DNA of 57,697 nucleotides from a virus. The notes under the pieces were generated by a model. That model did not search any database and was not told the DNA's origin. It saw only the letters and a list, made by a program, of their open reading frames with translations. Shown here in pieces: positions 1 through 57,697 of the stretch. The translations under genes and the position numbers were made by a program. Numbering within the stretch: position 1 is the stretch's first letter; each line of letters starts with the position of its first letter. Location of the stretch: the IMG/VR virus record IMGVR_UViG_3300045988_023664, positions 1-57,697 of that record; one strand, 5' to 3'.

Positions 1-243
1 TATCCACTTGAACCTATCTGTGCGGAATCTCCACTTGAACCTATCTTTGCGGAATATCCACTTGAACCTATCTTTGCGGAATATCCACTTGAACCTATCT
101 GTGCGGAATATCCACTTGAACCTATCTGTGCGTAATCTCCACTTGAACCTATCTTTGTGGAATCTCCACTTGAACCTATCTGTGCGGAATATCCACTTGA
201 ACCTATCTGTGCGGAATCTCCACTTGAACCTATCTTTGCGGAA
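1..243. repeat. Tandem array of 9 units of 27 bp (consensus tatccacttgaacctatctgtgcggaa), coding on the minus strand
   Basis: Read directly. Units begin at 1, 28, 55 and so on, with point variants (ta/tc prefix, ctg/ctt, gcgg/gcgt/gtgg). The same unit family recurs at 57391-57697. Confidence 0.95.
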
Positions 244-605
244 TTATTGCCATTGTCATTTTCTATGTCATCTTCAATTTCCTCAATCTTCGTTTTCTCC
301 AGAGTAAAATCTACGCAAGCCTTAATAAAACCTTTTAAGCCCAACTTGGCTTTAATGTGAAGCTTATTAGTTGCACATTTGTTTTCTCTTTTAAAAACTT
401 TTCCCAGCGGCTCAACTTCTGCAAATTCTGAAATCTCGCCATTCTCGTTTACAAGAGGGTAATAGTCCAGTACATCAAATGGATTTTCACAATAATGCAT
501 CACACCAGCTTCACATATCTCATTTCCGTTTTCTTTGTATGTTGTGTTTTCTTTGTAGTGTTTACCTTTGCAAGTAAAATCTGGGTTAAATGCTTTATAT
601 GCCAT
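1..605 (-). CDS. N-terminal part of a repeat protein that runs off the window start (DUF7666-like N-domain followed by 9-aa GSSG repeats)
   Basis: Minus-strand ATG at 605-603, with RBS GAGGAA 5 nt upstream. Translation is MAYKAFNPDFTCKGKHYKENTTYKENGNEICEAGVMHYCENPFDVLDYYPLVNENGEISEFAEVEPLGK...NSAKIGSSGDSAQIGSSGYSAQIGSSG, still open at position 1. It is absent from the ORF track because there is no stop inside the window. The N-domain resembles the family I recall as DUF7666. Confidence 0.8.
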   Translation of the reverse strand, partial: MAYKAFNPDFTCKGKHYKENTTYKENGNEICEAGVMHYCENPFDVLDYYPLVNENGEISEFAEVEPLGKVFKRENKCATNKLHIKAKLGLKGFIKACVDFTLEKTKIEEIEDDIENDNGNNSAKIGSSGDSAQIGSSGYSAQIGSSGDSTKIGSSGDYAQIGSSGYSAQIGSSGYSAKIGSSGYSAKIGSSGDSAQIGSSG

Positions 606-607
606 AA

Positions 608-808
608 TTATTCCTCGCTTTCTTCATACATAATCATTATGCCTGTTACATTACCAGAAGTCTGTTTGTTTGCGATGGCTTCCATAATATTCCAAATATC
701 ATCATTATCTACGCCAATAGTAACTCTCTCCATTGCTGATACAAACTGTTTGATAACTTCTGCTTCTTCATCGCTTACTGTAAGTACATATGTGTCTTCG
801 CACTGCAT
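608..808 (-). CDS. Hypothetical acidic protein (66 aa)
   Basis: ORF track entry 608..823. The internal ATG at 808 has RBS GGAGGG 5 nt upstream and sits 2 nt after the stop of the upstream gene. Confidence 0.6.
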   Translation of the reverse strand: MQCEDTYVLTVSDEEAEVIKQFVSAMERVTIGVDNDDIWNIMEAIANKQTSGNVTGIMIMYEESEE

Positions 809-809
809 A

Positions 810-2735
810 TTATCCCTCCACAATCTCTAATTTCTCGCTATCATTGACAATCAGCATAATTAATTGGCTATCGACCATTTCAGCAACTTTCTTCTGATTA
901 GTGCTGTCAAGGCTCTCACTATCGTCTAAGATAATAGGCACTGACATACCGCTAATCTTCTGAATTGAGTTGCAAATATCAACTCTGCCTAAAATCCTGT
1001 TGCCCTTATTGCTCATAGTTGTAAGAATTGATTTTCCATTAACTGTAGGTATGCAAACTGACTTGTAACCGCCAGATTTGTTCAGTTCAAACAGCTTCCA
1101 CTTAACAAGCGAGAAGTGGCTGTTAATGCTGTCAGACAATGTTTCATTCTTCGCTTTGTCCAGTTCATCAAGCAAATCAAGGATTTTTTCGGCATTAGTC
1201 TTATTCTGTTCCTGTGTACGCTGTTCTGCCCTTAATTCTTCAAGTCGCTGTTCATCTGCTGCCGTATCAGACTTTGCAATCTGACTTTCACATTCTGCTA
1301 ACTGCTGCCTTAAATCATTTTCCTGTGCCTTTAATTCAGCCTTGACCTCCGATATGTCATTAGCTTTGTGCATAGCCTGTTCCTTTTCAGCTATCTGCTG
1401 TTCAAGTGCCTTGTACTCTTCTGCGGATGTCACATCAATTTCCTGTGGAAGTTCGAATAACTGCTTTTCAAGGTCTGCAATTTCTTTTTCCAGCTTCTTC
1501 TGATTAGCAATATTGTCTTTGTTGCATTTCTCTAACTTAGGTATCATATCTCTTGCATTATCAACATCTGCCTTAACTTCTAATCCATCCTTTTCAACCT
1601 TTGCCAGCCTGTCAGCCTTTGTCTTTTCAAATAAACTTCTAAGGCTTTCAATTTCTTCTGTTGGCAGTTCTCTATGGCAAGTAGGGCAAACTGCTGTATT
1701 CTCGTCAAACTTTTCTTCTTTAATCTTATTCCAAACATCAGCAAGTCTGTTTCTTTCTCTTGTGCCACTCTCAATGTCATTCTGATAGCCGTATATTTCA
1801 GAATTATTCTTCTGAATAGTATCAGCTATGTTGAAAAGATAGTCTTTCTTTTCAGAAATCTTGTCCTCAATCTCTCGCCTAGCCTTGATAGTGTCCTCAT
1901 TCGCCTTGCGTGATAAATCTCCCTGCTTAAACTTCAAATCGAGAATATCAGCACTAGCCTTATCGTATTCAGCTAACAGCTTGTCATTGTCTGTCTGCTT
2001 AGCCACGCAATCAGCAATCTGTTCTTTAAGGCTGTTTCTAAGCAGTTCAAGGTCAGATACATCAATATCAGATTTAATCTGAATATCTCTTTCCTTTTCC
2101 TTAATCTGTCCGTCAAGGATAGGTAAATCCTTTGTGATTTTGGTCTTGGTAGCCTTATTCATAGCAGATAATTCTTCTGCCGAATACTTCTCTAACAGCG
2201 GTACTAACTCTGCTGATTCAGCCTTAGAACGTGCTATATCAAGGTCTGTCACATTCTCAACAAGACTAAATAAGTATTCTCTCATTTCCGCAGGCTTCTG
2301 ATTAAGAAATGCGTTGATATTACTGCACATCTTGAATACACTCATATCAATGTCAAGATATGCGTTGAAGCCCTTTAATGTCTTAGGCACATCATTGACA
2401 AAATACTTGTTATCATCCTTATAACTGCTGCCATCCTTGCTATAAGTACGTTTCTGTACTTTCTTCATAGTTACTTCTTTTCCGTCAACATCAAGTGTTA
2501 GTTCAACACTTGTGTCCATATCATCAACTGATTTTCCGTCAACCTCTCTTCTGACAACCGGATTATCCTTTAACTCATAATCACAGTTAAATAAGCACCA
2601 CAGATATGCCGTGGCTATTGTTGACTTGCCTATGCCATTCTTGGCTATAATCTTTGTTATGTCGTAAAAATCAAACTCTGCGTGTGCGTAACACATAAAG
2701 TTTTCAAGTACTACCCTTTTTAAAGTTGCTCTCAT
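810..2735 (-). CDS. SbcC/Rad50-like SMC-type ATPase with coiled coil and CxxC zinc hook
   Basis: N-terminal Walker A (AKNGIGKSTI), about 400 aa of heptad-rich coiled coil with a central CPTCHREL hook, and C-terminal Walker B/D-loop (PIILDDSESLD). The ATG at 2735 is preferred over the TTG at 2741 (RBS GGAAAGGA). Confidence 0.75.
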   Translation of the reverse strand: MRATLKRVVLENFMCYAHAEFDFYDITKIIAKNGIGKSTIATAYLWCLFNCDYELKDNPVVRREVDGKSVDDMDTSVELTLDVDGKEVTMKKVQKRTYSKDGSSYKDDNKYFVNDVPKTLKGFNAYLDIDMSVFKMCSNINAFLNQKPAEMREYLFSLVENVTDLDIARSKAESAELVPLLEKYSAEELSAMNKATKTKITKDLPILDGQIKEKERDIQIKSDIDVSDLELLRNSLKEQIADCVAKQTDNDKLLAEYDKASADILDLKFKQGDLSRKANEDTIKARREIEDKISEKKDYLFNIADTIQKNNSEIYGYQNDIESGTRERNRLADVWNKIKEEKFDENTAVCPTCHRELPTEEIESLRSLFEKTKADRLAKVEKDGLEVKADVDNARDMIPKLEKCNKDNIANQKKLEKEIADLEKQLFELPQEIDVTSAEEYKALEQQIAEKEQAMHKANDISEVKAELKAQENDLRQQLAECESQIAKSDTAADEQRLEELRAEQRTQEQNKTNAEKILDLLDELDKAKNETLSDSINSHFSLVKWKLFELNKSGGYKSVCIPTVNGKSILTTMSNKGNRILGRVDICNSIQKISGMSVPIILDDSESLDSTNQKKVAEMVDSQLIMLIVNDSEKLEIVEG

Positions 2736-2758
2736 AAACAATATCCTTTCCTTATTAT

Positions 2759-2953
2759 TTAAACATTCATTACAAATACGCCATCTTCAATCTGGAAGTT
2801 ATCAACTATTATGTCTGCATAATACTCTGAACTCTTAGCTTCTTCAAACGAACCGTTAAAAACTGTTCCACGCAACGCTGACCATATCTGGCACATCGCA
2901 TATTCATCAAGAGCCATACTTGCTAACTCCCTAACTGTAATATCACTACACAT
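2759..2953 (-). CDS. Hypothetical protein (64 aa)
   Basis: ORF track entry 2759..2980. The ATG at 2953 has RBS GAGGAGGG 8 nt upstream. Confidence 0.55.
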   Translation of the reverse strand: MCSDITVRELASMALDEYAMCQIWSALRGTVFNGSFEEAKSSEYYADIIVDNFQIEDGVFVMNV

Positions 2954-3602
2954 CAGCTTCGCCCTCCTCTGCATAATCAATCTTGCTTACCGATACTTCA
3001 TAAGCAGTTCTTGTTTCAACTTCATTGTCGCTTATCTTCTTAGCGTATTCCCTGCTCTGGAATCTACCCTGAATCTGGATATGTTCCCCTGTTTCAAGTC
3101 CGCCTACAAATCTTGCATTTCTTCCCCATGCTATACATGGTATGTAATCTGACTTGCCATATGGTCTGTTTACCGCTACTAAGATATCTGCAATCTCTCT
3201 GCCCTTTGGAGTACATCTGTATATAGGTGGCTTACAGATATAAGCGTCAAGTATAACCATATTGGTATTATCTTCAAATGGTAATTCTTCTGAATCCTGT
3301 GTCAGCACTTCAAATTCTCTTGCAAAAACCGTTAGAATCAGCTTGCTCTTCATATTGTCAGTATGCTTATTGAAGCTTCTTATCTGTCCTAAAACCGCGA
3401 CAGCCTGTCCTACCTTGATTTCTCTAATATCAGTAAGTCTATCTGATATCATCACTGGTAACACATCTTCATTGCCACTTGTTCTTAAACACTTGAGCAT
3501 AAACACATAAAACCCCTCGCCAAGCACTTCATGTGAGTACTCTGGCTCTTTCTTAATTATCCCTATTAATGTGATATTGTTGTTATTAATTGCATTTTCC
3601 AT
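2946..3602 (-). CDS. OB-fold ssDNA-binding-like protein (two OB-like halves)
   Basis: The pattern NITLIGIIKKEPEYSHEVLGEGFYVFMLKCLRTSGNEDVLPVMISDRL...VGQAVAVLGQIRSFNK resembles Clostridial SSB-like or PriB-like OB-fold proteins. It lacks the acidic C-terminal tip of canonical SSB. Confidence 0.5.
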   Translation of the reverse strand: MENAINNNNITLIGIIKKEPEYSHEVLGEGFYVFMLKCLRTSGNEDVLPVMISDRLTDIREIKVGQAVAVLGQIRSFNKHTDNMKSKLILTVFAREFEVLTQDSEELPFEDNTNMVILDAYICKPPIYRCTPKGREIADILVAVNRPYGKSDYIPCIAWGRNARFVGGLETGEHIQIQGRFQSREYAKKISDNEVETRTAYEVSVSKIDYAEEGEADV

Positions 3603-3614
3603 TTCTTTCTCTCC

Positions 3615-3767
3615 TTACTTTAATGTGTAACTTCCTATTGGTACTTTATCCATTCTTTCAATCAGATGGATTTTGCAGCTGAAAGTATAGAACTTTCTGA
3701 AATCCTTTTCCCTTATAGCTCTCTGTCTGTTTCTGTTCAGCTTAATAATTCTTTTTATGTTACTCAT
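3615..3767 (-). CDS. Small basic protein (50 aa)
   Basis: The ATG at 3767 has RBS AAGGAGAG 5 nt upstream and overlaps the upstream stop by 8 nt. It fills an otherwise empty 150-bp gap. Sequence: MSNIKRIIKLNRNRQRAIREKDFRKF... Confidence 0.45.
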   Translation of the reverse strand: MSNIKRIIKLNRNRQRAIREKDFRKFYTFSCKIHLIERMDKVPIGSYTLK

Positions 3768-4056
3768 TGGCACTCTCCTTACATCTGTAATACATTGTTG
3801 TAATAAATCCTCTTGTTGTGAGGCAGTCATAATTCTTCCATGCTGATAAATCATGGTCAGCCGTTTTAATCGCTGTTCTAATTGACCTTTCAACAGCACA
3901 TCTTGACTTGCCTACTGTACTAGCAATGTTATTGTAAATTTCTTCCATTGTTATAGAAGAATTGAACCGTTTAACAGCTTCAATTATGTAGATGTAACCT
4001 CTTTTATTAGAGAGAATACCTAAGTTGAACATCTCTTCTCTTATCCTTGCTTCCAT
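3760..4056 (-). CDS. Spo0A C-terminal (DNA-binding) domain-like protein, with no receiver domain
   Basis: GILSNKRGYIYIIEAVKRF...ITMEEIYNNIASTVGKSRCAVERSIRTAIK aligns by eye with the Spo0A_C motif (GVPAHIKGYxYLREAI...ITKxLYPxIAKKxxTTASRVERAIRHAIE). The ATG at 4056 has RBS AAGGAG. Confidence 0.7.
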   Translation of the reverse strand: MEARIREEMFNLGILSNKRGYIYIIEAVKRFNSSITMEEIYNNIASTVGKSRCAVERSIRTAIKTADHDLSAWKNYDCLTTRGFITTMYYRCKESANE

Positions 4057-4065
4057 AAACACTCC

Positions 4066-4587
4066 TTACTTGTAGCAAAAGTACATGTTCTGCACTTTCT
4101 TATAAACGCCGCTTCCTTGTTTAAATTCAGCTTGATACAACACATTGCTAGGTATGTCATATCCGCTTATTAATAATTCTTCTGCTATTCTCCAACATCT
4201 TTCTGTTGGTTCTTTATAGAATCCGCTGTTTATAAGTTCTGTACATTGATATTGCCCTGGCTGATAAATAACTTCTTCAATGCTGTTAGGGAAATACTCA
4301 CTTCGTACCCGATTCAAAACAACAGCTCCTGCAAGATATAGCATTTCATCATCGTTGCATGTCGCTCCGCATTCACCCATCAGCAAATGTGCCATAAGCG
4401 ACAACTCATATTCATCAACACTTATCTCTCCAGTTTCAACCTTATAATCAACATGTGAGTTGTAGCATTCACTTAACACTGCACTCTGATGATTAATCTT
4501 AGCTTGCGGTTGTACCGGTCTTAGAATCAACGCTATAAGGCTGATTCCTGCCAGTGTTGCGGATATGTTAATTATCTTTTCTTTCAT
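4066..4587 (-). CDS. SleB/CwlJ-family cell wall hydrolase with an N-terminal membrane anchor
   Basis: An N-terminal hydrophobic segment followed by LLMGECGATCNDDEMLYLAGAVVLNRVRSEYFPNSIEEVIYQPGQY, which matches the Hydrolase_2 (SleB) core motif. Confidence 0.75.
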   Translation of the reverse strand: MKEKIINISATLAGISLIALILRPVQPQAKINHQSAVLSECYNSHVDYKVETGEISVDEYELSLMAHLLMGECGATCNDDEMLYLAGAVVLNRVRSEYFPNSIEEVIYQPGQYQCTELINSGFYKEPTERCWRIAEELLISGYDIPSNVLYQAEFKQGSGVYKKVQNMYFCYK

Positions 4588-4595
4588 ATCTTCTC

Positions 4596-5303
4596 CTACA
4601 TGTTTGTATCATGTACCACCTCAGCAAGTGCTATTGGCAGCAAATAGGTATCAATGAATTCATGTACATCAGCCAAGTATTTTCTTTTGATACTCTTGTA
4701 TGTCGCCACGCACCCGAATTCGCGTTTTAACTGCTTGTATATATCAGAATATACTGAACCGCGAATACCACCGTCTTTGTACGCATTGCTGTCCTTTCCG
4801 CCAAGTACTTCAATTCCTTTCTTTCTAACATGTTTCTGCACTTCTTCAATCTCACAGCCGTAAAGCGGAGTTTCTTCTTCGATACTGATTATCTTATCTT
4901 CAACCTTATCAACTCTCTCTGTGAGTTCTGTGTTGCCCTGTGCCAATAATCTAATCTGTTCAGATGTTGTCAAAGGCTTACTGTAACTTCCTGTCTTTCT
5001 GATTGATGGAAGAACCTCTGATGTAACCCAGTGTTTAAATCTCTTAGCGGATTCAAGTCTGCTCCCAAAAACTAAGGCATAAACACCAGATTCGTTAATA
5101 ACAGTCATACTCTGCTTTCCGCCAAGGGTGTCGATAGTGTCTACTCCCTTATCCTCGTCAAACACATGAGTAGCGATTGCATCTCTTGGATTTGCAAATC
5201 CTAGTGCTTTTGCAACATCTTTTCCAACAAAATATGTTTCATTATCCTTGGTAATGGTTCGGATTTCTCCGAACTCTGAATTGCTAAAAATCTGTAGCTC
5301 CAT
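4596..5303 (-). CDS. Bro-N domain antirepressor-like protein
   Basis: The N-terminus (LQIFSNSEFGEIRTITKDNETYFVGKDVAKALGFANPRDAI) is a typical Bro-N/KilA-N-type domain. The C-terminal half is ORF6C-like. ATG at 5303 is preferred (RBS GAAAGGA). Confidence 0.8.
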   Translation of the reverse strand: MELQIFSNSEFGEIRTITKDNETYFVGKDVAKALGFANPRDAIATHVFDEDKGVDTIDTLGGKQSMTVINESGVYALVFGSRLESAKRFKHWVTSEVLPSIRKTGSYSKPLTTSEQIRLLAQGNTELTERVDKVEDKIISIEEETPLYGCEIEEVQKHVRKKGIEVLGGKDSNAYKDGGIRGSVYSDIYKQLKREFGCVATYKSIKRKYLADVHEFIDTYLLPIALAEVVHDTNM

Positions 5304-5452
5304 AAACATTCCTTTCTAAATAATGTGTGATATATTCCTTTTAAGGTGCATTTGAGCAATTCTGCTCATTCCTATCTGTTGTAACTTGTAGAACTTTATA
5401 TTTATTGATACAATAAAGAAGTGATGGTAGACACTTTCCGAAAGGAGATTGT

Positions 5453-5590
5453 ATGGATACTGTCATAGCATTGTGCGTATCAGCGGTTGGCTCATACTTC
5501 TGTGGCGTAGACTTCTGCACCCTGTACGCTCTTATTTCTATATCAATAGAATTAAATAAATATGCTAAAGACAAAACTGCCAATCGGTAG
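5453..5590 (+). CDS. 45-aa hydrophobic Cys-rich peptide (not in the ORF track)
   Basis: Strong RBS AAAGGAGA 5 nt before the ATG at 5453. Sequence: MDTVIALCVSAVGSYFCGVDFCTLYALISISIELNKYAKDKTANR. It has its own candidate promoter (TTGTAG-17-TACAAT) and a terminator at 5611-5632. Confidence 0.5.
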   Translation: MDTVIALCVSAVGSYFCGVDFCTLYALISISIELNKYAKDKTANR

Positions 5591-5610
5591 GTAATTCACA
5601 CTCGATGCAA

Positions 5611-5632
5611 ACAGGACACCACTCCTGTTTTG
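5611..5632 (+). terminator. Intrinsic terminator (ACAGGA-N6-TCCTGT followed by TTTT)
   Basis: A 6-bp GC-containing stem followed by a T run, 20 nt after the stop of the 45-aa ORF. Confidence 0.55.
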
Positions 5633-5771
5633 AAGAACCAATGAATACCACATTATAAGAGATTTGTAACTATTTACCGCTACCATCACTTTTCTATTGC
5701 ATCAATATCAAAAATTCTAATCCATTTGTGCTATAATCCTCTTATCTTTAATATTGAAAAGAGGTGAGATT

Positions 5772-5978
5772 GTGAAAAATTTTGTAGATTTCAAAGCTTT
5801 TGTAAACTCTAATGGCAATGAAATTCATTCTTCAATTCATCAGAAGGTAATGTCTGCTACTGAAAAGCAAAACTTTACTGACACTGCTGAAGAATACGAG
5901 TTCATTCGTCGTGCGTGGGTGGAAATTGGCATTATGGAAATGCTGGAACATTACCATAACTGGCTCAATCAAGATTAA
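5772..5978 (+). CDS. Hypothetical protein (about 68 aa)
   Basis: ORF track entry 5754..5978. The GTG at 5772 is preceded by AAAGAGGTGA. An extended -10 (TGcTATAAT) lies at about 5727-5735. Confidence 0.55.
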   Translation: MKNFVDFKAFVNSNGNEIHSSIHQKVMSATEKQNFTDTAEEYEFIRRAWVEIGIMEMLEHYHNWLNQD

Positions 5979-6114
5979 AAGCCGATTTGCCAACTTTGCT
6001 CTGATACTCTTTATCTTCCTTGCTTGCAAGTTTCTTCAATGACCGATTGATTTCTTCAAGCAAGGAATTTCTTTTCTTTTCAATCTGGATTAATTCTTTC
6101 AGTTCTCTTTCCAC
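5965..6114 (-). CDS. Possible 49-aa coiled-coil micro-protein
   Basis: GTG at 6114 with RBS AAAGGAG 6 nt upstream. Sequence: VERELKELIQIEKKRNSLLEEINRSLKKLASKEDKEYQSKVGKSAFNLD. It overlaps the 3' end of the convergent plus-strand gene by 14 nt. Confidence 0.35.
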   Translation of the reverse strand: MERELKELIQIEKKRNSLLEEINRSLKKLASKEDKEYQSKVGKSAFNLD

Positions 6115-6117
6115 TCG

Positions 6118-6261
6118 TTACTCCTTTCCTTCTGTCTTTTCACTCTCTCTTACCATTGCCATTCCCTCGGCGACGCCAAGAATGTAATTTTTCTTGCTAT
6201 CATCAAGTTTTGGTATTGTATCGGATAACTTCTTGATGATTTCCTTTTCCTTTTCACTCAT
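6118..6261 (-). CDS. 47-aa micro-protein, first gene of the leftward early operon
   Basis: ATG at 6261 with RBS AAAGGAAGTGA. Sequence: MSEKEKEIIKKLSDTIPKLDDSKKNYILGVAEGMAMVRESEKTEGKE. Confidence 0.45.
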   Translation of the reverse strand: MSEKEKEIIKKLSDTIPKLDDSKKNYILGVAEGMAMVRESEKTEGKE

Positions 6262-6316
6262 TCAATTCACTTCCTTTCTGTGATATAATGTTTTTTAAAA
6301 AATATTGGAGGTCATT

Positions 6317-6649
6317 ATGCAATACACACCAAATTGCCCAAATATGGATAAATTATTTCCACAGCCCAAAATTCCTGAAATTGAAGTGCCTACATATGAA
6401 AAAGGCAAATCTCCATATGAGCTTTTAGAAAGTCAGTCTGCTTATCTTGAAAAGACAAGCAAGGAACTTCACGATATGGCTCAATCCGCTAAATCCCAAG
6501 CTGATTCAGCAAAGGAAATTGCCGAAAGTTCCAAAACACAAGCTGATGTTGCGTTAAAAACATCAAGCAAAGCTGATATTAAAGGTTGGATTGCGGTAAT
6601 CATATCCATACTAGCTTTTGTATGGAGCATCATTTCTCATTTCATATAA
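6317..6649 (+). CDS. Tail-anchored membrane protein (coiled-coil ectodomain plus C-terminal TM helix)
   Basis: ATG at 6317 after GGAGGT. It ends in the hydrophobic tail WIAVIISILAFVWSIISHFI. It lies upstream of the repressor on the same strand, so it is a candidate superinfection-exclusion or lysogeny-expressed gene. Confidence 0.6.
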   Translation: MQYTPNCPNMDKLFPQPKIPEIEVPTYEKGKSPYELLESQSAYLEKTSKELHDMAQSAKSQADSAKEIAESSKTQADVALKTSSKADIKGWIAVIISILAFVWSIISHFI

Positions 6650-6725
6650 AAGAGTTAATAATGCTAAAAACTAAAGCAAGGATTGATACTATCAGTGCGA
6701 CATCCGAAAATGTTAGCTTTTTCAT
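6642..6725 (-). CDS. 27-aa hydrophobic peptide (not in the ORF track)
   Basis: ATG at 6725 with RBS AGAGGTGA 6 nt upstream. Sequence: MKKLTFSDVALIVSILALVFSIINSFI. It overlaps the convergent gene end by 8 nt. Confidence 0.45.
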   Translation of the reverse strand: MKKLTFSDVALIVSILALVFSIINSFI

Positions 6726-6860
6726 TTTTTCACCTCTTTTCTATTTGACTTTGTGTGATTATAATATCATACCTAGTAATACCTGTCAACATATTTTAGT
6801 GAAAAAGTTTGACATTGTGTGACTTTAATGTTATTGTATATATGCAAGGAGGTGAGAAGT

Positions 6861-7226
6861 GTGAACGAGCGGATAAAAACCTTGCGAAAAGAATTAAAAA
6901 TGTCGCAAGATGTATTTGCTGAAAAGCTAGGGCTTACCAAAAACTACATTTCGTTAGTTGAAAACGGCAATAGAAATCTTTCAGAACAATCAATTAAAGT
7001 TTTATGTTCTATTCTTAATGTAAATGAAGAATGGCTAAGAACCGGAAACGGAAAAATGTTTAAATCTCGTACAAGAGAACAAGAGATTGGCGCTTTTGTT
7101 AATGAAGTTATGGAATTAAACGATGACAGCTTTGAAAAGAAGCTTGTTGGTGCATTGGCAAGGCTTGAACCTAAAGATTGGGAATGTCTGGAAGCTATCG
7201 CAAAGAAATTACTAGATGAGAAGTAA
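6861..7226 (+). CDS. XRE-family HTH repressor (CI-like)
   Basis: GTG at 6861 after AAGGAGGTGA. NERIKTLRKELKMSQDVFAEKLGLTKNYISLVENGNRNLS is a canonical HTH_3 motif. It is oriented opposite to the early operon. Confidence 0.85.
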   Translation: MNERIKTLRKELKMSQDVFAEKLGLTKNYISLVENGNRNLSEQSIKVLCSILNVNEEWLRTGNGKMFKSRTREQEIGAFVNEVMELNDDSFEKKLVGALARLEPKDWECLEAIAKKLLDEK

Positions 7227-7253
7227 AAAAGAGAGGGTTATCCCCTCTCTTTT
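7225..7253. terminator. Bidirectional intrinsic terminator (GAGAGGG-loop-CCCTCTC, flanked by an A run and a T run)
   Basis: Read directly. It follows the stop of the repressor gene and overlaps the stop of the convergent micro-ORF. Confidence 0.7.
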
Positions 7254-7354
7254 ATCATGTTACAGATAAATCTATATATTTGATTTAGTATCCATAAATC
7301 ATCCGTTTTATTGATTAGTTCAATTATCTTCTGTTTATATTCCTCATTCTCCAT
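7238..7354 (-). CDS. 38-aa micro-protein, paralog of 15471..15590
   Basis: ATG at 7354 after GGGGGA. Sequence: MENEEYKQKIIELINKTDDLWILNQIYRFICNMIKERG. It shares the D(D/I)WIL(N/H)QIYRF motif with the second copy. Confidence 0.5.
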   Translation of the reverse strand: MENEEYKQKIIELINKTDDLWILNQIYRFICNMIKERG

Positions 7355-7627
7355 ATATCCCCCTTATTGCACGATATAACACTGGTAGCGATGGTGTTAT
7401 TATAGAACATCTGTTCTTGTATGTCAACCTACCCCCAGTAGATTAACAGTTTTCAGCGGTGACACTGCCAACGCCAATCAAACAGTGCCACCTAGCCAAA
7501 ACTTGAAGATTTCGTCCGAACTCTCTCGGACAATTATTATTATAAATACTGATAATATAAAAATCAACTTAAAAATATCGCAAGTTTCGACAATATTCGA
7601 CAAAAAATAGTGTGATATTTATTGAAA

Positions 7628-8908
7628 TTAGACTAATTCACAATCAGCTACATTGACCGCCGCAAATAATTCTCCGTCATGCACAAGGACAACTCTGTCT
7701 CTACTTCTTTCTGATACTGTGTATTCATCAAACCAAGCCTTAATAGCTGTGCCGTCATAATCAGTGCTACCAACAAATCTTACTGCGCTACCCTCTTCAA
7801 TATCTTCACTGAATGGGATATCTGTAGGTGTATCATCAGAACTTGCACCGCCGATAAACTCAAGATTAGCAATATTGACAGCGGCGGTTGTAACATTTCC
7901 TATACCGATAACAACTCTGTCTCCGCTCTCTTCAATCACATCATATTCATCATAATATACTGCAAATCTTGCACCGTCATAATCAATGTTATCAAGCACT
8001 CTGACTTTCTTGCCGTCACCACGACTTACTATATCTGTGTTGACATCATTGTCATTGTCATAAATACACTTGATAAGGCTGATGTTATCCTCGTCAATAG
8101 CAGCAGTGGTTACGCCGTCAACACCGATAACAACTCTTCTGCCACTAACTGATAAAGCACTGTACTCATCATAGTAAGTGCTAAATGGCTCGCTGTTATC
8201 ATACTGAACTGCGTTGAGTACCTTAACTGTGTCGCCCTTATGGTACTTAGTGTCTGGTACTGGCTGATAATCCGGCACTGTGATGTCTTCAACTACATGG
8301 TCTGCGCAATAATCAGTGTAGCAGTAATTCTGGTCTACTGTCTGTCCGTTAATCTGTGTGTCTCTAAGATAATTAACACCGCCGCCAAACTGCCATATAT
8401 CATAATCAACAGCAATGCTAGGTTCTGTATCTGAATACTTTGCTACCCAAACGGCATAACCAGCTTCTTTTACTCTTGAAATGTCTACATAATTGTTAAT
8501 GCAGTTCTCATATGAGTATAAGCCCACATTCTTATATCCTGCGTTTCTCATTTCATCAAGGAATGCCATAATAATGTCCGTAAGGTCATTGCCAGTAACC
8601 ATGCCTGCTTCAACATCATAGAATACTGGATAGCAGAATGATTTGCCTGCTAAGAGCTGTGCAAAGTATCTGGCTTCATTTACAGCTTCATCATCACTTA
8701 ATGCGTTACCAAAGAAATAGGCTCCTTTGTGGATTCCTGCACTTTCCAACTTATTGTAACTGTTTTCAAACTCTCTATCTTCGTATAAGCCATCATCAGC
8801 ACCGCCTGCCTTGATAATGGCAAAATCTACACCCTCATTATCTTTTGCTCTCTGAAAGTCAAAATCTCCCTGCCACTTCGATGTGTCGATTCCGAATAAT
8901 TTGCTCAT
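7628..8908 (-). CDS. Endolysin: GH25 muramidase with three C-terminal SH3-like cell-wall-binding repeats
   Basis: N-terminus GIDTSKWQGDFDFQRAKDNEGVDFAIIKAG...GAYFF is the Glyco_hydro_25 signature. The C-terminus has three repeats of about 65 aa (G..V.V......YDG.....YYDEY.V.E.SGDRVVIG......AAV). Confidence 0.9.
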   Translation of the reverse strand: MSKLFGIDTSKWQGDFDFQRAKDNEGVDFAIIKAGGADDGLYEDREFENSYNKLESAGIHKGAYFFGNALSDDEAVNEARYFAQLLAGKSFCYPVFYDVEAGMVTGNDLTDIIMAFLDEMRNAGYKNVGLYSYENCINNYVDISRVKEAGYAVWVAKYSDTEPSIAVDYDIWQFGGGVNYLRDTQINGQTVDQNYCYTDYCADHVVEDITVPDYQPVPDTKYHKGDTVKVLNAVQYDNSEPFSTYYDEYSALSVSGRRVVIGVDGVTTAAIDEDNISLIKCIYDNDNDVNTDIVSRGDGKKVRVLDNIDYDGARFAVYYDEYDVIEESGDRVVIGIGNVTTAAVNIANLEFIGGASSDDTPTDIPFSEDIEEGSAVRFVGSTDYDGTAIKAWFDEYTVSERSRDRVVLVHDGELFAAVNVADCELV

Positions 8909-8934
8909 AAATTTACCTCCTGATTTAAAATGTG

Positions 8935-8969
8935 TATCAAAAAAGCACCCTAGTATTACTAAGGTGCTT
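8935..8969 (-). terminator. Intrinsic terminator (AAGCACC-N13-GGTGCTT followed by TTTTTT on the minus strand)
   Basis: The T run ends only about 26 nt upstream of the endolysin start codon. Confidence 0.6.
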
Positions 8970-9101
8970 GATTGCTAATATTAAGCTGTTCATCTGAAAG
9001 TGAGTTAGACATCATTTGTAAAAGTCGTAGCTGTAATTTTTTCTTTGCCTCCATTTTTATATACCCCTTATAATAATATTATTGCAAGGGAAATGTATAG
9101 T

Positions 9102-9485
9102 ATGAAATCCGTTTTTATCAATGCCCTGTGTCTATTTTTCGTTACACAATTAAACAGTAATAATATTAATATACCGATTAATGTTGATACAAATACATTT
9201 ACTATAACTGAATATTTTAGATATAGTACATACGGAAAAATCTGCATAATTGACTTTGGTGGAATTATTTCAAATAAATCTGGGAGAAGCATATTATTAT
9301 CAAATGAAATACCAAAACCTATAACAAGAACAGTATGTGTTCTTACAGATGCAGATGCTCCTATAACTCAATCTCCTATAATTGCCGTAAGTCACAATAA
9401 AATAAATACAAAAGAACTACGGATCCACATTAGAAATGATGCTGTTAAAAAAGCTTTATATGGTCAAATGTTTTATTTTATATAA
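9102..9485 (+). CDS. Hypothetical protein with an N-terminal hydrophobic segment (127 aa), on the opposite strand to its neighbours
   Basis: ORF track entry 9045..9485. The ATG at 9102 lies 9 nt after GGGAA. Sequence starts MKSVFINALCLFFVTQLNS... It lies between the fibre and lysin genes on the plus strand. Confidence 0.45.
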   Translation: MKSVFINALCLFFVTQLNSNNINIPINVDTNTFTITEYFRYSTYGKICIIDFGGIISNKSGRSILLSNEIPKPITRTVCVLTDADAPITQSPIIAVSHNKINTKELRIHIRNDAVKKALYGQMFYFI

Positions 9486-9495
9486 TCTAAAACAA

Positions 9496-10008
9496 TTAAC
9501 GATTTTTAAATCTAATATCAGTAAAATTTACAAAATTGACTTTTGTAGAAGTTTTATCACTTTTCAACATTAATTTTATTTCCGAAGGAGATTCTATTAC
9601 TAATGGAATTATATAAGATGTATTCATATAAGGCAATATACTTAATTCTCCAGTATATGATTTTATTGAATTATTTTGATACAGTGCTGCTTGAATTAAA
9701 ATTTCTGAATTAGTCGCATTTCTTATAAAACCGATTAAAATATGAGCACCTACTGACATATTGTATTTCTGTCCAGTGTCAGTATAAGAATCGTATATAT
9801 CAATTTCTTTTTCACCTGTATTGTAATATTTAATTTCTATATTACTGTTTAATTGTGTAACTTCATCACGAAGATTGCTAATCATATCGTTGTTATTCTT
9901 AATGCCTGCGTCCATTACATTTAAGTTTGCCGCACTAAGCGGAGTACTTTTACTTGGCGATTGTTGCCAGTTTACACGGCTGTACGAAAGAAAACCGGTT
10001 AGGCTCAT
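9496..10008 (-). CDS. Putative tail fibre or receptor-binding accessory protein
   Basis: The N-terminal motif VNWQQSPSKSTPLSAANLNVMDAGI is typical of Firmicutes phage fibre proteins as I recall them. Its position downstream of the large tail protein supports the call. Confidence 0.5.
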   Translation of the reverse strand: MSLTGFLSYSRVNWQQSPSKSTPLSAANLNVMDAGIKNNNDMISNLRDEVTQLNSNIEIKYYNTGEKEIDIYDSYTDTGQKYNMSVGAHILIGFIRNATNSEILIQAALYQNNSIKSYTGELSILPYMNTSYIIPLVIESPSEIKLMLKSDKTSTKVNFVNFTDIRFKNR

Positions 10009-10062
10009 GATTTACCTCCTTAAAAATAAGAGTGCAGGCTTAAACCCACGCTCTTTGATAAT

Positions 10063-10314
10063 TTATGCTGTTGCTGTTGTGTCTGAATTTGTAATCTGTT
10101 GTTCATTCTTTAGCAACTTATTAACTTCTGCCTTAAAATTCTCGTAATCAGCATCGCATTGTGTCTGATTTGCAAGGTATAATTCCTTGTTAGTGATTGT
10201 CTGACTAATTGTCAATGAACCAGTTTCCGGTACAGCCGCATACATTGTCATAGCTGATTGACCGTTAATCACAGATGTACCGCTTAAATTTGTTGTCTTT
10301 GTTATACTTAACAT
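10063..10314 (-). CDS. Hypothetical tail-associated protein (83 aa)
   Basis: ORF in the tail operon. Confidence 0.5.
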   Translation of the reverse strand: MLSITKTTNLSGTSVINGQSAMTMYAAVPETGSLTISQTITNKELYLANQTQCDADYENFKAEVNKLLKNEQQITNSDTTATA

Positions 10315-10344
10315 ATTGTTTTTCCTTTCTACCGCTGTGCGGAT

Positions 10345-13300
10345 TTATATACCTAATTTTTGTTTAATCCATTCTGATAATTCAACCCATGCTCCACCAG
10401 AGCTTATATAATAATATCCATACACATAACAATCTCCATCATTCAGACGCAAATTTTTAGTTAAGCTTGTGTTGTAGTCATCATGTGTTAGATATACACC
10501 ATTGTAATCATATGTAGCAAGTCCCTTACCATTAGTCAGGAAAAAGCTTAAGGTTTGAGCCCCCAAAGCTGTACTGTATGTTCCATCAATATGTTCGGTC
10601 GCATAAGGACTATATCTACCAGCGTAGTTATCATAATTTAAAGTCATGTAAGAGCTATTTTTTCCGCTTGTGTTTATATTTATGCTTCCACCTGTTATTT
10701 TCGCATTGCTCGATATCAGGTTATCACATCTTATAGTTCCGTCTGCTGAAATAGTAGTATTAGTAGATGTAAGTGTGAACAGATTACCATTGATATTAAC
10801 AGACTTATTACCGCTAATGTTAATTGTTCCACTTGCATTAAGCGTTATATCGTCTGCTATAGCTTCAATTGCGGATTTAAGCTCGCCACTTGTTGGGTCT
10901 TTCTTTATATAAGCTGCAAGGCTAGCTGTGGTTGCGTAGCTCTTAAGCGTATTAGCTACGCTATCCTTAGTTGCGTAAGTTCCTGACACCTCTAGTTTGA
11001 TGCTATTACTTTCACTTGTTATTGCTTGCGTTATAGCATTATTCATCTGCGTTGTAGTGCTATAATTGTTCTGAATATTAGTTGTAAGAGAAGATAGACT
11101 TGTACTTATGTTGTTCACATCAATTCTTAAAGAAGCGTTCTGGTTAAGAAGATAGGTTGTTTCTGTCGCACTGATTTCAACCCAATCATGTGTTCCGTCA
11201 GACTTTCTTATAAATCGCCATGCTCTTTGTTGGTCTTTCCAATATGCAATAGTTCCTACATACTTCTCATACTCATCTTCTGTGTATTGCCATATAATAT
11301 CGTCACTTGGATATATATTATCACTTGGATATATCTGTATACTCCATTCATTAGTAGGGTAGTTATCCTTAGTAGGTGCATGTGCAATCTCATATATCTT
11401 ATGATTGCCATTAAGCTGATTATCAATGTATTGATATTGGTTTGTAACATCAACCGTCAATCCATTTAAGTTCTGTTCAACAGTTGTCAGCTTATTAGAT
11501 ATGTTTGTAACTTCATCTTGATTAGCTTTCTTCTCAACTGTGCTTGTAAGGCTAGATATGCTTGATGTGTTAGTGTCCGTTGTCTGTTTAATACTATTAA
11601 CAGTATTACTCAATGTGGTAACTGTGCTACTATCAGCCTTTTTACTAAGGGTTTCGGACATTTTGGTTATAGTAGAACTATTTTCATCAACAGTCTGTTT
11701 AACCTCATTAAATGTCGTGGTATCGACCTTGTTACTCATATCAGTTTCAAGGCTAGTTGTTCGTGTCTTAAGGCTTGATAATTCACTGTCTGTATCAGTT
11801 TTCCAAGAGCTTATTTCAACATTAAACTTCTTAATTCCAGTAATCTCACCATTGATGTTAATAATATCCTGTAACGCCTTAGTAACATCACTATCCTTAA
11901 TCAGTACCCATTCATAGTTAGGTGCTTCTAATGTACCTGTATCAGCAAATCTGTATGAATATCCATCTGCACTTGAAGCCGGATTAACCACATAACAGAT
12001 ATCGCCTATATGCTTGTTTTTCGTTGCGTTATCTTTCCAGTTAATAGCCGGCTCATTATTAAGGGTAGGTATTTCTGTCTTTGTGAATGTCTCGATATTT
12101 CCGTCAATTTGCCCCTGTAAATCTTCCTGCACTTTATCTAAATATTCTTTTGTCGGTACTTCCTCGGCTAACTTATCCAAAGATAAGGAACCCGTTCCGA
12201 TACGCTTGCCATTGATTGTACCTACTGTAATGTTATCAGCATTAAGATTAGTAACTGTAATCTTGCTTGCGTCAATAGTACCAGCTGTCAGCTTGTTTGC
12301 TGAAAGACTTTGCACCTTTTCGTTTGTTACTGCACCATCTTTGATGAGTGATGTTGTTACAACTTGTCCTTTGACATTCGCAAAATCAATTTGTGCGTAC
12401 TTTAAATCTGCTATGTCCGCCGTCAATGAATTGGCTTTTAATTGCATAATTTCAGCATTAGCTGCCTTAAGACTTTCCACATTAGCATTAATGATATCTG
12501 CATATGTTGCATCTAGTTTATTTGTTTTAAGGTTGTCAATATCAGCATTAACAGCCTTTAAGGTTTCAATGCTTGCGTATCTGATATCAGCTTCATCAAC
12601 AGATAGTTTATTAATAAGCGCTTTATTTACAAGTATCAAGTCGGCATAGTACCGTTCCATCTGCTTAGTAATAGGACCAGAAGCAACGCTTGTATTCTCC
12701 GTGTCAGATTGACCTATAGATGTAACAGTATCCATTAAGCCGCCGTCACATTCGTGCGTAATCTGCATTATAGGCACTTTGTAATCAACGCCACCTTTGT
12801 TGACAGTTATAATGTCACCAACTTCTAGTCGGTAGTCACCGACAAACTTAACTGTAAGCGGTCTAAATGTAAAACCGCCTATCTTTTTATATACTTCATC
12901 AAGAATTGCTTGTGTCATAAATGGGTTAGCAAAACTAAGTCCTGTCGCTCCGTCACCAGAAGTAATCTCGCTTTGTTCTGTAGAACCACTCTTGGTATTA
13001 TTACATGTCAGTTTTTGTATTATGAAATCCTTAGATGTCGTAAAGGTAACGCCCTGTTGATAATACTTATGTCCGTCAAGTACATACCCACTATCCTTAT
13101 ACCACCTTAATTCAAGGTTTCCATCAGAATTAATTACCGCGTTACAGCCTTGTAGCATAGCCATATAACCGATAATTTCTCTGTAAGTATATCCTTGTGG
13201 CTTGTCGTTGATAGTATGTGCTGTGGCTATATTTGTTGCTAAAGATATACCTAACTTACCGCATATCTCATTAAGAATAGCTTTATCTGTGTTAGGAAAT

Positions 13301-13680
13301 GCCATATCTGAGAAGTAAGGCATATCAGCCTTATACATTCTGTCGTATGCTTCATAGCTTGTATACTCTCCGTCGCTTGTCTGCTTAGTGACTGTAAATA
13401 TTCCCAACTTGATATACTTAATTTCTGTGCCAACCTTAACACCCTCAAATATGGTAATCTCCTTATTTTCAAGGCTTATTGTTGGCATATAAATAGAAAA
13501 GGTAACACCGCTACTGCAAGTGTTACCTATCGTAATTTCATTATTGGGATTTATCATGTTTAGAAACTTGAAATTGTTAAGTGTATCAGTATGTTCTTTT
13601 CCATCAACGACATACTTAGAATAGTATCTTGTACTATTTCCCCTAACAATTTCCGTCATAGCTGTGTCTAATATCTTCAT
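10345..13680 (-). CDS. Large tail tip / tail-associated protein (1111 aa) with central coiled-coil/fibre region
   Basis: The size, the position after the Dit-like genes, a prophage-tail N-terminal domain-like start, and a long coiled-coil middle (LKANSL..., LSANKLTAGTIDASKITVTNLNADNITVG). Confidence 0.7.
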   Translation of the reverse strand: MKILDTAMTEIVRGNSTRYYSKYVVDGKEHTDTLNNFKFLNMINPNNEITIGNTCSSGVTFSIYMPTISLENKEITIFEGVKVGTEIKYIKLGIFTVTKQTSDGEYTSYEAYDRMYKADMPYFSDMAFPNTDKAILNEICGKLGISLATNIATAHTINDKPQGYTYREIIGYMAMLQGCNAVINSDGNLELRWYKDSGYVLDGHKYYQQGVTFTTSKDFIIQKLTCNNTKSGSTEQSEITSGDGATGLSFANPFMTQAILDEVYKKIGGFTFRPLTVKFVGDYRLEVGDIITVNKGGVDYKVPIMQITHECDGGLMDTVTSIGQSDTENTSVASGPITKQMERYYADLILVNKALINKLSVDEADIRYASIETLKAVNADIDNLKTNKLDATYADIINANVESLKAANAEIMQLKANSLTADIADLKYAQIDFANVKGQVVTTSLIKDGAVTNEKVQSLSANKLTAGTIDASKITVTNLNADNITVGTINGKRIGTGSLSLDKLAEEVPTKEYLDKVQEDLQGQIDGNIETFTKTEIPTLNNEPAINWKDNATKNKHIGDICYVVNPASSADGYSYRFADTGTLEAPNYEWVLIKDSDVTKALQDIININGEITGIKKFNVEISSWKTDTDSELSSLKTRTTSLETDMSNKVDTTTFNEVKQTVDENSSTITKMSETLSKKADSSTVTTLSNTVNSIKQTTDTNTSSISSLTSTVEKKANQDEVTNISNKLTTVEQNLNGLTVDVTNQYQYIDNQLNGNHKIYEIAHAPTKDNYPTNEWSIQIYPSDNIYPSDDIIWQYTEDEYEKYVGTIAYWKDQQRAWRFIRKSDGTHDWVEISATETTYLLNQNASLRIDVNNISTSLSSLTTNIQNNYSTTTQMNNAITQAITSESNSIKLEVSGTYATKDSVANTLKSYATTASLAAYIKKDPTSGELKSAIEAIADDITLNASGTINISGNKSVNINGNLFTLTSTNTTISADGTIRCDNLISSNAKITGGSININTSGKNSSYMTLNYDNYAGRYSPYATEHIDGTYSTALGAQTLSFFLTNGKGLATYDYNGVYLTHDDYNTSLTKNLRLNDGDCYVYGYYYISSGGAWVELSEWIKQKLGI

Positions 13681-13704
13681 TCTACACCGCCTTTTATTGA
13701 TTAA

Positions 13705-14088
13705 TTAATGGCTTATCATAAACTCAATTGAGTATAGTTTAGCTGGTGTAATTTCTTCGCATTTATCGAATGCGTCCATAGGAAGCATTGTCATGTCAGG
13801 TACTTCAATCTCTTGCTCATTGATTTCCTGTAATTCTTCCTGTAACTTTTTTAAGTTCTCTGATGTAATCTGATACTGATTATTATTGACAACTGGATTG
13901 CCACTGTCGTCCTTGTCTGCATACTTAATCTTAGTATTTTCTATGGTCTGTAGCGTTGTCTTATACAGTTCTTCTAATGCCTTAATATTGCACATAATAG
14001 CCATAGCAATTCTGCCTGTGGTCTTGTCATGCGATATGTTACTTAAGCTCTGAAATCTGTCTATTAACTCACTTGTTTTAAGTTTCAT
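13705..14088 (-). CDS. Tail module protein (DUF1617-like)
   Basis: Position and size. This is a recollection-level similarity. Confidence 0.45.
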   Translation of the reverse strand: MKLKTSELIDRFQSLSNISHDKTTGRIAMAIMCNIKALEELYKTTLQTIENTKIKYADKDDSGNPVVNNNQYQITSENLKKLQEELQEINEQEIEVPDMTMLPMDAFDKCEEITPAKLYSIEFMISH

Positions 14089-14101
14089 GTGGAACTCTCC
14101 T

Positions 14102-14473
14102 TTATTTCTGAATTAAACTTAATTTTGCTCCGACTATAAGTCCGTCCTCATTCTTTGCCCTTGTGAGATACGGATATGTCACATCTCCTGTGTATATTGT
14201 CATTTCTTTTTGTGTACCACCTAAGAATAAGACTTGTGCCGTTGGAAATGGGTTATCTACGTCGCTTACTACATTATCAAGCAATAGTGCTTGTTCTCCT
14301 GTAAGTGGCGGTAATTGAAGCTCTACTTTGTCTTTGATATCCACGATTGTGCCTACCATTTCGCCGTAGTCATTTCTTCCTGTATTTTTAGACCATATCT
14401 TATTTCTACTGTATGTGTAGCCGTTATATGCTACTGGGAATCTAACTCCCTCAATCACAACTGCGTCAATCAA
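14102..14473 (-). CDS. Small distal-tail-type protein (DUF6711-like)
   Basis: TTG start at 14473 after GGGGTGG. The pattern ...GRNDYGEMVGTIVDIKDKVELQLPPLTGEQALLLDNVVS... resembles a prophage tail family as I recall it. Confidence 0.45.
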   Translation of the reverse strand: MIDAVVIEGVRFPVAYNGYTYSRNKIWSKNTGRNDYGEMVGTIVDIKDKVELQLPPLTGEQALLLDNVVSDVDNPFPTAQVLFLGGTQKEMTIYTGDVTYPYLTRAKNEDGLIVGAKLSLIQK

Positions 14474-14495
14474 TCAAACCACCCCTTTCAAGGCA

Positions 14496-14531
14496 TTAAA
14501 AAAGGAATGCACCATTTCTGATACATTCCTT
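14496..14531 (-). terminator. Intrinsic terminator (AAGGAATG-N14-CATTCCTT followed by TTTTTT on the minus strand)
   Basis: It closes the moron island. The T run ends about 23 nt before the next tail gene start. Confidence 0.6.
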
Positions 14532-14603
14532 AGTGTGGTTACAAATTTCTTGCAACCATTATATTTATTTCTGTTTGAGCCATTCTAATATTCTCAAGAA
14601 AAT

Positions 14604-15377
14604 CTATGCAACTTCATTGAATAATTGCAGTATAAATTCTCTTCCAAGCTGTGTTATTCTCCTGTGATAAATAACCTTACCATTGTCAAGGATTTCTTGC
14701 TTAATCTCTTCATATCCCATACTGCTGTATGGCGAGTAAAGAACCCAAGTTCCATTGACACTGTATTGGATTTTTTTATCAGCAAGTAACTTGTTAAGTT
14801 GAATAGCAGATTTCAGATTCAGTTCCTTAGCAATCTCTGTCATTGTATATGTCTTATTGACATGTGTTAAGATAGCGTTCTTTCTTTCTGCTTCAACTCT
14901 TGCTTGTCTTTCCTGTTTTAACTTTGTTAATAATTCTATTCCAAAGTCTGGATTATTCAGTATTTCATCAATAACATTATCAGTAGCATATATTCCATTC
15001 TTACGAATTGACGGAATAATCTCATCAGCCACTAATGCTTGAAATTTCTCTGCTGTTTCATTTTTGGCTTTCATTGCTAGTCGGTAGAAGATGTTTTCTG
15101 GGATAAAATCTGGACAATTCCCTTTGTAATTGCCGTTGCAACTTCCTGCAACGACCTTTAAATCTGTTAGATAATTGTAAACCGTATTCCACCTAACAAC
15201 CTCGTTGCCACTTGCTGCAACGGTGGTAAACCCAAGTCCTCTAGCAACATTTTCCAATCTTAAGTACGCAACGCCATTCTGCTCATAGCAGTCTACGCCG
15301 CAAATATTCTTAGTGTTCATAGGTACTTTAATCTCATTGTGAGAACTATCTTTTGTAGTTGGATAATTATAACTCAT
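14604..15377 (-). CDS. Phage antirepressor (ORF6N/KilA-type N-domain plus ANT/KilAC C-domain)
   Basis: GVAYLRLENVARGLGF...VRWNTV...FIPENIFYRLAMKAKNETAEKFQALVADEIIPSIRKNGIY, and a C-terminal part with TMTEIAKELNLKSAIQLNKLLADKKIQY. Confidence 0.8.
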   Translation of the reverse strand: MSYNYPTTKDSSHNEIKVPMNTKNICGVDCYEQNGVAYLRLENVARGLGFTTVAASGNEVVRWNTVYNYLTDLKVVAGSCNGNYKGNCPDFIPENIFYRLAMKAKNETAEKFQALVADEIIPSIRKNGIYATDNVIDEILNNPDFGIELLTKLKQERQARVEAERKNAILTHVNKTYTMTEIAKELNLKSAIQLNKLLADKKIQYSVNGTWVLYSPYSSMGYEEIKQEILDNGKVIYHRRITQLGREFILQLFNEVA

Positions 15378-15470
15378 TATTTGCCTCCTACAAAAATTTT
15401 ATCATTTGCTCTAAACAGAATCTATTGCGTAGTGGGAGTATATGCCCACAATGCCTCACGCAATAATATT

Positions 15471-15590
15471 TTATTTGTTTAAATTGTCTTTCGACATATT
15501 AACAGCAAAACGATATATTTGATGTAATATCCATATATCTTCAATATTTTCTAATGCTTCATTTATTTCGTCTTTTAATTGTTTTTCCAT
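15471..15590 (-). CDS. 39-aa micro-protein, paralog of 7238..7354
   Basis: Internal ATG at 15590 after GGAGGAAAAAC. Sequence: MEKQLKDEINEALENIEDIWILHQIYRFAVNMSKDNLNK. Confidence 0.5.
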   Translation of the reverse strand: MEKQLKDEINEALENIEDIWILHQIYRFAVNMSKDNLNK

Positions 15591-15707
15591 TTGTTTTTCC
15601 TCCGAAAATAATCTTGATTTTCCGAAAGAAACTGATATAATTGTATTTATCAATTCCTTTCGGATTGGTGGTTTGAGTAGTCACTATAAGTTTTGACCGA
15701 CTTGTGG

Positions 15708-15911
15708 CTACTCTTTTTTGTTATCTTTAAGTTCTTTTTCTACTAACCCTATGCCTTTCATAATGGTATCGGTTCTTGTTAATTCTAATTCATCAGCACA
15801 TTTCTGAATACGATTAGCTTCATCTTTTGTTATCCTGATATTAAGATTAACATTTCTAGGGTTTTCCTTATGCGGTCTTCCTGCTGGACTAATAATAATC
15901 ACTCCTTTCAA
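15708..15911 (-). CDS. Ribbon-helix-helix (CopG-like) DNA-binding protein
   Basis: GRPHKENPRNVNLNIRITKDEANRIQKCADELELTRTDTIMKGI fits the RHH pattern. The start codon is uncertain (TTG at 15911). Confidence 0.5.
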   Translation of the reverse strand: MKGVIIISPAGRPHKENPRNVNLNIRITKDEANRIQKCADELELTRTDTIMKGIGLVEKELKDNKKE

Positions 15912-16025
15912 TTATTGCCCTTGCAATATTTATGTTATTATAATAAATGCACGTGCAATAATTGTCAAGTACTTTTTAATAAAAAATGGAACGCACCGAA
16001 AGATACGCTCCGTTTAAACCATATA

Positions 16026-16370
16026 TTACCAAAAAATCAACCCACATCTGTTACATACAAACCTATGTTGTGAATAAGTTCCGCCCTGTTGCTTAATCTT
16101 CTCTTTCTTATTAACCAGTGTAAAAGGTCTTAAAGGATTCAGATTAACAGTATATCTTGTTTTGGATTTCTGCGGTACAGTTGTTGTAATCTGCGTGTGA
16201 GAACAATCCCAACTACTACATCTTGGACAATATACTTCAATCAATCCGTTTTCCGTCGCTCTGTACACTCCTTTAAAGTTAGGATTTAATGGCTGTTGAG
16301 GTTCTGGCTGTTGTTTCTTCTTCACTCCTATTGCTTCTAACATTTCATTCAGTTCTTTTTTTACTGACAT
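16026..16370 (-). CDS. Zinc-ribbon protein (CPRC...CNRC)
   Basis: ORF with two CxxC pairs, inside the moron island. Confidence 0.55.
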   Translation of the reverse strand: MSVKKELNEMLEAIGVKKKQQPEPQQPLNPNFKGVYRATENGLIEVYCPRCSSWDCSHTQITTTVPQKSKTRYTVNLNPLRPFTLVNKKEKIKQQGGTYSQHRFVCNRCGLIFW

Positions 16371-16381
16371 ACATATTCCCT

Positions 16382-16867
16382 CTACTGTAATTCTAATGTT
16401 AATTTTATAAGTTTTTTATCAATAAATGACGAATGGGCTTCCACCTCTAAATCTACATTACTTCTATCATTTAAAATAAACGCTTCCGCAATTGTAATAG
16501 ACGTGTTTGGCTGTATTTCTTTCATAATATTATCTTCCTCTTTGACAACTTTGAGTAAAGGATAATCCAATTCTACGCCATTTTGAAAACAATTTATGTC
16601 ATAATTATATGCAGCTCTGGTATTGTCTTTAGAATTATTAGTGAAATCAAAATAAACAATAAGTATATCTTTTTCATTATTATTTATAATTTCATGCTTA
16701 AGATACTTAAATTCCGTATTGTTATAAGTGGCATTATCACTGCTTTTTTCTGTTGTGGTATTAGTGTTTTCTGTCTTTGTATCGGTACTTCTATTGCCGT
16801 AAACTATTATCAAGACTAAGACAAAAGCTATTGCCAAACCGATGTAAAGTTTCTTTTTCTTTTTCAT
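16382..16867 (-). CDS. Membrane-anchored DUF4352/DUF5067-like protein
   Basis: MKKKKKLYIGLAIAFVLVLIIVYG signal anchor followed by a beta-rich domain (ILIVYFDFTNNSKDNT...). This type of protein is often immunity or exclusion associated. Confidence 0.6.
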   Translation of the reverse strand: MKKKKKLYIGLAIAFVLVLIIVYGNRSTDTKTENTNTTTEKSSDNATYNNTEFKYLKHEIINNNEKDILIVYFDFTNNSKDNTRAAYNYDINCFQNGVELDYPLLKVVKEEDNIMKEIQPNTSITIAEAFILNDRSNVDLEVEAHSSFIDKKLIKLTLELQ

Positions 16868-16927
16868 ATTGCGTTACCCCTTTGCTTTTTATATATAGCA
16901 AAAGAATAACACAATACTTTTATCTTA

Positions 16928-18658
16928 TCAATACGGAAAGGCTGCTTGACCTGTCATATTTGTATAGCTGTTAGCTTTATCTTGTACCATTGTAAATAGC
17001 TTATCCGCGTCACCTTGTAATGTTATATTTACATTGTTGTTAGCTTCTGACATAGCTGCTACAACCGCATTGTAAACCGCTGGATAAACTGCATTAGCAA
17101 TACCTTGTGTAATTTCCTGTTGGTTAGCTACCGCTGTTCTTCCGTCCATAGTACCAACCATTTCAGGACCTACTTCATTTGCGACAAACAATTGCCCTTT
17201 ACCTGGGAATCCGCCGTTTGCATACCAATCAATACTGACTTTTGGTACTTTAGGCGGTGCAAGACTAAATTCTCCGTCAATTTTAAAGTGTGGTGTATCA
17301 ATGTGTGGAAATTCAAGTCCTAAATCATTCCACCACTGCTTAAAGCTGTTCCAAGCGTTCTGTATCTTAGTTTTAAAATCTTCGATAGCCACAGAAATGC
17401 GCTGAAGTGATGGCTTGCTATCCCACCAATCTACAATATCATCCCACTTTCCTTGGATTCCTTTTTTAATTCCATCGGCTAAGTTTTCCCATTTTTCCTT
17501 AGTAAACCACGGTCTCACATCATTGCTCCACCAAGAAACAATTGCGAGACTATTCCACCAACCAACGATTGAGTCCCACTTTTCTTGTATTCCTAATTTC
17601 ATTCCATCAACAGCGTCAACCCATGTTTCTTTTTCAAACCATGGTGTTACATCATTGTTCCACCAATTTACAATAGCTGTATTATTCCACCAGTCTGTAA
17701 TTTCATCCCACTTTTCTTGTACAGCAAGTTTAATATCTTCTACAGCGTCTTTAGCTTTTTTTACATACTTGCTGTCTTCTATGCTTGCTGAAAATTCTGT
17801 AATAAATTTAATAGTAACAACCCCACCAGGAACAATTAAAGAAGCTAAGATACCAGCAATTCCCCATTTGTCATATATTTCTTGGTAAGCACCCCATAAT
17901 AGCTTTATTGCAGATAAAGCTAAATCGATTGTTAAATCAGATACTTTTACTGCTATTTTACCTAAATTTATTCCTTCAATAAATTTAATTATATCTTTAC
18001 CTAATTGCTCCCAATCTACAGAACTGATAAAGCCATCTGCAAAATCTAATGTTTTGCAAATGGCTGTTGTAATTGCTTCTCCTGTTTTTTTCCACGGAAC
18101 AGCATTTATCCCTTTGTTTACTTGCTTACCTGCGTAAGTGCCTATTCCGTACCAGTCACCTTTTTTTATGGCTTTCTCTATCTTATCAGCCCACGCAATA
18201 GCCGAATTTTCCATATTGGCAAATGCTTTATTCCAAGCCGCTTCATAATCAGCCGCCGCCTTAGTAATATCATCTGTTAAGTCAATACTGCTACCGCCGC
18301 CACCGCTTGAACCCTTGCTTGAGCTTGTATCGTCCTGTAATTTATTTATTTCATCAAATCCCATAAGGGATAATGTAGCTTTCTTTGCTGAATCTGCTAC
18401 ATTTTGGTATCCGTCTGAAATATCTTCTAATCCGTCAGAAGTATCTTTGTAACCGCTTTGTCCGAAGCTCTCAAAGTCAATCTTAACGCCCATTAAAGAA
18501 GCAAGGTTGACTAATAATCTTTTGATTGCAATAGTTACTCCGTTTACTATTGGCATAACCTTTGAAAGAATTGGGATAAATAACTGTCCTGCTACCATTC
18601 CGACTTCTTTCATGTTGTTGCTAAACTGGCGTAACATATTACTTGGGGAATTAATTGT
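16928..18658 (-). CDS. Tape measure protein, proposed exon 2
   Basis: Starts at TINSPSNMLRQFSNNMKEVGMVAGQLFIPILSKVMPIVNG, the hydrophobic TMP core. Periodic Trp repeats (WWNN..V.PWF.KE.W) follow. The ORF track extends it upstream to 18769 only because the frame happens to be open. Confidence 0.7.
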   Translation of the reverse strand, partial: TINSPSNMLRQFSNNMKEVGMVAGQLFIPILSKVMPIVNGVTIAIKRLLVNLASLMGVKIDFESFGQSGYKDTSDGLEDISDGYQNVADSAKKATLSLMGFDEINKLQDDTSSSKGSSGGGGSSIDLTDDITKAAADYEAAWNKAFANMENSAIAWADKIEKAIKKGDWYGIGTYAGKQVNKGINAVPWKKTGEAITTAICKTLDFADGFISSVDWEQLGKDIIKFIEGINLGKIAVKVSDLTIDLALSAIKLLWGAYQEIYDKWGIAGILASLIVPGGVVTIKFITEFSASIEDSKYVKKAKDAVEDIKLAVQEKWDEITDWWNNTAIVNWWNNDVTPWFEKETWVDAVDGMKLGIQEKWDSIVGWWNSLAIVSWWSNDVRPWFTKEKWENLADGIKKGIQGKWDDIVDWWDSKPSLQRISVAIEDFKTKIQNAWNSFKQWWNDLGLEFPHIDTPHFKIDGEFSLAPPKVPKVSIDWYANGGFPGKGQLFVANEVGPEMVGTMDGRTAVANQQEITQGIANAVYPAVYNAVVAAMSEANNNVNITLQGDADKLFTMVQDKANSYTNMTGQAAFPY

Positions 18659-18998
18659 CAATTTGTTATCGTATAGGCTCTTTATCCTATACTTCTTATA
18701 GTTTCCTATAAGTTCAGAGTACATTATCACCCACGTTTTTGCGTTTGGTTTGGTGGTAGCCACTTCCACCTCATATCGCCCTATATGCGATAGTGTCGGA
18801 CACTCTTGGGAATGTTATATTTATTCAATTCCTACTCGTTACGATACTCAATAGCCTGTTCGTAATCTATTGAGTTATCTCGGTATTAGCATAGTTGAAA
18901 AACTTTAGCCTTTACCGATTTTGCCCGATTGTCATAAGATGTTTCCATTCTTATGCAACACTTGGAAGATAAGTTATGTCATTAACTTTCTTCCGTCT
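18659..18998 (-). ncRNA. Candidate ORF-less group I-type intron in the tape measure gene (340 nt)
   Basis: It interrupts the motif WGDLAN|TINSPSNMLRQ. The exon-1 last base is U, the insert's last base is G, and the junction is phase 0. At least 9 perfect hairpins are present, including a 7-bp stem capped by GAAA. See findings. Confidence 0.6.
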
Positions 18999-20270
18999 AT
19001 TAGCTAAATCGCCCCAAGATACTTTACTTTGGTCTAATATTGCCAACACTCTTAATTGCTGTTTTTCCATCTGCGTCATTTCTGATACAGACTTAGAAAT
19101 GCCTAAGTTATAAGCATATGTCGCTAATGTAGCATTAGTAATATCAATACCATACTTATATAATGCCCTTGATTGACCGATTAAGCCGCTTTGTAAGTTC
19201 TGTGCTACTGTTGAATAGTCCACATTAAAAAGCGAGCTTATATCACCTGCAAGCATTGTCATTGACTTTGTTATAGCCGTTGTCGCTTCACCAGTCTGTC
19301 CTAATGAATTAGTGACAGAAGCTAACTGCGAAGCATACTGCGTTATCTCTTGTATGTTAAGTCCTAAGTTTTTTGCTCCGCTTTCTTCAAGCAAGCCACC
19401 TTGAACATTAACCTTAAGTCCGGACAGCTTTCCGAGAGTATCATTTACTCTGTTCTGAAAGCTTTCTGCGTATGCTGTAGCATTATCATATCCGTACTTT
19501 TCATAATCCTTATCCCATTCTGAACCGATTTTACCAAATGCAACTGCTTGATAGTTAAACGCTTCAATGTAATCTGTTGTTGATTTTATAGCTTCTATAA
19601 GTTTCTTACTGCCACGAATTACCATAAAATAAGTTGCATAGAACTTACCTATTGCACTTGCTAAGCTCCAACTACTTCTAGTTGCTGTCCTAGCGCTTGT
19701 AGATACTCCATACAGCGACTTTTGAAGTGGGTTTGAAGAAGTACCCACCTTGCTACCTTGACTAGCAAGATTAGCTAATGCGTTAGTCATAGCAATAACA
19801 TTACTACTTACATTAGGTGCTCTTGATAATGTGGTCATTAAGCCATTCAGTGCATTACCCAGTTTAGGGATATTCACTGTGGCATTTTCAATACTTTTAC
19901 TGCCTAGCTTGCCAAGTGACTTTGCAAATTCTGTAACCTGTGTTGCGTTCTGTGGTATGGCTGATATGCTTGCAACCGCTTTCGTAACGGCTTCAAGTGA
20001 TGTAGCTGTGTTAGCAAGTGCGGCTGAATCAACAGAACCTATCTTTGTGATGTTCTTAGCAAGTCTTGTAAAATCTGCTGTTCCTGCGTTCATATTCTGC
20101 ATAGCAGAACCTAACTGACTAACGCCGTTTGCAAGGTTGCTTAATGATGAGCCATTCACAGTCGCAAGTGATGTAGATAGCCTTGTAAGCTGATTTATCA
20201 ATTTATCAACAGAATTAATAGCTTTAGTGGCAGTACCGGTAATTTTGACTTCTAATGAATCTAATTCCAC
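18999..20270 (-). CDS. Tape measure protein, proposed exon 1
   Basis: Ala/Ser/Thr-rich helical N-terminal TMP region ending ...QLRVLAILDQSKVSWGDLAN. The unspliced frame stops 15 codons later (at 18951). Confidence 0.7.
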
Positions 20271-20284
20271 GCCTTAGCCCCCTT

Positions 20285-20650
20285 TTATAGGATTGTTGGC
20301 GGTAGTCCTTTCTTTTCAGTCTGTGCCGCCCATTTTTGCTCATTGAGTAACATCAGCTGTAACTCCTTATCATATGTATCTTCTTCACTTTCTTCTGTTT
20401 TTTCTGATAAAATAGCTTGTTTAGGATATTCAATGTGTACATCTTTATTAAATGCTGCACCTATTCCGCAAGAAATAGCTGGAATTGCATAAACTAAAAA
20501 CCAGTTATACATTTCTGCGTCTCGATTTTGTCTATCAATTTTTTTGCCTTTTGCATATAGTAATAATTTTGTAGGTGTCATTTTTAAAAAGTCCGAATAA
20601 CTAACGCCTAGTGAACTGGCTAAAACAAAGTATTCTTCCCAGATTATTTT
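20285..20650 (-). CDS. Tail assembly chaperone -1 frameshift extension (gpT-like part)
   Basis: The -1 frame is open from the A_AAA_TAA site at 20650-20644 through the track ORF 20285..20581. Confidence 0.55.
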   Translation of the reverse strand, partial: KIIWEEYFVLASSLGVSYSDFLKMTPTKLLLYAKGKKIDRQNRDAEMYNWFLVYAIPAISCGIGAAFNKDVHIEYPKQAILSEKTEESEEDTYDKELQLMLLNEQKWAAQTEKKGLPPTIL

Positions 20651-21132
20651 GTGGAAGTCTGCTTTTTCTTGTGGTCTTGTGGAACTACTGTCGGCTTCTT
20701 CTGTTCCTGTGTCGCTTCTTCCACATTGTTCGCCATTTCCTCTAACATCGCTGTTATTCCGCTCAGCTCGAAAAAACCATCATCTTCCATCGCTTTCTTT
20801 ATTTCTTCAAACAATGTTCTATATCCGTAACTCTTATCTGTCTTTCTCTTCTCTGTAATATATGCTCTAGTGAGTTCCTTTGCTTCATCCATTGTTACAG
20901 GGTTATTATCAATACAACCTGCATAAATGGCTAATATACAAATCTCCGGCACATCTGCTGTCATATTTGCTAATCCATCAAAGGAAGCCTGTGCAACGCT
21001 TTTATCTGTCTGTGCAAGTAAGTAAGAGCCATTTACGACACTAAACATCTTCTGTACTATCTCCTTGCATTCTGCCGCACCGAATGAGAACTCAACTTTG
21101 TATTCTTTTCCATTTACATTAATATTCATCAT
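20644..21132 (-). CDS. Tail assembly chaperone (gpG-like)
   Basis: Position between the major tail and tape measure genes, with an acidic C-terminus. Confidence 0.65.
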   Translation of the reverse strand: MMNINVNGKEYKVEFSFGAAECKEIVQKMFSVVNGSYLLAQTDKSVAQASFDGLANMTADVPEICILAIYAGCIDNNPVTMDEAKELTRAYITEKRKTDKSYGYRTLFEEIKKAMEDDGFFELSGITAMLEEMANNVEEATQEQKKPTVVPQDHKKKQTSTK

Positions 21133-21304
21133 AATTTTTACCCTTTCCCACCCTATCGTCCATATAGGGAAAGGTGCGGATTTTACACCGCACCTACCTT
21201 TTAAAATAATTATTCTGTTACATCATCAAGATATGATGTGTAGTCGGCTGTTTTGGCGTTTGTGCCACCAATCGACACAGCCTTTGATTTAGTCGATTGG
21301 CTTA

Positions 21305-21787
21305 TTATTCCCCCACCTTTGTTACTGTGAACGTGCCACCAGCACCCTCGACAACTTGAAGCTTGTCTGTGCATTCGATAGGTGAAGTATTAGGAACTGC
21401 TGTTACTGTCATTTCAAGTACCGAATCAGTACCAGAAACGTCATTAGGCGTTGCTGTTACCTGCCCCACAAATGCGTACTTAGCAACCGCACCTAATCCG
21501 TCAGAACCATATAACTGAATAATATCTAACTGCTTACCCTCTGCTTTGATTAAGTCTTGCAAATAAGCCTTTTCAAGGTTTCCTGTGTAAGTCTTAGCGT
21601 CAGATGTTTTGATACCCATTAGGAATGTCTGTGAATCATCTTCAAATGTTGTACTTTCAACTGTGTTAGGTGCTGATACTGGTGCTGAAATCGACTTAGC
21701 CGCTACCATTAACTTGTATGAGCCTGCAAAACCATCTTCGCTATGCTCCTTGTAGATAACCCTAGCTTTATAACTTGTACTTGCCAT
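21305..21787 (-). CDS. Major tail protein
   Basis: Position directly upstream of the chaperone pair, and a beta-rich 160-aa protein. Confidence 0.6.
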   Translation of the reverse strand: MASTSYKARVIYKEHSEDGFAGSYKLMVAAKSISAPVSAPNTVESTTFEDDSQTFLMGIKTSDAKTYTGNLEKAYLQDLIKAEGKQLDIIQLYGSDGLGAVAKYAFVGQVTATPNDVSGTDSVLEMTVTAVPNTSPIECTDKLQVVEGAGGTFTVTKVGE

Positions 21788-21842
21788 TGCTTTGTCTACC
21801 TCCTAAAAATTTGCAAAAAAATAAGAGCATTTCTGCTCTTTG

Positions 21843-22259
21843 TTACATCAATCTGTCATTTGCCGCTATCATTCGTCTGAATCTAGCGGTACTCTTGTGT
21901 ACTTTATTGCTGATTGAAAATTCTGGCATTGCATTGCCTTGAAATCTCATTGTCTTAAGTGCATCTGTAATTACTGTCATAACTTTACGGCAATCAGCTT
22001 TGCTTGTGTTAGTGGTAACATCTACTTGGAATGTTGCTAACAATGCGTTAATTGTCTGTCCGTCAAGCGTTTGCCCTTGTTCAATCGCTGGCAGTAAATG
22101 AATGTATACTGTTGGGAATACTGCTTGACCGCTGTTTTCCCCTTCATTTGTTATGGCTATCTTCGAATATGTCTTTTTAAGCTGTGTTAGGGTTTTAGCT
22201 TTGATAAGCGTTGTGACTGTGCTTTCAAGGTCTATCGCCCAATCGTTTGCATTTGCCAT
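21843..22259 (-). CDS. Tail terminator / head-tail joining protein
   Basis: Synteny only. Confidence 0.45.
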   Translation of the reverse strand: MANANDWAIDLESTVTTLIKAKTLTQLKKTYSKIAITNEGENSGQAVFPTVYIHLLPAIEQGQTLDGQTINALLATFQVDVTTNTSKADCRKVMTVITDALKTMRFQGNAMPEFSISNKVHKSTARFRRMIAANDRLM

Positions 22260-22801
22260 TAACTAAACACCTCTTTCGCTATACGCTTATACTGATTAAC
22301 AATTTCCATTGTGGCGTTATACATAGGCATTGTAGCTTTAACGCCGTGTGTGTAGTGCCATTGATTATCACTTCCAAGGTAATACCACCCATCTTCAAAT
22401 GCGTGTATCTGCCCCGGATATGTGCCTACGCCTAAGTTGAAATCATTAGCCTTAGGGTTTTCGTTGCCGTTGTTGTAGTAAATACCAGCACCAAATTCAA
22501 TCGCTAACAGTGTGTAAAATGGCTCTCTATCTTCTACCTCAACAGTTTTACCTGTAGCAATTAAAATAGCTTGGTAGCCATCTTGAATAGGCTTTCTGTC
22601 AACTCTTAATGTTACTGTTCTGCCTAATGGACTTTCATTAGCACTCATAATTGCCGCTTTGTCGCCTAATTCTGCTAATCGTTCAACAAGCAATTCGCAC
22701 TTATACTGTAATGTTTGCTTATACTGTTGTAGCTGTCTTATTGCCCCTTGTATTGAACTTTCTGATAAAGATACATTAATTGTATGTTTAGCCATAGTCA
22801 C
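22259..22801 (-). CDS. Head-tail joining / tail completion protein
   Basis: Synteny only (HK97 gp10-like position). Confidence 0.45.
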   Translation of the reverse strand: MTMAKHTINVSLSESSIQGAIRQLQQYKQTLQYKCELLVERLAELGDKAAIMSANESPLGRTVTLRVDRKPIQDGYQAILIATGKTVEVEDREPFYTLLAIEFGAGIYYNNGNENPKANDFNLGVGTYPGQIHAFEDGWYYLGSDNQWHYTHGVKATMPMYNATMEIVNQYKRIAKEVFS

Positions 22802-23260
22802 CTACTTTACAACCGCTTTAAGCATATACTTAGTTGAACACAATGCCGGTTTCGTACCTACAATCGTGAAGTCCGCTGATGTTTCATCAATAAGGCTATC
22901 ATCTGTGTATGTAGGCTTGCTATCAAGCCAGATAAGGTCGCCTTTTTGAACAGGCAACATATTCCTATCTGTCAGTAAAATAGCGTCAAAATCAGCGGTA
23001 TCAAAGCCATATTCTTTACTCTGTGCTTCTCCGCCGCTGAACGATATGTTAGCTTTAAAATCAACTGGCTCTGAAAAACCTGTTTTTTCCTCAAGGACTT
23101 TGGGTATCTTGTTTCCTTCATCATCAAGATAAGGAATGAAGTTACCCTCTGTGTCGGTATATCCCTCATAAAGGATATTGCCCTCATCATCTCTTTCGTA
23201 AATAGTTACAGTCTGCCCTTGAAGCGAATACTTCATAGCCTGTTTATTAATATCAAGCAT
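22802..23260 (-). CDS. Head closure / head-tail adaptor protein
   Basis: Synteny only. Confidence 0.4.
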   Translation of the reverse strand: MLDINKQAMKYSLQGQTVTIYERDDEGNILYEGYTDTEGNFIPYLDDEGNKIPKVLEEKTGFSEPVDFKANISFSGGEAQSKEYGFDTADFDAILLTDRNMLPVQKGDLIWLDSKPTYTDDSLIDETSADFTIVGTKPALCSTKYMLKAVVK

Positions 23261-23522
23261 TGTTCTTTACCTGCTTGTAAATCTGATTTACACCCGTGCT
23301 TGACAGCCCCGACACGATACCTACAGCTATTGCATTAAGAATGTCATTAGCTGGATAATTTGGGATTACATACATACCGATAACGCCTAAGATAGCACCT
23401 GCAACGCCTACGATTATAGGAATGTAATTATCCTTAATGTGCGGAATTGCCTTAGCTCCTAAGCCTATCAGATATGTTATTACAACGATTGCAACTACTG
23501 TTGATACTGATGTTATATCCAT
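23253..23522 (-). CDS. Holin (three predicted TM helices)
   Basis: An 89-aa protein with three hydrophobic stretches and the C-terminal motif GLSSTGVNQIYKQ, typical of Firmicutes phage holins. Confidence 0.6.
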   Translation of the reverse strand: MDITSVSTVVAIVVITYLIGLGAKAIPHIKDNYIPIIVGVAGAILGVIGMYVIPNYPANDILNAIAVGIVSGLSSTGVNQIYKQVKNNA

Positions 23523-23827
23523 TAGTCTTTACCTCCATTCTTTAAGTGAATTTCCTGTATTTCGTTATACATTTTGGTTACCATACCATTACCGCCCAAT
23601 GCGTGGTATGCGTTATACATTTCAACAAAATTGTCATAAGCATAGGATGGTATTTCACCGAGTTTCATATACTTATCGTGGTATTCGATAAGCTGTACAC
23701 GCAAAAGTAACATTGTACCTTTGCTATTGGCGTCTTTGTCCTTTTTTTGCTGTTTAAGGAGCCAGACAATATAACCTAATACGATAGGTAATATTATTGT
23801 ATATGTCTGTAATAAAAATTCTTTCAT
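23522..23827 (-). CDS. Single-pass membrane protein coupled to the holin gene
   Basis: ATG at 23827 after AGGAGA. N-terminal TM segment (LLQTYTIILPIVLGYIVWLL). Its stop overlaps the holin start. Confidence 0.5.
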   Translation of the reverse strand: MKEFLLQTYTIILPIVLGYIVWLLKQQKKDKDANSKGTMLLLRVQLIEYHDKYMKLGEIPSYAYDNFVEMYNAYHALGGNGMVTKMYNEIQEIHLKNGGKD

Positions 23828-23931
23828 TTTATATCTCCTGTAATTATTAATAGGCACACCGCCCACCACCCTTAATGTGTGCCGCCTGCTAACATATTGC
23901 CGACATCAGCAAAATGCTAACGCACAATCTT

Positions 23932-24309
23932 CTATAACACTTTAGCAAATGGAAATACCCCAACAAATAAGCTATCTCTGTCTTTCCAAGTTCTGTTTAC
24001 GCCGTTCTCATTGTAACTTGCCATAAATGCTTCGCCTGCTTGTGAATGGTCATAAACTGCAAGATTAACGATAACACTTTCAAACTTCTTCAAATCTTCG
24101 GTTATCATTTCATCTGTGTAGCTGTCAGGGTAGTTTCTTCTTGCCTTTACATCTTCTGTAGCCTGCTTAATAAGCTGTTCGATTATCGGATTATCTTCTT
24201 TGTTATCAAACACTACCACATCAGATGTTGTTTCATCATCATTTGTGACTGTATCAATATGAAATTGTTTAAGTTTGATTTTGACCTGCTCTAATGTGGT
24301 GTATTCCAT
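23932..24309 (-). CDS. Head-tail connector (gp6-like)
   Basis: Position after the capsid gene and an acidic 125-aa protein. Recollection-level family match. Confidence 0.5.
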   Translation of the reverse strand: MEYTTLEQVKIKLKQFHIDTVTNDDETTSDVVVFDNKEDNPIIEQLIKQATEDVKARRNYPDSYTDEMITEDLKKFESVIVNLAVYDHSQAGEAFMASYNENGVNRTWKDRDSLFVGVFPFAKVL

Positions 24310-24318
24310 AACTATCTC

Positions 24319-24546
24319 CTATAATCCTAATTTCTCGATTAACAGCTTCTTTAATTCTGCTCCTGTGAGTTCTTCTGCATTGTCTATACCTTGCCCTGCG
24401 GCAAACGCCTGTAAATCAGATGTAGACATACGATTTATGGTTGTTTTGCTATAATCAAAAGAAGCCCCAGAATTATTGTTTTCTGGAACTTCTTCGCCTG
24501 CATTATACCATTTACCATTTTGAACTACTATATATGGATATTTCAT
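24319..24546 (-). CDS. Small protein with a C-terminal HeH/Rho-N-like motif
   Basis: The sequence ...LTGAELKKLLIEKLGL at the C-terminus. Confidence 0.45.
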   Translation of the reverse strand: MKYPYIVVQNGKWYNAGEEVPENNNSGASFDYSKTTINRMSTSDLQAFAAGQGIDNAEELTGAELKKLLIEKLGL

Positions 24547-24557
24547 AGTTGCACCTC

Positions 24558-25631
24558 CTACTCTTCGCTATGAACCTCATATACGAATGTGCTATCCATA
24601 TTCTCATATGATGGAAGTACAACTTCTGAAGCAAATGTTGACATCTTCATAGGTGGTCCATACTCTGTCTTTGTAGCGACTGTAATACCTATACCATATG
24701 TTGTAACATCTACATCAGCCACTTGTCTTGCTGTTCTTTCTTCTGGTGTAGTACCGAACCAAGTATTACCAAGATTGCCCTCTGGAAGAAGTGTAACCTT
24801 ATTATCTGGATAGAAATACTGCTCCTTACCATCATCATCAATGTACATCTTATCGTAAAGTACGATAGTGAGCTTTGTTCTCTTCTGCACTACTGAAATA
24901 ACAGTATCATCATCAACCTCAATAGTTGCTGTAAGATTCTGTGCAAGGATTGAGTTCCTTATCTGTGCATTATCAAGCAGATACTGGAATGTGTTACTAT
25001 TCATAAGTACATATCTAGCAACCTTACCCTGCTTCTGCAACTTCTTTCTTGCATTGTTAAGGTCTGTAAGTGGCTTTGAATTAGCTGTATCGCTCCACAT
25101 ACTTGTGCCGGATAACTTTGCGTAATGGTCTTTTGCGTATGAACCATCTTTGTCATAATCATAGGCATACTGAACGCCATCACTCACGATAGCAATTACC
25201 GGGTGTCCTGCGTTTGTCGCAAGAAGTGACATTCTCATTCGCTCTGGTACAACCTCTGCACCACTTACAAGATTATTTGTATCGTCATACACGCTTGATA
25301 AAGCACTAGCAAGATATGGGTCGTCCGCAGACTGAATACGCTCGATTTCAAGCATTTCTTCTTCGCCAACTGTCATTCCCTCACGGAAAAATGCCATCTG
25401 TGTTTTTTCTTTGCTTAATCCCTCTCTAGCTCTAAGTGTTGGGATTGTGTCAAAGTTAGATGGCGCAAGTGATACTGGAAGTCCTTTGTGTGTCTTAATC
25501 CAGCTTAAATCAAGCCCCTGCTTCTTTCTTTCTGGAAACCACTGTAAGCCAAGATAAGGTATCTGGTTACTAGCGTTTTCTGTTGCCGATAATGCAATAG
25601 ACTTACTGTCTAATACTTCATTAATTAACAT
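24558..25631 (-). CDS. Major capsid protein (lambda gpE-like family)
   Basis: A 357-aa protein downstream of the scaffold and decoration genes. The sequence style matches Phage_cap_E as I recall it. Confidence 0.75.
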   Translation of the reverse strand: MLINEVLDSKSIALSATENASNQIPYLGLQWFPERKKQGLDLSWIKTHKGLPVSLAPSNFDTIPTLRAREGLSKEKTQMAFFREGMTVGEEEMLEIERIQSADDPYLASALSSVYDDTNNLVSGAEVVPERMRMSLLATNAGHPVIAIVSDGVQYAYDYDKDGSYAKDHYAKLSGTSMWSDTANSKPLTDLNNARKKLQKQGKVARYVLMNSNTFQYLLDNAQIRNSILAQNLTATIEVDDDTVISVVQKRTKLTIVLYDKMYIDDDGKEQYFYPDNKVTLLPEGNLGNTWFGTTPEERTARQVADVDVTTYGIGITVATKTEYGPPMKMSTFASEVVLPSYENMDSTFVYEVHSEE

Positions 25632-25648
25632 CTGTTTACCTCCTGTTA

Positions 25649-26002
25649 TTATTCAAATACAATCATTGGAAGAGCTGTCTTAACTGTTGCGTCATATGTA
25701 ACGCCTGAGTGTGCTTCTGCCACCTTTGTATTAAGGTATGCTTTCTTAAGTAGTACTCCCTGTGGTCTATCCTCTGTTACATCAAACCTTAAAATACCCA
25801 CTACTGTAGCTGTATTGTCAGCCTTGCCGGTTGCTCCGATTGGAGTGCCTGCTTTGACAATTTTCTTGCCCTGCGCATTTTTAGTTGTTACTCCATCAAA
25901 ATCAAGTGTTAATGGGATTGCTTCGTTAGGCTCTCTTTTTAAAATCTGAACATCTCCTGCGTATGAAGTCTTTTCATACTGCATATTCATTTCCTTTGCC
26001 AT
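25649..26002 (-). CDS. Putative head decoration protein
   Basis: A 117-aa beta-rich protein immediately upstream of the capsid gene. Confidence 0.45.
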   Translation of the reverse strand: MAKEMNMQYEKTSYAGDVQILKREPNEAIPLTLDFDGVTTKNAQGKKIVKAGTPIGATGKADNTATVVGILRFDVTEDRPQGVLLKKAYLNTKVAEAHSGVTYDATVKTALPMIVFE

Positions 26003-26018
26003 TTCTTACCTCCTGTTA

Positions 26019-26573
26019 TTACTGAATGTAATGTGATAAAACGTCATTGCTCTTAGGTGCGTTAGATATAAGACTTTCTGCTATCTTTTCAGCATTTGTC
26101 TTATTGTCTGCACCGCCTTTATTACTGCCGCCGCCCGGAATATCCTGATGTTTTGCAATCTCCTGTTCCTTAGCCTGTGCCGCAGCTGTTTCTTTCTCGG
26201 ACATAATCTTGCCAAGTTCGGTGTAATCAAGGCTTCCATCATCTGTAACAACTGTCTTTGCCTGTTCAGCAGTAATCTTAAAATTAGTCATAGCTGCTTC
26301 CCTCTGGTCTCTGATAGCGTTAGATTTCTGTAAATCGGCTATCTGCTGATTAGCTGTATCTAGGGCTTTATTTGCCTTTTCAAGCTCTGTCAGATTGCCC
26401 GCCTGTATTTCATCAAGCTGCTTCTGTAATTCATCTGCTGTGTCAGCCTTAGCCTTGTACTGCTTTGCCTTGTTTTTCTCGGTAGCAACTTCTGAATTGT
26501 TCTGATTAAGAAGATTTGTAATCTGTTCATCTGTTGCTTCTGGAAAAAGTTTTAATACATCTTCTCTTGTCAT
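26019..26573 (-). CDS. Scaffolding protein
   Basis: ATG at 26573 after GGAGG. A coiled-coil, Lys/Glu/Gln-rich protein between the portal and capsid genes. Confidence 0.7.
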   Translation of the reverse strand: MTREDVLKLFPEATDEQITNLLNQNNSEVATEKNKAKQYKAKADTADELQKQLDEIQAGNLTELEKANKALDTANQQIADLQKSNAIRDQREAAMTNFKITAEQAKTVVTDDGSLDYTELGKIMSEKETAAAQAKEQEIAKHQDIPGGGSNKGGADNKTNAEKIAESLISNAPKSNDVLSHYIQ

Positions 26574-26680
26574 AATTACCTCCGTTAAACACACGCTTTT
26601 GTTACCGCAGGTCGCTCCTGCTGTGTTTTCTGCTATTTACCGCATAGCTGCAAAATGTATAAAATAAAAGCAGCTACCGA

Positions 26681-28117
26681 TTATTCGATAACTGCCTTAT
26701 TTTGCTGATTATTATTAAGTTGATTAACTATCTCTTGTGCTTTTTGTTCTTGTGCTTCCACATCATCAATAGTCTTGTATATATTATCAAGATATGATTT
26801 TGATAAAAGGAATGTCTTTTCTGCATCTCCCCATAAACCAACTGTCTTAATTGCTATAAGTGGATGTATGCCAGCTTGTAAAAGTAAAAGCAACGTCTGC
26901 GCCTTGGTGTACATATTGTCTTGTGGACTGTGATTTATCTGTACATCAAAATCTCTAACCGATAATTTTAAGTCTTCTCCTGCAAGTCTTAGAATATTAA
27001 GAACCACTACCGCTAACCGCTTTTCGCACGATTTAACAATAGGGTCTTTCAGTTTTGCTCTTGTCTTGGAGAAATCCCATCCGTTTCTTAACTCGACCGC
27101 TCCTTGCGTATCTCCGCCTGTGTTGCCCTGTTTGTTTGGTATAGCCAATATAGATAATGTGTTATCCCACAAATCTTCCTTAGCAACTTGGCATTGTGTC
27201 TGATTAAGCTCTTGTGTCATAATTTCGACATCCGACTTATTGTCTTTATTGATGGACTTAACTGTAAGAGCGTGGTTCATTTTCATTTTTGCAAATGTTT
27301 CTTCATCAACTTCGCAATTTACAAACTTAACCCAGTATTCAACAAACTGCTGTATGCTATCCATTCTGTTAGACTGCATATTATTAATAGAATCCAACAT
27401 ACCTACAACAAGCTCAATATCAGATATTCTTTCGTGGTTATTAGGAAACTCAACGATAGGGATTTCACCATATGTATGTAGTTTTGCTTCAACTACTTTG
27501 CTGTCAACAATTCTAAAAGACATAGTGTCGGAAAAAGCCATTTTATACCAATTCCCATCCTCGTCTTTGAGCTCTTGTACAACAAGCATAGGTTCTTCTG
27601 TGCTTTCATTGTAAACAACGTAAGTATTCATTGGTGTAGGTGCTACAATTCTGAATGGTACATCTCCATTTTTAGGTTGAACCGCCTTAAATGATGTTCC
27701 TGTTGCTGACTGCCACTCTCCAGCTTTAATATCTTTCTCCTGCTTATTGGCATCCGCCATAAAATCATTGAGTATATCAACCGCCTTGTTGATAGCTTCA
27801 TCATCTTTGCGGCTAATAAACTGGATTGGCTCGCCATATGTTTGTCCTACCTTAAACTGGACAATTTCATATGCGTGATTCTCAACAATCTTGTTTGTAA
27901 TATCTTCATTGGTCAGCTTATGCCTGTATAATATTGGTTGGTCTCCCTTGTAATAATCCCACAGATACTTAATAACAGGCTTATTCCAATTAAATACGCC
28001 TATAGTACTTCCAATAACCTTAACAACATTGTTAGCAGTTATTGTATCTACATTCGTGTATGCAATTTTTCTACCATAACAACCTCTAACAAGGTCTTGA
28101 AAATACATTGTGTTCAT
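26681..28117 (-). CDS. Portal protein (SPP1 gp6-like)
   Basis: A 478-aa protein downstream of terL with portal-like composition. Confidence 0.75.
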   Translation of the reverse strand: MNTMYFQDLVRGCYGRKIAYTNVDTITANNVVKVIGSTIGVFNWNKPVIKYLWDYYKGDQPILYRHKLTNEDITNKIVENHAYEIVQFKVGQTYGEPIQFISRKDDEAINKAVDILNDFMADANKQEKDIKAGEWQSATGTSFKAVQPKNGDVPFRIVAPTPMNTYVVYNESTEEPMLVVQELKDEDGNWYKMAFSDTMSFRIVDSKVVEAKLHTYGEIPIVEFPNNHERISDIELVVGMLDSINNMQSNRMDSIQQFVEYWVKFVNCEVDEETFAKMKMNHALTVKSINKDNKSDVEIMTQELNQTQCQVAKEDLWDNTLSILAIPNKQGNTGGDTQGAVELRNGWDFSKTRAKLKDPIVKSCEKRLAVVVLNILRLAGEDLKLSVRDFDVQINHSPQDNMYTKAQTLLLLLQAGIHPLIAIKTVGLWGDAEKTFLLSKSYLDNIYKTIDDVEAQEQKAQEIVNQLNNNQQNKAVIE

Positions 28118-28126
28118 ATCTTGCTC

Positions 28127-28336
28127 CTAATAAAATGTCATACCACTTGAGCTTCTGCTGTCCGGTATTTCTTTAATTTGAAAATTATCATCATCGTTAG
28201 GCACATACCATATCCATTTGTGGCAATGCTTGCACGCTAATTTATGCGTTCTTGGGTCTTTGCTGTCTGCCTTAGTTAAAAACTTATGGCAGTTCGGACA
28301 CATAATTGACTTGTCTTTATTCATATAAAATTCCAT
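28127..28336 (-). CDS. Zinc-ribbon protein (CPNC...CKHC)
   Basis: ORF with two CxxC pairs. Confidence 0.5.
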   Translation of the reverse strand: MEFYMNKDKSIMCPNCHKFLTKADSKDPRTHKLACKHCHKWIWYVPNDDDNFQIKEIPDSRSSSGMTFY

Positions 28337-28354
28337 ATATTACCTCTTTGCATA

Positions 28355-28388
28355 ACAAAAAGCACCGCCACAATTAAGTAACGGCGCT
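28355..28388 (-). terminator. Intrinsic terminator-like hairpin with a T run on the minus strand
   Basis: AGCGCCG-loop-GGCGGTGCT followed by TTTTTGTT. It ends about 25 nt upstream of the start at 28336. Confidence 0.45.
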
Positions 28389-28483
28389 TCTTGATAAGGA
28401 ATGTTTTGTTTATGAAAAACAGTTCTGTAATTTCTTACAGATACAGTATATCATTAGTGCAATATGACATTCTATGACATCTT

Positions 28484-28906
28484 TTACAGATATTCACTCC
28501 CATATTTGTCTTCAAAGGCTTGTAATGCTTTAGCGTGTATCCTGTGTACCTGTCGCCAACACCAGTCTGTTTCATTTGCAATTTTTTCAAATGTAAACTT
28601 TCTGACATATCTTAGAAACAATACTGTGTAATAATCTTCGTTGTTTATCTGCTCTATCTGCTCTATTATTTTGTTCTTTACATCAATGTATTTATCTATA
28701 AGCTTATCAAGGTTTTCTTCCATTTGTTCAAGTCTGACATATCCGCAGCCTGTTTTGTCTGGATCTGATGATGACATAACTCTTTCTTCATTAACAACCG
28801 CTGATATGCTGTATGATAATTCTTTATACTGTGTTATTTCTATCAATTTATTATCAATTATCTTGTTGTAATAACTTATCTGATTAAGATAGTCCTTAGT
28901 TGTCAT
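28484..28906 (-). CDS. Sigma-70 region-4-like transcription regulator (DUF1492/RinA-type candidate)
   Basis: The C-terminal part YYTVLFLRYVRKFTFEKIANETDWCWRQVHRIHAKALQAFE resembles a sigma r4 HTH. Confidence 0.45.
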   Translation of the reverse strand: MTTKDYLNQISYYNKIIDNKLIEITQYKELSYSISAVVNEERVMSSSDPDKTGCGYVRLEQMEENLDKLIDKYIDVKNKIIEQIEQINNEDYYTVLFLRYVRKFTFEKIANETDWCWRQVHRIHAKALQAFEDKYGSEYL

Positions 28907-28912
28907 AATAGA

Positions 28913-30646
28913 TTAATACCTCCTAAATGGGTTTATAGCAGCTTCAACCTTTGCTACTCTATTACCCTGTGTCATCCTCAATGCAAAGTTTGAAAATACA
29001 TCTGGTACATCATCTAACTGTTTCTTTCCTGATACTGAATACTGTTTTAAAAGTGACATCATTACTCCGTATGGTTCATTAGGTTTGTAAAGTGATGCGT
29101 CTTTAAAAATAATGTGTTGCAAAATCCAGTTAGAACATTGAAATATCCTTGCTTCCTTATTCGTTTCCGTAGGTGTATCTGTAATATTACATATCCAGCC
29201 TACACTCTCAACTCTCTTATTAACTTCCATTGCAACCCTGTCACCGCCAGCATTACGCTCAAACTCGCACTCTTGCACTTTATTATTTACAAGCACACCT
29301 GCGGCATTTCTGTATTGTTCTTCATAATCTGCTGTGTTGTCACATACGCAATCAACGCAGTAATAATCTTCTCCATATTTTTGCAATACAGGCAGCACAA
29401 AATAATCCGTACCTTTGCCCTTAGTATCGCATTGCGCTGTGATAATTTCCGGTTCTCCGTGTGGTAGATTAAGGTATCTGCGGATTTTATCGTCCGGGAA
29501 TAATAAGCCCTCACGTTCTATAGGGTCTTGTTTATACAGGCAGCGATATGAGATTTCATCCATAAGCAGCTGAATATCTTCAAAATCCTTTACTGTATAG
29601 CCGCCAAATTCAAAGTCAAAATTACTTTCTCCTGTTACTGGGTCTACATCAGGCACGGATATTACTTTAACTCGTTTGTTTCCCTCATAAGCTTGTATAA
29701 TACGTCCTATTACATCTCTAACGCTCCACCTTGTAGCAATATGTATTTCTTTACATGGGTTTCCATCCTCGTCCGGTATCTTTCTTTGTCGTGCATCTAC
29801 TGCATATTTATCCCACAATTTATCAAGATAGGTTGGGTTTAGTGCTTCTTCAATGCCGCCTATCATATCATCAACTAGCAGAAATTTATTGGCTCTGACT
29901 TTACCGGCATTTTTACTGCCGACGGATGTACATTGTACAGATTGAAACGGCTTATATTTTCCTACGTTAAACTGTTCAAGTTTTGCATTTGTACTTGTTA
30001 CTTCAAGTCCAGGGAACACTTCTCTCCATGTATACTCGTCAGCGTTTGTGACAATATCGTATACTCCATCATAATACATTCGTGTAATGTCTCCGCTGTG
30101 TGAATAAAAAAGGTTATATCCGTTTGAGTACCAACCTATAACCGCAGAATGGAAAAACTTTTCGATTGTGGTTTTTCCTGTTCCGGGTGGGAGAGAAATA
30201 CATAAAATATCATATTTATCATCAATCATGCCTTGTAATGCTTCTATTAAGCCTATTTTGATAAACTGTTTTCTTCTCGGCATATAGAATCTTTCTTTAG
30301 GTTCACGTTTCTTTTCTATGTATCTAAAAAAACTGTCAACAACTTTGTTTTGTGCTTCAATCAGTAAAATATCGTAAAACCAATTAATCAGCTCATATTC
30401 CGTTTTATTTGCAAACGCATACTTTTCTAAATCCCATATTGTTCCACCTGTCTTGCCCTTGCAGAAACGCTCTATAAGCTCTTTTGCTCTCTTAGTGAGT
30501 TGTAGTCCATACTCAATATCTTTCTCGCCATTTATGGCTACACTGCAAGCGTCTACATAGGCATTAGTTACTTGCTCGTCTATTCCATTTCTCTCTATGT
30601 AATTTTCGTAACTATCAACTGTGGAAATAAGGCTTTGACTAGCCAT
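28913..30646 (-). CDS. terL: Terminase large subunit
   Basis: Walker A LPPGTGKTT and Walker B FLLVDDM, with a C-terminal nuclease-type region. The ATG at 30646 follows GGAGGTG. Confidence 0.85.
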   Translation of the reverse strand: MASQSLISTVDSYENYIERNGIDEQVTNAYVDACSVAINGEKDIEYGLQLTKRAKELIERFCKGKTGGTIWDLEKYAFANKTEYELINWFYDILLIEAQNKVVDSFFRYIEKKREPKERFYMPRRKQFIKIGLIEALQGMIDDKYDILCISLPPGTGKTTIEKFFHSAVIGWYSNGYNLFYSHSGDITRMYYDGVYDIVTNADEYTWREVFPGLEVTSTNAKLEQFNVGKYKPFQSVQCTSVGSKNAGKVRANKFLLVDDMIGGIEEALNPTYLDKLWDKYAVDARQRKIPDEDGNPCKEIHIATRWSVRDVIGRIIQAYEGNKRVKVISVPDVDPVTGESNFDFEFGGYTVKDFEDIQLLMDEISYRCLYKQDPIEREGLLFPDDKIRRYLNLPHGEPEIITAQCDTKGKGTDYFVLPVLQKYGEDYYCVDCVCDNTADYEEQYRNAAGVLVNNKVQECEFERNAGGDRVAMEVNKRVESVGWICNITDTPTETNKEARIFQCSNWILQHIIFKDASLYKPNEPYGVMMSLLKQYSVSGKKQLDDVPDVFSNFALRMTQGNRVAKVEAAINPFRRY

Positions 30647-30767
30647 AAGAAAAGCACCTCCACTTTTAAAAAGCAAAGGTGCTTATAGACCTCTGCCTAT
30701 AATTGTTTTAGGGTAGCGCCATAAATCATTTATATGGCGGTAATATTTATTATTTCAGCAATCATCT

Positions 30768-31166
30768 TTAAATGTTAGGATAAACATTTCTTTTAGTTGT
30801 GCATGCATATATCCCTTTTTTCTCCAGTAATAAAGAATAACAATCAATTACATCTTCTGCTGGGCATGCATATATTTTTATGCCATATTTTTCAGCGGTT
30901 ATTCTTTCAATGTGGCATCCATTCCAGCACCAACTGCCTTCAATTCCGATAAACACATCAGCCTGTGCTAACTTCTTAAGACTTTCTCCAAGATACCATA
31001 TAGCCTGATTATTATTCTGTGGCGGATTGTCCTCAATGTAGCTGTCAATAAGCTCTAATTCCTCACCCTCGTATATCTCTGCAATCCGCTTCATTTTCCG
31101 AATACTTGCTTTGATTTCTTCCTCTGCTCTGCCTTTCATTGGCACGCTTACAAATAACTTTTTCAT
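30768..31166 (-). CDS. DUF4406 / nucleoside 2-deoxyribosyltransferase-like protein
   Basis: ATG at 31166 after AAGGAG. The pattern MKKLFVSVPMKG...ADVFIGIEGSW..GCHIE...A..YGIKIY is a recollection-level match. Confidence 0.4.
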   Translation of the reverse strand: MKKLFVSVPMKGRAEEEIKASIRKMKRIAEIYEGEELELIDSYIEDNPPQNNNQAIWYLGESLKKLAQADVFIGIEGSWCWNGCHIERITAEKYGIKIYACPAEDVIDCYSLLLEKKGIYACTTKRNVYPNI

Positions 31167-31298
31167 AATTTCAACTCCTTTTCTCCACCAATTCATCTGC
31201 ATACCTTTTCATTTCAATTTGTGTTCCGTTTTCGTCCTTTGTGTATACATTTACGTATTTCTTCGATGCAATTATTCATTTCAGTTATTTTCATAACC

Positions 31299-31559
31299 TC
31301 ATTCCTTTCTCGCACTATTCACTAATGATTTTGTTTCCTCTAAGATTTTCATTGCTAAAGCTCTTGAAAACTCCATATTGTCTTTAGGGTATCTTCCTAA
31401 GATTGATTTTGCGTACTCATTAACTGCATCAACGGAAACATCAATACCTATTACTTTTCCAGATACCTCTACACATTCTGCTCTCTTTTCATCATTTGTG
31501 CATTTATTGTCTTTGTTGTATCGGCAAGTAGTTAAGTCGCAATCATTCATTTTTAACAC
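31299..31559 (-). CDS. Hypothetical protein
   Basis: ORF in an operon. Confidence 0.5.
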   Translation of the reverse strand: MLKMNDCDLTTCRYNKDNKCTNDEKRAECVEVSGKVIGIDVSVDAVNEYAKSILGRYPKDNMEFSRALAMKILEETKSLVNSARKE

Positions 31560-31839
31560 ACCCCATTCTGCCAGCTATATAATGACTTCTTGTATCGCAA
31601 ACTGTCCTACAATCAATAACATTGCCCTTATCGAGGCAAATCTCAAGATGCTCACATTTATCGCACTTTGCATCTTTCTCTTTATATTTCTCTGACTTGT
31701 ATTCCTTAAAATCCTTACACTCATAGTCTAAGCTTGTGTCGTTTCCTTTGGCGCAAGTGTAGACGGGATATTCGTATCCTATTTCTTCATCGAAAATATA
31801 ATCTTCTTCGCTGAATTTACATTTTGAACAATCATTCAT
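31543..31839 (-). CDS. Cys-rich hypothetical protein
   Basis: ORF with multiple CxxC motifs. Confidence 0.5.
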   Translation of the reverse strand: MNDCSKCKFSEEDYIFDEEIGYEYPVYTCAKGNDTSLDYECKDFKEYKSEKYKEKDAKCDKCEHLEICLDKGNVIDCRTVCDTRSHYIAGRMGCVKNE

Positions 31840-32122
31840 TCCTCATAAACCTCTCAAAATCTTTCCTGCATTTAGGGCATAAGTCAATTTGCTTTGTCTT
31901 TGTACAATAGTATTCTTCTAATACGATGTTTTCTATGCCATTTGTACTTATGACCGGCTCTATTCTCCCTTGTTTAATTTCCGTAAATATTTCCTTGAAA
32001 GACATAGCCTTTTTTAAATTTACGGTTCTTAGATAAGGGAATATTCGGTCATACCATATTTTAGGCTTTTCTATTTCCGTCCCGCACCTGTCGCAAGTGT
32101 GCCATTCTTTGTTATGCTTCAT
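31832..32122 (-). CDS. Zinc-ribbon hypothetical protein
   Basis: CDRCG...CPKC pairs. Confidence 0.5.
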   Translation of the reverse strand: MKHNKEWHTCDRCGTEIEKPKIWYDRIFPYLRTVNLKKAMSFKEIFTEIKQGRIEPVISTNGIENIVLEEYYCTKTKQIDLCPKCRKDFERFMRNE

Positions 32123-32390
32123 CGTGAATATCCTCCCAAATTCTGCAAAACTCCTTGAATGTTTTCTTGTCCATCAGTGAAGCTATTTCGTGCAAGTTTA
32201 CAATGTTGATTTCTGCGTCTTGCTCATATTGCACATTGGCAACAAGGTCTATATTGACCATTGGAAGCCTCCCGGCATAATGTTCTATCTTATATGAACG
32301 ACATAGGCACTTTTCGCCATCAATCGTAACTTTAGCACATTCTGGGCATCCTTCTATTGATTCTACTTTGAATTTATGCATATTACTCAT
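32112..32390 (-). CDS. Hypothetical protein
   Basis: ORF track entry 32112..32444. An internal start near 32390/32381 is preferred because it abuts the upstream stop. Confidence 0.45.
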   Translation of the reverse strand: MSNMHKFKVESIEGCPECAKVTIDGEKCLCRSYKIEHYAGRLPMVNIDLVANVQYEQDAEINIVNLHEIASLMDKKTFKEFCRIWEDIHDEA

Positions 32391-32583
32391 TCTTCCCCCA
32401 TAAATTATCTGGTAATTCCTCGCCGCCATATATCTTGTTAGCATATTTAAGGAATGTTGGTTTGCTACAGCCTGCTATCTTTGACGCTTTTTCCTGCGAT
32501 ACCTGCCCCGATACATAAAGGTTCATTGCTTCATAGAATTTGTCTTTGTTTAGTGGATGTACGCCTGCTGCCATAATAATCAC
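32383..32583 (-). CDS. Small HTH protein
   Basis: SQEKASKIAGCSKPTFLKYANKI looks like an HTH. Confidence 0.45.
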   Translation of the reverse strand: MIIMAAGVHPLNKDKFYEAMNLYVSGQVSQEKASKIAGCSKPTFLKYANKIYGGEELPDNLWGKNE

Positions 32584-32586
32584 TCC

Positions 32587-33666
32587 TTACCATTCCTTAC
32601 TTTCACACCAACTACTCTTACAAGCGTGATTCATAATGTTGATTAAAACCTTTTCAGAAGAAAAATGAACTAAGCTGTAATCGCATTGTGCTGAAAACTT
32701 TGTGTTGAAATATTCATCAACCAACATCTTGTAGTCTGTATTATCGTCCATATCACTTATAGCCGCATAATAGGTATCTATATATCCGTCACGCTCTATG
32801 TCGGTTTCTTTTGTTAGGTTATCTACTACTCTTGATAAAACCTTATCTGTTAATGGGTAGTGATATTCTCCAGTACATTCTCCGTGTTTATCTAAAAAGT
32901 ATTTAAAGAATGCTTCTACATTTTCTTTGAGTGTTTTATCATTAGTCCAATCATAAGCTATCTTGCCAGCTCTACTTATCATTCTTTCCTCGGCAACTTC
33001 CCAATCACTTTGAGAGTATTCGCTTATCGGCTTAAACTCTTTCACTTTTTTATCTTTGCTTAAAAAAGAATTACATTGTTCTCTGTTAAGAGAATTACAC
33101 TCTGTACTATTTGATTTGTAATCTTTGTTTAAGTAATCTATGTTAGTACTCTTTGGTATTGCTTCGTCACTAGCTTGTGTTTGATTTTCCATTGGCTCAT
33201 TATTGATTGCGCACTCGTGCGTAATGGTTTTTTCATTTTCTGGAATTTTAATTTTATAATCGCTTAATGGATAGCCATTCTTTTTAAGGTCTTTTGCAAT
33301 ATTTACAAGATTTACCCTATATTGTAATGTTCTATCCCACTTATATTTAGGGTTATTTCGTTTTGAGATATAACCCATATTCACCAAATCGCTGATATAT
33401 CTTCTTATCTGGCTTGCAGATAAACCTAACATAACCTCATCAGCTAATTCCTCGGCGGTTTTATATATCCAACCATAGAAAAGCTCTCTTTCCTCTTCTC
33501 CATTGCTCTTTGCGATCTCATTTTCTTTCTTGATAAACTTATCGGCATCTGAAACTCTTTCAGACCAATAGATAAACTGATTAAGAATGATTGCTTTTCT
33601 ATAATCGTTTGTTATTGATAATAAATCTTCTCTAATTACTGCTTTTTTAATTTTTATGTCTGTCAT
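32587..33666 (-). CDS. Winged-helix DNA-binding protein, replication-initiator-like
   Basis: WIYKTAEELADEVMLGLSASQIRRYISDLVNMGYISKRNNP resembles RepA_N/DnaD-type wHTH domains. Confidence 0.4.
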   Translation of the reverse strand: MTDIKIKKAVIREDLLSITNDYRKAIILNQFIYWSERVSDADKFIKKENEIAKSNGEEERELFYGWIYKTAEELADEVMLGLSASQIRRYISDLVNMGYISKRNNPKYKWDRTLQYRVNLVNIAKDLKKNGYPLSDYKIKIPENEKTITHECAINNEPMENQTQASDEAIPKSTNIDYLNKDYKSNSTECNSLNREQCNSFLSKDKKVKEFKPISEYSQSDWEVAEERMISRAGKIAYDWTNDKTLKENVEAFFKYFLDKHGECTGEYHYPLTDKVLSRVVDNLTKETDIERDGYIDTYYAAISDMDDNTDYKMLVDEYFNTKFSAQCDYSLVHFSSEKVLINIMNHACKSSWCESKEW

Positions 33667-33776
33667 AAATTACCTCCTACGATAGATAACCCTACGATTT
33701 ATATAAAAACAGTTGCCAGGAGTTCGTAGGTTACTCTTTTCGTGTTGCAATCACTAGGCAACTGATTTTACCAATA

Positions 33777-34013
33777 TTATTCCGGCTTGTTCATCTCGAA
33801 GAAATGCTTCTTACATCTTGATTCGTCACTGTCAAAGCTGCAATCTGGCTTAAATCGTTTTTGGCATTCATCACAAGACCAAGATGTTACGCCTTTAAGT
33901 TCTGAAACAGCACCACAAAGCTCGTACAATTCATCATCTGTGCAATTCAGCACATAATCTACAAGCTCCATTCTTATTTTTCCGATTGAACGATGTTTAA
34001 TTAATTTTGCCAT
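33777..34013 (-). CDS. Hypothetical Cys-containing protein
   Basis: ATG at 34013 after AAAGGCAGG. Confidence 0.5.
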   Translation of the reverse strand: MAKLIKHRSIGKIRMELVDYVLNCTDDELYELCGAVSELKGVTSWSCDECQKRFKPDCSFDSDESRCKKHFFEMNKPE

Positions 34014-34106
34014 GTTTACCTGCCTTTCTGATAACTGCCTTATTAACAAAACAACAAACAGGCACTAAGGCTTGTGCTTTTCGGTAGCTAACCTAGTTTG
34101 TTGTAA

Positions 34107-34178
34107 TCGGATAGATAGGACTTGAACCTATGACTACTTGAATGAATCAAGCGTTGCTCCCAACTGAACTACTATCCG
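34107..34178 (-). tRNA. tRNA-like gene with apparent anticodon UCA (opal-reading/suppressor-like), atypical D and anticodon arms
   Basis: Manual fold: perfect 7-bp acceptor (CGGATAG/CTATCCG), T arm ATAGG-TTCAAGT-CCTAT, anticodon arm GCTTG-ATTCATT-CAAGT. U at position 37 and a short or irregular D arm. Confidence 0.5.
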
Positions 34179-34294
34179 AAAAGTGGTAGCAGTAGTGGTT
34201 ACTGCCACTTTGAAATTGCTTTTGCCACTACTTTGTGCAATTTCATGCGGACTTTCTACCGCTTACGGCAAGGTTAACCCCTGTCGTAAGTTAG

Positions 34295-34377
34295 CGCCGA
34301 TATCGTGAATCGAACACGAACAACATTTCTGTTGGATAGCTTAGCGAGCTACTGGAATACCATTATCCCATATCGGC
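34295..34377 (-). tRNA. tRNA-Ser(GCU), type II with a long variable arm
   Basis: Acceptor GCCGATA/TATCGGC, T arm TCGTG-TTCGATT-CACGA, variable stem CAACA/TGTTG, anticodon loop UCGCUAA (C at position 33). Confidence 0.7.
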
Positions 34378-34676
34378 AATTTTATTCGCCATACCTATGA
34401 TTCTTTAAGTTTTGTGGTTTCTGGATCATCAAATATTATTCTCATAGATATGGCTTAATCGAGACTTCATGCCTAGCTGATATTGCACAGTATGGAAACC
34501 TTAGCATACTTCCGAAATACTTTCTTTTCACCGCTTCACTGGATTTCGAAAATACAATAATCCGCTCGGCAAGTTGAAAAACAATTATTCTTTTAATCCC
34601 CATAAGGGCATCCCATACAACAATCATCAAAACTCCCTCGCTTCGCGTAATTATTTGTTCTAGGTTTTAACCTATA

Positions 34677-34748
34677 GCTGGCAAGGTGGGAATCGAACCC
34701 ACGACAAGTCGGTTAACAGCCGACTGCTCTACCACTGAGCTACAAGCC
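34677..34748 (-). tRNA. tRNA-Asn(GUU)
   Basis: GTAGCTCAGTGGTAGAGC D arm, anticodon arm GTCGG-CTGTTAA-CCGAC, T arm GTGGG-TTCGATT-CCCAC. The acceptor stem has two adjacent U-U mismatches. Confidence 0.8.
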
Positions 34749-35062
34749 AAGATTTGAGGGTACTACGATTCAAGCACTCTCTGATAAAATTACATACAAG
34801 AGGGGTTGTATGTAATACCGCCTGTAACGGCTATCAAGAAACAAGAACAGAAACAATAAAATATTAGGGGTGTTTTGATAAGGAGTGCTTCTTGATAAGT
34901 TGGTTTTCACATGGCTATGTATATACACGCCAAACCCTCTCAAGCGGTCTTGCACCGCTTTTAACTGAACAAAATCCAAAGAGGTACATGAAAGGAGGAC
35001 TGTTCTGTGTAAAATGCAAAAACACAATAATGAACAGCCAAACAAATAAAAAGAAAAATAAA

Positions 35063-35134
35063 CTACCCTTATGGGAATCGAACCCATATTGCAGGAATCA
35101 AGCTCCTGTGCATTAACCATTATACTAAAGGGCA
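35063..35134 (-). tRNA. tRNA-Gln(UUG)-like
   Basis: Canonical 72-nt cloverleaf: acceptor TGCCCTT/AAGGGTA, T arm ATGGG-TTCGATT-CCCAT. The anticodon loop is GCUUGAU, giving UUG with C at position 33. Confidence 0.65.
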
Positions 35135-35218
35135 ATAGTGGCTATTCCCAGTATGCATTCGCCACAAGTCGCAGTGTACTATCCTTTGCAACCATTATAC
35201 TTTCAATGACTGACACGA

Positions 35219-35587
35219 CTATTCTGACAATTCTATGTATTTGTCAATGTACCACTTGGCTTTTTGAATATCCTCTAAGCCATTCTTGTTATTATGTCTG
35301 TAAATGTACTTAAAGGCATTGCATAAGCAAAAGTTCTTAACGGCTTCCTTGCCCTGTGTTTCCAACATAACATCTATACATTCAAAACTGCCAGTCTCAT
35401 AATGGCTCGGATGATTAACATTGTCATTTACCGGTTTTTCATTGACGCTAGGAGCAACATCTTTAAGTGGAGTAAAATTGTTATTTTTCCCACCATTTAC
35501 AATGCAATCATTACATGGTCGCTGATTGAATAGTTTCAGCTTACTTTCACAATTAAGGCACATATTTATTATATTTCTTGATTTCAT
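35219..35587 (-). CDS. DUF3310 (SaV-like) protein
   Basis: The motifs HPSHY...FECIDV...CNAFKYIYR...DIQKAKWYI are characteristic. Confidence 0.7.
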   Translation of the reverse strand: MKSRNIINMCLNCESKLKLFNQRPCNDCIVNGGKNNNFTPLKDVAPSVNEKPVNDNVNHPSHYETGSFECIDVMLETQGKEAVKNFCLCNAFKYIYRHNNKNGLEDIQKAKWYIDKYIELSE

Positions 35588-35988
35588 TAAACATCACCTG
35601 CCTGTCTGTGATTAGCTCTGTAAGTATCAAATCCCTCTGGGTATCTTGCTTTCAGTTTGTCAACATTAATCTGCATGATTTCATCAAGATTAAACTCAAA
35701 TGAATCGCACATTAAAGCTAAATACCAACATACATCGCTGATTTCACGCTTTAAATGTTCAACATCTAACTGCTTTTCGTGAAAAACCCATTTCTTGAGC
35801 ATATCATTAAGCTCTCCGACTTCGCCAGATAAACCTAGTGCAGCATTGATAACACCGCCTAGCTCAATTCTTGGTGTATCTTCACCACGATTGCCTATCT
35901 TTAGATCATCAATCTTTTTCTCAAGCCTATCTGTAGACTTTTTATCGTTAGTACGCATAGCCAAAGCCTGATACTCTGCTCCCTGCAT
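35587..35988 (-). CDS. MazG-like nucleotide pyrophosphohydrolase
   Basis: The pattern GLSGEVGELNDMLKKWVFH...ISDVCWYLALMC...KLKARYPEGF. Confidence 0.8.
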   Translation of the reverse strand: MQGAEYQALAMRTNDKKSTDRLEKKIDDLKIGNRGEDTPRIELGGVINAALGLSGEVGELNDMLKKWVFHEKQLDVEHLKREISDVCWYLALMCDSFEFNLDEIMQINVDKLKARYPEGFDTYRANHRQAGDV

Positions 35989-36412
35989 TTCTAACTCCTA
36001 ACTCTTTTTTATTTTTTAAAATTTTTTGGAATTTACTCGGCTGAATTAGCCGTTTTGATGTGTGTATTTATTGAATATCTCGTGAATAATTAAGATGTGT
36101 TTATTATACACCTATCTATAGGATTTGTACAGTAGATTTATTGATTATATTATGTGAGTTATTATCAAAGCTATATATTAATAAATATAATGGTTATTGT
36201 ATATAGTTTAATAAATTATTATTGGTTGGTTATGTATATATAAATATATATAATAAGCCTTTTTATTTTTGAGAATATTTGAGCGACTTAGTTAGGCTTG
36301 CAGTGCGTGTATATATAACCCCCACGCCCTGCGTTTGTACATTTTGCACAATGAAATCAGCCAGAGCGGAGCCATTGCACAATGAATAATTATCACACAA
36401 TCGTTGTCAATC

Positions 36413-36543
36413 CGCTTGTTTACTGGCTTTGTCGTGTTTTTGTCGCTCAAATGTTCTGTTTTATCACTTCGCTAAACTCAACTTTAGCGAAGTCATGTTA
36501 TTGTAAGCCAAATGGCTGTAATTCGCTTGTTTACTGGCTTTGT
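36413..36543. repeat. 20-bp direct repeat cgcttgtttactggctttgt (36413-36432 and 36524-36543), flanking a 10-bp-stem hairpin at 36467-36492
   Basis: Read directly. The second copy spans the terS stop codon. The first copy lies in non-coding DNA downstream. Confidence 0.85.
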
Positions 36544-37241
36544 GGGATTTCTTGTACATCTTGCACAATGTTTTCTTGTTGTGCAATTTGACGAACATTA
36601 GAGCCTTGAGCGTTTCCGGATGTGCCAAGCTGCGGCAGATCTGATGCGGTCTTAATGACTTTCGCGGTACTTTCTCTACTAACTCCGGGAAGATTCCAAC
36701 CGAAGCGGCGATTCATAACTGCAAGTTGCCCGACTGGGTTCTTACCGGACCAGAGGCGAGCCTCTCCGCTAGATTCATAATCTTTTGACAGTTTTTCCCA
36801 CAAATCGTAAGCCGAAGTACTTAGTTTTGACGCTCTCTTCTCATTCGCCCAATCATATATAACAGTCTCATTTATGCCTGTTAATTTACAATATCCTGAT
36901 ATAGTACATATTTTATTATACTTATAACACATATATATATAATAATCTGCTATATAATTGAGATACTCATAATTATAACTATTGCAATTACTATTATTAA
37001 TATTACTATACTGGTTATTATAATTATTATTATTATATCCCTGTAATTTACCCTTTAATTTTAATCTATTAGTACCCTTAAAGGTATTATTGTATACATA
37101 AATCAAAGCAGCATAAAAGAGAGATTGCGGAGCTGATGTCATATCTTCGATATTTTCGTTTGTGCAGAATCGCTTAAAATGCATATCAATCTCATTTTCG
37201 AAAATCTCTTCGCTGTCTGCCGTTTCCTGTACTTTCTCCAT
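36531..37241 (-). CDS. terS: Terminase small subunit with an Asn/Tyr-rich low-complexity insertion
   Basis: ISGYCKLTGINETVIYDW...WSGKNPVGQLAVMNRRFGWN matches the TerS HTH and the NP.G.IF.LKN.FGW motif. The insertion reads GYNNNNYNNQYSNINNSNCNSYNYEYLNY. Confidence 0.7.
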   Translation of the reverse strand: MEKVQETADSEEIFENEIDMHFKRFCTNENIEDMTSAPQSLFYAALIYVYNNTFKGTNRLKLKGKLQGYNNNNYNNQYSNINNSNCNSYNYEYLNYIADYYIYMCYKYNKICTISGYCKLTGINETVIYDWANEKRASKLSTSAYDLWEKLSKDYESSGEARLWSGKNPVGQLAVMNRRFGWNLPGVSRESTAKVIKTASDLPQLGTSGNAQGSNVRQIAQQENIVQDVQEIPQSQ

Positions 37242-37362
37242 TCATTCCCCTTTCTGCTGGAGCTTATCCAGCTTATTGTAATATATACTAATAACATAAA
37301 AATAACCCAATAACTATTATATAATTATCGGGTGTAAATCTTGTATATTTAATTATTAAAAT

Positions 37363-37391
37363 AATATAGCATAAATATATTATAAAGTCAA
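37363..37391 (-). promoter_or_regulatory. Candidate promoter of the packaging/late operon (TTGACT-17 nt-TATATT)
   Basis: Hexamers read on the minus strand, about 120 nt upstream of the terS start. Confidence 0.45.
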
Positions 37392-37457
37392 TTTTATTTT
37401 TGAACTTGACATAATATAAAAAACTGTTTATTATGTAAAACGTAAACAGTAACAAAA

Positions 37458-37530
37458 ATGTATTGAAATATGCTATTTTGTATTTATAAACAACAACATC
37501 AGATGTATTGAAATATACGTTTTTGTATTT
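37458..37530. promoter_or_regulatory. Two 28-bp direct repeats ATGTATTGAAATAT-N4-TTTTGTATTT (37458-37485 and 37503-37530)
   Basis: Read directly, with a 45-bp period. They lie between a terminator and the candidate late promoter and are flanked by GTTACT-N-TTTA motifs. Confidence 0.8.
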
Positions 37531-37553
37531 CTTAAATAGTAACGTGCGGCGTA

Positions 37554-37586
37554 GAAAAAAGGGGAACGTTAAGCTCCCCTTTTTTA
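37554..37586. terminator. Bidirectional intrinsic terminator (A run, GGGGA-N9-TCCCC, T run)
   Basis: Read directly. It follows the stop of 37603..37947. Confidence 0.65.
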
Positions 37587-37602
37587 TTTTATCTATCCGA
37601 TT

Positions 37603-37947
37603 TTAGAACTCTTTTTTGATTATCTCCAAAGCTTTGTTATATGCCCAGTCTAAACTCTTATACTCGTTTTCTGTGGATATAACAACTTTATCCCCAGTAT
37701 CAAGAACTTCACCGAAATAGTAATCACATCCGCCAGACTTCTCCGCCTTTGTAGCTATTTTAAATGTATATCCGGCAAATTCTTTACCAGCGTTTCTTGT
37801 TTCTTCAACAGCAAATAAATGGCTATCATAATCTACATATTTTCTCGCGTTTTCATTTGTGAAGAACTTTGCAAGGCTCTTCATATCCGTTTTATTAGGT
37901 TCTCCATTCTTGTTTCTTTTAACTGTTAAATATCTCATATTATTCAC
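37603..37947 (-). CDS. Hypothetical protein (114 aa)
   Basis: ORF followed by a terminator. Confidence 0.6.
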   Translation of the reverse strand: MNNMRYLTVKRNKNGEPNKTDMKSLAKFFTNENARKYVDYDSHLFAVEETRNAGKEFAGYTFKIATKAEKSGGCDYYFGEVLDTGDKVVISTENEYKSLDWAYNKALEIIKKEF

Positions 37948-37960
37948 CTTTTAACCTTTC

Positions 37961-38233
37961 TTAATTGTTTTCTTTTTCGCATTCAAACCCGAATAAAATA
38001 TCGCTTGCCAGCTCTTCGCTGACTTCCTCTTCTGTAATTGGCTTTCTGTTCTCTGCTCCGATTATTTCATCAAGACTTGCGTCTATGTCAGCAAGTGCCT
38101 TTTCTCTGTCAAATCCAAGCTCAACAGCCTTGTTTAATAATTCGATTGTTTTCATCCTTTTCACCTTCCAGCCTTTCGGCTGCCCTTTCTTTGTTCCTGC
38201 CATTATAATAAACCATTTATCGTTTATTGTCAA
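37961..38233 (-). CDS. Hypothetical acidic protein (start uncertain; alternative ATG at 38155)
   Basis: ORF track entry. The internal ATG at 38155 has RBS AAGGTGA. Confidence 0.5.
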   Translation of the reverse strand: MTINDKWFIIMAGTKKGQPKGWKVKRMKTIELLNKAVELGFDREKALADIDASLDEIIGAENRKPITEEEVSEELASDILFGFECEKENN

Positions 38234-38256
38234 TACTTTTTAAAATCTTTTTTGGT

Positions 38257-38463
38257 TTATTTTTTCTCTACATATTTAATGATGTTTCCCGGCTGCATAT
38301 CTAAAAGTTCACACAGCTTTTCCAAAGTTTTAATGCCAATCATTTCATTTTTTCGCAATCTCTGCATTGCTGATTGACTGATTAAGTTCTCTTTTAATAT
38401 GCGTGTGGAATTATAGCCACTTTCTTTAAGCGTATCAAGCACATCTATTTTATATACAAGCAT
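38257..38463 (-). CDS. Small XRE/Cro-type HTH protein (68 aa)
   Basis: NSTRILKENLISQSAMQRLRKNEMIGIKTLEKLCELLDMQPGNII is a typical DUF739/XRE-like HTH. Confidence 0.7.
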   Translation of the reverse strand: MLVYKIDVLDTLKESGYNSTRILKENLISQSAMQRLRKNEMIGIKTLEKLCELLDMQPGNIIKYVEKK

Positions 38464-38493
38464 AGCTTTGTACCCTCCTATATTTTTTCTTAC

Positions 38494-38586
38494 ATTATAT
38501 AATTTGTGGCTTATAAAGTCAATTAAAAAATAATCTAAAAAAAGTTTATTTTAGCTATTGACTTTAAACCGTTTTAAGTTTATTAT
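38494..38586. promoter_or_regulatory. Back-to-back near-consensus promoters: minus TTGACT-17-TATAAT and plus TTGACT-17-TATTAT. Their -35 regions form an 11-bp inverted repeat (ATAAAGTCAAT / ATTGACTTTA).
   Basis: Read directly. An 8-bp GC stem (GGCGGTTG/CAACCGCC, 38614-38647) lies in the plus-strand leader. Confidence 0.55.
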
Positions 38587-38694
38587 AATAACTGTCAAGA
38601 GGACATACAAAAAGGCGGTTGCCACTCTACCAAAGTTTACAACCGCCACCAATCAAAAAGAAAGGTAGCTATATTATAGCACAGGTAAAAAGAA

Positions 38695-39027
38695 ATGAGA
38701 AGAACAAACAGCAAAGAAGTCAAAGCAGCGGTTAGAAACTATTTAACAGAAGTTGCACAGAGTGAAGAGCTTAACACAATTAAGGATATCAAGGATAAGT
38801 TTACAAATGAGTACGGTTGGGCGGTTGCAAGGCTTGGGGAACGTAACGCCTGTATAGAATGGCTGAGAGGTTTAGGCGTTAGCGTTGATTATAGTTATTA
38901 TGACATCATCCAGCTTATGTCTGAATGGTTAGACGAAAGCACAGAAGAAGCTGAAAAATGGCTTGATAAGCGTGGTGATGGTCTTTACTGGGATTTATTA
39001 GCAAGGGAGATTTTAGCAAGCAAATAA
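38695..39027 (+). CDS. Hypothetical acidic protein (110 aa)
   Basis: ORF behind the plus-strand promoter. Confidence 0.6.
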   Translation: MRRTNSKEVKAAVRNYLTEVAQSEELNTIKDIKDKFTNEYGWAVARLGERNACIEWLRGLGVSVDYSYYDIIQLMSEWLDESTEEAEKWLDKRGDGLYWDLLAREILASK

Positions 39028-39070
39028 TTAGCAAGGTTGGCTTTTCCGGGGTTCGATTCCCCGGCTTGCT
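39015..39070 (+). other. tRNA-like acceptor/T-arm minihelix 1
   Basis: AGCAAGC...CCGGGG-TTCGATT-CCCCGG-CTTGCT has a perfect T-loop consensus and a complementary acceptor-like stem. The 5' strand overlaps the stop codon of the preceding CDS. Confidence 0.55.
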
Positions 39071-39113
39071 TTTACCCGGATAACTGGGAAATTTAAAATA
39101 TGGAGGTGGTACT

Positions 39114-39416
39114 GTGAAATATGTACACTGGCTAAAAATTGACGGATATTCAAAACTTGAAGAAACTGCTTTACAATTTCAATCTATCGAAAATTATCTA
39201 AAAGCCTATCCAAAGGCTAAAGCTATGTTATATCAATATGATAATGGCTCATTTAATTGGATAGTGCGTTTAGAATGTGAACAGTGTTACATTGATTTAG
39301 ATTTAGATGTCAATAGCAGCTCAACAAGATTAGAAAGATTTTCATCTAAACCAAAGAACATAGGAAGAGAAAGGATTTTCAAATTTCCAGAACATTACAA
39401 AAAATATATTGAATAA
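39114..39416 (+). CDS. Hypothetical protein (100 aa)
   Basis: GTG at 39114 after GGAGGTGG. Confidence 0.55.
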   Translation: MKYVHWLKIDGYSKLEETALQFQSIENYLKAYPKAKAMLYQYDNGSFNWIVRLECEQCYIDLDLDVNSSSTRLERFSSKPKNIGRERIFKFPEHYKKYIE

Positions 39417-39440
39417 GGGCGTACAATCTGCGCCCTTTTT
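39417..39440 (+). terminator. Intrinsic terminator (GGGCG-N9-CGCCC followed by TTTTT)
   Basis: Read directly, right after the stop codon. Confidence 0.7.
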
Positions 39441-39441
39441 G

Positions 39442-39481
39442 GCTTGCTGTGGTTTGGCTGGTTCGATTCCAGCCACAAGCA
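39442..39481 (+). other. tRNA-like acceptor/T-arm minihelix 2
   Basis: GCTTG(C)TG-N7-GCTGG-TTCGATT-CCAGC-CACAAGC-A forms a 7-bp acceptor-like stem (one bulge) plus a canonical T arm, with no D or anticodon arms. Confidence 0.55.
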
Positions 39482-39483
39482 TT

Positions 39484-39510
39484 AAGCATATATTTTTATA
39501 TGCTTTTATT
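39484..39510 (+). terminator. Intrinsic terminator (AAGCATATA-TTTT-TATATGCTT followed by TTATT)
   Basis: Read directly. Confidence 0.55.
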
Positions 39511-39544
39511 GTACCTTGAAAAATTAATATAATAATGCTATGCT

Positions 39545-40049
39545 TATATATAGGGCTTTTGCACTTTTAGGTGTACAAGTGTACCCAGTTGGGGCGGCGT
39601 GTGTTCTGGTATATCTTCCAGATCTAGCAACAACTTCCACAACTTTCAAGGGCATATTATACCCATTTTATACAATACATTTAAAAGCGTTTTAAGGCTG
39701 TTTGTTCTGTAGGCTTAGAAGTCTACACCGACACAATAAAACCGCCGTACAGGGCAAATCACAAAGCCAAAACAAGCACGAACCGCAGCCGGTCAAGTTC
39801 GCATAAAACGCTTTAATCTATTAAAGTTTTTCATCAATTTTTCAGGGCAAATCTGAACAAAATCGGGAGCAAAAATTGAAATTCTGTGTAACCGATTTTT
39901 GGATTCCAAAATTGCATATGACGGGGGTATTTGAAACGGCGCATTATAATTTTGTGGGAAAATTTTTTCAATTTTTAAAATATAATTTGAACGAAATCTG
40001 AACCAAATTTTGAGATTTTTTAAAATTGAAATTGTGAATACAAAAAGTC
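39545..40049 (+). ncRNA. Candidate about 0.5-kb non-coding transcript (strand uncertain), convergent with cas5
   Basis: No ORF of 60 aa or more on either strand across 39417-40098. There is a candidate promoter TTGAAA-17-TGcTATGCT at 39516-39544 and a long-range 11-bp pairing AAAGCGTTTTA (39684) with TAAAACGCTTT (39804). Internal hairpins are present and a terminator lies at 40050-40095. Confidence 0.3.
39849..40033. repeat. Two degenerate 35-40-bp direct repeats (39849-39883 and 39994-40033): AAATCTGAAC...AAAATTGAAAT(T). A third related end, GTATTTGAAAC, lies at 39928-39937. ACGGGGGTA occurs twice.
   Basis: Read directly. Exact shared blocks are aaatctgaac (10 nt) and aaaattgaaatt (12 nt). 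Confidence 0.75.
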
Positions 40050-40095
40050 AACCCACGGGGGTAAAGAAAAATTTTACCTATATTCCGTGGGTTTT
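40050..40095. terminator. Bidirectional terminator hairpin (AACCCACGG...CCGTGGGTT followed by TTTT)
   Basis: A 9-bp outer stem with an inner GGTAAA/TTTACC stem, 4 nt from the cas5 stop codon. Confidence 0.65.
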
Positions 40096-40098
40096 AAA

Positions 40099-40797
40099 TT
40101 AGTTTATAAAAATAATTGGCTTATCATCATCAAAAAGATTGCTCACAACTTCTTGTCCTTTATCCACTAAATAACAAGAAACTTTCTGGAATCGCCTAAG
40201 ACCCTTAATGATTTCGTATTTGTTATTAATTCTATAGATAGTTCCCGCAAAATTGCCTTTATTAACAGGAATATAAGATTGCATAGCAAGTGGAGCTGAT
40301 ATGGATTTGTCAAGCTCCTTAAGTTCTACAATATCCACTGCTTCAATCTTACATAAATCACCATACTCACCTAATGATGGATATACTGGTGGGTTTAGTA
40401 ACGCACGGTATATATCATCTATGTCACTATCATCAGCTTTGATGTATATAGTTGTATATAAATCAACTAGCATTAGATGATATTTAACTGTACTAACCCA
40501 GCCGGTGTGGCTTCCGTCTGCATGATCTGTTATAATATCCCAACGATTAAGCATTTCATCGCTAATTTTGTTGAAATTATAGCCACCGTGCCATTCTTTT
40601 TGCACCTTAGTATTATAAATTCCTTTGCCAGTAACAAAATAATCTAATTTATGATACATTTTCCATTGACACATTGAATGAATAAACCCATTAACTGTAC
40701 TAAATGGTGGCAAAGGGTAGCAATCTGCACCTTTTGGCGCTGATGGATTATTGAATCTAGCCATTTCTTGATACATTTTTAATCTTACAACTCTCAT
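40099..40797 (-). CDS. cas5: Stand-alone CRISPR-associated Cas5 homolog (type I-B, Cas5t/Tneap-like), 232 aa
   Basis: MRVVRLKMYQEMARFNNP....CYPLPPFSTVNGFIHSMC at the N-terminus, and ...LLNPPVYPSLGEYGDLCKIEAVDIVEL...YIP...GTIYRINNKYE...R.F.KV..YLV. These match the Cas5t hallmarks I recall (YPLPPYSTViG... and LGRsEDl..i.ev.iVEL). The ATG at 40797 follows GAGG. The N-terminal extension in the ORF track is rejected. Confidence 0.7.
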   Translation of the reverse strand: MRVVRLKMYQEMARFNNPSAPKGADCYPLPPFSTVNGFIHSMCQWKMYHKLDYFVTGKGIYNTKVQKEWHGGYNFNKISDEMLNRWDIITDHADGSHTGWVSTVKYHLMLVDLYTTIYIKADDSDIDDIYRALLNPPVYPSLGEYGDLCKIEAVDIVELKELDKSISAPLAMQSYIPVNKGNFAGTIYRINNKYEIIKGLRRFQKVSCYLVDKGQEVVSNLFDDDKPIIFIN

Positions 40798-40916
40798 AAT
40801 AAAACCTCTAAAATAAAATAAGTTGCACCTATACAAAAATGTATCAATGCAACTTTCCACTATGGTTCTATTAAGGTAAAATGATATATTAATTATCAAT
40901 TGTTTACATCTATTAA

Positions 40917-40945
40917 ATAATAGCATTTTTAAATATTATTGTCAA
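40917..40945 (-). promoter_or_regulatory. Near-consensus promoter for cas5 (TTGACA-17 nt-TATTAT)
   Basis: Read on the minus strand. A leader of about 110 nt with a 7-bp hairpin (AGTTGCA...TGCAACT) follows. Confidence 0.55.
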
Positions 40946-41075
40946 CACAACAACTTTCTGTATAAATCAACGCCTTACTTGAATACCGACATTGACTAAG
41001 CTCATATATCAACATTTCCTTAGTCATAGTCGGATTAGTCCTTTGAATTATTTCCAATAACTCATCAATACTCAT
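40929..41075 (-). CDS. 48-aa micro-protein translationally coupled to the ImmA-like gene
   Basis: The ATG overlaps the upstream stop (TAATG). Sequence: MSIDELLEIIQRTNPTMTKEMLIYELSQCRYSSKALIYTESCCVDNNI. Confidence 0.4.
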   Translation of the reverse strand: MSIDELLEIIQRTNPTMTKEMLIYELSQCRYSSKALIYTESCCVDNNI

Positions 41076-41395
41076 TATCCCACTCTCCTAACCACTCCAA
41101 GTATCATATCAACAATGTCAAATACTTCATCTCCATAAGTTGCTACAAAATCACATAAAATTTCTTCTGTCTCAATCGGCAAATAAATATCATAAGACAT
41201 ACAGACGGTGTGGCAGATTTCGTGTATCAGCACTTTGCGTTGCATAAATCCACGCAAAGCATTTGATAGATAAATTGTGTGTGTATTTCTATCGGTTACA
41301 CCTAGTACAGAAACATTGTCTGACCGCTTTAATTCGCCTGAATTTGAATTTTTATATTGCACTTGCCACATTGTGCCATTAATGCTAAAAATCAT
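41075..41395 (-). CDS. ImmA/IrrE-like zinc metallopeptidase (short form)
   Basis: HEICH (HExxH) preceded by ...LGVTDRNTHTIYLSNAL. Confidence 0.6.
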   Translation of the reverse strand: MIFSINGTMWQVQYKNSNSGELKRSDNVSVLGVTDRNTHTIYLSNALRGFMQRKVLIHEICHTVCMSYDIYLPIETEEILCDFVATYGDEVFDIVDMILGVVRRVG

Positions 41396-41455
41396 CTGTA
41401 TGCTCCTTTCCTAAACAAAACAGGCTATGAATATTGCTACTCATAGCCTTTTAAA

Positions 41456-42106
41456 TCATATCTTAGATACAAGAGTACTTAGCTTTGTTCTAAGTAAGTT
41501 TTTCTCTTCTGCTGTCATGTCGGCAACCATATCTGTAATGTCGCTTGCAAGTTCCTTAGTGTAGCTGTCAAGTGACTTCATCTTATGCTCCTTATCCTCT
41601 GGCGTATTAGCTTTGTGCATTTCCTTAGTTTCTGTGTACATTCTCTTTGCCCTGTCGTAGCCACTTTCAGCGGTATGTGTACTTGTAGGCTCTGTATAGT
41701 ACATTCTGCCATACTCTCTATCCATATCTCTATCCGGGTACATATGATAATAAGGCGGTTCTTCGTATCCTCTTCTGCCTACATAGGTGCCTTTGCCTTT
41801 AGGGGCATATCTGCCAGTTCGCATATAGCGGTATTCATCATAGTATCTTCTGCCACCCTCTTCTCCGTATTCGTCTTTTAAGGCTCTAAGCAGCTCCTTG
41901 TTGTACTCTTCTTCCTCTTCATCGGCTTTCTTCATAGACTTAACGATAACAGCCTTATACTCTGCTTCACATAAGTCCTTAATCATATCGGCAGCTTCGC
42001 CCATTTCCTCTGTATTGACATTCTCAACACCCTTATCAAGCTCGCCTAAGGCTTTCTCTGTAAGACATTCAATCATTTTGTGGATTCTTTCAATGTGCAT
42101 ACTCAC
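41456..42106 (-). CDS. Hypothetical protein with helical acidic ends and a Tyr/Arg/Gly-rich centre
   Basis: Contains ...GGRRYYDEYRYMRTGRYAPKGKGTYVGRRGYEEPPYYHMYPDRDMDREYGRMYY... Confidence 0.6.
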   Translation of the reverse strand: MSMHIERIHKMIECLTEKALGELDKGVENVNTEEMGEAADMIKDLCEAEYKAVIVKSMKKADEEEEEYNKELLRALKDEYGEEGGRRYYDEYRYMRTGRYAPKGKGTYVGRRGYEEPPYYHMYPDRDMDREYGRMYYTEPTSTHTAESGYDRAKRMYTETKEMHKANTPEDKEHKMKSLDSYTKELASDITDMVADMTAEEKNLLRTKLSTLVSKI

Positions 42107-42112
42107 ACCTCC

Positions 42113-42532
42113 TTACGCTTCACGGACAGCAATTAAGTTACTGTTCTGAACCTCAATAGCCTGTGTAGATGTATTCTGCACCGCTACTGTACTGCAACAG
42201 CCGCAAGGTACATCAACATATGCTTGTGCCGATACGTTAAATAAGTTTTCAACAGCGGCTGGTGTAACAATCATTCTTGTAGACTGCAAAGGTTCTCCGT
42301 CCACTGCGATAGCAAGTGAGATAGCTTCTACTGTGCCGCCTGTAGGTATCTGAATATTGCCACTATACGATACTAAAAATCGTGCCTTGCATTGATTTGT
42401 AATACCTCTTAGCTTGATAATTCCGCTGCCCTGTCTGTGTACGATGCACTTACTACCGCAAACTGGTGTTTCTGTAAATGCCACATCTTCTCCGGCGGCA
42501 ACTGTTTGTAATGCGATTCCTGTAATTTCCAT
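42113..42532 (-). CDS. Beta-rich protein with a BclA-C-terminal/TNF-like jelly-roll flavour (139 aa)
   Basis: ATG at 42532 after AGAGAGG. The pattern V.F......G.......G.I.L.G.....F.V.Y.G.I........A..LAI.V.G... is only a recollection-level resemblance. Confidence 0.55.
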   Translation of the reverse strand: MEITGIALQTVAAGEDVAFTETPVCGSKCIVHRQGSGIIKLRGITNQCKARFLVSYSGNIQIPTGGTVEAISLAIAVDGEPLQSTRMIVTPAAVENLFNVSAQAYVDVPCGCCSTVAVQNTSTQAIEVQNSNLIAVREA

Positions 42533-42551
42533 TGTCTTTACCTCTCTTTCT

Positions 42552-42585
42552 AAAAAATAAGGGCAAACCATATAAGCCTGCCCTT
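42552..42585 (-). terminator. Intrinsic terminator (AAGGGC-N15-GCCCTT followed by ATTTTTT on the minus strand)
   Basis: It ends about 20 nt upstream of the start at 42532. Confidence 0.55.
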
Positions 42586-42629
42586 TAAATTTAAGTAATA
42601 CTGCTTAGCAGACATAATCTTTCGAGTTT

Positions 42630-42745
42630 TCTTTCGAGTTAAACTCGATACTTAACTCAATTAAATTGAGTTAAATCGAGTTAAATTAAATTAAACCGAG
42701 TTAAACCAAGAATTAAACCGATTAAAATTGATTAAGATACTTGTT
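42630..42745. repeat. Cluster of GAGTTAAA/TTTAACTC motifs with nested palindromes
   Basis: At least 5 copies of (c)gagttaaa. A perfect 11-bp inverted repeat ttaactcaatt-a-aattgagttaa and the palindrome cgagttaaactcg are present. Flanking gcttagcag palindromes occur. Confidence 0.85.
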
Positions 42746-42759
42746 AATTATTCAGTTGT

Positions 42760-43539
42760 TTAGCAGCCGCAACCTGTATTGCATCCGCATCCGTAAGCAT
42801 ATCCGTAAAGGTTGCTTGCCGGGAATGATGGTACTGGTGTAGGTCTTACAGCATCAATAATCTGATTTGTCTGTGCTGCCATTGTGGTAGTCAGAAGTGC
42901 ATTCTGTCTATCCTGTGAAGCAGCTCTGCGTAAATCATTGTTCTCTGCCTGTAATGTAGCTATCTTGTCATTAGTCAGGAAATCAAGAATAGCTCTCGTT
43001 CCTGCCTGCTGGCTGTCAATAATATCTCTTGTATTATTATTCATTGTGTTCTGCAAAGCACAGGTGTTAGTTGCCATATTGTAGTTTACACCCTGAATAG
43101 CTTCTCTTGTCTCACAGCAACAGTTGGCAAGCTGTGACTGTAAAGCGTTGGTATTCTGCATATTAGCAACTGTATCAGCGTTAATAGCCTGCTGGATGCC
43201 GTAGCCTGTCTGCATAATGTTTGTATTTATGCCATTGAAGCCTGTGAGCATACTGTTGTTCATAGCGTAGAAGCCGTCACATAAGCCGTTGGAAATGCCA
43301 TCTAACTTACTGACAACTGCCGAATTGTCGAAGCCTCTCTGAATGTCAGCCTGTGTCGCATATCCCTGTAATGCTCCGCCATTACCGCCAAATCCGCCAA
43401 AGCCACCACCCCAGCCACCAAATATTGCAAAGATTACAACAATGAACCAAAGCCATCCGCCATCTCCCCAGCCATTGTTATTGTTGTTACCATCAATATT
43501 TGCAACAAGTGGCACACTGGCACAATTTGAATTAAACAT
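42760..43539 (-). CDS. Membrane protein with a Gly-rich TM region, Cys-containing Asn/Gln-rich repeats and a GCGCNTGCGC tail
   Basis: ATG at 43539 after GGAGGT. Contains WLWFIVVIFAIFGGWGGGFGGFGGNGG..., CDGFY, CCCETREA, and the C-terminal YGCGCNTGCGC. Confidence 0.65.
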   Translation of the reverse strand: MFNSNCASVPLVANIDGNNNNNGWGDGGWLWFIVVIFAIFGGWGGGFGGFGGNGGALQGYATQADIQRGFDNSAVVSKLDGISNGLCDGFYAMNNSMLTGFNGINTNIMQTGYGIQQAINADTVANMQNTNALQSQLANCCCETREAIQGVNYNMATNTCALQNTMNNNTRDIIDSQQAGTRAILDFLTNDKIATLQAENNDLRRAASQDRQNALLTTTMAAQTNQIIDAVRPTPVPSFPASNLYGYAYGCGCNTGCGC

Positions 43540-43609
43540 ATTAGTTACCTCCATTAATTTATTCATAAAGATGTCACCCAGGTAATTTGCAAAGACATCT
43601 AATATGCTA

Positions 43610-43840
43610 TTAATTATTAAATCTGCTTTTTATCTGATTAAATACATCATCTGCATTTAATCCTTTTTCCTTACATAAATTTCTAGCCATCTGTTCGATA
43701 CCTTGCATATTGCCTTGCTGTGCCATTTGTATTGTATTTTTCATCATTGGATTGCTCATAAGCTGATTATTGTTCGCTATCTGCTGCAAAAATTGTTGAG
43801 GACCACCTCTCATCATTTGAAAAAGGTTAATTGGATTCAC
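43610..43840 (-). CDS. Small Gln/Asn/Met-rich protein
   Basis: ORF whose start overlaps the upstream stop. Confidence 0.55.
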   Translation of the reverse strand: MNPINLFQMMRGGPQQFLQQIANNNQLMSNPMMKNTIQMAQQGNMQGIEQMARNLCKEKGLNADDVFNQIKSRFNN

Positions 43841-44349
43841 TCTTCATCACCGCCCTTGCTTTGAGCTTTTGAAGTTTTTCTTTGCGCTCCTATAGATTTA
43901 TCAAATCTATTCTCTAACTGCCCTATCTTTTCTGACAGTTCATCAAACTTATTCAGAAATAGTTGTGTGCTTTCGTCTGACAGGTCAAATTTCGATTTTT
44001 TATCATTAGATGATAAATTGTTAGAGTTACTATCCAAACAAGGCTTATAAGTCAAAATACGAGTTGTAAAGTCTGACTGCCATTGTTTGCCGTAAATTTC
44101 TGTTCCGTCAGCTTTTGGAAAATAATAGATATTTCCGTCCATAGGTATATCTACAGCCTTTACAGCTTCTATGCTGTCAACAATTTTTCCCATAACATTC
44201 TGTTGTGATGTTCCCGGCATTTGTGTCGGTAACATTTGCTCCTGTTGCTGGTATCTCTGTATATTTGCCATAGGATTGTATTGATATGTTCCATATTGCG
44301 GTACATATCCATTATTCATCATGGGTGTTGTTTGATAAGGATTGTTCAT
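43837..44349 (-). CDS. Gln/Asn/Tyr-rich N-terminus protein (170 aa)
   Basis: ORF. The start may instead be at the internal Met pair near 44322. Confidence 0.55.
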   Translation of the reverse strand: MNNPYQTTPMMNNGYVPQYGTYQYNPMANIQRYQQQEQMLPTQMPGTSQQNVMGKIVDSIEAVKAVDIPMDGNIYYFPKADGTEIYGKQWQSDFTTRILTYKPCLDSNSNNLSSNDKKSKFDLSDESTQLFLNKFDELSEKIGQLENRFDKSIGAQRKTSKAQSKGGDEE

Positions 44350-44467
44350 TGTCTGCCTCCTCTAAAACCTCTTCAATTGCGTGGATAACAAGAGATAATG
44401 TCACTAAATCAAGTTTCTGTAATTCTTCTTTACTTAAAATCTTTTCTCTAACTTCATCAGAAAACAT
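44312..44467 (-). CDS. Possible 51-aa acidic micro-protein
   Basis: ATG at 44467 after AGAGAGG (8-nt spacer). It overlaps the next gene. Confidence 0.35.
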   Translation of the reverse strand: MFSDEVREKILSKEELQKLDLVTLSLVIHAIEEVLEEADNEQSLSNNTHDE

Positions 44468-44553
44468 TCGCACTACCTCTCTTTCAACTATATTTTTGCA
44501 TAAAAAAAGACGGATTAACCGCCATAAATTAGACAGTTATCCGCCATTCTAAA

Positions 44554-44580
44554 GTAAAAAAATAACGCCCGTACGGCGTT
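44554..44580 (-). terminator. Intrinsic terminator (AACGCC-N5-GGCGTT followed by ATTTTTTT on the minus strand)
   Basis: It lies downstream of the integrase and attP region. Confidence 0.6.
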
Positions 44581-44589
44581 TGCTAAACT

Positions 44590-44812
44590 TCTATGATTAC
44601 TTTCTTGATTACCTCTTTATTTTCTTGCAAAAAGACGATGTTCAAAAAATCTCCTTTCATTCAGTGTTTATGCGGGTTTGCAGTGTTTCTTCTCCTTGGA
44701 AAAATAGCAGGGGATGAGAGAATCGAACTGCATTGACTACTCCCTTATTCCGCTCTATTACTGGGCTTCTGGCTTTGTACCTTGATTACTTTGATTACTT
44801 TGTAATCAAAAT
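44590..44812. other. Candidate attP region: tRNA 3'-end-like core (44707-44728) flanked by TGATTAC arm-type repeats
   Basis: The minus strand reads GTTCGATTCTCTCATCCCCTGC, which looks like a T-loop plus T-stem 3' strand plus acceptor 3' strand. (T)TGATTAC occurs 5 times (44593, 44604, 44781, 44790, and inverted at 44801). Confidence 0.5.
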
Positions 44813-44813
44813 C

Positions 44814-46061
44814 CTAATAATTAATAGCATTATTAACTTGCTCAATCTTAGTTCTATCAGTCTTATTACTGTAAATGTAATATTTTCTTGTTGTCTCAAT
44901 GCTTGTATGCCCCATCATTTCTGTTATAACAGTGTCGCTCACGCAATTATCATACAATGCAACACTGTATGCCCGGCGGACTTTGTGTGTGGAACGATAA
45001 TTAATGTCTAGTGCCTTGCATATCTTATGCAACTTTCTGTTAAATGCTTGTTCCTTTATACGCTCTCCCTTTTCTTCAAACATATAAGTTCCAAAAGGAT
45101 TTAATCTTCGAATTGCCTTAACAGTATTTACAGCTTTATCTGGAATAATTATATCTCTTAATCCTGCGTCAGATTTAGGATAGTCGCTTACTATCTTAGC
45201 CCATTTCCCATTTTCATCTCTGACCTTAATTTCTGTTCTTTGTATAGAAATATAATGCTTAATAGTTCCATCTTTCAGTACAGTGTTGTGAATATCAGAA
45301 AACTTAAGTGATGATAACTCGCCAGCTCTCATTCCACACTCAAACATAAGTAATAATCCCAGGCTCCTTATATCATATCGTTGCCATAGATATTCTGTGA
45401 TTCTTGGAATTTCATCCTCGAAATACACCTGTTCCTCTTTCTTTTTCACATTTTTAGTAAAAGCTCTGCGTGATAAATCCAAGTCTCCCATAAATTGTGT
45501 GATACTTAGATTAGAATACCCCTTTTTCTTGGCATATTTAAAAATGCCATTAATAAGGATTCGCATATCAGAATATGCCTTATGTGTAAGCTTACATTCG
45601 GCAATAACAGTCTTAATAAAGCATTCTAAGTCATCTTCTGTAATGTACTTGATTTTCTTATCTGCCATGTGATATGCTTCATTAGTGAAAAATCTGGCAA
45701 AGTTATCATTATACTTATCATATGACTGTTTCTTGATTTCGTGATAATCAAGTTTTTGGTCTACCCATTCCTTGAATACAGCCTTAACTAAAGGTTCATT
45801 AGCAAGTTTCTTGTAGTGTTCCACAATCCCATCTTCAAGAGACTCTTGCGTTGAACGCTTTAGCAGCTTTCTGCCGCTTGATGTGCTTTCGTCTGGCAAG
45901 TATGTATACCACTTCTTATCCTTTCCTTGCCAGATTTCATTATTGTGTGCTTTTAAATATTTTTTCCTTTCGTTCATTTCAATTTGTTTTTGAACATCGT
46001 CACGAGAGATAATATCATTCTCTAGTACATAATTCAACAATTCCTTGTCTGTTAGCTCCAC
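44814..46061 (-). CDS. int: Tyrosine recombinase / phage integrase
   Basis: The C-terminal catalytic region ...HKVRRAYSVALYD...MGHTSIETTRKYY carries the R..H..R..Y signature context. Confidence 0.9.
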   Translation of the reverse strand: MELTDKELLNYVLENDIISRDDVQKQIEMNERKKYLKAHNNEIWQGKDKKWYTYLPDESTSSGRKLLKRSTQESLEDGIVEHYKKLANEPLVKAVFKEWVDQKLDYHEIKKQSYDKYNDNFARFFTNEAYHMADKKIKYITEDDLECFIKTVIAECKLTHKAYSDMRILINGIFKYAKKKGYSNLSITQFMGDLDLSRRAFTKNVKKKEEQVYFEDEIPRITEYLWQRYDIRSLGLLLMFECGMRAGELSSLKFSDIHNTVLKDGTIKHYISIQRTEIKVRDENGKWAKIVSDYPKSDAGLRDIIIPDKAVNTVKAIRRLNPFGTYMFEEKGERIKEQAFNRKLHKICKALDINYRSTHKVRRAYSVALYDNCVSDTVITEMMGHTSIETTRKYYIYSNKTDRTKIEQVNNAINY

Positions 46062-46264
46062 TCATTTACCACCCTCTCAATCTTATTCTTAATATTCCTC
46101 ACCCGTCTTTCTAATGTTCTTGTAGACATTGACAATCTATGCGCTATCTCCTTTTGTGCAAAATTCCGAGAAAGAAGCGTAAATATTCTCACTTCTTCCT
46201 CGGTAAAATTGGCATTTTCAATAATTCTTTCAAGTTCCGGCTTAGTTAGTTTCGAAAACTTCAT
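46052..46264 (-). CDS. Small sigma-70 region 4 / LuxR-type HTH protein
   Basis: EEEVRIFTLLSRNFAQKEIAHRLSMSTRTLERRVRNIKNKI. Confidence 0.6.
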   Translation of the reverse strand: MKFSKLTKPELERIIENANFTEEEVRIFTLLSRNFAQKEIAHRLSMSTRTLERRVRNIKNKIERVVNEWS

Positions 46265-46276
46265 AAGCCATACTCC

Positions 46277-46549
46277 TTAATATTTAATTTTGATTTTCGT
46301 TTCTTCTTCTAACTGTTCAATAAGTTCTTTTGGGTCTATAAGCCCTGCATTGAAATCTTCATTGAATTTATCGACCTCATCAATAAGCCGTTCTAGTCGC
46401 TTATTTCCAAATCCAAATTTATCGTGCAGCACCCATAACAGAATCGTTAAGGCATTACCAAACATTTCTTTATTTTCTTTGTTCTTTTGTCTGTTTAGCT
46501 GAACTCTCATCATTTGTTCTTGAAATCTTCTTTGCTCTAGCTTGCTCAT
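46277..46549 (-). CDS. Hypothetical protein
   Basis: ATG at 46549 after GAAGTGAGG. It overlaps the upstream tail by 80 nt. Confidence 0.5.
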   Translation of the reverse strand: MSKLEQRRFQEQMMRVQLNRQKNKENKEMFGNALTILLWVLHDKFGFGNKRLERLIDEVDKFNEDFNAGLIDPKELIEQLEEETKIKIKY

Positions 46550-47156
46550 TTTTACGCCTCACTTCTACACTTTTTCTGACATATTCAAGGGATTTATTGT
46601 AATGTATTTTACATAATTTAGTATGATTAAATGCAGGCTTGCCACATAACCAGCATCTGCCATTGGCAACCCATTCTCTTTTTAGCTCAACCTTACAATC
46701 TTTTTGCTTATTGCGTTTTGCATTTCTTACTTTAATACGGCATTTTGTACAAGTTTTATATTTACTATCTGCCTTAACTTTGCCACATTTCACGCATAAC
46801 CCTTTTTCAGCTCGTCTTGTTCTGATTTTCTTCTGTTCAAGCCTATCTCTTGCCTTGAACTCTTCGGGATTAGCATTATACCTAGCAATCCTCTGAGAAT
46901 ATCTTTTTGCAGAACATTCAGGACAAACCCTTTCGTCCCCCATAAGGTTATTATGCCGACATTCAGGGCATATGCCATTATCTTGATACCAGTGTGCAAG
47001 TTCTTTTCTGTTTGCATTAATTCTTTCTCGGCAATCTCTGCATTTAAGTTTTTCTCCATTAAGTGGCTTACCACATTCAACGCATAATCCTGCCTCTTTC
47101 CGCTTATAGTACATTCTCATCTGTGGACTAATTGGCGTTGTTTCCACTAAAATCAA
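46470..47156 (-). CDS. Multi-zinc-ribbon protein (repeated C..C...C..C)
   Basis: Five or more CxxC pairs and a basic C-terminal tail. Confidence 0.6.
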   Translation of the reverse strand: MILVETTPISPQMRMYYKRKEAGLCVECGKPLNGEKLKCRDCRERINANRKELAHWYQDNGICPECRHNNLMGDERVCPECSAKRYSQRIARYNANPEEFKARDRLEQKKIRTRRAEKGLCVKCGKVKADSKYKTCTKCRIKVRNAKRNKQKDCKVELKREWVANGRCWLCGKPAFNHTKLCKIHYNKSLEYVRKSVEVRRKNEQARAKKISRTNDESSAKQTKEQRK

Positions 47157-47815
47157 CCTCTCATTCTGTTAATTCTATCTTGTATATCTTGAGGTGCTTC
47201 AATATAATTCTCTGCGTTTATATTCTGACCAACAAGGGCATTTTCTTTAATTTGTAATGTATTTATATCTCTTTGGAATTTTTGCTCGATTTGAGCCTTA
47301 TACGAATTTGCATTCGTCTTTTCGATAAGTGATTTGATATTGTCTGGCATACGATTTATTTCATTCGCACGCTTAACAATTGTTTCGTAGGTTCTTAGAA
47401 AATTTGATTGTATTACTGTTTCTATTGTCTGATAGTCTGATGTCGCCCAGTTTTTGAGGTTGTCAGGCATCCCAACCGCTTGTTTTACAAGTGGCGGTAG
47501 TTTGTTAAATTCTTCAACTGCCCCATAAGTACCATTTCTTAAAGCCTTGCTAACTAATCCCCAAGCTGTCATTCCGTCAAGTTCCTGCGGCTGTGATACA
47601 AGTTGCATCTTAGCAACGATTTCTCCTACGCTTGGTGCGAATCCGCTTGTATTAGATGTAATGTATGCTTTTAAAGCAACAGCCACTTGCTCGCAACTAT
47701 ATTCTTCTAACATCACTTGCCACGCATCAATTGTCCTTGATAAATCTTCGGGTTTGAAATTCGGGTAGCAATCACAAATGATATGAATTATTTCAACCGT
47801 TTCTTCTCTTGTCAA
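47153..47815 (-). CDS. Replicative helicase loader/inhibitor-like (G39P-like N-domain)
   Basis: VEIIHIICDCYPNFKPEDLSRTIDAWQVMLEEYSCEQVAVALKAYI resembles the G39P family. Confidence 0.5.
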   Translation of the reverse strand: MTREETVEIIHIICDCYPNFKPEDLSRTIDAWQVMLEEYSCEQVAVALKAYITSNTSGFAPSVGEIVAKMQLVSQPQELDGMTAWGLVSKALRNGTYGAVEEFNKLPPLVKQAVGMPDNLKNWATSDYQTIETVIQSNFLRTYETIVKRANEINRMPDNIKSLIEKTNANSYKAQIEQKFQRDINTLQIKENALVGQNINAENYIEAPQDIQDRINRMRG

Positions 47816-47821
47816 TCGGTA

Positions 47822-48490
47822 TCACACCTCCTGTGGCTTCTCGCACCGCTCAAATTCAATCACCCACACCCACGGATTTGCATCCCAGCCGTAGCGGTCA
47901 AGGTCGGATTTTTTGATGGTGGAGTTCCATAATTTTTTAAACTTTGCCAATGCATGGTTTAAATTAATGCATAATCTTGTGTCTATTCCTTCTTTTGCCG
48001 CATCCATCTTATCCATGTCCTGCAACCGCTGCACTCTCACATCCGTAACCTTAAGCCAGATACGCGCCGCTTCTTTCGGCATGTGGATAGATGGATGCCA
48101 CCTTGCATCTCCTGATATTTCATCTGTTGCTCGATACATATAACAGCCACAACTTTTGTTCAAAACACTCTGTTGCGGTTCCTTGCAGCAATTCCCATGT
48201 TCATCACCTTCGCAACAATGACATTCAAAATGTTCCCATGTTTCCCGGACATAAAGGATATCGCCCGGCTGATAAGGTGGTTTCGCGTATTGAATCGAAC
48301 CGCCTAACTCACTTGTTCCAAATCCGAATAAGCCAATATTTTTTCTTTCTGTGCTGTCAATCACAAACCCTAATGGATATGTATGCTTCTCGTCCGGCTG
48401 TGGCTTTACCAGCCGTCTTGTGCAACTCTTTCTCCCATCCAAAATCGCCCGAACCATCTCGGCATTGAATAAAATTGGTTTAATTGCCAT
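47822..48490 (-). CDS. ASCH-like domain protein
   Basis: KPILFNAEMVRAILDGRKSCTRRLVKP is a typical N-terminus of this phage family. Confidence 0.5.
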   Translation of the reverse strand: MAIKPILFNAEMVRAILDGRKSCTRRLVKPQPDEKHTYPLGFVIDSTERKNIGLFGFGTSELGGSIQYAKPPYQPGDILYVRETWEHFECHCCEGDEHGNCCKEPQQSVLNKSCGCYMYRATDEISGDARWHPSIHMPKEAARIWLKVTDVRVQRLQDMDKMDAAKEGIDTRLCINLNHALAKFKKLWNSTIKKSDLDRYGWDANPWVWVIEFERCEKPQEV

Positions 48491-48719
48491 CTACTCCACC
48501 ACCTTTCGTAATCTCGATTGCTTTATCAATAAAATAATTTGGGTCATAATCTTGCAATGGGTCTTCACATTCTTTTCTAAGTTCTTCCAACTGCTCCACA
48601 GCCTTGTCTACATCGTAGGCGGTCGGCTGCGCATCCACAAAATCAAGAATTGCTTTCATTTGACTTTTGTTGTACTTTTGCCCTTCAAAATTCAGATTGT
48701 CTGCATCAATCAATCTCAT
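48480..48719 (-). CDS. Hypothetical protein, paralog of 52057..52314
   Basis: Shares M.LIDAD.L...PTAYDVDK.VEQL...IEI.K.GG.D with the second copy. Confidence 0.55.
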   Translation of the reverse strand: MRLIDADNLNFEGQKYNKSQMKAILDFVDAQPTAYDVDKAVEQLEELRKECEDPLQDYDPNYFIDKAIEITKGGGVDGN

Positions 48720-48732
48720 TCTTCACGCTCCT

Positions 48733-49485
48733 TTATACTTTGCTCCAATCAATCCCATTCTCAAATCCTTGTCTATCTTGCTTGCTGTCGCTTTTCAGTT
48801 CAAACAATCCTTGCCAGCAATGGTCTACGGATTGATTAAGAATTTTAACTGCCAAATCATTATCTCCACCCGATAGCTTTTCAAGAGTATTCATAGCTCT
48901 ATGCAATGCCTTGTCGGTGCATAGAGGCTTCTTAATTTTCTTACGCATTGTCACATATTCATTAAATGCTTCATCAAGCAATTCATCATTGGGATAATAG
49001 CTTTTCTTTTGAGATATTGATTTATCAATATCTTTTTCTATATTCTTGTCTTTTTTAATTTCTTCCGTTCTTTCATTCTTACTTTCTTTTAATATAGAGT
49101 TTGTTAATAGAATGTTATCTGTTTGTTGATTGTTTGTTAAGTCGCTTGTTATTTGTTTGTTATCTTGCTTGTTATCCGTTTGATACAAATTGTAGTTAAC
49201 CACAGTAAATATCGTGAATTTGTTTGTTGCTTTGCTTGTTATTTCGCCTGTTAATTGCAAGTGTTTTAGTGAGGTACGAATTTCCATTACAGACAAATTA
49301 GTTTCTTTTGATAATTCAGATATTGAAGAGGGGAAAGACCCTCTTTCAATTATCTTGCCTTTATAATTTCCGTCTTTCCAATAGGCACTTATCAACATAT
49401 ACATAAAAAGTCTGAATGTATTAATATCGCTCCACCATTCCCACTTTAAAATCTTTCTGTCAATTTTAATAAAATTGCCTGCCAT
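48733..49485 (-). CDS. Replisome organizer / DnaD-like protein
   Basis: FIKIDRKILKWEWWSDINTFRLFMYMLISA...SISELSKETNLSVMEIRTSLKHLQLTGEI. Confidence 0.65.
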   Translation of the reverse strand: MAGNFIKIDRKILKWEWWSDINTFRLFMYMLISAYWKDGNYKGKIIERGSFPSSISELSKETNLSVMEIRTSLKHLQLTGEITSKATNKFTIFTVVNYNLYQTDNKQDNKQITSDLTNNQQTDNILLTNSILKESKNERTEEIKKDKNIEKDIDKSISQKKSYYPNDELLDEAFNEYVTMRKKIKKPLCTDKALHRAMNTLEKLSGGDNDLAVKILNQSVDHCWQGLFELKSDSKQDRQGFENGIDWSKV

Positions 49486-49513
49486 AATTACCTCTTCAAG
49501 TTCTGTCTATTTC

Positions 49514-49708
49514 TTACCTCACTAAATCGTTGATATTAACCCTAAATCCGTCAAACTCCTTGCCTTTGCTTCTGACATAGACAGTTGTATCAAAGAACAT
49601 CAAGTTACCCTCTCTATCTGTTGCCATACTTACACCATTCCTGATAAGGCTACCTTTTAGCAAGTCAAGGACTATTTGTATTTCCTGTTTTGTATCGTCT
49701 GTCATCAC
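49514..49708 (-). CDS. Hypothetical protein
   Basis: ORF in an operon. Confidence 0.5.
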   Translation of the reverse strand: MMTDDTKQEIQIVLDLLKGSLIRNGVSMATDREGNLMFFDTTVYVRSKGKEFDGFRVNINDLVR

Positions 49709-49965
49709 TTGCTTTCCTTTCTCTTAAAATCCTCACAAGGCACTGTTTTACTGCAAGCATAAATATCTGTTCCAATTGAATTTCTTACTCTCAAATAGCC
49801 AAACTCGCAAATGTTACAAAAGTGACTTCCCTCATTACTTTTACAATCATTAGGCTTATCTTCTTTCATTTCATCAAGTTTTCTATTCATGCAGTCATTA
49901 TCTTTAGTAAGAGTATCTATCTTGTTCACAAGACGATGATATTCTTTATTATTTAAAATCTTCAT
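49705..49965 (-). CDS. Hypothetical Cys-containing protein
   Basis: ORF in an operon. Confidence 0.5.
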   Translation of the reverse strand: MKILNNKEYHRLVNKIDTLTKDNDCMNRKLDEMKEDKPNDCKSNEGSHFCNICEFGYLRVRNSIGTDIYACSKTVPCEDFKRKESK

Positions 49966-50264
49966 TCTGAATCACCCACTTTCACACAATCACTTCTAAG
50001 CATATCTGCCTTGATTAACTCGTAGATAATATCAAGGTAAGTTCTGTTGTCTCTATATCTGCAATTTGCTTCTTTGTGGATTCTTGGGTCATTATCCCTC
50101 CAATCATTAACGCTAAAATATGCATCACTTACATAAAGCATTTTTATGCCCTTAGCAATGCAAAGATAATAACAATCATGCTTGCCATATACGCCCTTGC
50201 ATTTCTTGAAGCCGAACTTCTCAAACTCATTAGTTTTAACTGTTGGTATCAGCATTGCTTTCAC
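49962..50264 (-). CDS. Hypothetical protein
   Basis: ORF in an operon. Confidence 0.5.
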   Translation of the reverse strand: MKAMLIPTVKTNEFEKFGFKKCKGVYGKHDCYYLCIAKGIKMLYVSDAYFSVNDWRDNDPRIHKEANCRYRDNRTYLDIIYELIKADMLRSDCVKVGDSE

Positions 50265-50556
50265 CTACTTTCTCAAAAGGAACACCTCTCAAATGTCCGT
50301 CAAGGTCTAATTCCGTTCCGTCAATATTTCCATTCAACTTGTTTTGACAATGACATAATAATGTTTCAAGGTCACAAATTCTACCTGCCCTATATTCATC
50401 TCTTATAAAGTCAAGAACTCTGTTCACACTTTCTATTCTGTATATTGCTATGAGTTCTGCATAATTATTAAAGTGTTTATTGGCAAGTTCTCTATATTCT
50501 TCGCCCTTTTTATACTCATCATTCGCTTTAGATAAATATTCTTCTGCACTCGTCAT
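50236..50556 (-). CDS. Hypothetical protein
   Basis: ORF in an operon. Confidence 0.5.
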   Translation of the reverse strand: MTSAEEYLSKANDEYKKGEEYRELANKHFNNYAELIAIYRIESVNRVLDFIRDEYRAGRICDLETLLCHCQNKLNGNIDGTELDLDGHLRGVPFEKVGESNADTNS

Positions 50557-51152
50557 TCGCTTTCACCTACTTTCAATAAATCCATAAACTTCTCATACTG
50601 TTTCTGCGATACCTTATTGTTAGCCTTATCTTCTCTCAATTCGATTTTAAGGTGTTTTTCTGCAATATTGGATAATTCCCTTGCAAGATTCTTTCTGCCT
50701 TGCTGTATGCCCTGTAAATAGCCTTTAGGTGCTTTTCTCTCGCCTATCGAACCACTATCACGATTTCCACCCTGCCCGCCAATGCTAACATTTCTAAGCT
50801 GATAGCCTTTATCAGCATATAGTTTGATGTAATACTTCTCTTTCTCGTCAAGCTGGCTTTCGGGAAAATTCAGAAATTCAACTCGCCAACCATAAGGATT
50901 TTTCTCTTTGTCATACAGCTTATGCTTGCGTAAACTAAGGTCTATGTGCTGTTCGTAGCCTACAAGGTGGCTTGCTAATCTCTGCAACACCGACTTAGCC
51001 TGTCCGACATACGCATACTTAAAGCCGTTTTCATCTTTTCGAAGCAAGAAGTATATCCCACTTTTGTCATTCAGCTTTGGATTCAGCTTCAATAGTCGCT
51101 TTTTGTTTTCCTGCTCTATTGTCTTGGCTCTTGCTATGTTCTGATAGTTCAA
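50553..51152 (-). CDS. GIY-YIG nuclease (free-standing homing-endonuclease-like)
   Basis: SGIYFLLRKDENGFKYAYVGQAKSVLQRLASH... fits the GIY...YVG motif. Confidence 0.6.
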   Translation of the reverse strand: MNYQNIARAKTIEQENKKRLLKLNPKLNDKSGIYFLLRKDENGFKYAYVGQAKSVLQRLASHLVGYEQHIDLSLRKHKLYDKEKNPYGWRVEFLNFPESQLDEKEKYYIKLYADKGYQLRNVSIGGQGGNRDSGSIGERKAPKGYLQGIQQGRKNLARELSNIAEKHLKIELREDKANNKVSQKQYEKFMDLLKVGESE

Positions 51153-51571
51153 TTGTTATCACTCCAATCAAATTTTTGACCACAATTCATACAATGAAAG
51201 TAGAAAGTCTTATTATCAGCCGGTATTCTGTCTGTCAAAATTTCTCCACATGTCGGGCAGCACAAGTACTCCTCTTCCAAATCTTCAAAATACTGCTTCA
51301 TGATAGGTTTCTTTGGTATCTGCTTTTCTATCGCCGTCCGGCACTCTTCCAAAGTCCCAATCTTACGATATTGGCGCCAATCACTTAATGCTTCAAAATA
51401 ATTGCTTTTCATATCCTGTAATTCTTCCGGTGTACCAATTTCCCGGTACTGTTGTACTTCTTCAAGTGCCTGTATTGCTAGTTCAGACGCTTCTCTTGAT
51501 ATGTTACTTCCAAATGGCATATCAATATTCTGCTGAAACTCTTTAATTGCTTCATTCTCTGTCATACTCAC
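51149..51571 (-). CDS. Hypothetical protein with a C-terminal zinc ribbon
   Basis: CPTCGE...CMNCGQ. Confidence 0.5.
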   Translation of the reverse strand: MSMTENEAIKEFQQNIDMPFGSNISREASELAIQALEEVQQYREIGTPEELQDMKSNYFEALSDWRQYRKIGTLEECRTAIEKQIPKKPIMKQYFEDLEEEYLCCPTCGEILTDRIPADNKTFYFHCMNCGQKFDWSDNN

Positions 51572-51576
51572 ACCTC

Positions 51577-52005
51577 TTAATTAAATGGTAATCCCTCATC
51601 CGCTACCCCATCTGGAATAGCCATAAAGCTGTCATTACTGCTGTTACCGCCCATAATCCCATTGTTACCACTCTGCTGATTAGTACGGCTTTCGCAGAAC
51701 TCGTGTCTTTCAACAACACAATCATTAGTGTAAACTTTCTGCCCGTCCTTGTTAGTATAGTTGCCTGTCTGCCATCTGCCCTCAACGATAATCTTAGTGC
51801 CTTGATGAAGATACTTCTCTGCAAACTCTCCATTCTTGCCAAATGCAATGCAGTTAATAAAGTCTGCTGCCTGTTCGCCATCTTTCTTGAAAGCTCTGTC
51901 AACAGCTAATGTGTATCTTGCAACTGCCATACTTCCGTTTGCTGTCTGTGAATATCTAACCTCTGGGTCTCTAACAACTCTTCCACATAAAATTACACGA
52001 TTCAT
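51577..52005 (-). CDS. ssb: Single-stranded DNA-binding protein
   Basis: MNRVILCGRVVRDPEVRY...ADFINCIAFGKNGEFAEKYLHQGTKIIVEGRWQTGNY, with the acidic tip DEGLPFN. Confidence 0.9.
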   Translation of the reverse strand: MNRVILCGRVVRDPEVRYSQTANGSMAVARYTLAVDRAFKKDGEQAADFINCIAFGKNGEFAEKYLHQGTKIIVEGRWQTGNYTNKDGQKVYTNDCVVERHEFCESRTNQQSGNNGIMGGNSSNDSFMAIPDGVADEGLPFN

Positions 52006-52056
52006 TACTTTTCCTCACTTTCTACCTTTTCAAATCTCTTTGCCTTAAATAAATAT

Positions 52057-52314
52057 CTATCGTTCATCTATTCCACCTGCCTTTACTATTTCGATTGCTC
52101 TTTTAACAGGAATGAGATAATTATCACTGTTACCGCTTCCATATAGTTTTACTAAAGAGTCCGTTTTTAATTGTTCCACAACCTTATCTACATCATAGGC
52201 AGTGGGATATTTATCCAGTAATAGCAATACTGTATTTGTATTGAGTAAAGTTCCATTACTTAAAGTAACTGATTTCAAATCTTTCTTTAGTTCATCAGCG
52301 TCAATCAATCCCAT
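52057..52314 (-). CDS. Hypothetical protein, paralog of 48480..48719
   Basis: ATG at 52314 after AGGAGGA. Sequence starts MGLIDADELKK...PTAYDVDKVVEQLK... Confidence 0.55.
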   Translation of the reverse strand: MGLIDADELKKDLKSVTLSNGTLLNTNTVLLLLDKYPTAYDVDKVVEQLKTDSLVKLYGSGNSDNYLIPVKRAIEIVKAGGIDER

Positions 52315-52492
52315 TGTTTGTCCTCCTGTTCCAGTGTTGAATAGCTTCTTCATCAGAGAAAAATGCTTTTCCCATAGTAATGTCACACTCTTCGTTAGCA
52401 CAGCCGACAGTCACCGTTCCATATTCAGCATTAAAGATTATGATTTCTGCTTTTCCACCACAGAACGGACACGGCTTTAATTCTTCATTCAT
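52301..52492 (-). CDS. Lar-family restriction alleviation-like protein
   Basis: ATG at 52492 after GGAGGG. LKPCPFCGGKAEI...VGCANEECD...EEAIQHWNRR is the Lar family pattern. Confidence 0.65.
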   Translation of the reverse strand: MNEELKPCPFCGGKAEIIIFNAEYGTVTVGCANEECDITMGKAFFSDEEAIQHWNRRTNNGID

Positions 52493-52494
52493 TC

Positions 52495-52776
52495 TTAATC
52501 CCTCCAATCTAATACCTGACCACATTGCTCACAATATTTGATGTCGGTATTTTTGTAGCCATCATCACACAATATTTCTCCGCAAGTAGGGCAATACCAT
52601 TCAAACGGAATTCTCTCTCCACTGTTTTTTACTTTCTTCGGTATCTGCTTTTCAAGTGCCTTGTCTGCTAATTCAAAAGCGTCTCGAATGGCATTATCCT
52701 TAAAGTTTTTTGATATTTGATAACCATAAGCATTGTAAATATGTTGTAGTAGCACTCTAGCATCTGTATTTTCCAT
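52495..52776 (-). CDS. Hypothetical zinc-ribbon protein
   Basis: CPTCGE...CEQCGQ. Confidence 0.5.
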   Translation of the reverse strand: MENTDARVLLQHIYNAYGYQISKNFKDNAIRDAFELADKALEKQIPKKVKNSGERIPFEWYCPTCGEILCDDGYKNTDIKYCEQCGQVLDWRD

Positions 52777-52785
52777 ATTTATCTC

Positions 52786-53166
52786 CTATTCCGCTTCTGA
52801 TTGAAGCCATTCCATACAACTAGCTTCTCCTTCGTATTCCTCGCCGAATGTGTTTTTAAATCCGACAAGAAATTCTGCTAATTCTTCATCCGACATATTC
52901 CTTATCTTGTCGGCATTGGTGTGTCTACTGTCACATCTGCAACAAGGCTCATTATCTCTTGAACTGTTGTTATGCTTGCAGTTGCAAGAAATCTTTTCTT
53001 CACTATCATCAAATGCCTTTAAAAACATTTCAGCAATTTCTTTCTCGTATCTGCCACACATACCTTTGCAATCAATATCCGCAATAACCCTTGAAAAGAA
53101 ATCTTTGAATTTGTCAACAATATAATCTCCTGTGAAATCTTTAGGTATATTAATCTTAATCTCCAT
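52786..53166 (-). CDS. Hypothetical Cys-rich protein
   Basis: ORF in an operon. Confidence 0.5.
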   Translation of the reverse strand: MEIKINIPKDFTGDYIVDKFKDFFSRVIADIDCKGMCGRYEKEIAEMFLKAFDDSEEKISCNCKHNNSSRDNEPCCRCDSRHTNADKIRNMSDEELAEFLVGFKNTFGEEYEGEASCMEWLQSEAE

Positions 53167-53738
53167 TATTCTCCGCCTCTCAATTCTTTCAGTTTTGCTT
53201 CGGCTTCGGCTTTTATTAGGAATATTTTGTCCTTAAAGTCTTTTAGATAGCATCTGAAACTATATGTAATTCCACTTTCACAATCAAAATATAAAAGCCC
53301 ATCTTTGTCAAATCCCATATATGTGACTTTATAATCTCTTAATCCAAAGCAACTATAATTCCATACTGTATCTCCTACCTTACAAGGCAGTTTCAAAAGT
53401 CTGCCCTGCTCTTCTAAGTCCTCATATTCTTTCAGCTTTTCTCTTAAATCAGCCATAGCCCATAAATTGCGATAAAACAAGGCTAACAGTCCTATCTGAC
53501 TATCCACTTCAACCGACAGCATTTCAGCCATATATTCGTCAAATTCTTCATCTGACATATCCGATAAATCTTCATCGCACATATCTTTTGCAAGATTTTT
53601 GACAAGTTCTCGGCTATCAATATCAAGTTCATAATTCCTGTATCTTGCCTTACATTTTTCATCTGCATAGCAGCTGTTATACACTAATTCAAGCATATCC
53701 ATATCAGATGTTGGTTTGTTACTTGTTAATCTCTCCAT
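53166..53738 (-). CDS. Hypothetical protein
   Basis: ORF in an operon. Confidence 0.5.
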   Translation of the reverse strand: MERLTSNKPTSDMDMLELVYNSCYADEKCKARYRNYELDIDSRELVKNLAKDMCDEDLSDMSDEEFDEYMAEMLSVEVDSQIGLLALFYRNLWAMADLREKLKEYEDLEEQGRLLKLPCKVGDTVWNYSCFGLRDYKVTYMGFDKDGLLYFDCESGITYSFRCYLKDFKDKIFLIKAEAEAKLKELRGGE

Positions 53739-53799
53739 TTCTACTCCTTTCTACCACACAGGGTAATAATTTCCTTAATTGTTCGCTGTACCTCGAAAT

Positions 53800-54417
53800 T
53801 TAATATTGAAAGTCTCTATTTGAAATGAAATTCTTGATTTGTTCATTTTCAATGATTACAAATTCCGCTAAGAACTTATCCCAATCTTTTATTGATTTAT
53901 CAACATAATCATCTGTTTCTTCATCATAAACACTGAACCAAGATTCCACATTGTCATCAACAGAAGTATTCTTAAAAACAAAATAAGGATATTCTTTCTC
54001 GTCTAAAGCGGATATGTTATCTGCAATTTCGTTAAATCTTTCAATAATATGTTCTCTTTCTAACACTGATAAATTATCCTTATCAGATTTATCATAGCCC
54101 TTATTCTGCTCAACAAATTTGCAGATATTGTAAGCAATACAATCTTTGTCTTTTGTAAAGAAAATCTGCTGATTGCTTAATTCCCAGCAAATTCGGTCTG
54201 ATGTATTTGTGGAATTGTTCATTTTTGTATTTATTTTCTTCCAAACATCTGCACCGTGCATTCCAATAACACTTTGAATATATCCCATAACTTTAGGGAG
54301 TGTCTTGTCCGAAAGCACTCCCCATACAACAGGACCAAACCACCAAGAATTTTCATACTCACAAAGTATTTCGCCTGTATAATCAGCTTTAATTCCATAT
54401 AAGCTACTATAACTCAT
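53800..54417 (-). CDS. Hypothetical protein
   Basis: ORF in an operon. Confidence 0.5.
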   Translation of the reverse strand: MSYSSLYGIKADYTGEILCEYENSWWFGPVVWGVLSDKTLPKVMGYIQSVIGMHGADVWKKINTKMNNSTNTSDRICWELSNQQIFFTKDKDCIAYNICKFVEQNKGYDKSDKDNLSVLEREHIIERFNEIADNISALDEKEYPYFVFKNTSVDDNVESWFSVYDEETDDYVDKSIKDWDKFLAEFVIIENEQIKNFISNRDFQY

Positions 54418-54447
54418 ATAATCTCCTTTCTAAAACGGACACGCATT

Positions 54448-54672
54448 TTAATAACCGCCTGCCTCTTTCATAACTCGTTTAAACTCCTTATCAGAAATGC
54501 CGTATATCTCGATATATTCATATTCAGGTGCAAACAATACAAGTATGTCATCCTTATCATAAATAGGCATTCGGAAATCTGGCATAATTGACGGTGTATC
54601 AAACATTTGTATTCCACTTTCAAAATGTGCCTTTAGAAATTCAATTAGCTTTTCTATTCTCAAAACGGGCAT
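54448..54672 (-). CDS. Hypothetical protein
   Basis: ORF in an operon. Confidence 0.5.
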   Translation of the reverse strand: MPVLRIEKLIEFLKAHFESGIQMFDTPSIMPDFRMPIYDKDDILVLFAPEYEYIEIYGISDKEFKRVMKEAGGY

Positions 54673-55393
54673 TCATCTCCTTTCCTTAAAATCCAACTCT
54701 TACCCTGTTCTGCAATATCTACATTCGCCCCATTTACGGCATTTTTCATCTTGGCAATAAAACTATCCTTATCAGCATTTTCACTTGATAAATGGCACAT
54801 TATGACGTTCTGCAGGCTGTCTGAATCGTTAGCCTTGACAAAATCACAAGCGGTATCAATGGATAAATGACCTCTTAAAACGTGATTAGCTTTCGGATTG
54901 TCGGTATCAACTAAATCCTTGTCATAATTCACACCTAAGAGAATGTAGTTTATATCTTTGAAACGCCACTTAATCAGCTCTGTGTCGGTTATGTAAAGTA
55001 ACTTACCCATTTCCTTATGTGTTATCAGAAATCCGTAACAAGGGCATTCCGTTCCGTCTGCGTTAGTGTGTGTCCAATGATTATCTATCGTTGTTAGTGC
55101 AAATGCCTGTATCATAAATCCACCATATTTCATTGCATCACGATACTTGTTAGGATTTGTATATGGTGTGAATACAGGTATTCCCATAGCTTTAAATTCG
55201 TTTAATGACTTTGAATGGTCTAGAGGTGGGTGTGACTTATAATCACACCCTTTATCCCCCTTATATCCCAGTTCAAGCCTTTCTTAATCTCCTTAATCGG
55301 TATTCCGCAATCAAGGATAAGTGTTTCTCCACTGTCGGAAGTTAAGGTGTAGCAATTTCCTGTACTTCCTGTGGCTATACAATGCAATCGCAT
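54660..55393 (-). pseudogene. MBL-fold metallo-hydrolase interrupted by a frameshift inside the HxHxDH motif
   Basis: ATG at 55393 after GGAGAGG gives MRLHCIATGSTGNCYTLTSDSGETLILDCG...GVIISHTHL then TAG (about 55220-55222). The frame two nucleotides ahead continues LDHSKSLNEFKAMGIPVF..., which is the track ORF 54660..55187. An extra CT in cacCTCTagac breaks the frame. Confidence 0.7.
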
Positions 55394-55404
55394 ATTCCTC
55401 TCCT

Positions 55405-55638
55405 TTACTCGCTACTTCGCAAAAACGATAATAATTTTTCTGTACAATCAGCACAAAGGTCGTATCTATAATCTACATATGAATAACCATCTGGATTGCC
55501 GTAAAACATTGAATGAAAGCGCAGTCGATTTTCTTTTTTGATACCATATTTAAAATATCCAGCCCATTTAGACAAGCTGTACTCAAAAGGCTTTCCACAT
55601 CTATCACATTTACAGATTTTTTCAACCGACATACTCAC
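55405..55638 (-). CDS. Zinc-ribbon protein
   Basis: CDRCG...CADC. Confidence 0.5.
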   Translation of the reverse strand: MSMSVEKICKCDRCGKPFEYSLSKWAGYFKYGIKKENRLRFHSMFYGNPDGYSYVDYRYDLCADCTEKLLSFLRSSE

Positions 55639-55979
55639 ACCTCGATTTCATCATCCTGCGGGAACTGAAAGTACTCTGTTGTAGCTTTCTGAAATTGTTC
55701 CTCGCTCAAAATACTCTGTACTTCTTCAAAACGCTTTGAACCAGCTATGCAATGATAAAACTCATTATTTTCATATGATTTTCTAAGCATTTTCATAGCT
55801 TTAAGTGCCTTTTCTTCAGTGGAATAAGTTGCAATAAGACTGTTCATAAACACTTCCGGTGGCTCTGCGACATTTTTAACTGCAACAATTCCATAATTCC
55901 CACCACCACTATTTAATATTGAAAAAACAAAATCTTCATAAGGAATATCTATTTCTCCAATCTGTGATATTACTCTCAT
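55635..55979 (-). CDS. Hypothetical protein
   Basis: ATG at 55979 after AGGAGA. Confidence 0.5.
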   Translation of the reverse strand: MRVISQIGEIDIPYEDFVFSILNSGGGNYGIVAVKNVAEPPEVFMNSLIATYSTEEKALKAMKMLRKSYENNEFYHCIAGSKRFEEVQSILSEEQFQKATTEYFQFPQDDEIEV

Positions 55980-55989
55980 ATCAATTCTC

Positions 55990-56244
55990 CTAATAAGATA
56001 AATTAATAACAATGAATGGGTCTTTATGCCAAGTTCTCTTGTGTATTGGCTCATAATCGTCAATATCATCAAAATCTACATCATCGTCAAAACTTGCTGT
56101 AACTGTCACTTCCTGCGTGTCGTTTCCATTCTCTCTGTCAAATTCTGCTTCAACGTCAGTGTCATATTCAGCTTCACAGTGAAACTTAACTTCTGTATCT
56201 GCATTATACTGACTTAATTCCTGTATTAATTCGTATACTGTCAT
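55990..56244 (-). CDS. Hypothetical acidic protein
   Basis: ATG at 56244 after AGGAGA. Confidence 0.5.
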   Translation of the reverse strand: MTVYELIQELSQYNADTEVKFHCEAEYDTDVEAEFDRENGNDTQEVTVTASFDDDVDFDDIDDYEPIHKRTWHKDPFIVINLSY

Positions 56245-56254
56245 ATCTAATCTC

Positions 56255-57148
56255 CTATTCTGCCTGCATAAATGGTGGCAACGTGCTGTCTGTTTGTTCT
56301 TCAACCACTGCTCCCTGCACAACCTCTGTATCTGCTACAACATCCGCATCCTCAAATTCAACCGAATTGGCATTGCTTGCAATATCGTATTCAACATCTG
56401 CCTGCATACGCTCGTCATAGGCTGGAATATCCTCGTCGCTGTCATAGTTTCCGCCATAGAACGAACCATAAGTATTGTTAATCTGCTTTAACAGCCTGTT
56501 CTTAACAGTTTTCATAGCCATTTGGTCTGTAAATTTCTGGTGTGTGCCGTTTCCGTTCTCTTTATAACCAAATCCCTGTTTCCAAGCCTGTTTAATTTGC
56601 TTGATATTCATAACCTCTGTGAGAATGCTTCCGTCATCCATAGTAGCTATTGCGTAAGCACCCTTAACCTTATCGTTGTCGATGTTTTCAAAATCCTGTT
56701 TGTGAGTGACAATGTGCTTCCTGCCATTAACAATCTCATACTCGAATGTATCGCCCTCATAGATAACTTCTGCTGTTATGTCTTTTAAGCCGTATCTTCT
56801 AGCAATGCAAGTATTTCCGTACACTGATTTCTGGCACTGCAACTTACCGCCATAGGCAACCGGATAGCACTGTTTCTTCTGCATTGATAAACCGCTTGTA
56901 ACCATTTCCACAAGTGCATTTTCAATACTTGCCCTTGTACAGCTCTTTAATACTGGCTGTTTGTTATTATCTACTGTGTCCTGTAAAATCAGCATTGCCG
57001 ACATAAATTCATTCGTATAATTGTAATCTTTAGGGAATGTAAGTCCGAATTTCTCTTTCTCTCTGACTTTCATTACCATTCCCTCTGTAAAATCCTTAGC
57101 GACAAGTTCTCTCTTTTCACTTTCTGCTACTGCTGTTGTTTCTGCCAT
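56255..57148 (-). CDS. recT: RecT-family single-strand annealing protein
   Basis: ...CTRASIENALVEMVTSGLSMQKKQCYPVAYGGKLQCQKSVYG...AEVIYEGDTFEY...KGAYAIA...MAMKTVKNRLLK. Confidence 0.8.
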   Translation of the reverse strand: MAETTAVAESEKRELVAKDFTEGMVMKVREKEKFGLTFPKDYNYTNEFMSAMLILQDTVDNNKQPVLKSCTRASIENALVEMVTSGLSMQKKQCYPVAYGGKLQCQKSVYGNTCIARRYGLKDITAEVIYEGDTFEYEIVNGRKHIVTHKQDFENIDNDKVKGAYAIATMDDGSILTEVMNIKQIKQAWKQGFGYKENGNGTHQKFTDQMAMKTVKNRLLKQINNTYGSFYGGNYDSDEDIPAYDERMQADVEYDIASNANSVEFEDADVVADTEVVQGAVVEEQTDSTLPPFMQAE

Positions 57149-57150
57149 AA

Positions 57151-57697
57151 TTAGTTTTCCTCCACTTCTTTAAATTCGCCATCTACCAGTTTATAGAATA
57201 TATCTTCCTTGATACGCTCTCCGTCAACGTATTCGGTCTTAACGCATTTAGGAATCCAAATGCAGAAGCCTTTTTCATCTTTATCACCCGTTCTTACCCA
57301 TTCAGCAAGTGTTATCCAGCTACCTTTTTTAGCTTTTGCCTGCGACTGATAGCCTGCTGCCATAACAACTGAATGTTTACCCTTAGATGTTATCCGTGCG
57401 TAATTTCCACTTGAACCTATCTGTGCGTAATCTCCACTTGAACCTATCTTTGCGGAATATCCACTTGAACCTATCTTTGCGGAATATCCACTTGAACCTA
57501 TCTGTGCGGAATATCCACTTGAACCTATCTGTGCGTAATCTCCACTTGAACCTATCTTTGCGGAATATCCACTTGAACCTATCTTTGCGGAATATCCACT
57601 TGAACCTATCTGTGCGGAATATCCACTTGAACCTATCTGTGCGGAATCTCCACTTGAACCTATCTGTGCGGAATATCCACTTGAACCTATCTGTGCG
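57151..57697 (-). CDS. C-terminal part of the repeat protein that starts at 605 (9-aa repeats plus a conserved C-domain)
   Basis: The frame is open from 57697: ...SAQIGSSGYSAKIGSSGDYAQIGSSGNYARITSKGKHSVVMAAGYQSQAKAKKGSWITLAEW... to the stop at 57151. The ORF track lists only the ATG-initiated end, 57151..57363. Confidence 0.8.
   Translation of the reverse strand, partial: AQIGSSGYSAQIGSSGDSAQIGSSGYSAQIGSSGYSAKIGSSGYSAKIGSSGDYAQIGSSGYSAQIGSSGYSAKIGSSGYSAKIGSSGDYAQIGSSGNYARITSKGKHSVVMAAGYQSQAKAKKGSWITLAEWVRTGDKDEKGFCIWIPKCVKTEYVDGERIKEDIFYKLVDGEFKEVEEN
57391..57697. repeat. Tandem array of about 11 units of the same 27-bp repeat as at 1-243
   Basis: Read directly. The last unit is truncated after 24 nt by the window end. 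Confidence 0.95.

Follow-up and report, generated by a model that had tools for sequence, protein, structure and literature searches.

The window analysed here, the whole 57,697-nt stretch of IMG/VR record IMGVR_UViG_3300045988_023664, comes from an uncultured gut siphovirus-type phage. Its late operon is ordered as terminase (28913-30676), head genes, tail genes, the tail tape measure protein (TMP) gene and distal tail genes. Megablast of window positions 1-25000 against INPHARED identified no related cultured phage, with only the 3' end of the insert described below being matched. Relatives of the TMP, at 48-67% identity, occur in gut assemblies, namely Firmicutes bacterium CAG:882, Clostridium sp. 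CAG:510, Faecalimonas and two Bacteroidales MAGs; the three that were checked (L110, L111, L113) are intron-less at the site in question. The TMP of another relative (ORF P0005, L116) was considered as the carrier of an extra intron and rejected, its two ORFs overlapping by 4 nt in the manner of a frameshift.

Within the window the TMP is encoded by two adjacent minus-strand ORFs, 20270..18951 (439 aa) and 18769..16928 (613 aa). Both match PHROG 1535, 'tail length tape measure protein', over successive stretches of the profile, and both match phrog_28918, its N-terminal end by the upstream ORF and its C-terminal end by the downstream one; a weak Pfam TMP_3 match is found in exon 1. In silico deletion of 18659-18998 (340 nt) leaves a single ORF of 1000 aa that reads ...SKVSWGDLAN|TINSPSNMLRQF... 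across the join, which bears out the in-phase fusion proposed in a first-pass annotation of this DNA. Exon 1 (18999..20270, minus strand) comprises 424 codons and ends GAT TTA GCT AAT, with U18999 as its last base. Exon 2 (16928..18658, minus strand) comprises 576 codons plus a stop and begins ACA ATT AAT TCC (TINS). The frame of exon 1 enters the insert for 15 codons and then meets a stop. Boundaries shifted by 1 nt (18658-18997) yield an identical mRNA, because the insert and exon 2 both start with A; only the boundaries 18998/18659 place a U before the 5' site together with a G at the 3' end, the two nucleotides that had been singled out at the start and that are indeed present in the sequence.

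Homologs place the junction within an otherwise continuous protein. A 300-aa query taken from the predicted spliced product retrieved homologs at 45-75% identity that span the junction uninterrupted. The junction DLAN|TINSP is gapless in an alignment of 11 such homologs, with W, G, D, A, T, I and N invariant, and the segment WGDLANTINSPSNM likewise aligns without a gap. The homolog consensus around the junction, WGDLANTINSPSNMIRQF..N.KE.GMVLGQLFIPVL, shows that the conserved TMP motif which the first-pass annotation had named is correct. Conversely, the region encoded by the insert (RRKKVNDITYLPSVA...) is not conserved as protein, its substitutions instead being compensatory pairs. Reads from ligated exons would be expected to carry GATTTAGCTAAT|ACAATTAATTCC.

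Alleles with and without the insert

Related contigs reveal a presence/absence polymorphism at this TMP site with highly conserved exon flanks (L012, L006, L110, L111, L113). Contig L012 matches window 20276-18998 and continues without a break at 18658-18171, thus missing precisely the insert, with 88-93% nucleotide identity in the flanks. L006, L110, L111 and L113 are intron-less with sites of the GGCTAAT|ACCAT type; the more distant alleles L006 and L111 read GGCTAAT|ACCATAAAT, the site as a whole being GGAGATTTGGCTAATACCATAAATTCTCC, and the intron-less TMP target site can be written GATTTGGCTAATACCATAAATTC. Since their sequences differ from that of the window, L012 and L013, both crossing the junction, are best read as intron-less alleles and not as cDNA. 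L006 and L013 look mosaic or chimeric, with TMP pieces beside unrelated genes, and were used solely for their local junction sequence.

Copies that carry the insert are numerous. The junction 17-mer GCTAATAGACGGAAGAA is present in 96 IMG/VR contig stretches, most of them from one IMG dataset (3300045988), which excludes the assembly artefact that had been named as a possible undoing of the intron interpretation. The same-site IMG/VR copies represent 46 distinct intron variants. Among the 83 complete same-site introns in IMG/VR, 70 are ORF-less and 337-341 nt long, and each of the remaining 13, at 1264-1276 nt, contains a GIY-YIG ORF, which is 311 aa long in 12 cases. Four further distinct introns occupy the same site: that of L001 (339 nt, ORF-less), a single intron shared by the two loci L004 and L005 (1054 nt), and those of L007 (1034 nt) and L009 (1251 nt). 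The introns of L004, L005, L007 and L009 contain a 233-306 aa ORF in the P5 loop with GIY-YIG, NUMOD1 and I-HmuI_NUMOD-like domains. All of these siblings share with the window copy the insertion point GCTAAT|...|AC[A/T]AT, the guide AAGUGUUGC and the helices. The endonuclease-bearing siblings, with their 233-311 aa GIY-YIG/NUMOD ORFs in the P5 loop, have a longer P7.1/7.2 region, whereas in the window copy a 23-nt P5 hairpin stands where they have the ORF. The longest ORF inside the window insert is 20 aa; consistent with the first description of it as lacking a plausible ORF, neither an intron-encoded homing endonuclease nor a reverse transcriptase-sized ORF is found within it.

RNA structure and splice sites

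A local Rfam scan of 901 nt matched the group I family RF00028 (Intron_gpI) at 48.4 bits and E 4e-11, covering model positions 1-253 and window 18985..18695. The group I assignment expected from the sequence was thus recovered over the full model, at a score 1.6 bits below the RF00028 gathering score of 50; the sibling in L001 scores 44.7 bits. The group II control proposed alongside was clean, since this local scan returned no other intron family, group II included, at E <= 10. Scans of the whole window at gathering and E-value thresholds did not report the intron, because of their filters, and are therefore uninformative about other introns in the window; at the gathering threshold they returned only four tRNAs and int-alpA RNA. 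An nhmmer search of the window with the intron profile revealed no second copy. The endonuclease-bearing siblings give no Rfam hit because the ORF interrupts the model. Folding of the insert reaches a minimum free energy of -92.1 kcal/mol, versus -61.8 +/- 4.6 for dinucleotide shuffles (z = -6.6, 0 of 100 shuffles as good).

Sequence relatives point in the same direction. By blastn against phage genomes, the core and 3' domain are found in 141 records from Streptococcus, Staphylococcus, Bacillus and Clostridium phages, and this portion has 78-90% nucleotide identity to introns of Staphylococcus, Streptococcus thermophilus, Clostridium and Bacillus phages. Several matches adjoin annotated HNH or LAGLIDADG endonuclease genes, and one lies inside the SPO1-type intron-split DNA polymerase gene of Bacillus phage DirtyBetty, beside an HNH ORF. 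Bacillus phage hits that apparently extend into exon 2 are coincidental, as they lie in this DirtyBetty DNA polymerase intron.

The secondary structure was examined by covariation, with intron positions numbered as i = 18999 minus the window coordinate. The alignment, A2, comprises eight different introns, each flanked by 9 nt of exon on either side, endonuclease ORFs having been excised by hand: those of the window, L001, L004/L005, L007 and L009, and three related introns at other TMP sites. L008 carries one of the latter (288 nt), 15 nt downstream in the same TMP motif and joining TIDTV|ANQYR; the other two, from Staphylococcus phage 6ec and Arcanobacterium phage TPWB06, interrupt the TMP at another site (...LG|NNMA...). 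For the tested structure, which was hand-written and explicit in window-intron numbering, 95.5% of cells are standard-paired, compared with 35-45% when the 3' partners are slid by 1-3 columns. Changes on both sides affect 44 of 83 base pairs, and column shuffles reaching the observed value on any of five measures numbered 0 of 500. Pairing is complete (100%) in P3, P5, P6, P7, P7.1 and the closing stem of P8, and reaches 97.5% in P4 and 92.1% in P6a. Compensatory changes occur in every core helix (P3, P4, P5, P6, P6a, P7, P7.1 and the P8 closing stem), the exceptions in the structure being the basal stem of the P1-loop hairpin, which is invariant, and the branch at 229-247.

All elements lie on the minus strand and proceed as follows from the 5' end of the intron. 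A hairpin within the P1 loop (18964..18994, intron 5-35) has the basal stem GGAAGA/UCUUCC. P2 (18933..18955, intron 44-66) consists of 9 bp with one bulge and a GAAA tetraloop, 7 of the 9 pairs being compensatory. The 5' strand of P3 (18923..18928, intron 71-76, UCGGGC) pairs with its 3' strand (18796..18801, intron 198-203, GUCCGA), and between them lies the P4-P5-P6-P6a domain (18843..18918, intron 81-156), in which compensatory pairs number 2 of 5 in P4 (81-85/115-119), 3 of 3 in P5 (89-91/109-111, with a loop of about 92-108), 1 of 2 in P6 (120-121/155-156) and 8 of 8 in P6a (125-132/145-152). The 5' strand of P7 (18833..18839, intron 160 and 162-166, with C161 bulged) pairs with the 3' strand (18716..18721, intron 278-283, UACUCU), 3 of the 6 pairs being compensatory, and the crossing of P3 and P7 forms the group I pseudoknot. 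Between P7 and the P3 3' strand stands the P7.1 hairpin (18809..18832, intron 167-190, stem 167-171/186-190), with 4 of 5 pairs compensatory; relatives have an additional distal, P7.2-like hairpin in this region. A P7.1 hairpin is a hallmark of subgroup IA, and on this basis the intron is probably IA-like. The expanded P8 (18728..18795, intron 204-271) has a closing stem (204-206/269-271) that covaries in L008 and TPWB06, a branch at 207-225 with 4 of 6 pairs compensatory, and a second branch, P8b, at 229-247, which is invariant among same-site copies and so carries no covariation signal. P9 (18695..18712, intron 287-304; 7 bp, GAAA tetraloop) marks the 3' limit of the Rfam match, and 4 of its pairs are flipped in 6ec with pairing kept. 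P9.1 (18671..18692, intron 307-328; 7 bp) has 2 compensatory pairs, and the intron ends in the terminal G, or omega G (18659, intron 340), at the 3' splice site.

Nine perfect hairpins had been listed by eye in the first-pass annotation, and eight are real helices of this fold: 5-35 is the P1-loop hairpin, 44-66 is P2, 120-156 is P6/P6a, 167-190 is P7.1, 208-224 and 229-247 are the P8 branches, 287-304 is P9 with its GAAA loop and 307-328 is P9.1. The ninth, at 196-206, is discarded, as it corresponds to the P3 3' strand (198-203).

The 5' splice site, directly after U18999, is defined by P1, whose 5' strand (18998..19002) comprises exon UAAU (19002-18999) plus intron A1 and pairs with the internal guide UGUUG (18956..18960, intron 39-43). 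The guide first suggested, GUUA at 13-16, does not hold up: it lies inside the 5-35 hairpin and differs in the same-site siblings L004 and L007, whereas UGUUG at 39-43 is invariant and falls in columns that covary with the exon in introns at other sites. Located between the P1-loop hairpin and P2, AAGUGUUGC is invariant in the 83 same-site copies. The exon and guide sets occupying the same alignment columns are UAAU/GUUG in the window, CGGU/GCCG in L008 and GGGU/GCCC in 6ec and TPWB06. U18999-G40 forms the splice-site U.G wobble and is invariant in 8 of 8 introns, as is A1-U39, and the three P1 pairs above the U.G covary with the insertion site, with A-U and U.G pairs replaced by G-C and C-G at other exon sites. 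No other single argument is as strong as this site-dependent covariation for the RNA recognising its own 5' splice site as group I introns do. With 5 bp, of which two are G.U, P1 is a short and weak helix, and its 38-nt loop with a hairpin of its own is atypical. The P1-loop hairpin is lineage-specific and has no counterpart in the introns at other sites. Its basal stem is conserved, whereas the apical part differs between copies in both length and sequence but remains paired, the variants including a G.U change and a shortened form. A P10 pairing can be drawn of 2 bp at most, A+1/C+2 with U39/G38; P10 is often weak or dispensable in group I introns.

At the other end of the reaction, G162-C282 in P7 is invariant in 8 of 8 introns and sits beside the bulged position 161, with the flanking pair 160-283 covarying from A-U to G-C; it is presumed to be the guanosine-binding pair. 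The last base of the intron is G in all eight aligned introns and in all 83 IMG/VR copies, the latter having been selected on ...TTG|AC so that the terminal G was part of the selection. G18659 is the sole G among the last 11 nt of the intron.

Splicing, mobility and alternative readings

Taken together, the RF00028 match, the covariation, the fold (z = -6.6), the junction homologs and the absence of precisely this segment from L012 make it very probable that 18659..18998 (340 nt, minus strand) is an endonuclease-less, IA-like group I intron in the tail tape measure gene, in line with the group I intron that the first-pass annotation had proposed, with splicing as a prediction from its sequence. 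The late transcript would fold into a P3-P8 core with the P3/P7 pseudoknot, P7.1, expanded P8, P9 and P9.1. The end of exon 1, UAAU, would pair with the guide UGUUG (39-43), presenting a U.G wobble at the 5' splice site; exogenous guanosine bound at G162-C282 would attack after U18999, the terminal G (18659) would next occupy the guanosine site and the exons would be ligated. The product of this predicted self-splicing would be one mRNA encoding a 1000-aa TMP with ...WGDLAN-TINSPSN... at the join.

An alternative is that the intron is a splicing-dead relic and that the TMP is made as two polypeptides, one of 439 aa ending ...RRKKVNDITYLPSVA and a C-terminal piece starting from GTG 18769 or an internal Met. 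The missing endonuclease gene, an Rfam score slightly below the gathering score, the weak P1 and the two proteins annotated by gene callers in hundreds of contigs all accord with such a relic, and GTG 18769 is preceded by GAGGTGG, a Shine-Dalgarno-like run that could start the C-terminal fragment. Yet the GGUGG of this run is one strand of the conserved stem P8b, and its spacing to the GTG is just 2 nt. The split would also fall mid-way in the most conserved TMP motif. In the sibling L001, stop codons close the exon-2 frame in the 3' part of the insert, immediately before TINSP, and without splicing the conserved start of exon 2 would therefore be untranslatable there. The core helices are kept by compensatory changes across eight introns, and 46 variants are found at the same site, which points to ongoing selection on the RNA fold, both purifying and compensatory, and makes a dead relic quite improbable. 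Still further from the evidence are a group II intron, a miniature transposable element, a translational bypass element and an assembly or chimera artefact. Nothing specific favours any of these beyond the silence of the whole-window Rfam scans on any intron. Against them, group I is the sole significant family in the local scan, the boundaries show neither terminal inverted repeats nor a target duplication, the exon sequence is continuous in intron-less alleles and the junction recurs in many Logan and ENA contigs in addition to the 96 IMG/VR stretches. The bypass in T4 gene 60 covers 50 nt, and 340 nt far exceeds known bypass gaps. On these sequence grounds all four can be regarded as excluded.

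With regard to mobility, the siblings encode GIY-YIG enzymes and the window copy does not; the intron family is therefore mobile and the window copy not autonomously so. The group I intron of the window is probably an endonuclease deletion derivative, with loss presumed over gain as the direction of change, and would be unable to home alone and be passively inherited. It fits the invasion-decay-loss cycle of homing introns, as discussed in PMC2504315.

A free-standing GIY-YIG ORF of 199 aa is present elsewhere in the window (50553-51152; Pfam 27.1 bits, cut-off 22.6). Such an endonuclease could cut intron-less TMP alleles during co-infection and so keep the ORF-less intron mobile, an arrangement termed collaborative homing, which Zeng, Bonocora and Shub are said to have documented in 2009 for a cyanophage psbA intron. 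Such trans homing would modify the reading of an ORF-less group I intron set out above without contradicting it. The dominance of ORF-less copies (70 of 83), which are not being purged, would suit it, but may instead reflect the sampling of one abundant lineage, mostly through IMG dataset 3300045988. The free-standing ORF shows only weak similarity to the enzymes encoded within the introns (tblastn E 0.078, 26% over 92 aa), lies about 32 kb from the TMP intron and has a specificity that nothing links to the TMP site, and its involvement is thus unlikely. Similarly speculative, and about as unlikely, is the notion that the ORF-less form predominates through trans mobilisation, or that the P1-loop hairpin makes splicing conditional on a phage or host factor. 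If splicing were conditional, an intron in a structural gene would regulate tape-measure supply and tail assembly.

Comparison with known introns

The window intron is well supported but ordinary, given that TMP group I introns are already on record (PMC2504315), and existing knowledge of group I introns and tape measure proteins is unchanged by it. Its main value is in annotation. In hundreds of gut-virome contigs the TMP is split into two unrelated 'hypothetical' proteins (439 aa and ~600 aa); either fragment would give a false prediction of tail length, and recognition of the intron restores the 1000-aa tape measure. The Rfam gathering threshold and whole-genome filters overlook this intron family. 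Intron-less alleles, endonuclease-bearing and ORF-less forms and a second related intron 15 nt away further provide a well-sampled natural series, useful for following how the homing introns of gut phages are gained, decay and are lost.

The nearest relatives in other TMP genes, in 6ec (NC_024355, 20536-28605) and TPWB06 (PQ358086), are unannotated as introns, the gene being given only as separate CDSs, and no description of them was found in the literature searched. They are homologous ribozymes, with 82-90% nucleotide identity to the window intron across its final ~77-79 nt, up to the 3' splice site. Like it, they lie in the TMP gene, follow an exon-terminal U and end in G, and their core helices can be aligned and covary. 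Unlike it, they occupy the site ...QLG|NNMA... in another TMP motif, use a GCCC-type guide, have no P1-loop hairpin, and show a simple P8 and a distal P7.2-like hairpin; the endonuclease of 6ec is of the HNH type, in contrast to the GIY-YIG enzymes of the window's siblings.

The introns of SPO1/SP82-type DNA polymerase genes, of Twort/K Staphylococcus phages and of the S. thermophilus lysin gene belong to the same Firmicutes-phage group I family, with 78-90% blastn identity to the window intron over the P7'-P9-P9.1 region and core. They reside in other host genes (DNA polymerase, lysin, ribonucleotide reductase), have other guides and are backed by experimental splicing evidence, whereas the window intron is known from sequence alone. 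The S. thermophilus lysin intron reportedly also exists as ORF-less deletion derivatives, as Foley et al. are said to have described in 2000.

Introns are also on record in other phage structural genes: PMC3706429 cites the capsid gene of lactococcal phage Tuc2009 as well as capsid and tail genes in Cluster J mycobacteriophages, and PMC4299906 cites the terminase gene of Lactobacillus phage LL-H. For the tape measure gene itself, Tourasse & Kolsto 2008 (PMC2504315) reports group I introns of subgroups IA1/IA2 at three sites in Bacillus cereus-group prophages, some without a complete endonuclease gene and with P1/IGS adapted to each site. By this description, TMP-IVS1/2/3 and the window intron share the tape measure gene, a phage-type, IA-like intron class, insertion in conserved TMP regions, copies without a full endonuclease gene and a site-adapted P1/IGS. 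The Bacillus introns belong to lambdaBa01-like prophages, whereas the window intron belongs to a gut Clostridia-type phage and has GIY-YIG-bearing siblings at its own site.

A second intron in the tape measure motif

Within the same conserved motif of the tape measure protein (TMP) that is split by the predicted group I intron of the window, a relative's contig (L008; ENA ERZ27247130 k141_1043464) carries a 288-nt, ORF-less group I-type intron at about 5160-5450. This intron is related to that of the window but different from it, lying 15 nt (5 codons) further downstream, and its removal joins the exons as TIDTV|ANQYR. It also has its own guide, in which GCCG matches exon CGGU. The conserved TMP motif appears to be a hot spot for introns.

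Split tape measure genes and sampling among relatives

The window's intron junction is also present in the IMG/VR contig L046 (IMGVR_UViG_3300045988_043250), and the majority of the 96 IMG/VR contigs bearing this junction come from one IMG dataset, 3300045988. In some relatives, e.g. L116 (Logan ERR10608966_8902, 3501-6730) and L012 (1896-4633), the TMP is called as two ORFs with no gap between them, which either abut or share a few bases. Such splits are frameshifts or sequencing errors and do not mark further introns. TMP fragments are joined with unrelated Mur ligase, TPR, and STAS protein genes in L013 (Logan ERR14021227_21660) and with unrelated terminase and RecT-like genes in L006 (Logan SRR31242657_22965); either contig may be a chimera of the assembly or the remnant of a prophage that has undergone heavy rearrangement.

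Other features of the window

Three seemingly non-structural ORFs on the negative strand separate the tape measure gene from the distal tail gene (1111 aa); they encode a DUF5067 protein (16382-16867), a 114-aa zinc-ribbon-like protein (16026-16370), and an ANT/Bro antirepressor-like protein (14604-15377). The region (14604-16867) is a moron-like insertion within the tail module. Also on the negative strand, a cluster of four tRNA genes (34107-34178, 34295-34377, 34678-34749, and 35063-35134) lies immediately next to a segment that matches the RNA family int-alpA (RF02996, 34038-34103, 53.8 bits), together spanning 34038-35134. A free-standing 199-aa ORF (50553-51152, negative strand) whose product contains a GIY-YIG catalytic domain (Pfam PF01541, 27.1 bits, cut-off 22.6) is a possible free-standing homing endonuclease. 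Its similarity to the GIY-YIG enzymes encoded within introns of related phages is weak.

Tape measure introns in named phages

The TMP genes of Staphylococcus phage 6ec (NC_024355, 20536-28605) and Arcanobacterium phage TPWB06 (PQ358086, 20953-27692), whose records enter the TMP pieces as separate proteins without an intron feature, are interrupted at ...LG|NNMA... by a group I-type intron related to that of the window. The 6ec intron contains an HNH endonuclease ORF.

Follow-up and report, generated by a model that had tools for sequence, protein, structure and literature searches.

Two short elements on the + strand of a 57,697-nt stretch of viral DNA (the window; IMG/VR record IMGVR_UViG_3300045988_023664) have the architecture of the top half of a tRNA, an acceptor-like stem stacked on a T-arm. 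They belong to a family of top-half elements conserved in hundreds of related phages and are neither chance occurrences nor recombination scars. The most probable reading, to which a probability of about one half can be given, is that the elements, termed E1 and E2, are carried within mRNA and serve as processing signals for host RNase P and RNase Z.

Structure of the elements

The E1 minihelix is recognised by its sequence, its fold, a covariance model and covariation, and E2 by the first three of these. In E1, a 6-bp acceptor-like stem and a 6-bp T-stem make up a 12-bp stack. The canonical features of a T-arm are all present: the TTCGATT loop, a G53:C61-type closing pair and a 12-bp acceptor/T coaxial stack. 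An earlier note, made from the sequence alone, had reported two such elements with an exact T-loop and without D or anticodon arms; all three points hold, only 8–10 nt separating the acceptor 5′ strand from the T-stem. The features of the region are as follows.

38257–38463, − strand: Cro-like HTH gene (HTH_26 match), divergent from the promoter-like site
38558–38586, + strand: promoter-like TTGACT-17-TATTAT (consensus match only), heading a short + strand operon
38607–38650, + strand: 5′-UTR hairpin GGCGGTTG...CAACCGCC, preceding the 110-aa gene (from sequence)
38695–39027, + strand: 110-aa gene, phrog_11100, function unknown, upstream cistron of E1
39015–39021, + strand: AGCAAGC, distal duplicate of the E1 5′ acceptor strand, in the last codons of the 110-aa gene
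39025–39027, + strand: TAA stop codon of the 110-aa gene, just 5′ of E1
39030–39071, + strand: E1 minihelix
39030–39035, + strand: E1 5′ arm, AGCAAG
39036–39045, + strand: E1 linker, GTTGGCTTTT, 10 nt with GG
39046–39051, + strand: E1 T-stem, CCGGGG
39052–39058, + strand: E1 T-loop, TTCGATT
39059–39064, + strand: E1 T-stem, CCCCGG
39065–39070, + strand: E1 3′ arm, CTTGCT
39071, + strand: unpaired T after the E1 3′ arm
39075–39088, + strand: small hairpin CCCGG-ATAA-CTGGG, beginning 4 nt past the E1 acceptor 3′ strand, upstream of the RBS
39102–39106, + strand: RBS of the 100-aa gene, GGAGG
39114–39416, + strand: 100-aa gene, no family match, cistron downstream of E1
39415–39440, + strand: T1, terminator-like hairpin AAGGGCG-TACAA-TCTGCGCCCTT with a T5 tract, abutting the E2 5′ strand
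39442–39481, + strand: E2 minihelix
39442–39447, + strand: E2 5′ arm, GCTTGC
39448–39455, + strand: E2 linker, TGTGGTTT, 8 nt with GG
39456–39461, + strand: E2 T-stem, GGCTGG
39462–39468, + strand: E2 T-loop, TTCGATT
39469–39474, + strand: E2 T-stem, CCAGCC
39475–39480, + strand: E2 3′ arm, ACAAGC
39481, + strand: unpaired A after the E2 3′ arm
39485–39506, + strand: T2, AT-rich hairpin AAGCATATA-TTTT-TATATGCTT, then TTATT, 3 nt after E2
44814–46061: phage integrase, 5.3 kb from the elements

The innermost acceptor pair of E2 is C.A and is specific to this window; the family consensus of the 3′ arm is GCAAGC, so the change is from G to A. The bulged C that the earlier note drew in E2 results from this mismatch. 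According to the fold, the AGCAAGC duplicate at 39015–39021 allows an alternative 7 + 5 bp pairing for E1. The second AGCAAG copy that had been noticed near E1 is real, but it ends just before the stop codon and does not overlap it, as had been stated. TTAGCA-type duplicates, similar to the AGCAAGC of E1, are present in several unrelated upstream genes.

E2 is indeed flanked by two terminator-like hairpins, T1 before it and T2 after it. T1 has the look of a strong intrinsic terminator, with a 9-bp stem and the T5 tract, and folding of 39410–39515, comprising E2 and both hairpins, gave z = −4.96. T2 is kept with E2 in metagenome loci, and T1 in most metagenome loci other than E1/E2 chimeras, a compensatory variant GGGTG..CACCC included. 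A promoter of its own for E2, with TACAAT in the T1 loop, was rejected; the last T varies in relatives, and there is no usably spaced −35.

Conservation and covariation

In the window, GGTTCGATTCC at no more than one mismatch has five occurrences, compared with 0.30 expected. The 12-bp covariance model, which is biased towards E1 and does not detect the E3 class at E < 0.01, has E1 (63.9 bits) and E2 (30.8 bits, E 2e-6) as its sole matches in the window, on the + strand only. A structural scan of 1.14 Mb of related loci found 175 non-tRNA minihelices, against three hits of any kind in shuffles. The E1 25-mer is present without change in more than 119 IMG/VR phage contigs with unrelated flanks, most E1 copies having been retrieved by exact match to this core; on either side of the invariant core, the ungapped identity among E1-bearing loci is about 30%. 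At least eight classes have a common architecture but different, self-complementary stems, and several classes with distinct acceptor stems coexist in one phage.

Conservation and covariation in related phages, which had been proposed as a check, were both found. Over 90 distinct sequences, 97.4% of cells pair and 10 of the 12 pairs vary on both sides, in an alignment that was taken from a gapless seed through a covariance model to a model-guided alignment and is hence fitted to the model. The covariation score is 0.543, versus 0.150 in shuffles, and slid controls pair in only 33–54% of cells. A MAFFT alignment of all classes, in which the 5′ strands fell out of register, was replaced by the model-guided one. 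The two loop-proximal pairs are G-C in 89–90 of the 90 sequences and are equivalent to G52:C62 and G53:C61 of tRNA. The stack is 12–13 bp long in 154 of 175 elements, and GG is found in 179 of 194 linkers, compared with 65% of shuffled linkers. The signal is strand-specific, with 54 G.U cells versus 13 A.C cells; E1 scores 10.5 bits when read on the minus strand and 63.9 on the plus strand. No element encodes CCA. About nine E2 copies in metagenome contigs carry an A.C mismatch in the T-stem.

No annotated or cultured relative was found, blastn and tblastn searches against 50,697 phage records giving T-loop-sized or distant matches only. The elements are abundant in human-gut viromes.

Operon context

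The elements lie where one cistron meets the next in a short operon whose genes are small and variable. Of 123 E1 copies, 119 have a same-strand ORF ending close by, the 5′ arm of E1 typically beginning between 2 nt inside and 8 nt past its stop codon, and 107 have a downstream ORF, most often starting 24–47 nt past the element. Flanking genes belong to 33 families on the upstream side and 44 on the downstream side. A hairpin begins 0–7 nt after the element in 129 of 194 unique elements (66%), compared with 7.7% of shuffles; it usually lies 3–4 nt past the 3′ end of the element, and its stems covary between loci.

A homologue of the divergent HTH gene is present in 38 of 79 relatives. The 38607–38650 hairpin has a homologue after a hammerhead ribozyme in a related locus, L087; on the opposite strand to this hairpin there is a weak, below-threshold match to ctRNA_pT181. 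Between 39507 and 40098, a search for a CRISPR-like repeat or a structured RNA gave only short paired motifs with unremarkable fold z-scores.

At least 65 relatives have a type II hammerhead ribozyme at an equivalent junction of this operon. It scores 58–67 bits, starts on a stop codon, ends before an RBS and shares operon and strand with E1, upstream of which it lies by 279–1249 nt in all 56 loci holding both. The suggestion that hammerhead and E1 interchange beside the same genes is weak, since just a single gene family on each side, upstream and downstream, is common to their junctions.

Proposed mRNA processing

The earlier note had offered three options, and signals for RNase P, RNase Z and the CCA-adding enzyme fit best, on the circumstantial ground of the 12-bp stack, the G53:C61-type pair, the missing CCA, the placement at junctions, the adjoining hairpins and the hammerhead. 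E1 and E2 would be transcribed within the mRNA of the operon, each folding as a coaxial acceptor/T-arm helix of 12 bp capped by a true T-loop, with the GG of the short linker probably standing in for the D-loop. Host RNase P would then cut at the 5′ end of the helix. As no CCA is encoded, the RNase Z cut is expected just past the single unpaired base beyond the 3′ strand. In Firmicutes, tRNAs without encoded CCA are processed by RNase P, then by RNase Z, and then receive CCA (PMC1874595); 175 of the 201 unique tRNAs of the related phage loci have no encoded CCA. The phage C4 and M3 RNAs are likewise RNase P substrates, as are certain operon mRNAs (PMC11143913).

In this way, the polycistronic transcript would be split into mRNAs of one gene each. 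The hairpin 3–4 nt downstream would serve the next mRNA as a protective 5′ end, the terminator-like hairpin before E2-type elements would serve the previous one as a protective 3′ end, and a tRNA top half of about 42 nt, probably CCA-tailed, would be freed. Cleavage by the two enzymes, CCA addition and the effects on stability are what we infer from the architecture and placement described above. Several points weigh against this reading: E2, behind T1, would be transcribed only by read-through unless T1 is mainly a stabiliser, and the invariance of the E1 25-mer exceeds what structure alone requires. The E1/E2 chimeras that cannot fold, the E2 copies with an A.C mismatch and the paucity of gene families shared between hammerhead and E1 junctions count against it as well. 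A wider proposal, offered tentatively and with considerable doubt, is that a large group of phages of human-gut Lachnospiraceae punctuate accessory operons with two interchangeable devices, the hammerhead and a host-cut 42-nt top half, as a bacterial counterpart of mitochondrial tRNA punctuation, and that the CCA-tailed halves are abundant small RNAs, perhaps with tRNA-binding host factors or defence proteins as their targets.

Alternative explanations

The earlier note had also considered relics of tRNA 3′ ends or att cores. That the elements are decaying tRNA genes or tRNA 3′-end scars of integration or excision, with no present function, is scarcely credible and already largely refuted, even though the T-arm and 3′ acceptor strand resemble the 3′ end of a tRNA, the phage has both an integrase and a tRNA cluster of its own, and the E2 region opens with 7 nt (TGGCTTG) identical to the 5′ end of its tRNA-Asn. 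ARAGORN and the Rfam tRNA model RF00005 identify four real tRNAs in the window (34106–35135, − strand) and no full tRNA at E1 or E2. Exact matching placed the E1 25-mer in only 4 of 185,579 genomes of species representatives, all in the same phage context and none inside a tRNA gene, and the 3′ half of E2 in 68 metagenome contigs, none of which has it overlapping a predicted tRNA; identity with a host tRNA gene is thus not supported for either 3′ half. Contigs of 169–265 kb (L212, L222 and L234), by their size probably prophage-bearing host chromosomes, stay collinear with the window through E1 and E2, which are therefore internal to the phage; on this ground, and with the integrase 5.3 kb away, an attP at the elements was rejected. 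The true att site was not identified in the related loci analysed, which stop short of the prophage ends. A scar would carry no covarying 5′ acceptor strand, whereas every class has a matching, covarying one 8–19 nt upstream of the T-stem, with uniform architecture and placement. A role at the level of DNA, with the elements as conserved anchors or module boundaries for swaps of accessory genes and the tRNA-like fold incidental or ancestral, is decidedly unlikely. E1 does form an island of identity between dissimilar flanks belonging to 33 and 44 gene families, and the 100-aa gene found after E1 in the window is found after an E4-class element in the related locus L035. Moreover, 8 of the 68 metagenome contigs carry a chimera of the E1 5′ and E2 3′ halves, crossed over inside the shared GGTTCGATTCC and unable to fold. 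These chimeras are direct proof of recombination at the T-loop, and the E1/E2 repeats thus also cause deletions; since the hybrids do not fold, the elements are dispensable. However, the hybrids break the pairing and are of the deletion type only, the reciprocal E2(5′)/E1(3′) junction being absent among the matches listed (about 119 loci), and the homology breakpoint of the shared 100-aa gene is close to the RBS and outside the element. Classes that differ in sequence cannot anchor exchange with one another, and an anchor needs neither compensatory changes in both helices, nor a bias of G.U over A.C, nor invariant tRNA-type pairs. An integron attC-like site was rejected as well: the only exchanges are those in the T-loop, giving non-folding, deletion-type hybrids, and the phage has an ordinary phage integrase instead of an integron integrase.

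It is also unlikely that the excised, CCA-tailed top halves are themselves the functional product, acting in trans as decoys or sponges for proteins that bind the acceptor/T-arm or the elbow, candidate targets being defence toxins that modify the acceptor end, tRNA-maturation enzymes and the CCA-adding enzyme. Decoys for tRNA-directed defence were the third option of the earlier note, and the observations neither bear them out nor contradict them. Such a product would accord with the retention of tRNA-like features beyond those of a plain hairpin (the invariant G-C pair, the T-loop and the linker GG), with several classes of distinct acceptor stems in one phage and with the conservation of the E1 25-mer past structural need. 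The elements also delimit an accessory region that is hypervariable, of a type in which defence or counter-defence genes are frequent and may be present here too. A catalogue of stool small-RNA-seq lists very highly expressed structured RNAs of 64 and 81 nt from Blautia/Ruminococcus phages (PMC10690425); they are candidate matches only, and the catalogue may already include elements like E1 and E2. Against this, a trans-acting RNA has no need of tight coupling to stop codons and RBSs, chimeric deletions are tolerated, and elements that have no anticodon arm cannot mimic the substrates of anticodon nucleases. Nor is there a conserved partner protein nearby. The earlier hint of counter-defence drew on an orphan Cas5 in the same island; its protein is genuinely Cas5b-like, but it accompanies E1 in only 15 of the 77 relatives having enough downstream sequence, so the link is weak and functional pairing with Cas5b was rejected. 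Very improbable is the view of the elements as terminators or attenuators, or as structures close to stop codons that tune termination of translation and reinitiation between cistrons. The E1 T-arm with CTTGCTTTTA passes a loose terminator-like pattern scan, several classes are followed by T-rich tails, and a ribosome halted at the upstream stop codon would cover the 5′ arm. No U tract follows the E2 and E3 helices, however; the next gene starts 24–47 nt on with its own RBS and no promoter, and a terminator requires neither a conserved T-loop, nor a GG linker, nor a 12-bp length.

Comparison with known systems

No earlier description of such elements was found in the literature searched, and in Rfam 15 no family reaches its gathering threshold at E1 and E2, nor does any at the remaining classes across 22 related loci. 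If the elements are processing signals for RNase P and RNase Z, this would be the first description, for bacteriophage mRNAs, of a family of tRNA top halves dedicated to processing. They are short and readily tested in vitro, and could be put to use in Firmicutes as compact tags for the processing of multigene constructs.

The closest analogues are the t-elements of plant mitochondria (Hanic-Joyce 1990; Forner et al. 2007, PMC1920247), tRNA-like structures that likewise lie in mRNA precursors at the ends of coding units and share the T-arm motif GGTTCRANYCC with E1 and E2. There, RNase P cuts on the 5′ side and RNase Z on the 3′ side, giving mRNA ends and a small RNA with non-templated C/A (PMC1920247). 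The phage elements share with t-elements a T-arm motif and an acceptor-like stem, placed on the coding strand of an mRNA precursor where a coding unit ends; transcript ends that coincide with the ends of the element, and non-templated CCA on the freed RNA, are further marks of t-elements and would be predicted for E1 and E2. The t-elements, however, are organellar and mostly degenerate cloverleaves of about 74 nt with experimentally mapped cleavage, whereas E1 and E2 measure about 42 nt, replace the D and anticodon arms by a mere linker, belong to a phage operon, come in several covarying classes and are known from sequence alone.

The mascRNA and MEN-beta RNAs of MALAT1 and NEAT1 (RF01684) are tRNA mimics that end a longer transcript, as proposed for E1 and E2; RNase P defines the transcript 3′ end, and release by RNase Z and CCA-tailing follow. 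These RNAs are eukaryotic and cloverleaf-shaped, unlike E1, which has mascRNA-menRNA as its best sub-threshold Rfam match and, at 22.1 bits versus a threshold of 42.5, is not a member. The tRNA-like domain of tmRNA also combines an acceptor stem and a T-arm with a D-loop-like single strand and has no anticodon arm. Unlike tmRNA, the elements have no mRNA-like domain or tag ORF; ARAGORN found no tmRNA in the window, and only the T-arm gives a local match to the Rfam tmRNA model, of 13 bits.

Among phage RNAs, the C4 antisense RNA of P1/P7 and the M3 RNA of phi80 are, as cited in PMC11143913, small RNAs that RNase P excises from an operon transcript by way of an acceptor/T-arm-like helix. They differ in having antisense loops that regulate immunity genes and in being single-copy; no complementarity of the E1 linker to a target was found in the flanking UTRs by inspection. 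The CI RNA of P4 is another small phage RNA excised by RNase P.

Clustered type II hammerheads of prophages, including one of Clostridium scindens, lie on either side of individual small, variable genes within prophage operons, as the minihelices do (Perreault et al. 2011, PMC3088659). They were proposed, and in vitro shown, to cut long polycistronic transcripts into gene-length pieces (PMC3088659). Hammerheads cleave themselves, whereas a minihelix without a catalytic core would depend on host enzymes. The occurrence, at the same type of junction and in the same operon, of an element that host enzymes are expected to cut would favour a role of the prophage hammerheads in plain mRNA punctuation and differential mRNA stability.

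The phage genome

The window is very likely the whole genome of a phage, about 57 kb long and assembled as a circle, since a 27-nt tandem repeat array occupies both of its ends (3-379 and 57271-57697) and its length equals that of another IMG/VR contig, UViG_3300045988_043250. This arrangement suggests that the assembly join was placed inside the repeat of a circular molecule. Nearly all genes are carried by the minus strand.

Features of the window
34106-35135, minus strand: four tRNA genes
38.6-39.5 kb, plus strand: one short plus-strand operon, diverging from a Cro-like HTH gene and holding E1 and E2
39030-39071, plus strand: E1, AGCAAG / GTTGGCTTTT / CCGGGG-TTCGATT-CCCCGG / CTTGCT / T
39442-39481, plus strand: E2, GCTTGC / TGTGGTTT / GGCTGG-TTCGATT-CCAGCC / ACAAGC / A
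40099-40926, minus strand: Cas5b-like protein, 275 aa (TIGR01895, E 7e-24, below the curated cut-off; PADLOC Cas5b, 1.9e-24)
44814-46061: integrase

The phage tRNA cluster (34038-35135, minus strand) comprises tRNAs for Gln, Asn and Ser and a fourth with anticodon TCA, assigned to SeC by ARAGORN and possibly an opal suppressor. The cluster is directly followed by an int-alpA RNA motif (RF02996, 53.8 bits), and the same pairing is found again in relatives.

Structure of the minihelices

Elements E1 and E2 are tRNA top halves, consisting of an acceptor/T-arm stack and a T-loop; a check of the window sequence placed both exactly where the earlier note had seen them. E1 begins 2 nt past the TAA of a 110-aa gene, and a duplicate of its 5′ strand, AGCAAGC, lies within the last codons of that gene, making an alternative 7+5 bp pairing possible. 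E2 is flanked by a terminator-like hairpin with T5 on one side and an AT-rich hairpin on the other; in the window, a G of the family consensus is replaced by A, which turns the innermost acceptor pair of E2 into C.A. Neither ARAGORN nor the Rfam tRNA model calls a tRNA at E1 or E2 in the window. Allowing one mismatch, the T-loop motif occurs five times there, with 0.30 expected, and a 12-bp covariance model matches E1 and E2 alone, on the plus strand only.

These elements are members of a family rather than scars. The E1 25-mer is present, without mismatch, in more than 119 IMG/VR contigs, in which the flanks are unrelated right up to the element (about 30% ungapped identity across 96 distinct contexts). 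Further minihelices lie 289-944 nt downstream of E1 on the same strand, sharing its architecture and having different, internally complementary stems.

Stems of the other minihelix classes
GCTTGC..GCAAGC
TCGCGT..GCGCGG
ATCCGT..ACGGAT
AAGTGACG..CGTCACTT
GCAACC..GGTTGT
AGCGGT..ACCGCT

A structural scan of 1.14 Mb returned 175 non-tRNA minihelices, as against three matches of any kind in shuffled sequence; the acceptor and T stack is 12-13 bp long in 154 of the 175, and GG is present in 179/194 linkers (65% of shuffled linkers). A second scan for E1 variants, anchored solely on the T-loop and the TTTACC tail, revealed compensatory changes from AGCAAG/CTTGCT to GGCAAG/CTTGCC, as well as GGCAAC/GTTGCT, and a T-stem pair changed from C-G to U-A; it also found GC-rich examples in unrelated contigs.

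The 12-bp architecture is likewise seen in two GC-rich loci apparently unrelated to this phage group (L158:3599-3638 and L164:7668-7711, both plus strand), in the former just ahead of an RBS and ATG, which hints that the element type extends beyond Lachnospiraceae phages. A further class, AGCGGT / 17-nt linker / ACAGGG-TTCGATT-CCCTGT / RYCGCT, is found in related loci such as L027 (11285, plus strand) and L028 (7666, minus strand). Relative to E1, it is encoded on the other strand and, in the E1 orientation, 4.8-6.9 kb upstream, on the side where the window has its tRNA cluster; its 5′ strand is repeated about 55 nt upstream, which would make a longer tRNA-like fold possible.

Covariation was assessed in a model-guided alignment of 119 matches (90 distinct). 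In this alignment, which was fitted to the model and in which E1 cores are partly fixed by the search pattern, 97.4% of cells in the 90 distinct sequences pair, compared with 33-54% in slid controls. Two-sided change affects 10 of the 12 pairs, with 176 cells changed on both sides (30.6±6.8 in shuffles) and a covariation score of 0.543 (0.150 in shuffles); both loop-proximal pairs are invariant G-C. G.U cells outnumber A.C cells by 54 to 13, which points to the ORF strand as the strand that folds.

Position in the operon

In 119 of 123 E1 copies, the end of a same-strand ORF (at least 40 aa) is near the element, the 5′ arm typically starting between 2 nt inside and 8 nt past the stop codon. 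An ORF with an SD-like sequence follows in 107/123 copies, mostly starting 24-47 nt past the element. The genes next to the E1 copies encode small proteins, for the most part without a known function, that group into 33 families on the upstream side and 44 on the downstream side; a divergent HTH gene forms the left border of the operon in at least 38 of 79 relatives. A small hairpin, whose stem varies between loci, begins 3-4 nt past the last paired 3′ base; it is present after 66% of the unique elements and in 7.7% of shuffles. In the E2 and E3 classes, a terminator-like hairpin and U tract abut the 5′ strand. CCA is encoded in no element; the unpaired base is followed by U or C.

The same kind of junction is occupied by a type II hammerhead ribozyme (RF02276), detected with Rfam in 13 of 22 related loci (58-67 bits, threshold 37) and by similarity in at least 65.

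Examples of the hammerhead
L087:3797-3866, minus strand
L081:4459-4527, plus strand
L126:3653-3721, plus strand

It starts at the stop codon of a small gene (TAG|CCGAAAC), ends just ahead of the next RBS and ATG, and lies 279-1249 nt upstream of E1 on the same strand in all 56 loci holding both. Clustered hammerheads flanking variable small genes are known from prophages, including one of Clostridium scindens; they cleave polycistronic RNA in vitro, and gene-length mRNAs were proposed as the outcome (Perreault et al., PMC3088659). The Rfam scan found no hammerhead in the window. The 110-aa gene has a long hairpin in its 5′ UTR (38607-38650, plus strand), and a homologue of this hairpin lies after the hammerhead in L087; the strand opposite the window copy gives a sub-threshold ctRNA_pT181 match (30.6 bits, threshold 56).

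The earlier note had linked the elements to an orphan cas5 gene. TIGR01895 and PADLOC support the Cas5b-like identity, and the gene is solitary, with no other cas genes nearby; the partnership did not hold, as the gene lies downstream of E1 in only 15 of the 77 relatives whose downstream sequence was long enough. It is one of many alternative cargo genes. The approximately 600 nt between E2 and this gene (39507-40098) contain no convincing ORF. Short paired motifs about 145 nt apart (CAGGGCAAATC, AAATCTGAAC.AAAT and AAAATTGAAATT.TG) occur in this region, which is partly conserved downstream of E2 in relatives and could be the site of a promoter, an sRNA or a crRNA-like unit.

Origin and possible function

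Identity to the 3′ end of a host tRNA gene, which for the earlier note would have marked the elements as recombination scars, was found in neither genome nor metagenome scans for exact matches. Only 4 of the 185,579 species genomes contain the E1 25-mer, namely Lachnospiraceae MAGs, Clostridium sp. CAG:510 and a short contig assigned to a Treponema bin; in each it lies between small genes, as in the phages, and never within a predicted tRNA. The E2 3′ half, present in 68 metagenome contigs, mainly from human-gut assemblies, overlaps a predicted tRNA in none of them. On either side of both elements, contigs of 169-265 kb remain collinear with the window, so the elements are internal to what are presumably integrated prophages. 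Absence from tRNA genes and this collinearity argue strongly against an att site or host tRNA end. The genomes and contigs carrying the E1 25-mer, the E2 3′ half and the collinear loci indicate that the host is probably a Lachnospiraceae bacterium.

A role at the DNA level, with the elements serving as recombination anchors, deserves some weight. In 8 of the 68 metagenome contigs (among loci L174-L241), the 5′ half of E1 is joined to the 3′ half of E2 inside the shared GGTTCGATTCC, the intervening gene or genes being deleted and the hybrid stems left unpaired and without a fold. The hybrids identify the direct T-loop repeats as hotspots for deletion and the elements themselves as dispensable. 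However, the reciprocal junction is absent from the approximately 119 loci listed, and the breakpoint of a gene shared by the window and related locus L035 lies near the RBS, outside the element.

With structure, strand, conservation and placement shown, the minihelices can plausibly be regarded as processing signals that RNase P and RNase Z excise from the operon mRNA. The 12-bp acceptor/T helix and true T-loop would present the features read by tRNA end-maturation enzymes, the linker GG probably standing in for the D-loop. Excision would leave the next mRNA with the hairpin 3-4 nt downstream of the element at its new 5′ end and, for E2- and E3-type elements, the previous mRNA with the hairpin and U tract that precede the element at its new 3′ end; a CCA tail might be added to the released element. 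Hairpins at mRNA 5′ and 3′ ends slow exonucleolytic decay, and the flanking messages could be stabilised accordingly. Excision is proposed because the elements mimic the acceptor/T helix and because CCA-less pre-tRNAs of Firmicutes are cut at the 5′ end by RNase P and 3′ of the discriminator by RNase Z before CCA addition (PMC1874595); 175 of 201 unique tRNAs in the related phage loci are CCA-less. The position of E2 downstream of a seemingly efficient terminator and the sequence conservation of E1, which exceeds structural need, sit uneasily with processing. The released RNA may also act in trans as a decoy or sponge, a role compatible with processing.

No Rfam 15 family covers the elements in the window or the related loci scanned, and no earlier description was found in the literature. 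Among the 10,006 candidate phage RNAs of one catalogue are 64-nt and 81-nt structures, highly expressed and derived from Blautia/Ruminococcus phages (PMC10690425), which could be the same elements. The elements are real and widespread in human-gut phages. Their closest precedents include the t-elements of plant mitochondria (PMC1920247), mascRNA-type elements and RNase P substrates of phages, among them C4 and M3 RNA (PMC11143913).

Follow-up and report, generated by a model that had tools for sequence, protein, structure and literature searches.

What does a phage gain from a single gene of the effector complex that its host turns against it? The viral sequence IMGVR_UViG_3300045988_023664, analyzed here over its full 57,697 nucleotides (the window), encodes a homolog of Cas5, the Cascade subunit that binds the 5′ handle of the crRNA. 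The initial annotation read this gene as a stand-alone cas5 of type I-B character and suggested that its product might act as an anti-CRISPR by subunit mimicry. That role is still the best supported, and our analysis adds a second component: the leader of the gene is a degenerate CRISPR mini-array. We consider it likely that the cassette is a bipartite anti-type I-B system, in which a diverged Cas5 and a guide-like RNA copying the host's self-regulator sabotage and switch off the host defense. The guide-like RNA and cas5 look as if they share one transcript. The cassette comprises these features:

40917–40945, minus strand: sigma-70-type promoter, with the −35 box TTGACA (40945–40940), a 17-nt spacer and the extended −10 box TG-TATTAT (40922–40917)
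40902–40909, minus strand: crRNA 5′-handle mimic ATGTAAAC, to be compared with the final bases ATGTAAAT of the host I-B repeat
40878–40901, minus strand: 24-nt pseudo-spacer AATTGATAATTAATATATCATTTT, matching a host mini-array spacer and cas6 promoter
40848–40877, minus strand: repeat-like element (second pseudo-repeat) ACCTTAATAGAACCATAGTGGAAAGTTGCA, matching the host repeat
40810–40853, minus strand: leader hairpin with stem GTTGCAttgATACA-loop-TGTATaggTGCAAC (40853–40822), then the T-rich tract TTATTTTATTTT (40821–40810)
40805–40809, minus strand: Shine-Dalgarno sequence AGAGG of cas5, with the flanking stretch GGTTTTATTA
40099–40797, minus strand: vCas5 gene, stop codon included, encoding a Cas5b homolog of 232 amino acids, from profile, fold and selection evidence
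40050–40093, minus strand: intrinsic-terminator-like hairpin, then GACTTTTTG, from folding and an inverted repeat

The vCas5 protein, whose N-terminus reads MRVVRLKMYQ, aligns along its full length with the NCBIfam profile TIGR01895 for Cas5t/Cas5b (residues 1–218 against positions 1–204 of the 217-position model; E = 3.9e-24), at a score of 85.4 bits that lies below the curated cut-off of 96.7. The Pfam family Cas_Cas5d matched the N-terminus only, under threshold (E = 0.022). Judged by these profiles, vCas5 is a Cas5b homolog, and not a canonical member of TIGR01895. Because a sequence search of the PDB with a 55-sequence profile gave no match, we turned to its predicted fold. An AlphaFold2 model (pLDDT 94.1, pTM 0.87) was compared with the PDB using Foldseek, and the best matches, with TM-scores of 0.5–0.6, were chains of type I Cascade complexes, led by a I-B CAST structure (8fcj_A, E = 1e-7) and including Cascade chains from I-E, I-A, I-C and Synechocystis I-B systems. 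The predicted fold is thus of the Cas5 (RAMP) type.

Sequence comparisons place vCas5 at 33–34% identity to Lachnospira Cas5b and at 33–36% to Cas5(b) of Lachnospiraceae. The core motifs that are invariant in the family, PLPPFS, SLG and R201, are all retained. The N-terminal motif NYRKPxSF is absent, with RFNNPSAP in its place, and is missing across the whole viral clade; we defined this motif by our own comparison, not from a published definition, with Y, R and K each present in 30–32 of 32 sampled genuine Cas5b sequences. Together with a GxGxxN...WxGG insertion and the substitution W203F, its loss is a signature of the clostridial vCas5 clade.

Several lines of evidence show that the gene is maintained. 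Its conservation extends to more than 100 related phage contigs of about 55–60 kb each, and 80 contigs, kept from 114 IMG/VR hits, encode cas5 at 90–100% amino acid identity. The gene evolves under purifying selection (dN/dS about 0.11) and is intact in 26/26 alleles. These data rule out a chimeric contig, which the initial annotation had named as grounds for withdrawing its call, and equally a decaying remnant. The call of Cas5 on a real ORF holds. Its claim that the window encodes no other cas gene also stands: tblastn searches with the I-B proteins of Lachnospira hominis and Listeria found cas5 alone, and the gene does not lie in a cas6-cas8b-cas7-cas5-cas3 operon. Nor did TRF, Rfam or a repeat search find a canonical array (at least three regular repeats with 30–40-nt spacers) in the window, in agreement with its further claim that no regular array is present; the only array-like sequence is one degenerate unit.

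Genes around cas5 gave uninformative results against PHROGs and Pfam, save for a weak match to Peptidase_M78. Relatives of the window phage carry the anti-defense gene ardA and small HTH genes nearby. Among deposited phages, a nucleotide search returned two tiny matches only, and a protein search returned two "Listeria phage" records that we rejected as viral relatives of vCas5, since they are host DNA bearing a genuine I-B operon.

The closest genomic relatives of vCas5 point to its host. Seventy-seven of 80 lie in I-B cas loci with cas7 and/or cas3 alongside, most with the full cas6-cas8b-cas7-cas5-cas3 set, and L. hominis and L. eligens are among them. The I-B array of L. hominis NSJ-43 contains two spacers that match the window perfectly, each next to a CCA PAM:

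27597–27634, minus strand: protospacer 1 in the portal gene (protospacer 27631–27597; CCA PAM on its 5′ side at 27634–27632), 35/35 identical to the first spacer of the array
18515–18553, minus strand: protospacer 2 (protospacer 18550–18515) with a 5′ CCA PAM, 36/36 identical to another spacer of the array

On this evidence the host is the gut bacterium Lachnospira, and its I-B system targets the window phage, a temperate phage of that genus. The host with a type I-B system that the initial annotation had called for is thereby found.

The annotation's statement that no orphan-Cas5 counter-defense had been described is out of date. AcrIB3, a Cas5 homolog found on Listeria plasmids and prophages, was shown experimentally to co-purify with Cascade, displace Cas5 and block DNA binding (Katz et al., bioRxiv 10.1101/2023.06.24.545427; PMC13131331). 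Table S3 of the same work (bioRxiv 10.1101/2023.06.24.545427) includes IMGVR_UViG_3300045988_054677 among its predicted orphan cas5 genes of viruses, with Lachnospira given as the host; this record is a sister contig within the window phage family (our locus L009, 96% identical). Like vCas5 (232 amino acids), AcrIB3 (237 amino acids) is a full-length Cas5b homolog encoded alone on a mobile element, and the two align over their whole length (27% identity, E = 4e-29). They are probably independent captures, because each is closer in sequence to the Cas5 of its own hosts (33–36% for vCas5 and Lachnospiraceae, 38–41% for AcrIB3 and Listeria) than to the other. AcrIB3 also sits in a multi-gene acr operon without a mini-array, and the activity of vCas5 is a prediction. 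A hallmark of AcrIB3 is the loss of an approximately 18-residue hook that binds Cas8b (PMC13131331). vCas5 lacks this hook relative to Listeria Cas5, but the corresponding region of L. eligens Cas5 exceeds that of vCas5 by only about three residues. AcrIB3 further has an extra loop predicted to contact Cas7 (PMC13131331), of about five additional residues; vCas5 has about two (DHADGSHTGW versus EDG-EK-Y-G in host Cas5).

We then examined the DNA upstream of cas5. The promoter proposed in the initial annotation (TTGACA-17-TATTAT) is the best site of the region, matching 11/12 consensus positions with an additional upstream TG, and is conserved in 80 related loci; the terminator placed after the cas5 stop is likewise borne out by a hairpin with a T-run (40093–40050; −18.5 kcal/mol, z = −3.07). 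The intervening leader of about 110 nt, described there as a plain 5′ untranslated region with a hairpin, has to be reinterpreted as a putative gene for a crRNA-like RNA aimed at the host cas6 promoter. Positions 40909–40848 comprise a handle, a 24-nt pseudo-spacer and a 30-nt repeat-like element, a degenerate one-spacer mini-array. The cas5 gene thus stands alone in having no cas neighbors, but not in lacking a CRISPR-like partner. The suggestion that the phage might re-program host Cascade was right in direction, but the RNA that would do so is the leader. The repeat-bearing non-coding DNA next to the gene is not involved: the downstream stretch 39420–40050 contains no CRISPR-like repeat, shows only chance-level short repeats and does not match host repeats, which rules it out as a partner.

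The stretch made up of the −10 box and the 7 nt that follow it (TATTATTTAATAG) is similar to the 5′ portion of the host repeat and looks like the remnant of a first repeat. The 8-nt handle begins 8 nt past the −10 box, where a transcript is expected to start, so that promoter spacing predicts an RNA beginning at the handle; the same arrangement (−10 box, 7 nt, ATGTAAAN) recurs in the diverged relatives L173, L175 and L178. The handle and spacer are 25/26 identical (E = 3.9e-6) to a mini-array of L. eligens about 150 nt upstream of cas6 (L112:6469-6444), with 17/17 identity over the first 17 nt of the pseudo-spacer. The phage pseudo-spacer is 24 nt long and that of the host about 22 nt. The core of the repeat-like element is identical at 21/23 positions to the L. 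hominis I-B repeat, the sole such site in the window, and no shuffled control gave a match (0/100). This element is identical in 79 loci, in each directly upstream of cas5. Its own 3′ handle is degenerate, and it would supply the Cas6-binding 3′ part of a crRNA-like RNA.

The pseudo-spacer also matches a target in the host. In the cas6 promoter of L. eligens (L112:6538-6564), the site CCA-AATTGATAATTtATAT overlies the −35 box (TTGACA) and agrees with the window pseudo-spacer at 14/15 non-flipped positions, with 11 contiguous matches next to the CCA and a further four, which makes 15 matches over the first 16 nt. The sole mismatch in that stretch falls at position 12, which is flipped out in type I complexes. 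A second allele of the phage family (AATAGATAA[C/T]TATTATATC) instead fits the promoter site of L. hominis; against the cas6 promoter of NSJ-43, the L. hominis strain that carries the spacers matching the window phage, the window allele is mismatched at two seed positions. Pseudo-spacers of other viruses match the cas6 promoters of Butyribacter, Eubacterium and Faecalicatena at 14–15 of 15 positions, and in one MAG an array on a prophage matches the promoter region of cas6 in the I-B locus of that MAG. The targets adjoin correct CCN PAMs, and within the phage we found no self-target with a CCN PAM. In these alignments, viral pseudo-spacers track the sequences of host cas6 promoters.

Host CreR RNAs and I-B mini-arrays upstream of cas6 have been described, together with copies in the Clostridium phages c-st and phiSM101 and in a Fusobacterium myovirus (Shmakov et al., bioRxiv 10.1101/2023.03.03.530964; Liu et al., 10.1101/2023.03.10.532045). 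The Lachnospira system resembles these in having a mini-array upstream of cas6 and a target between the two, next to a I-B PAM, and in the identity of host and phage spacers over their PAM-proximal part (17 nt here, 15 nt in the published I-B case). It differs in its organisms (Lachnospiraceae and their phages versus Clostridium perfringens) and in its partner gene, as the published I-B mini-array work describes no viral cas5 association; a tblastn search of deposited Clostridium phages found no Cas5 relative. Viral mimics of host CreR or CreA crRNA-like RNAs have been named Cracr RNAs, are recognized by at least 9 PAM-proximal nt shared with the host CreR/CreA spacer, and act in synergy with Acr proteins (Liu et al., bioRxiv 10.1101/2024.10.29.618823). 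The window leader shares 17/17 such nucleotides, lies as a repeat-like unit outside any CRISPR-cas locus and has a PAM-flanked target in the cas6 promoter, and as a predicted RNA it is of the Cracr class, a mimic of host CreR. Further points of likeness are the order of degenerate repeat, pseudo-spacer and repeat on a phage, a spacer copied from a host mini-array that regulates cas genes, linkage to a protein Acr and multi-spacer arrays in relatives of the window phage. In contrast to published Cracr RNAs, the window RNA appears to begin directly at the handle, and its pseudo-spacer is not shorter than that of the host. Experiments in that study concerned types V-A, I-E and I-F, where Cracr RNAs work through host proteins only; its I-B candidates are just listed, and it mentions neither Cas5 nor viral cas genes, whereas the partner here is a homolog of a Cascade subunit (bioRxiv 10.1101/2024.10.29.618823). 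Racr RNAs are single repeats that lack both 5′ handle and targeting spacer and form Cas6-Cas7 sub-complexes devoid of Cas5 and Cas8, and RacrIC1 shares one bicistronic RNA with AcrIC5 (Camara-Wilpert et al., PMC10651486). The window unit is likewise a repeat-mimicking phage RNA that may be transcribed together with a protein Acr, but its handle and promoter-matching spacer place it outside the Racr definition.

Linkage of the two components extends well beyond the window. Orphan cas5 genes with 33–100% identity to one another have mini-arrays upstream, downstream or in convergent orientation, and in many lineages the downstream and convergent arrays have their own promoter and terminator and 2–4 pseudo-spacers. 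Across phage loci totaling 1.3 Mb, the mini-array motif was found 80 times, in 79 cases beside cas5, and in Fusobacterium phage FNU4, too, a mini-array flanks the Cas5-like gene. We found no Cracr-like element beside AcrIB3, beside the cas5 of an L. monocytogenes plasmid or beside the vCas5 type that directly follows an HTH gene. While each half of the cassette belongs to a recently described anti-CRISPR class, their systematic physical coupling looks undescribed, as our literature search found no paper on cas5/mini-array linkage.

The remainder of the leader bears on how the two components might be expressed. Over its full 117 nt, the leader has a folding energy of −28.3 kcal/mol (z = −4.5) with the hairpin 40853–40822 as its main helix, and this hairpin with its T-tract is terminator- or attenuator-like. 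L170, L173 and L175 have an equivalent hairpin and U-run after their second pseudo-repeat. These folds are each of a single sequence, as RNAalifold over the leaders of four lineages gave no consensus and the hairpins do not align. In the minimum free energy fold, GGTTTTATTA around the Shine-Dalgarno sequence and TAATAGAACC in the repeat-like element are paired at 10/10 positions; L173 retains 10/10 through compensatory changes (TAATAGTTCC with GGAATTATTA), L175 retains 7/10, and the pairing is absent in L170 and L179. We regard this pairing of the repeat-like element with the cas5 ribosome-binding site as tentative.

From the homology, the anatomy of the cassette, the host link, the pseudo-spacer/promoter match and the conserved linkage, we infer the following course of events. 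A crRNA-like RNA would be transcribed from the near-consensus promoter, beginning at the 8-nt 5′ handle or within a base or two of it, and would carry the 24-nt pseudo-spacer taken from host CreR followed by a repeat-like element that host Cas6 could bind. Loaded into host Cascade, it would compete with immune crRNAs and guide the complex to the CCA-flanked site over the cas6 −35 box, tightening repression of the whole cas operon. vCas5, translated from a read-through or processed transcript, would take the place of Cas5 on the 5′ handle of the crRNA and, by analogy with AcrIB3, leave Cascade unfit for interference. In a CreR-regulated host, such poisoning would release a burst of cas expression, which the RNA would prevent.

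Several observations weigh against this bipartite inhibitor. If vCas5 blocked DNA binding in every complex as AcrIB3 does, the guide RNA could not repress the promoter, so that compatibility of the two would require a discrimination mechanism or partial poisoning; the size-based discrimination of AcrIF24 is not obviously applicable to a pseudo-spacer of 24 versus about 22 nt. The hairpin and U-tract between the RNA and cas5 may end most transcripts, the AcrIB3-type loss of the hook is not clear against Lachnospira Cas5, and the window allele has its seed mismatches to the NSJ-43 promoter. Orphan Cas5 lineages without a mini-array exist as well, namely the type with an upstream HTH gene and AcrIB3. 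A different and rather unlikely reading would make vCas5 a helper subunit and not an inhibitor, one that binds the triphosphorylated primary handle of the viral RNA and nucleates host Cas7, Cas8b and Cas6. The hybrid complex, on this same doubtful account, would repress the cas6 promoter without triggering Cas3, and immunity would be lost mainly through silencing and subunit competition. Cas5 binds the 5′ handle, which is what the phage has kept of the first repeat; cas5 and mini-array are tightly linked in three relative arrangements; vCas5 retains the family core motifs; and selection on pseudo-spacer/promoter complementarity implies that DNA binding must work with vCas5 present. On the other side, AcrIB3, the sole tested Cas5-derived viral protein, inhibits by blocking DNA binding, some vCas5 lineages lack the mini-array, the loss of NYRKPxSF looks like a defect and not a specialization, and Cracr RNAs of other CRISPR types act with host proteins only. 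Carried further, and with equally modest expectations, vCas5 and the guide RNA could form one co-evolved machine, in which vCas5 caps the viral handle, a Cas3-dead hybrid Cascade shuts the host cas operon, and Cas6 processing of the repeat-like element that pairs with the ribosome-binding site might gate translation of vCas5. If true, this would be the first virus-supplied structural subunit that turns a host CRISPR effector into a viral repressor.

Two further explanations fare worse. A lone Cas5 decoy might suffice, with the leader a cis-regulatory 5′ untranslated region (for autoregulation by vCas5 through the handle, or for Cas6-dependent unmasking of the ribosome-binding site) and no guide acting in trans. 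AcrIB3 does act alone, and the repeat-like element pairs with the Shine-Dalgarno/AUG region in the window and, by compensation, in L173. This pairing is nevertheless missing from L170 and L179, the downstream and convergent mini-arrays, with promoters and terminators of their own, cannot be 5′ untranslated regions, and the pseudo-spacers track cas6 promoters beside correct PAMs, making this explanation very improbable. Least credible of all is a conventional virus-borne mini-CRISPR directed against competing phages or regulating phage genes, with cas5 left over from a captured locus. There are known cases of viral mini-arrays directed at other viruses (cited in Shmakov et al., bioRxiv 10.1101/2023.03.03.530964), but here the best matches of the pseudo-spacer are the host regulatory mini-array and cas6 promoter, and the phage itself has no site flanked by a PAM; at 24 nt versus 35–36 nt the spacer is short, the repeats are degenerate, and vCas5 is intact and under purifying selection.

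For the bipartite system that we favor, the coupling itself is informative. A subunit mimic needs Cascade to fail and a guide mimic needs it to bind DNA, yet the two are joined in many lineages and in three arrangements, which implies a mechanism of compatibility or discrimination not yet known for type I-B. The linkage spans bacterial phyla, from Lachnospiraceae to Fusobacterium. Lachnospira and a phage with perfect spacer matches provide a concrete pair, abundant in the human gut, in which to study it, and the short-guide, promoter-started crRNA designs found here offer natural models for type I-B tools. A practical rule also follows, namely that the flanks of orphan cas5 genes should be checked for degenerate mini-arrays: screens that look for arrays only, or that drop loci near predicted arrays, would overlook such cassettes.

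The 232-aa minus-strand ORF at 40099-40797 encodes a Cas5 homologue of the type I-B lineage, confirming what the initial annotation had recognized from its motifs. The NCBIfam model TIGR01895 (type I-B Cas5b/Cas5t) matches the whole length of this viral Cas5 (vCas5; E 3.9e-24) with a score of 85.4 bits, below the curated cut-off of 96.7 bits, and Pfam Cas_Cas5d matches weakly (E 0.022), its match being limited to the first 40 residues. An AlphaFold2 model built from a 55-sequence alignment is confident (pLDDT 94.1, pTM 0.87), and its closest PDB fold is a Cascade-complex chain from a I-B CAST (8fcj_A, E 1e-7), the other top folds being type I Cascade chains from I-E, I-A, I-C and Synechocystis I-B systems; a profile-sequence search of the PDB gave no match. 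The NYRKPxSF motif, close to invariant among genuine Cas5b proteins, has been lost from the viral Cas5 clade, which bears a GxGxxN...WxGG insertion and a W203F substitution and is missing the C-terminal SEKEGG insert of Lachnospiraceae Cas5. We rejected the possibility of an artefact, since the gene is present at 90-100% protein identity in the 80 contigs, mostly 55-60 kb long, that were kept from 114 IMG/VR hits, and all 26 distinct comparable alleles are intact (median dN/dS 0.11).

The claims that cas5 has no other cas gene or regular CRISPR array for company and that it has its own promoter and a terminator-like hairpin also held. Searching the window by tblastn with L. hominis and Listeria I-B proteins detected cas5 alone, and neither TRF nor Rfam found a regular CRISPR array. 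The promoter is near-consensus, and a hairpin followed by a T-run (-18.5 kcal/mol, z -3.07) lies after the cas5 stop. The features referred to below are as follows.

Features of the cas5 cassette and the integrase (window coordinates)
44817-46061: tyrosine integrase
40945-40917, minus: promoter TTGACA-17-TATTAT with upstream TG, the best site of the region
40922-40917, minus: -10 box TATTAT, then 7 nt before the handle
40909-40902, minus: handle-like ATGTAAAC; ATGTAAAT, the 8-nt crRNA 5' handle, closes the host repeat
40901-40878, minus: 24-nt pseudo-spacer, directly after the handle
40877-40848, minus: 30-nt repeat-like element, after the pseudo-spacer
40853-40810, minus: leader hairpin and U-tract, then Shine-Dalgarno sequence and ATG
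40099-40797, minus: vCas5 ORF, 232 aa, starting MRVVRLKMYQ

The window comes from a temperate tailed phage and has genes for a portal, major capsid protein, terminase, GH25 lysin and tyrosine integrase. The same 27-nt tandem repeat occupies 1-244 and 57391-57697 (~20 copies altogether), and because the joined ends form part of one minus-strand ORF with 9-aa repeats (xIGSSGxSA), the genome is probably circularly closed or permuted and cut within a repeat-protein gene. A four-tRNA cluster (34038-35135, minus) includes a UGA-reading tRNA with anticodon UCA, called tRNA-SeC by ARAGORN and directly adjoined by an Rfam int-alpA RNA match (34038-34103, 53.8 bits); it is a possible suppressor tRNA, and we saw no sign of recoding in the window. 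The region's only two plus-strand ORFs (38695-39027 and 39114-39416) are each followed just 3' by a tRNA-like acceptor-stem and T-arm minihelix with a GGTTCGATTCC loop (39030-39070 and 39445-39481, plus); ARAGORN calls neither a tRNA, one has a weak mascRNA-like Rfam match, and each may be a processing signal or what is left of an attachment site. A gene that lies two ORFs 5' of the cassette (41078-41395, minus) and is syntenic with cas5 across several relatives has a 106-aa product, which contains an HEICH motif and weakly matches Peptidase_M78/IrrE (E 1.4e-4). In the 407-kb metagenome contig L086 (~4300-5700), a 92%-identical phage copy inside long bacterial sequence directly follows genes for STAS, anti-sigma kinase and an 85-aa Sigma70_r2 fragment, which suggests that the prophage inserted into a sporulation-type sigma factor gene, or beside one, in a spoIIA-like operon. 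Diverged cassettes in L170-L172 and L175-L176 lie beside ArdA anti-restriction and small HTH_26 genes, or an integrase, consistent with an anti-defence island.

Of 80 genomic relatives of vCas5, 26-36% identical to it, 77 belong to type I-B cas loci, with cas7 and/or cas3 alongside; most of these loci hold a full cas6-cas8b-cas7-cas5-cas3 set, and they include Lachnospira hominis NSJ-43, L. eligens BIOML-A1 and uncultured Lachnospira. One L. hominis spacer, adjoining the leader end of its array, matches window 27631-27597 perfectly (35/35), and a second spacer of this array matches 18550-18515 (36/36), with CCA directly before both protospacers. By these matches, the host's I-B system does target the phage, and the host and target of the cassette are well supported.

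Compared with the window, host repeats gave a single significant match, in the cas5 leader on the cas5 strand: TTAATAGAACCATAGTGGAAAGT (40874-40852) differs from the L. hominis repeat core by 2 mismatches in 23, and none of 100 shuffled controls gave any repeat match at ≤3 mismatches. The leader anatomy from -10 box to ATG is nearly invariant across 79 related loci and recurs 5' of vCas5 genes merely 53-66% identical to the window's; the handle again starts 8 nt past the -10 box in L173 and L175, while L170 and L179 carry a complete first repeat upstream of vCas5. From the promoter geometry, we infer that the leader transcript starts at the handle. A possible pairing of the ribosome-binding site with the repeat-like element reaches 10/10 in the window and, with compensatory changes, in L173; it is weaker in L175 and absent from L170. 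Tentatively, such a helix could link the translation of vCas5 to processing by Cas6.

In L. eligens, L112:6469-6444 matches the window handle and pseudo-spacer at 25/26 positions (E 3.9e-6 in a search of 1.2 Mb); it is a degenerate, divergently oriented mini-array ~150 nt upstream of cas6. On the other strand, ~80 nt from this mini-array, lies a PAM-flanked site, CCA before AATTGATAATTtATATTGACA. Of the first 16 positions of the spacer, 15 agree with this site, position 12 being the mismatch. The site overlaps the -35 box (TTGACA at 6556-6561) of the promoter that precedes cas6, TTGACA-17-TAATAT. The window pseudo-spacer allele fits this site at 14/15 non-flipped positions. L. hominis has an equivalent layout in which the spacer and the site (CCT before ATTAGATAATT...TTGACA) are not those of L. 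eligens; a second allele of the phage family, AATAGATAA[C/T]TATTATATC, fits this L. hominis site at 13-14 of 15 non-flipped positions. Mini-arrays 5' of cas6 are common among Lachnospiraceae I-B loci. Many I-B loci of Lachnospiraceae and Clostridia (about 20 genome loci among L093-L162) have a divergent degenerate one roughly 100-300 nt upstream of cas6, of the form TATAAT-N6-ACATTTTGGAATGTAAAN, ~22 nt, TTAATAG...GGAA. Their pseudo-spacers differ from species to species, so the host regulators are diversifying. They correspond to the I-B mini-arrays described 5' of cas6, which target a PAM-flanked site ahead of that gene and have copies in Clostridium phages (Shmakov et al, 10.1101/2023.03.03.530964), and to the host RNAs named CreR, whose viral mimics are termed Cracr (Liu et al, 10.1101/2024.10.29.618823). 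Judged by sequence, the window leader is a copy of a host cas regulator and qualifies as a candidate Cracr, a component that the initial annotation, right about Cas5, had missed.

Cracr-like arrays also accompany other orphan Cas5 lineages, in different positions.

Mini-arrays by position relative to cas5 (pseudo-spacers in brackets)
Downstream, same strand: L091 (2), L098 (4), L177 (2), L178 and L187 (2), L183 (1), L188 (1)
Convergent: L095
Upstream: L189-L196

Pseudo-spacer 3 of the L098 prophage corresponds to CCA before TTAATTATTGTTTAT, beside the cas6 promoter of I-B locus L166 in the same MAG, and other viral pseudo-spacers fit cas6 promoters of Butyribacter, Eubacterium and Faecalicatena. 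Across 1.3 Mb of phage loci, a motif search for mini-arrays gave 80 matches, and 79 of these adjoin cas5. The cultured Fusobacterium phage vB_FnuS_FNU4 (L267; OQ808964, locus 1801-3150) has a three-repeat mini-array right after an annotated Cas5-like gene. Here the mini-array (repeat ATGTATTACTAGATTAGAATTTAAAT) is convergent to the 355-aa 'putative Cas5', whose AcrIB3 alignment is limited to the N-terminus and which is preceded by a repeat-like element with a hairpin. No mini-array was found next to AcrIB3 or with the vCas5 type that has an HTH gene directly upstream (prophage ends, near lysis genes). A second, mobile layout (L081-L085, L181-L183) consists of a small ORF, an HTH_3 gene (137-139 aa) overlapping the vCas5 start, and vCas5; this acr/aca-like unit lies at the ends of prophages, siphovirus-like and P2-like, that are unrelated to each other, beside their lysis cassette, and L183 additionally bears its downstream mini-array. 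We found no mention of cas5/mini-array linkage in the Katz, Liu (Table S2 aside), Shmakov or Racr papers or wider text, and it appears to be undescribed so far.

Listeria mobile elements encode AcrIB3, a Cas5 homologue that inhibits type I-B immunity, co-purifies with Cascade and keeps target DNA from being bound (Katz et al, 10.1101/2023.06.24.545427); a later review describes it as displacing Cas5, lacking the Cas8b-binding hook and having an extra loop (PMC13131331). Table S3 of Katz et al lists 358 orphan viral cas genes, among them IMGVR_UViG_3300045988_054677 (cas5, I-B, host Lachnospira), our locus L009, whose Cas5 is 96% identical to vCas5, and 3300007353_000004 and 3300029054_000005, of the same phage family. 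Because of AcrIB3 and this listing, the earlier belief that no orphan-Cas5 counter-defence had been described is out of date; the proposed decoy was partly right, incomplete and not new as stated. Since vCas5 is nearer to Lachnospiraceae Cas5 (33-36% identity) than to AcrIB3 (27%), the two proteins point to independent captures, and, relative to Lachnospira Cas5, neither hook loss nor an extra loop, the hallmarks of AcrIB3, is clear-cut in vCas5. The cassette combines two known kinds of element, a Cas5-derived Acr candidate and a candidate Cracr.

By sequence and analogy, the cassette is most likely a bipartite anti-I-B unit. The leader RNA would occupy host Cascade and steer the complex to the cas6 promoter, and vCas5, by analogy with AcrIB3, would enter Cascade at the handle position and disable interference. 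These two actions are in tension, as AcrIB3 blocks DNA binding while the leader RNA needs it. The tight cas5/mini-array linkage suggests either selective poisoning or a vCas5 that permits DNA binding without Cas3 action; the latter, in which vCas5 is a helper subunit, is a rather unlikely rival. Where CreR regulates the host, a compensatory burst of cas expression is expected, and within the bipartite unit the leader RNA would suppress it.
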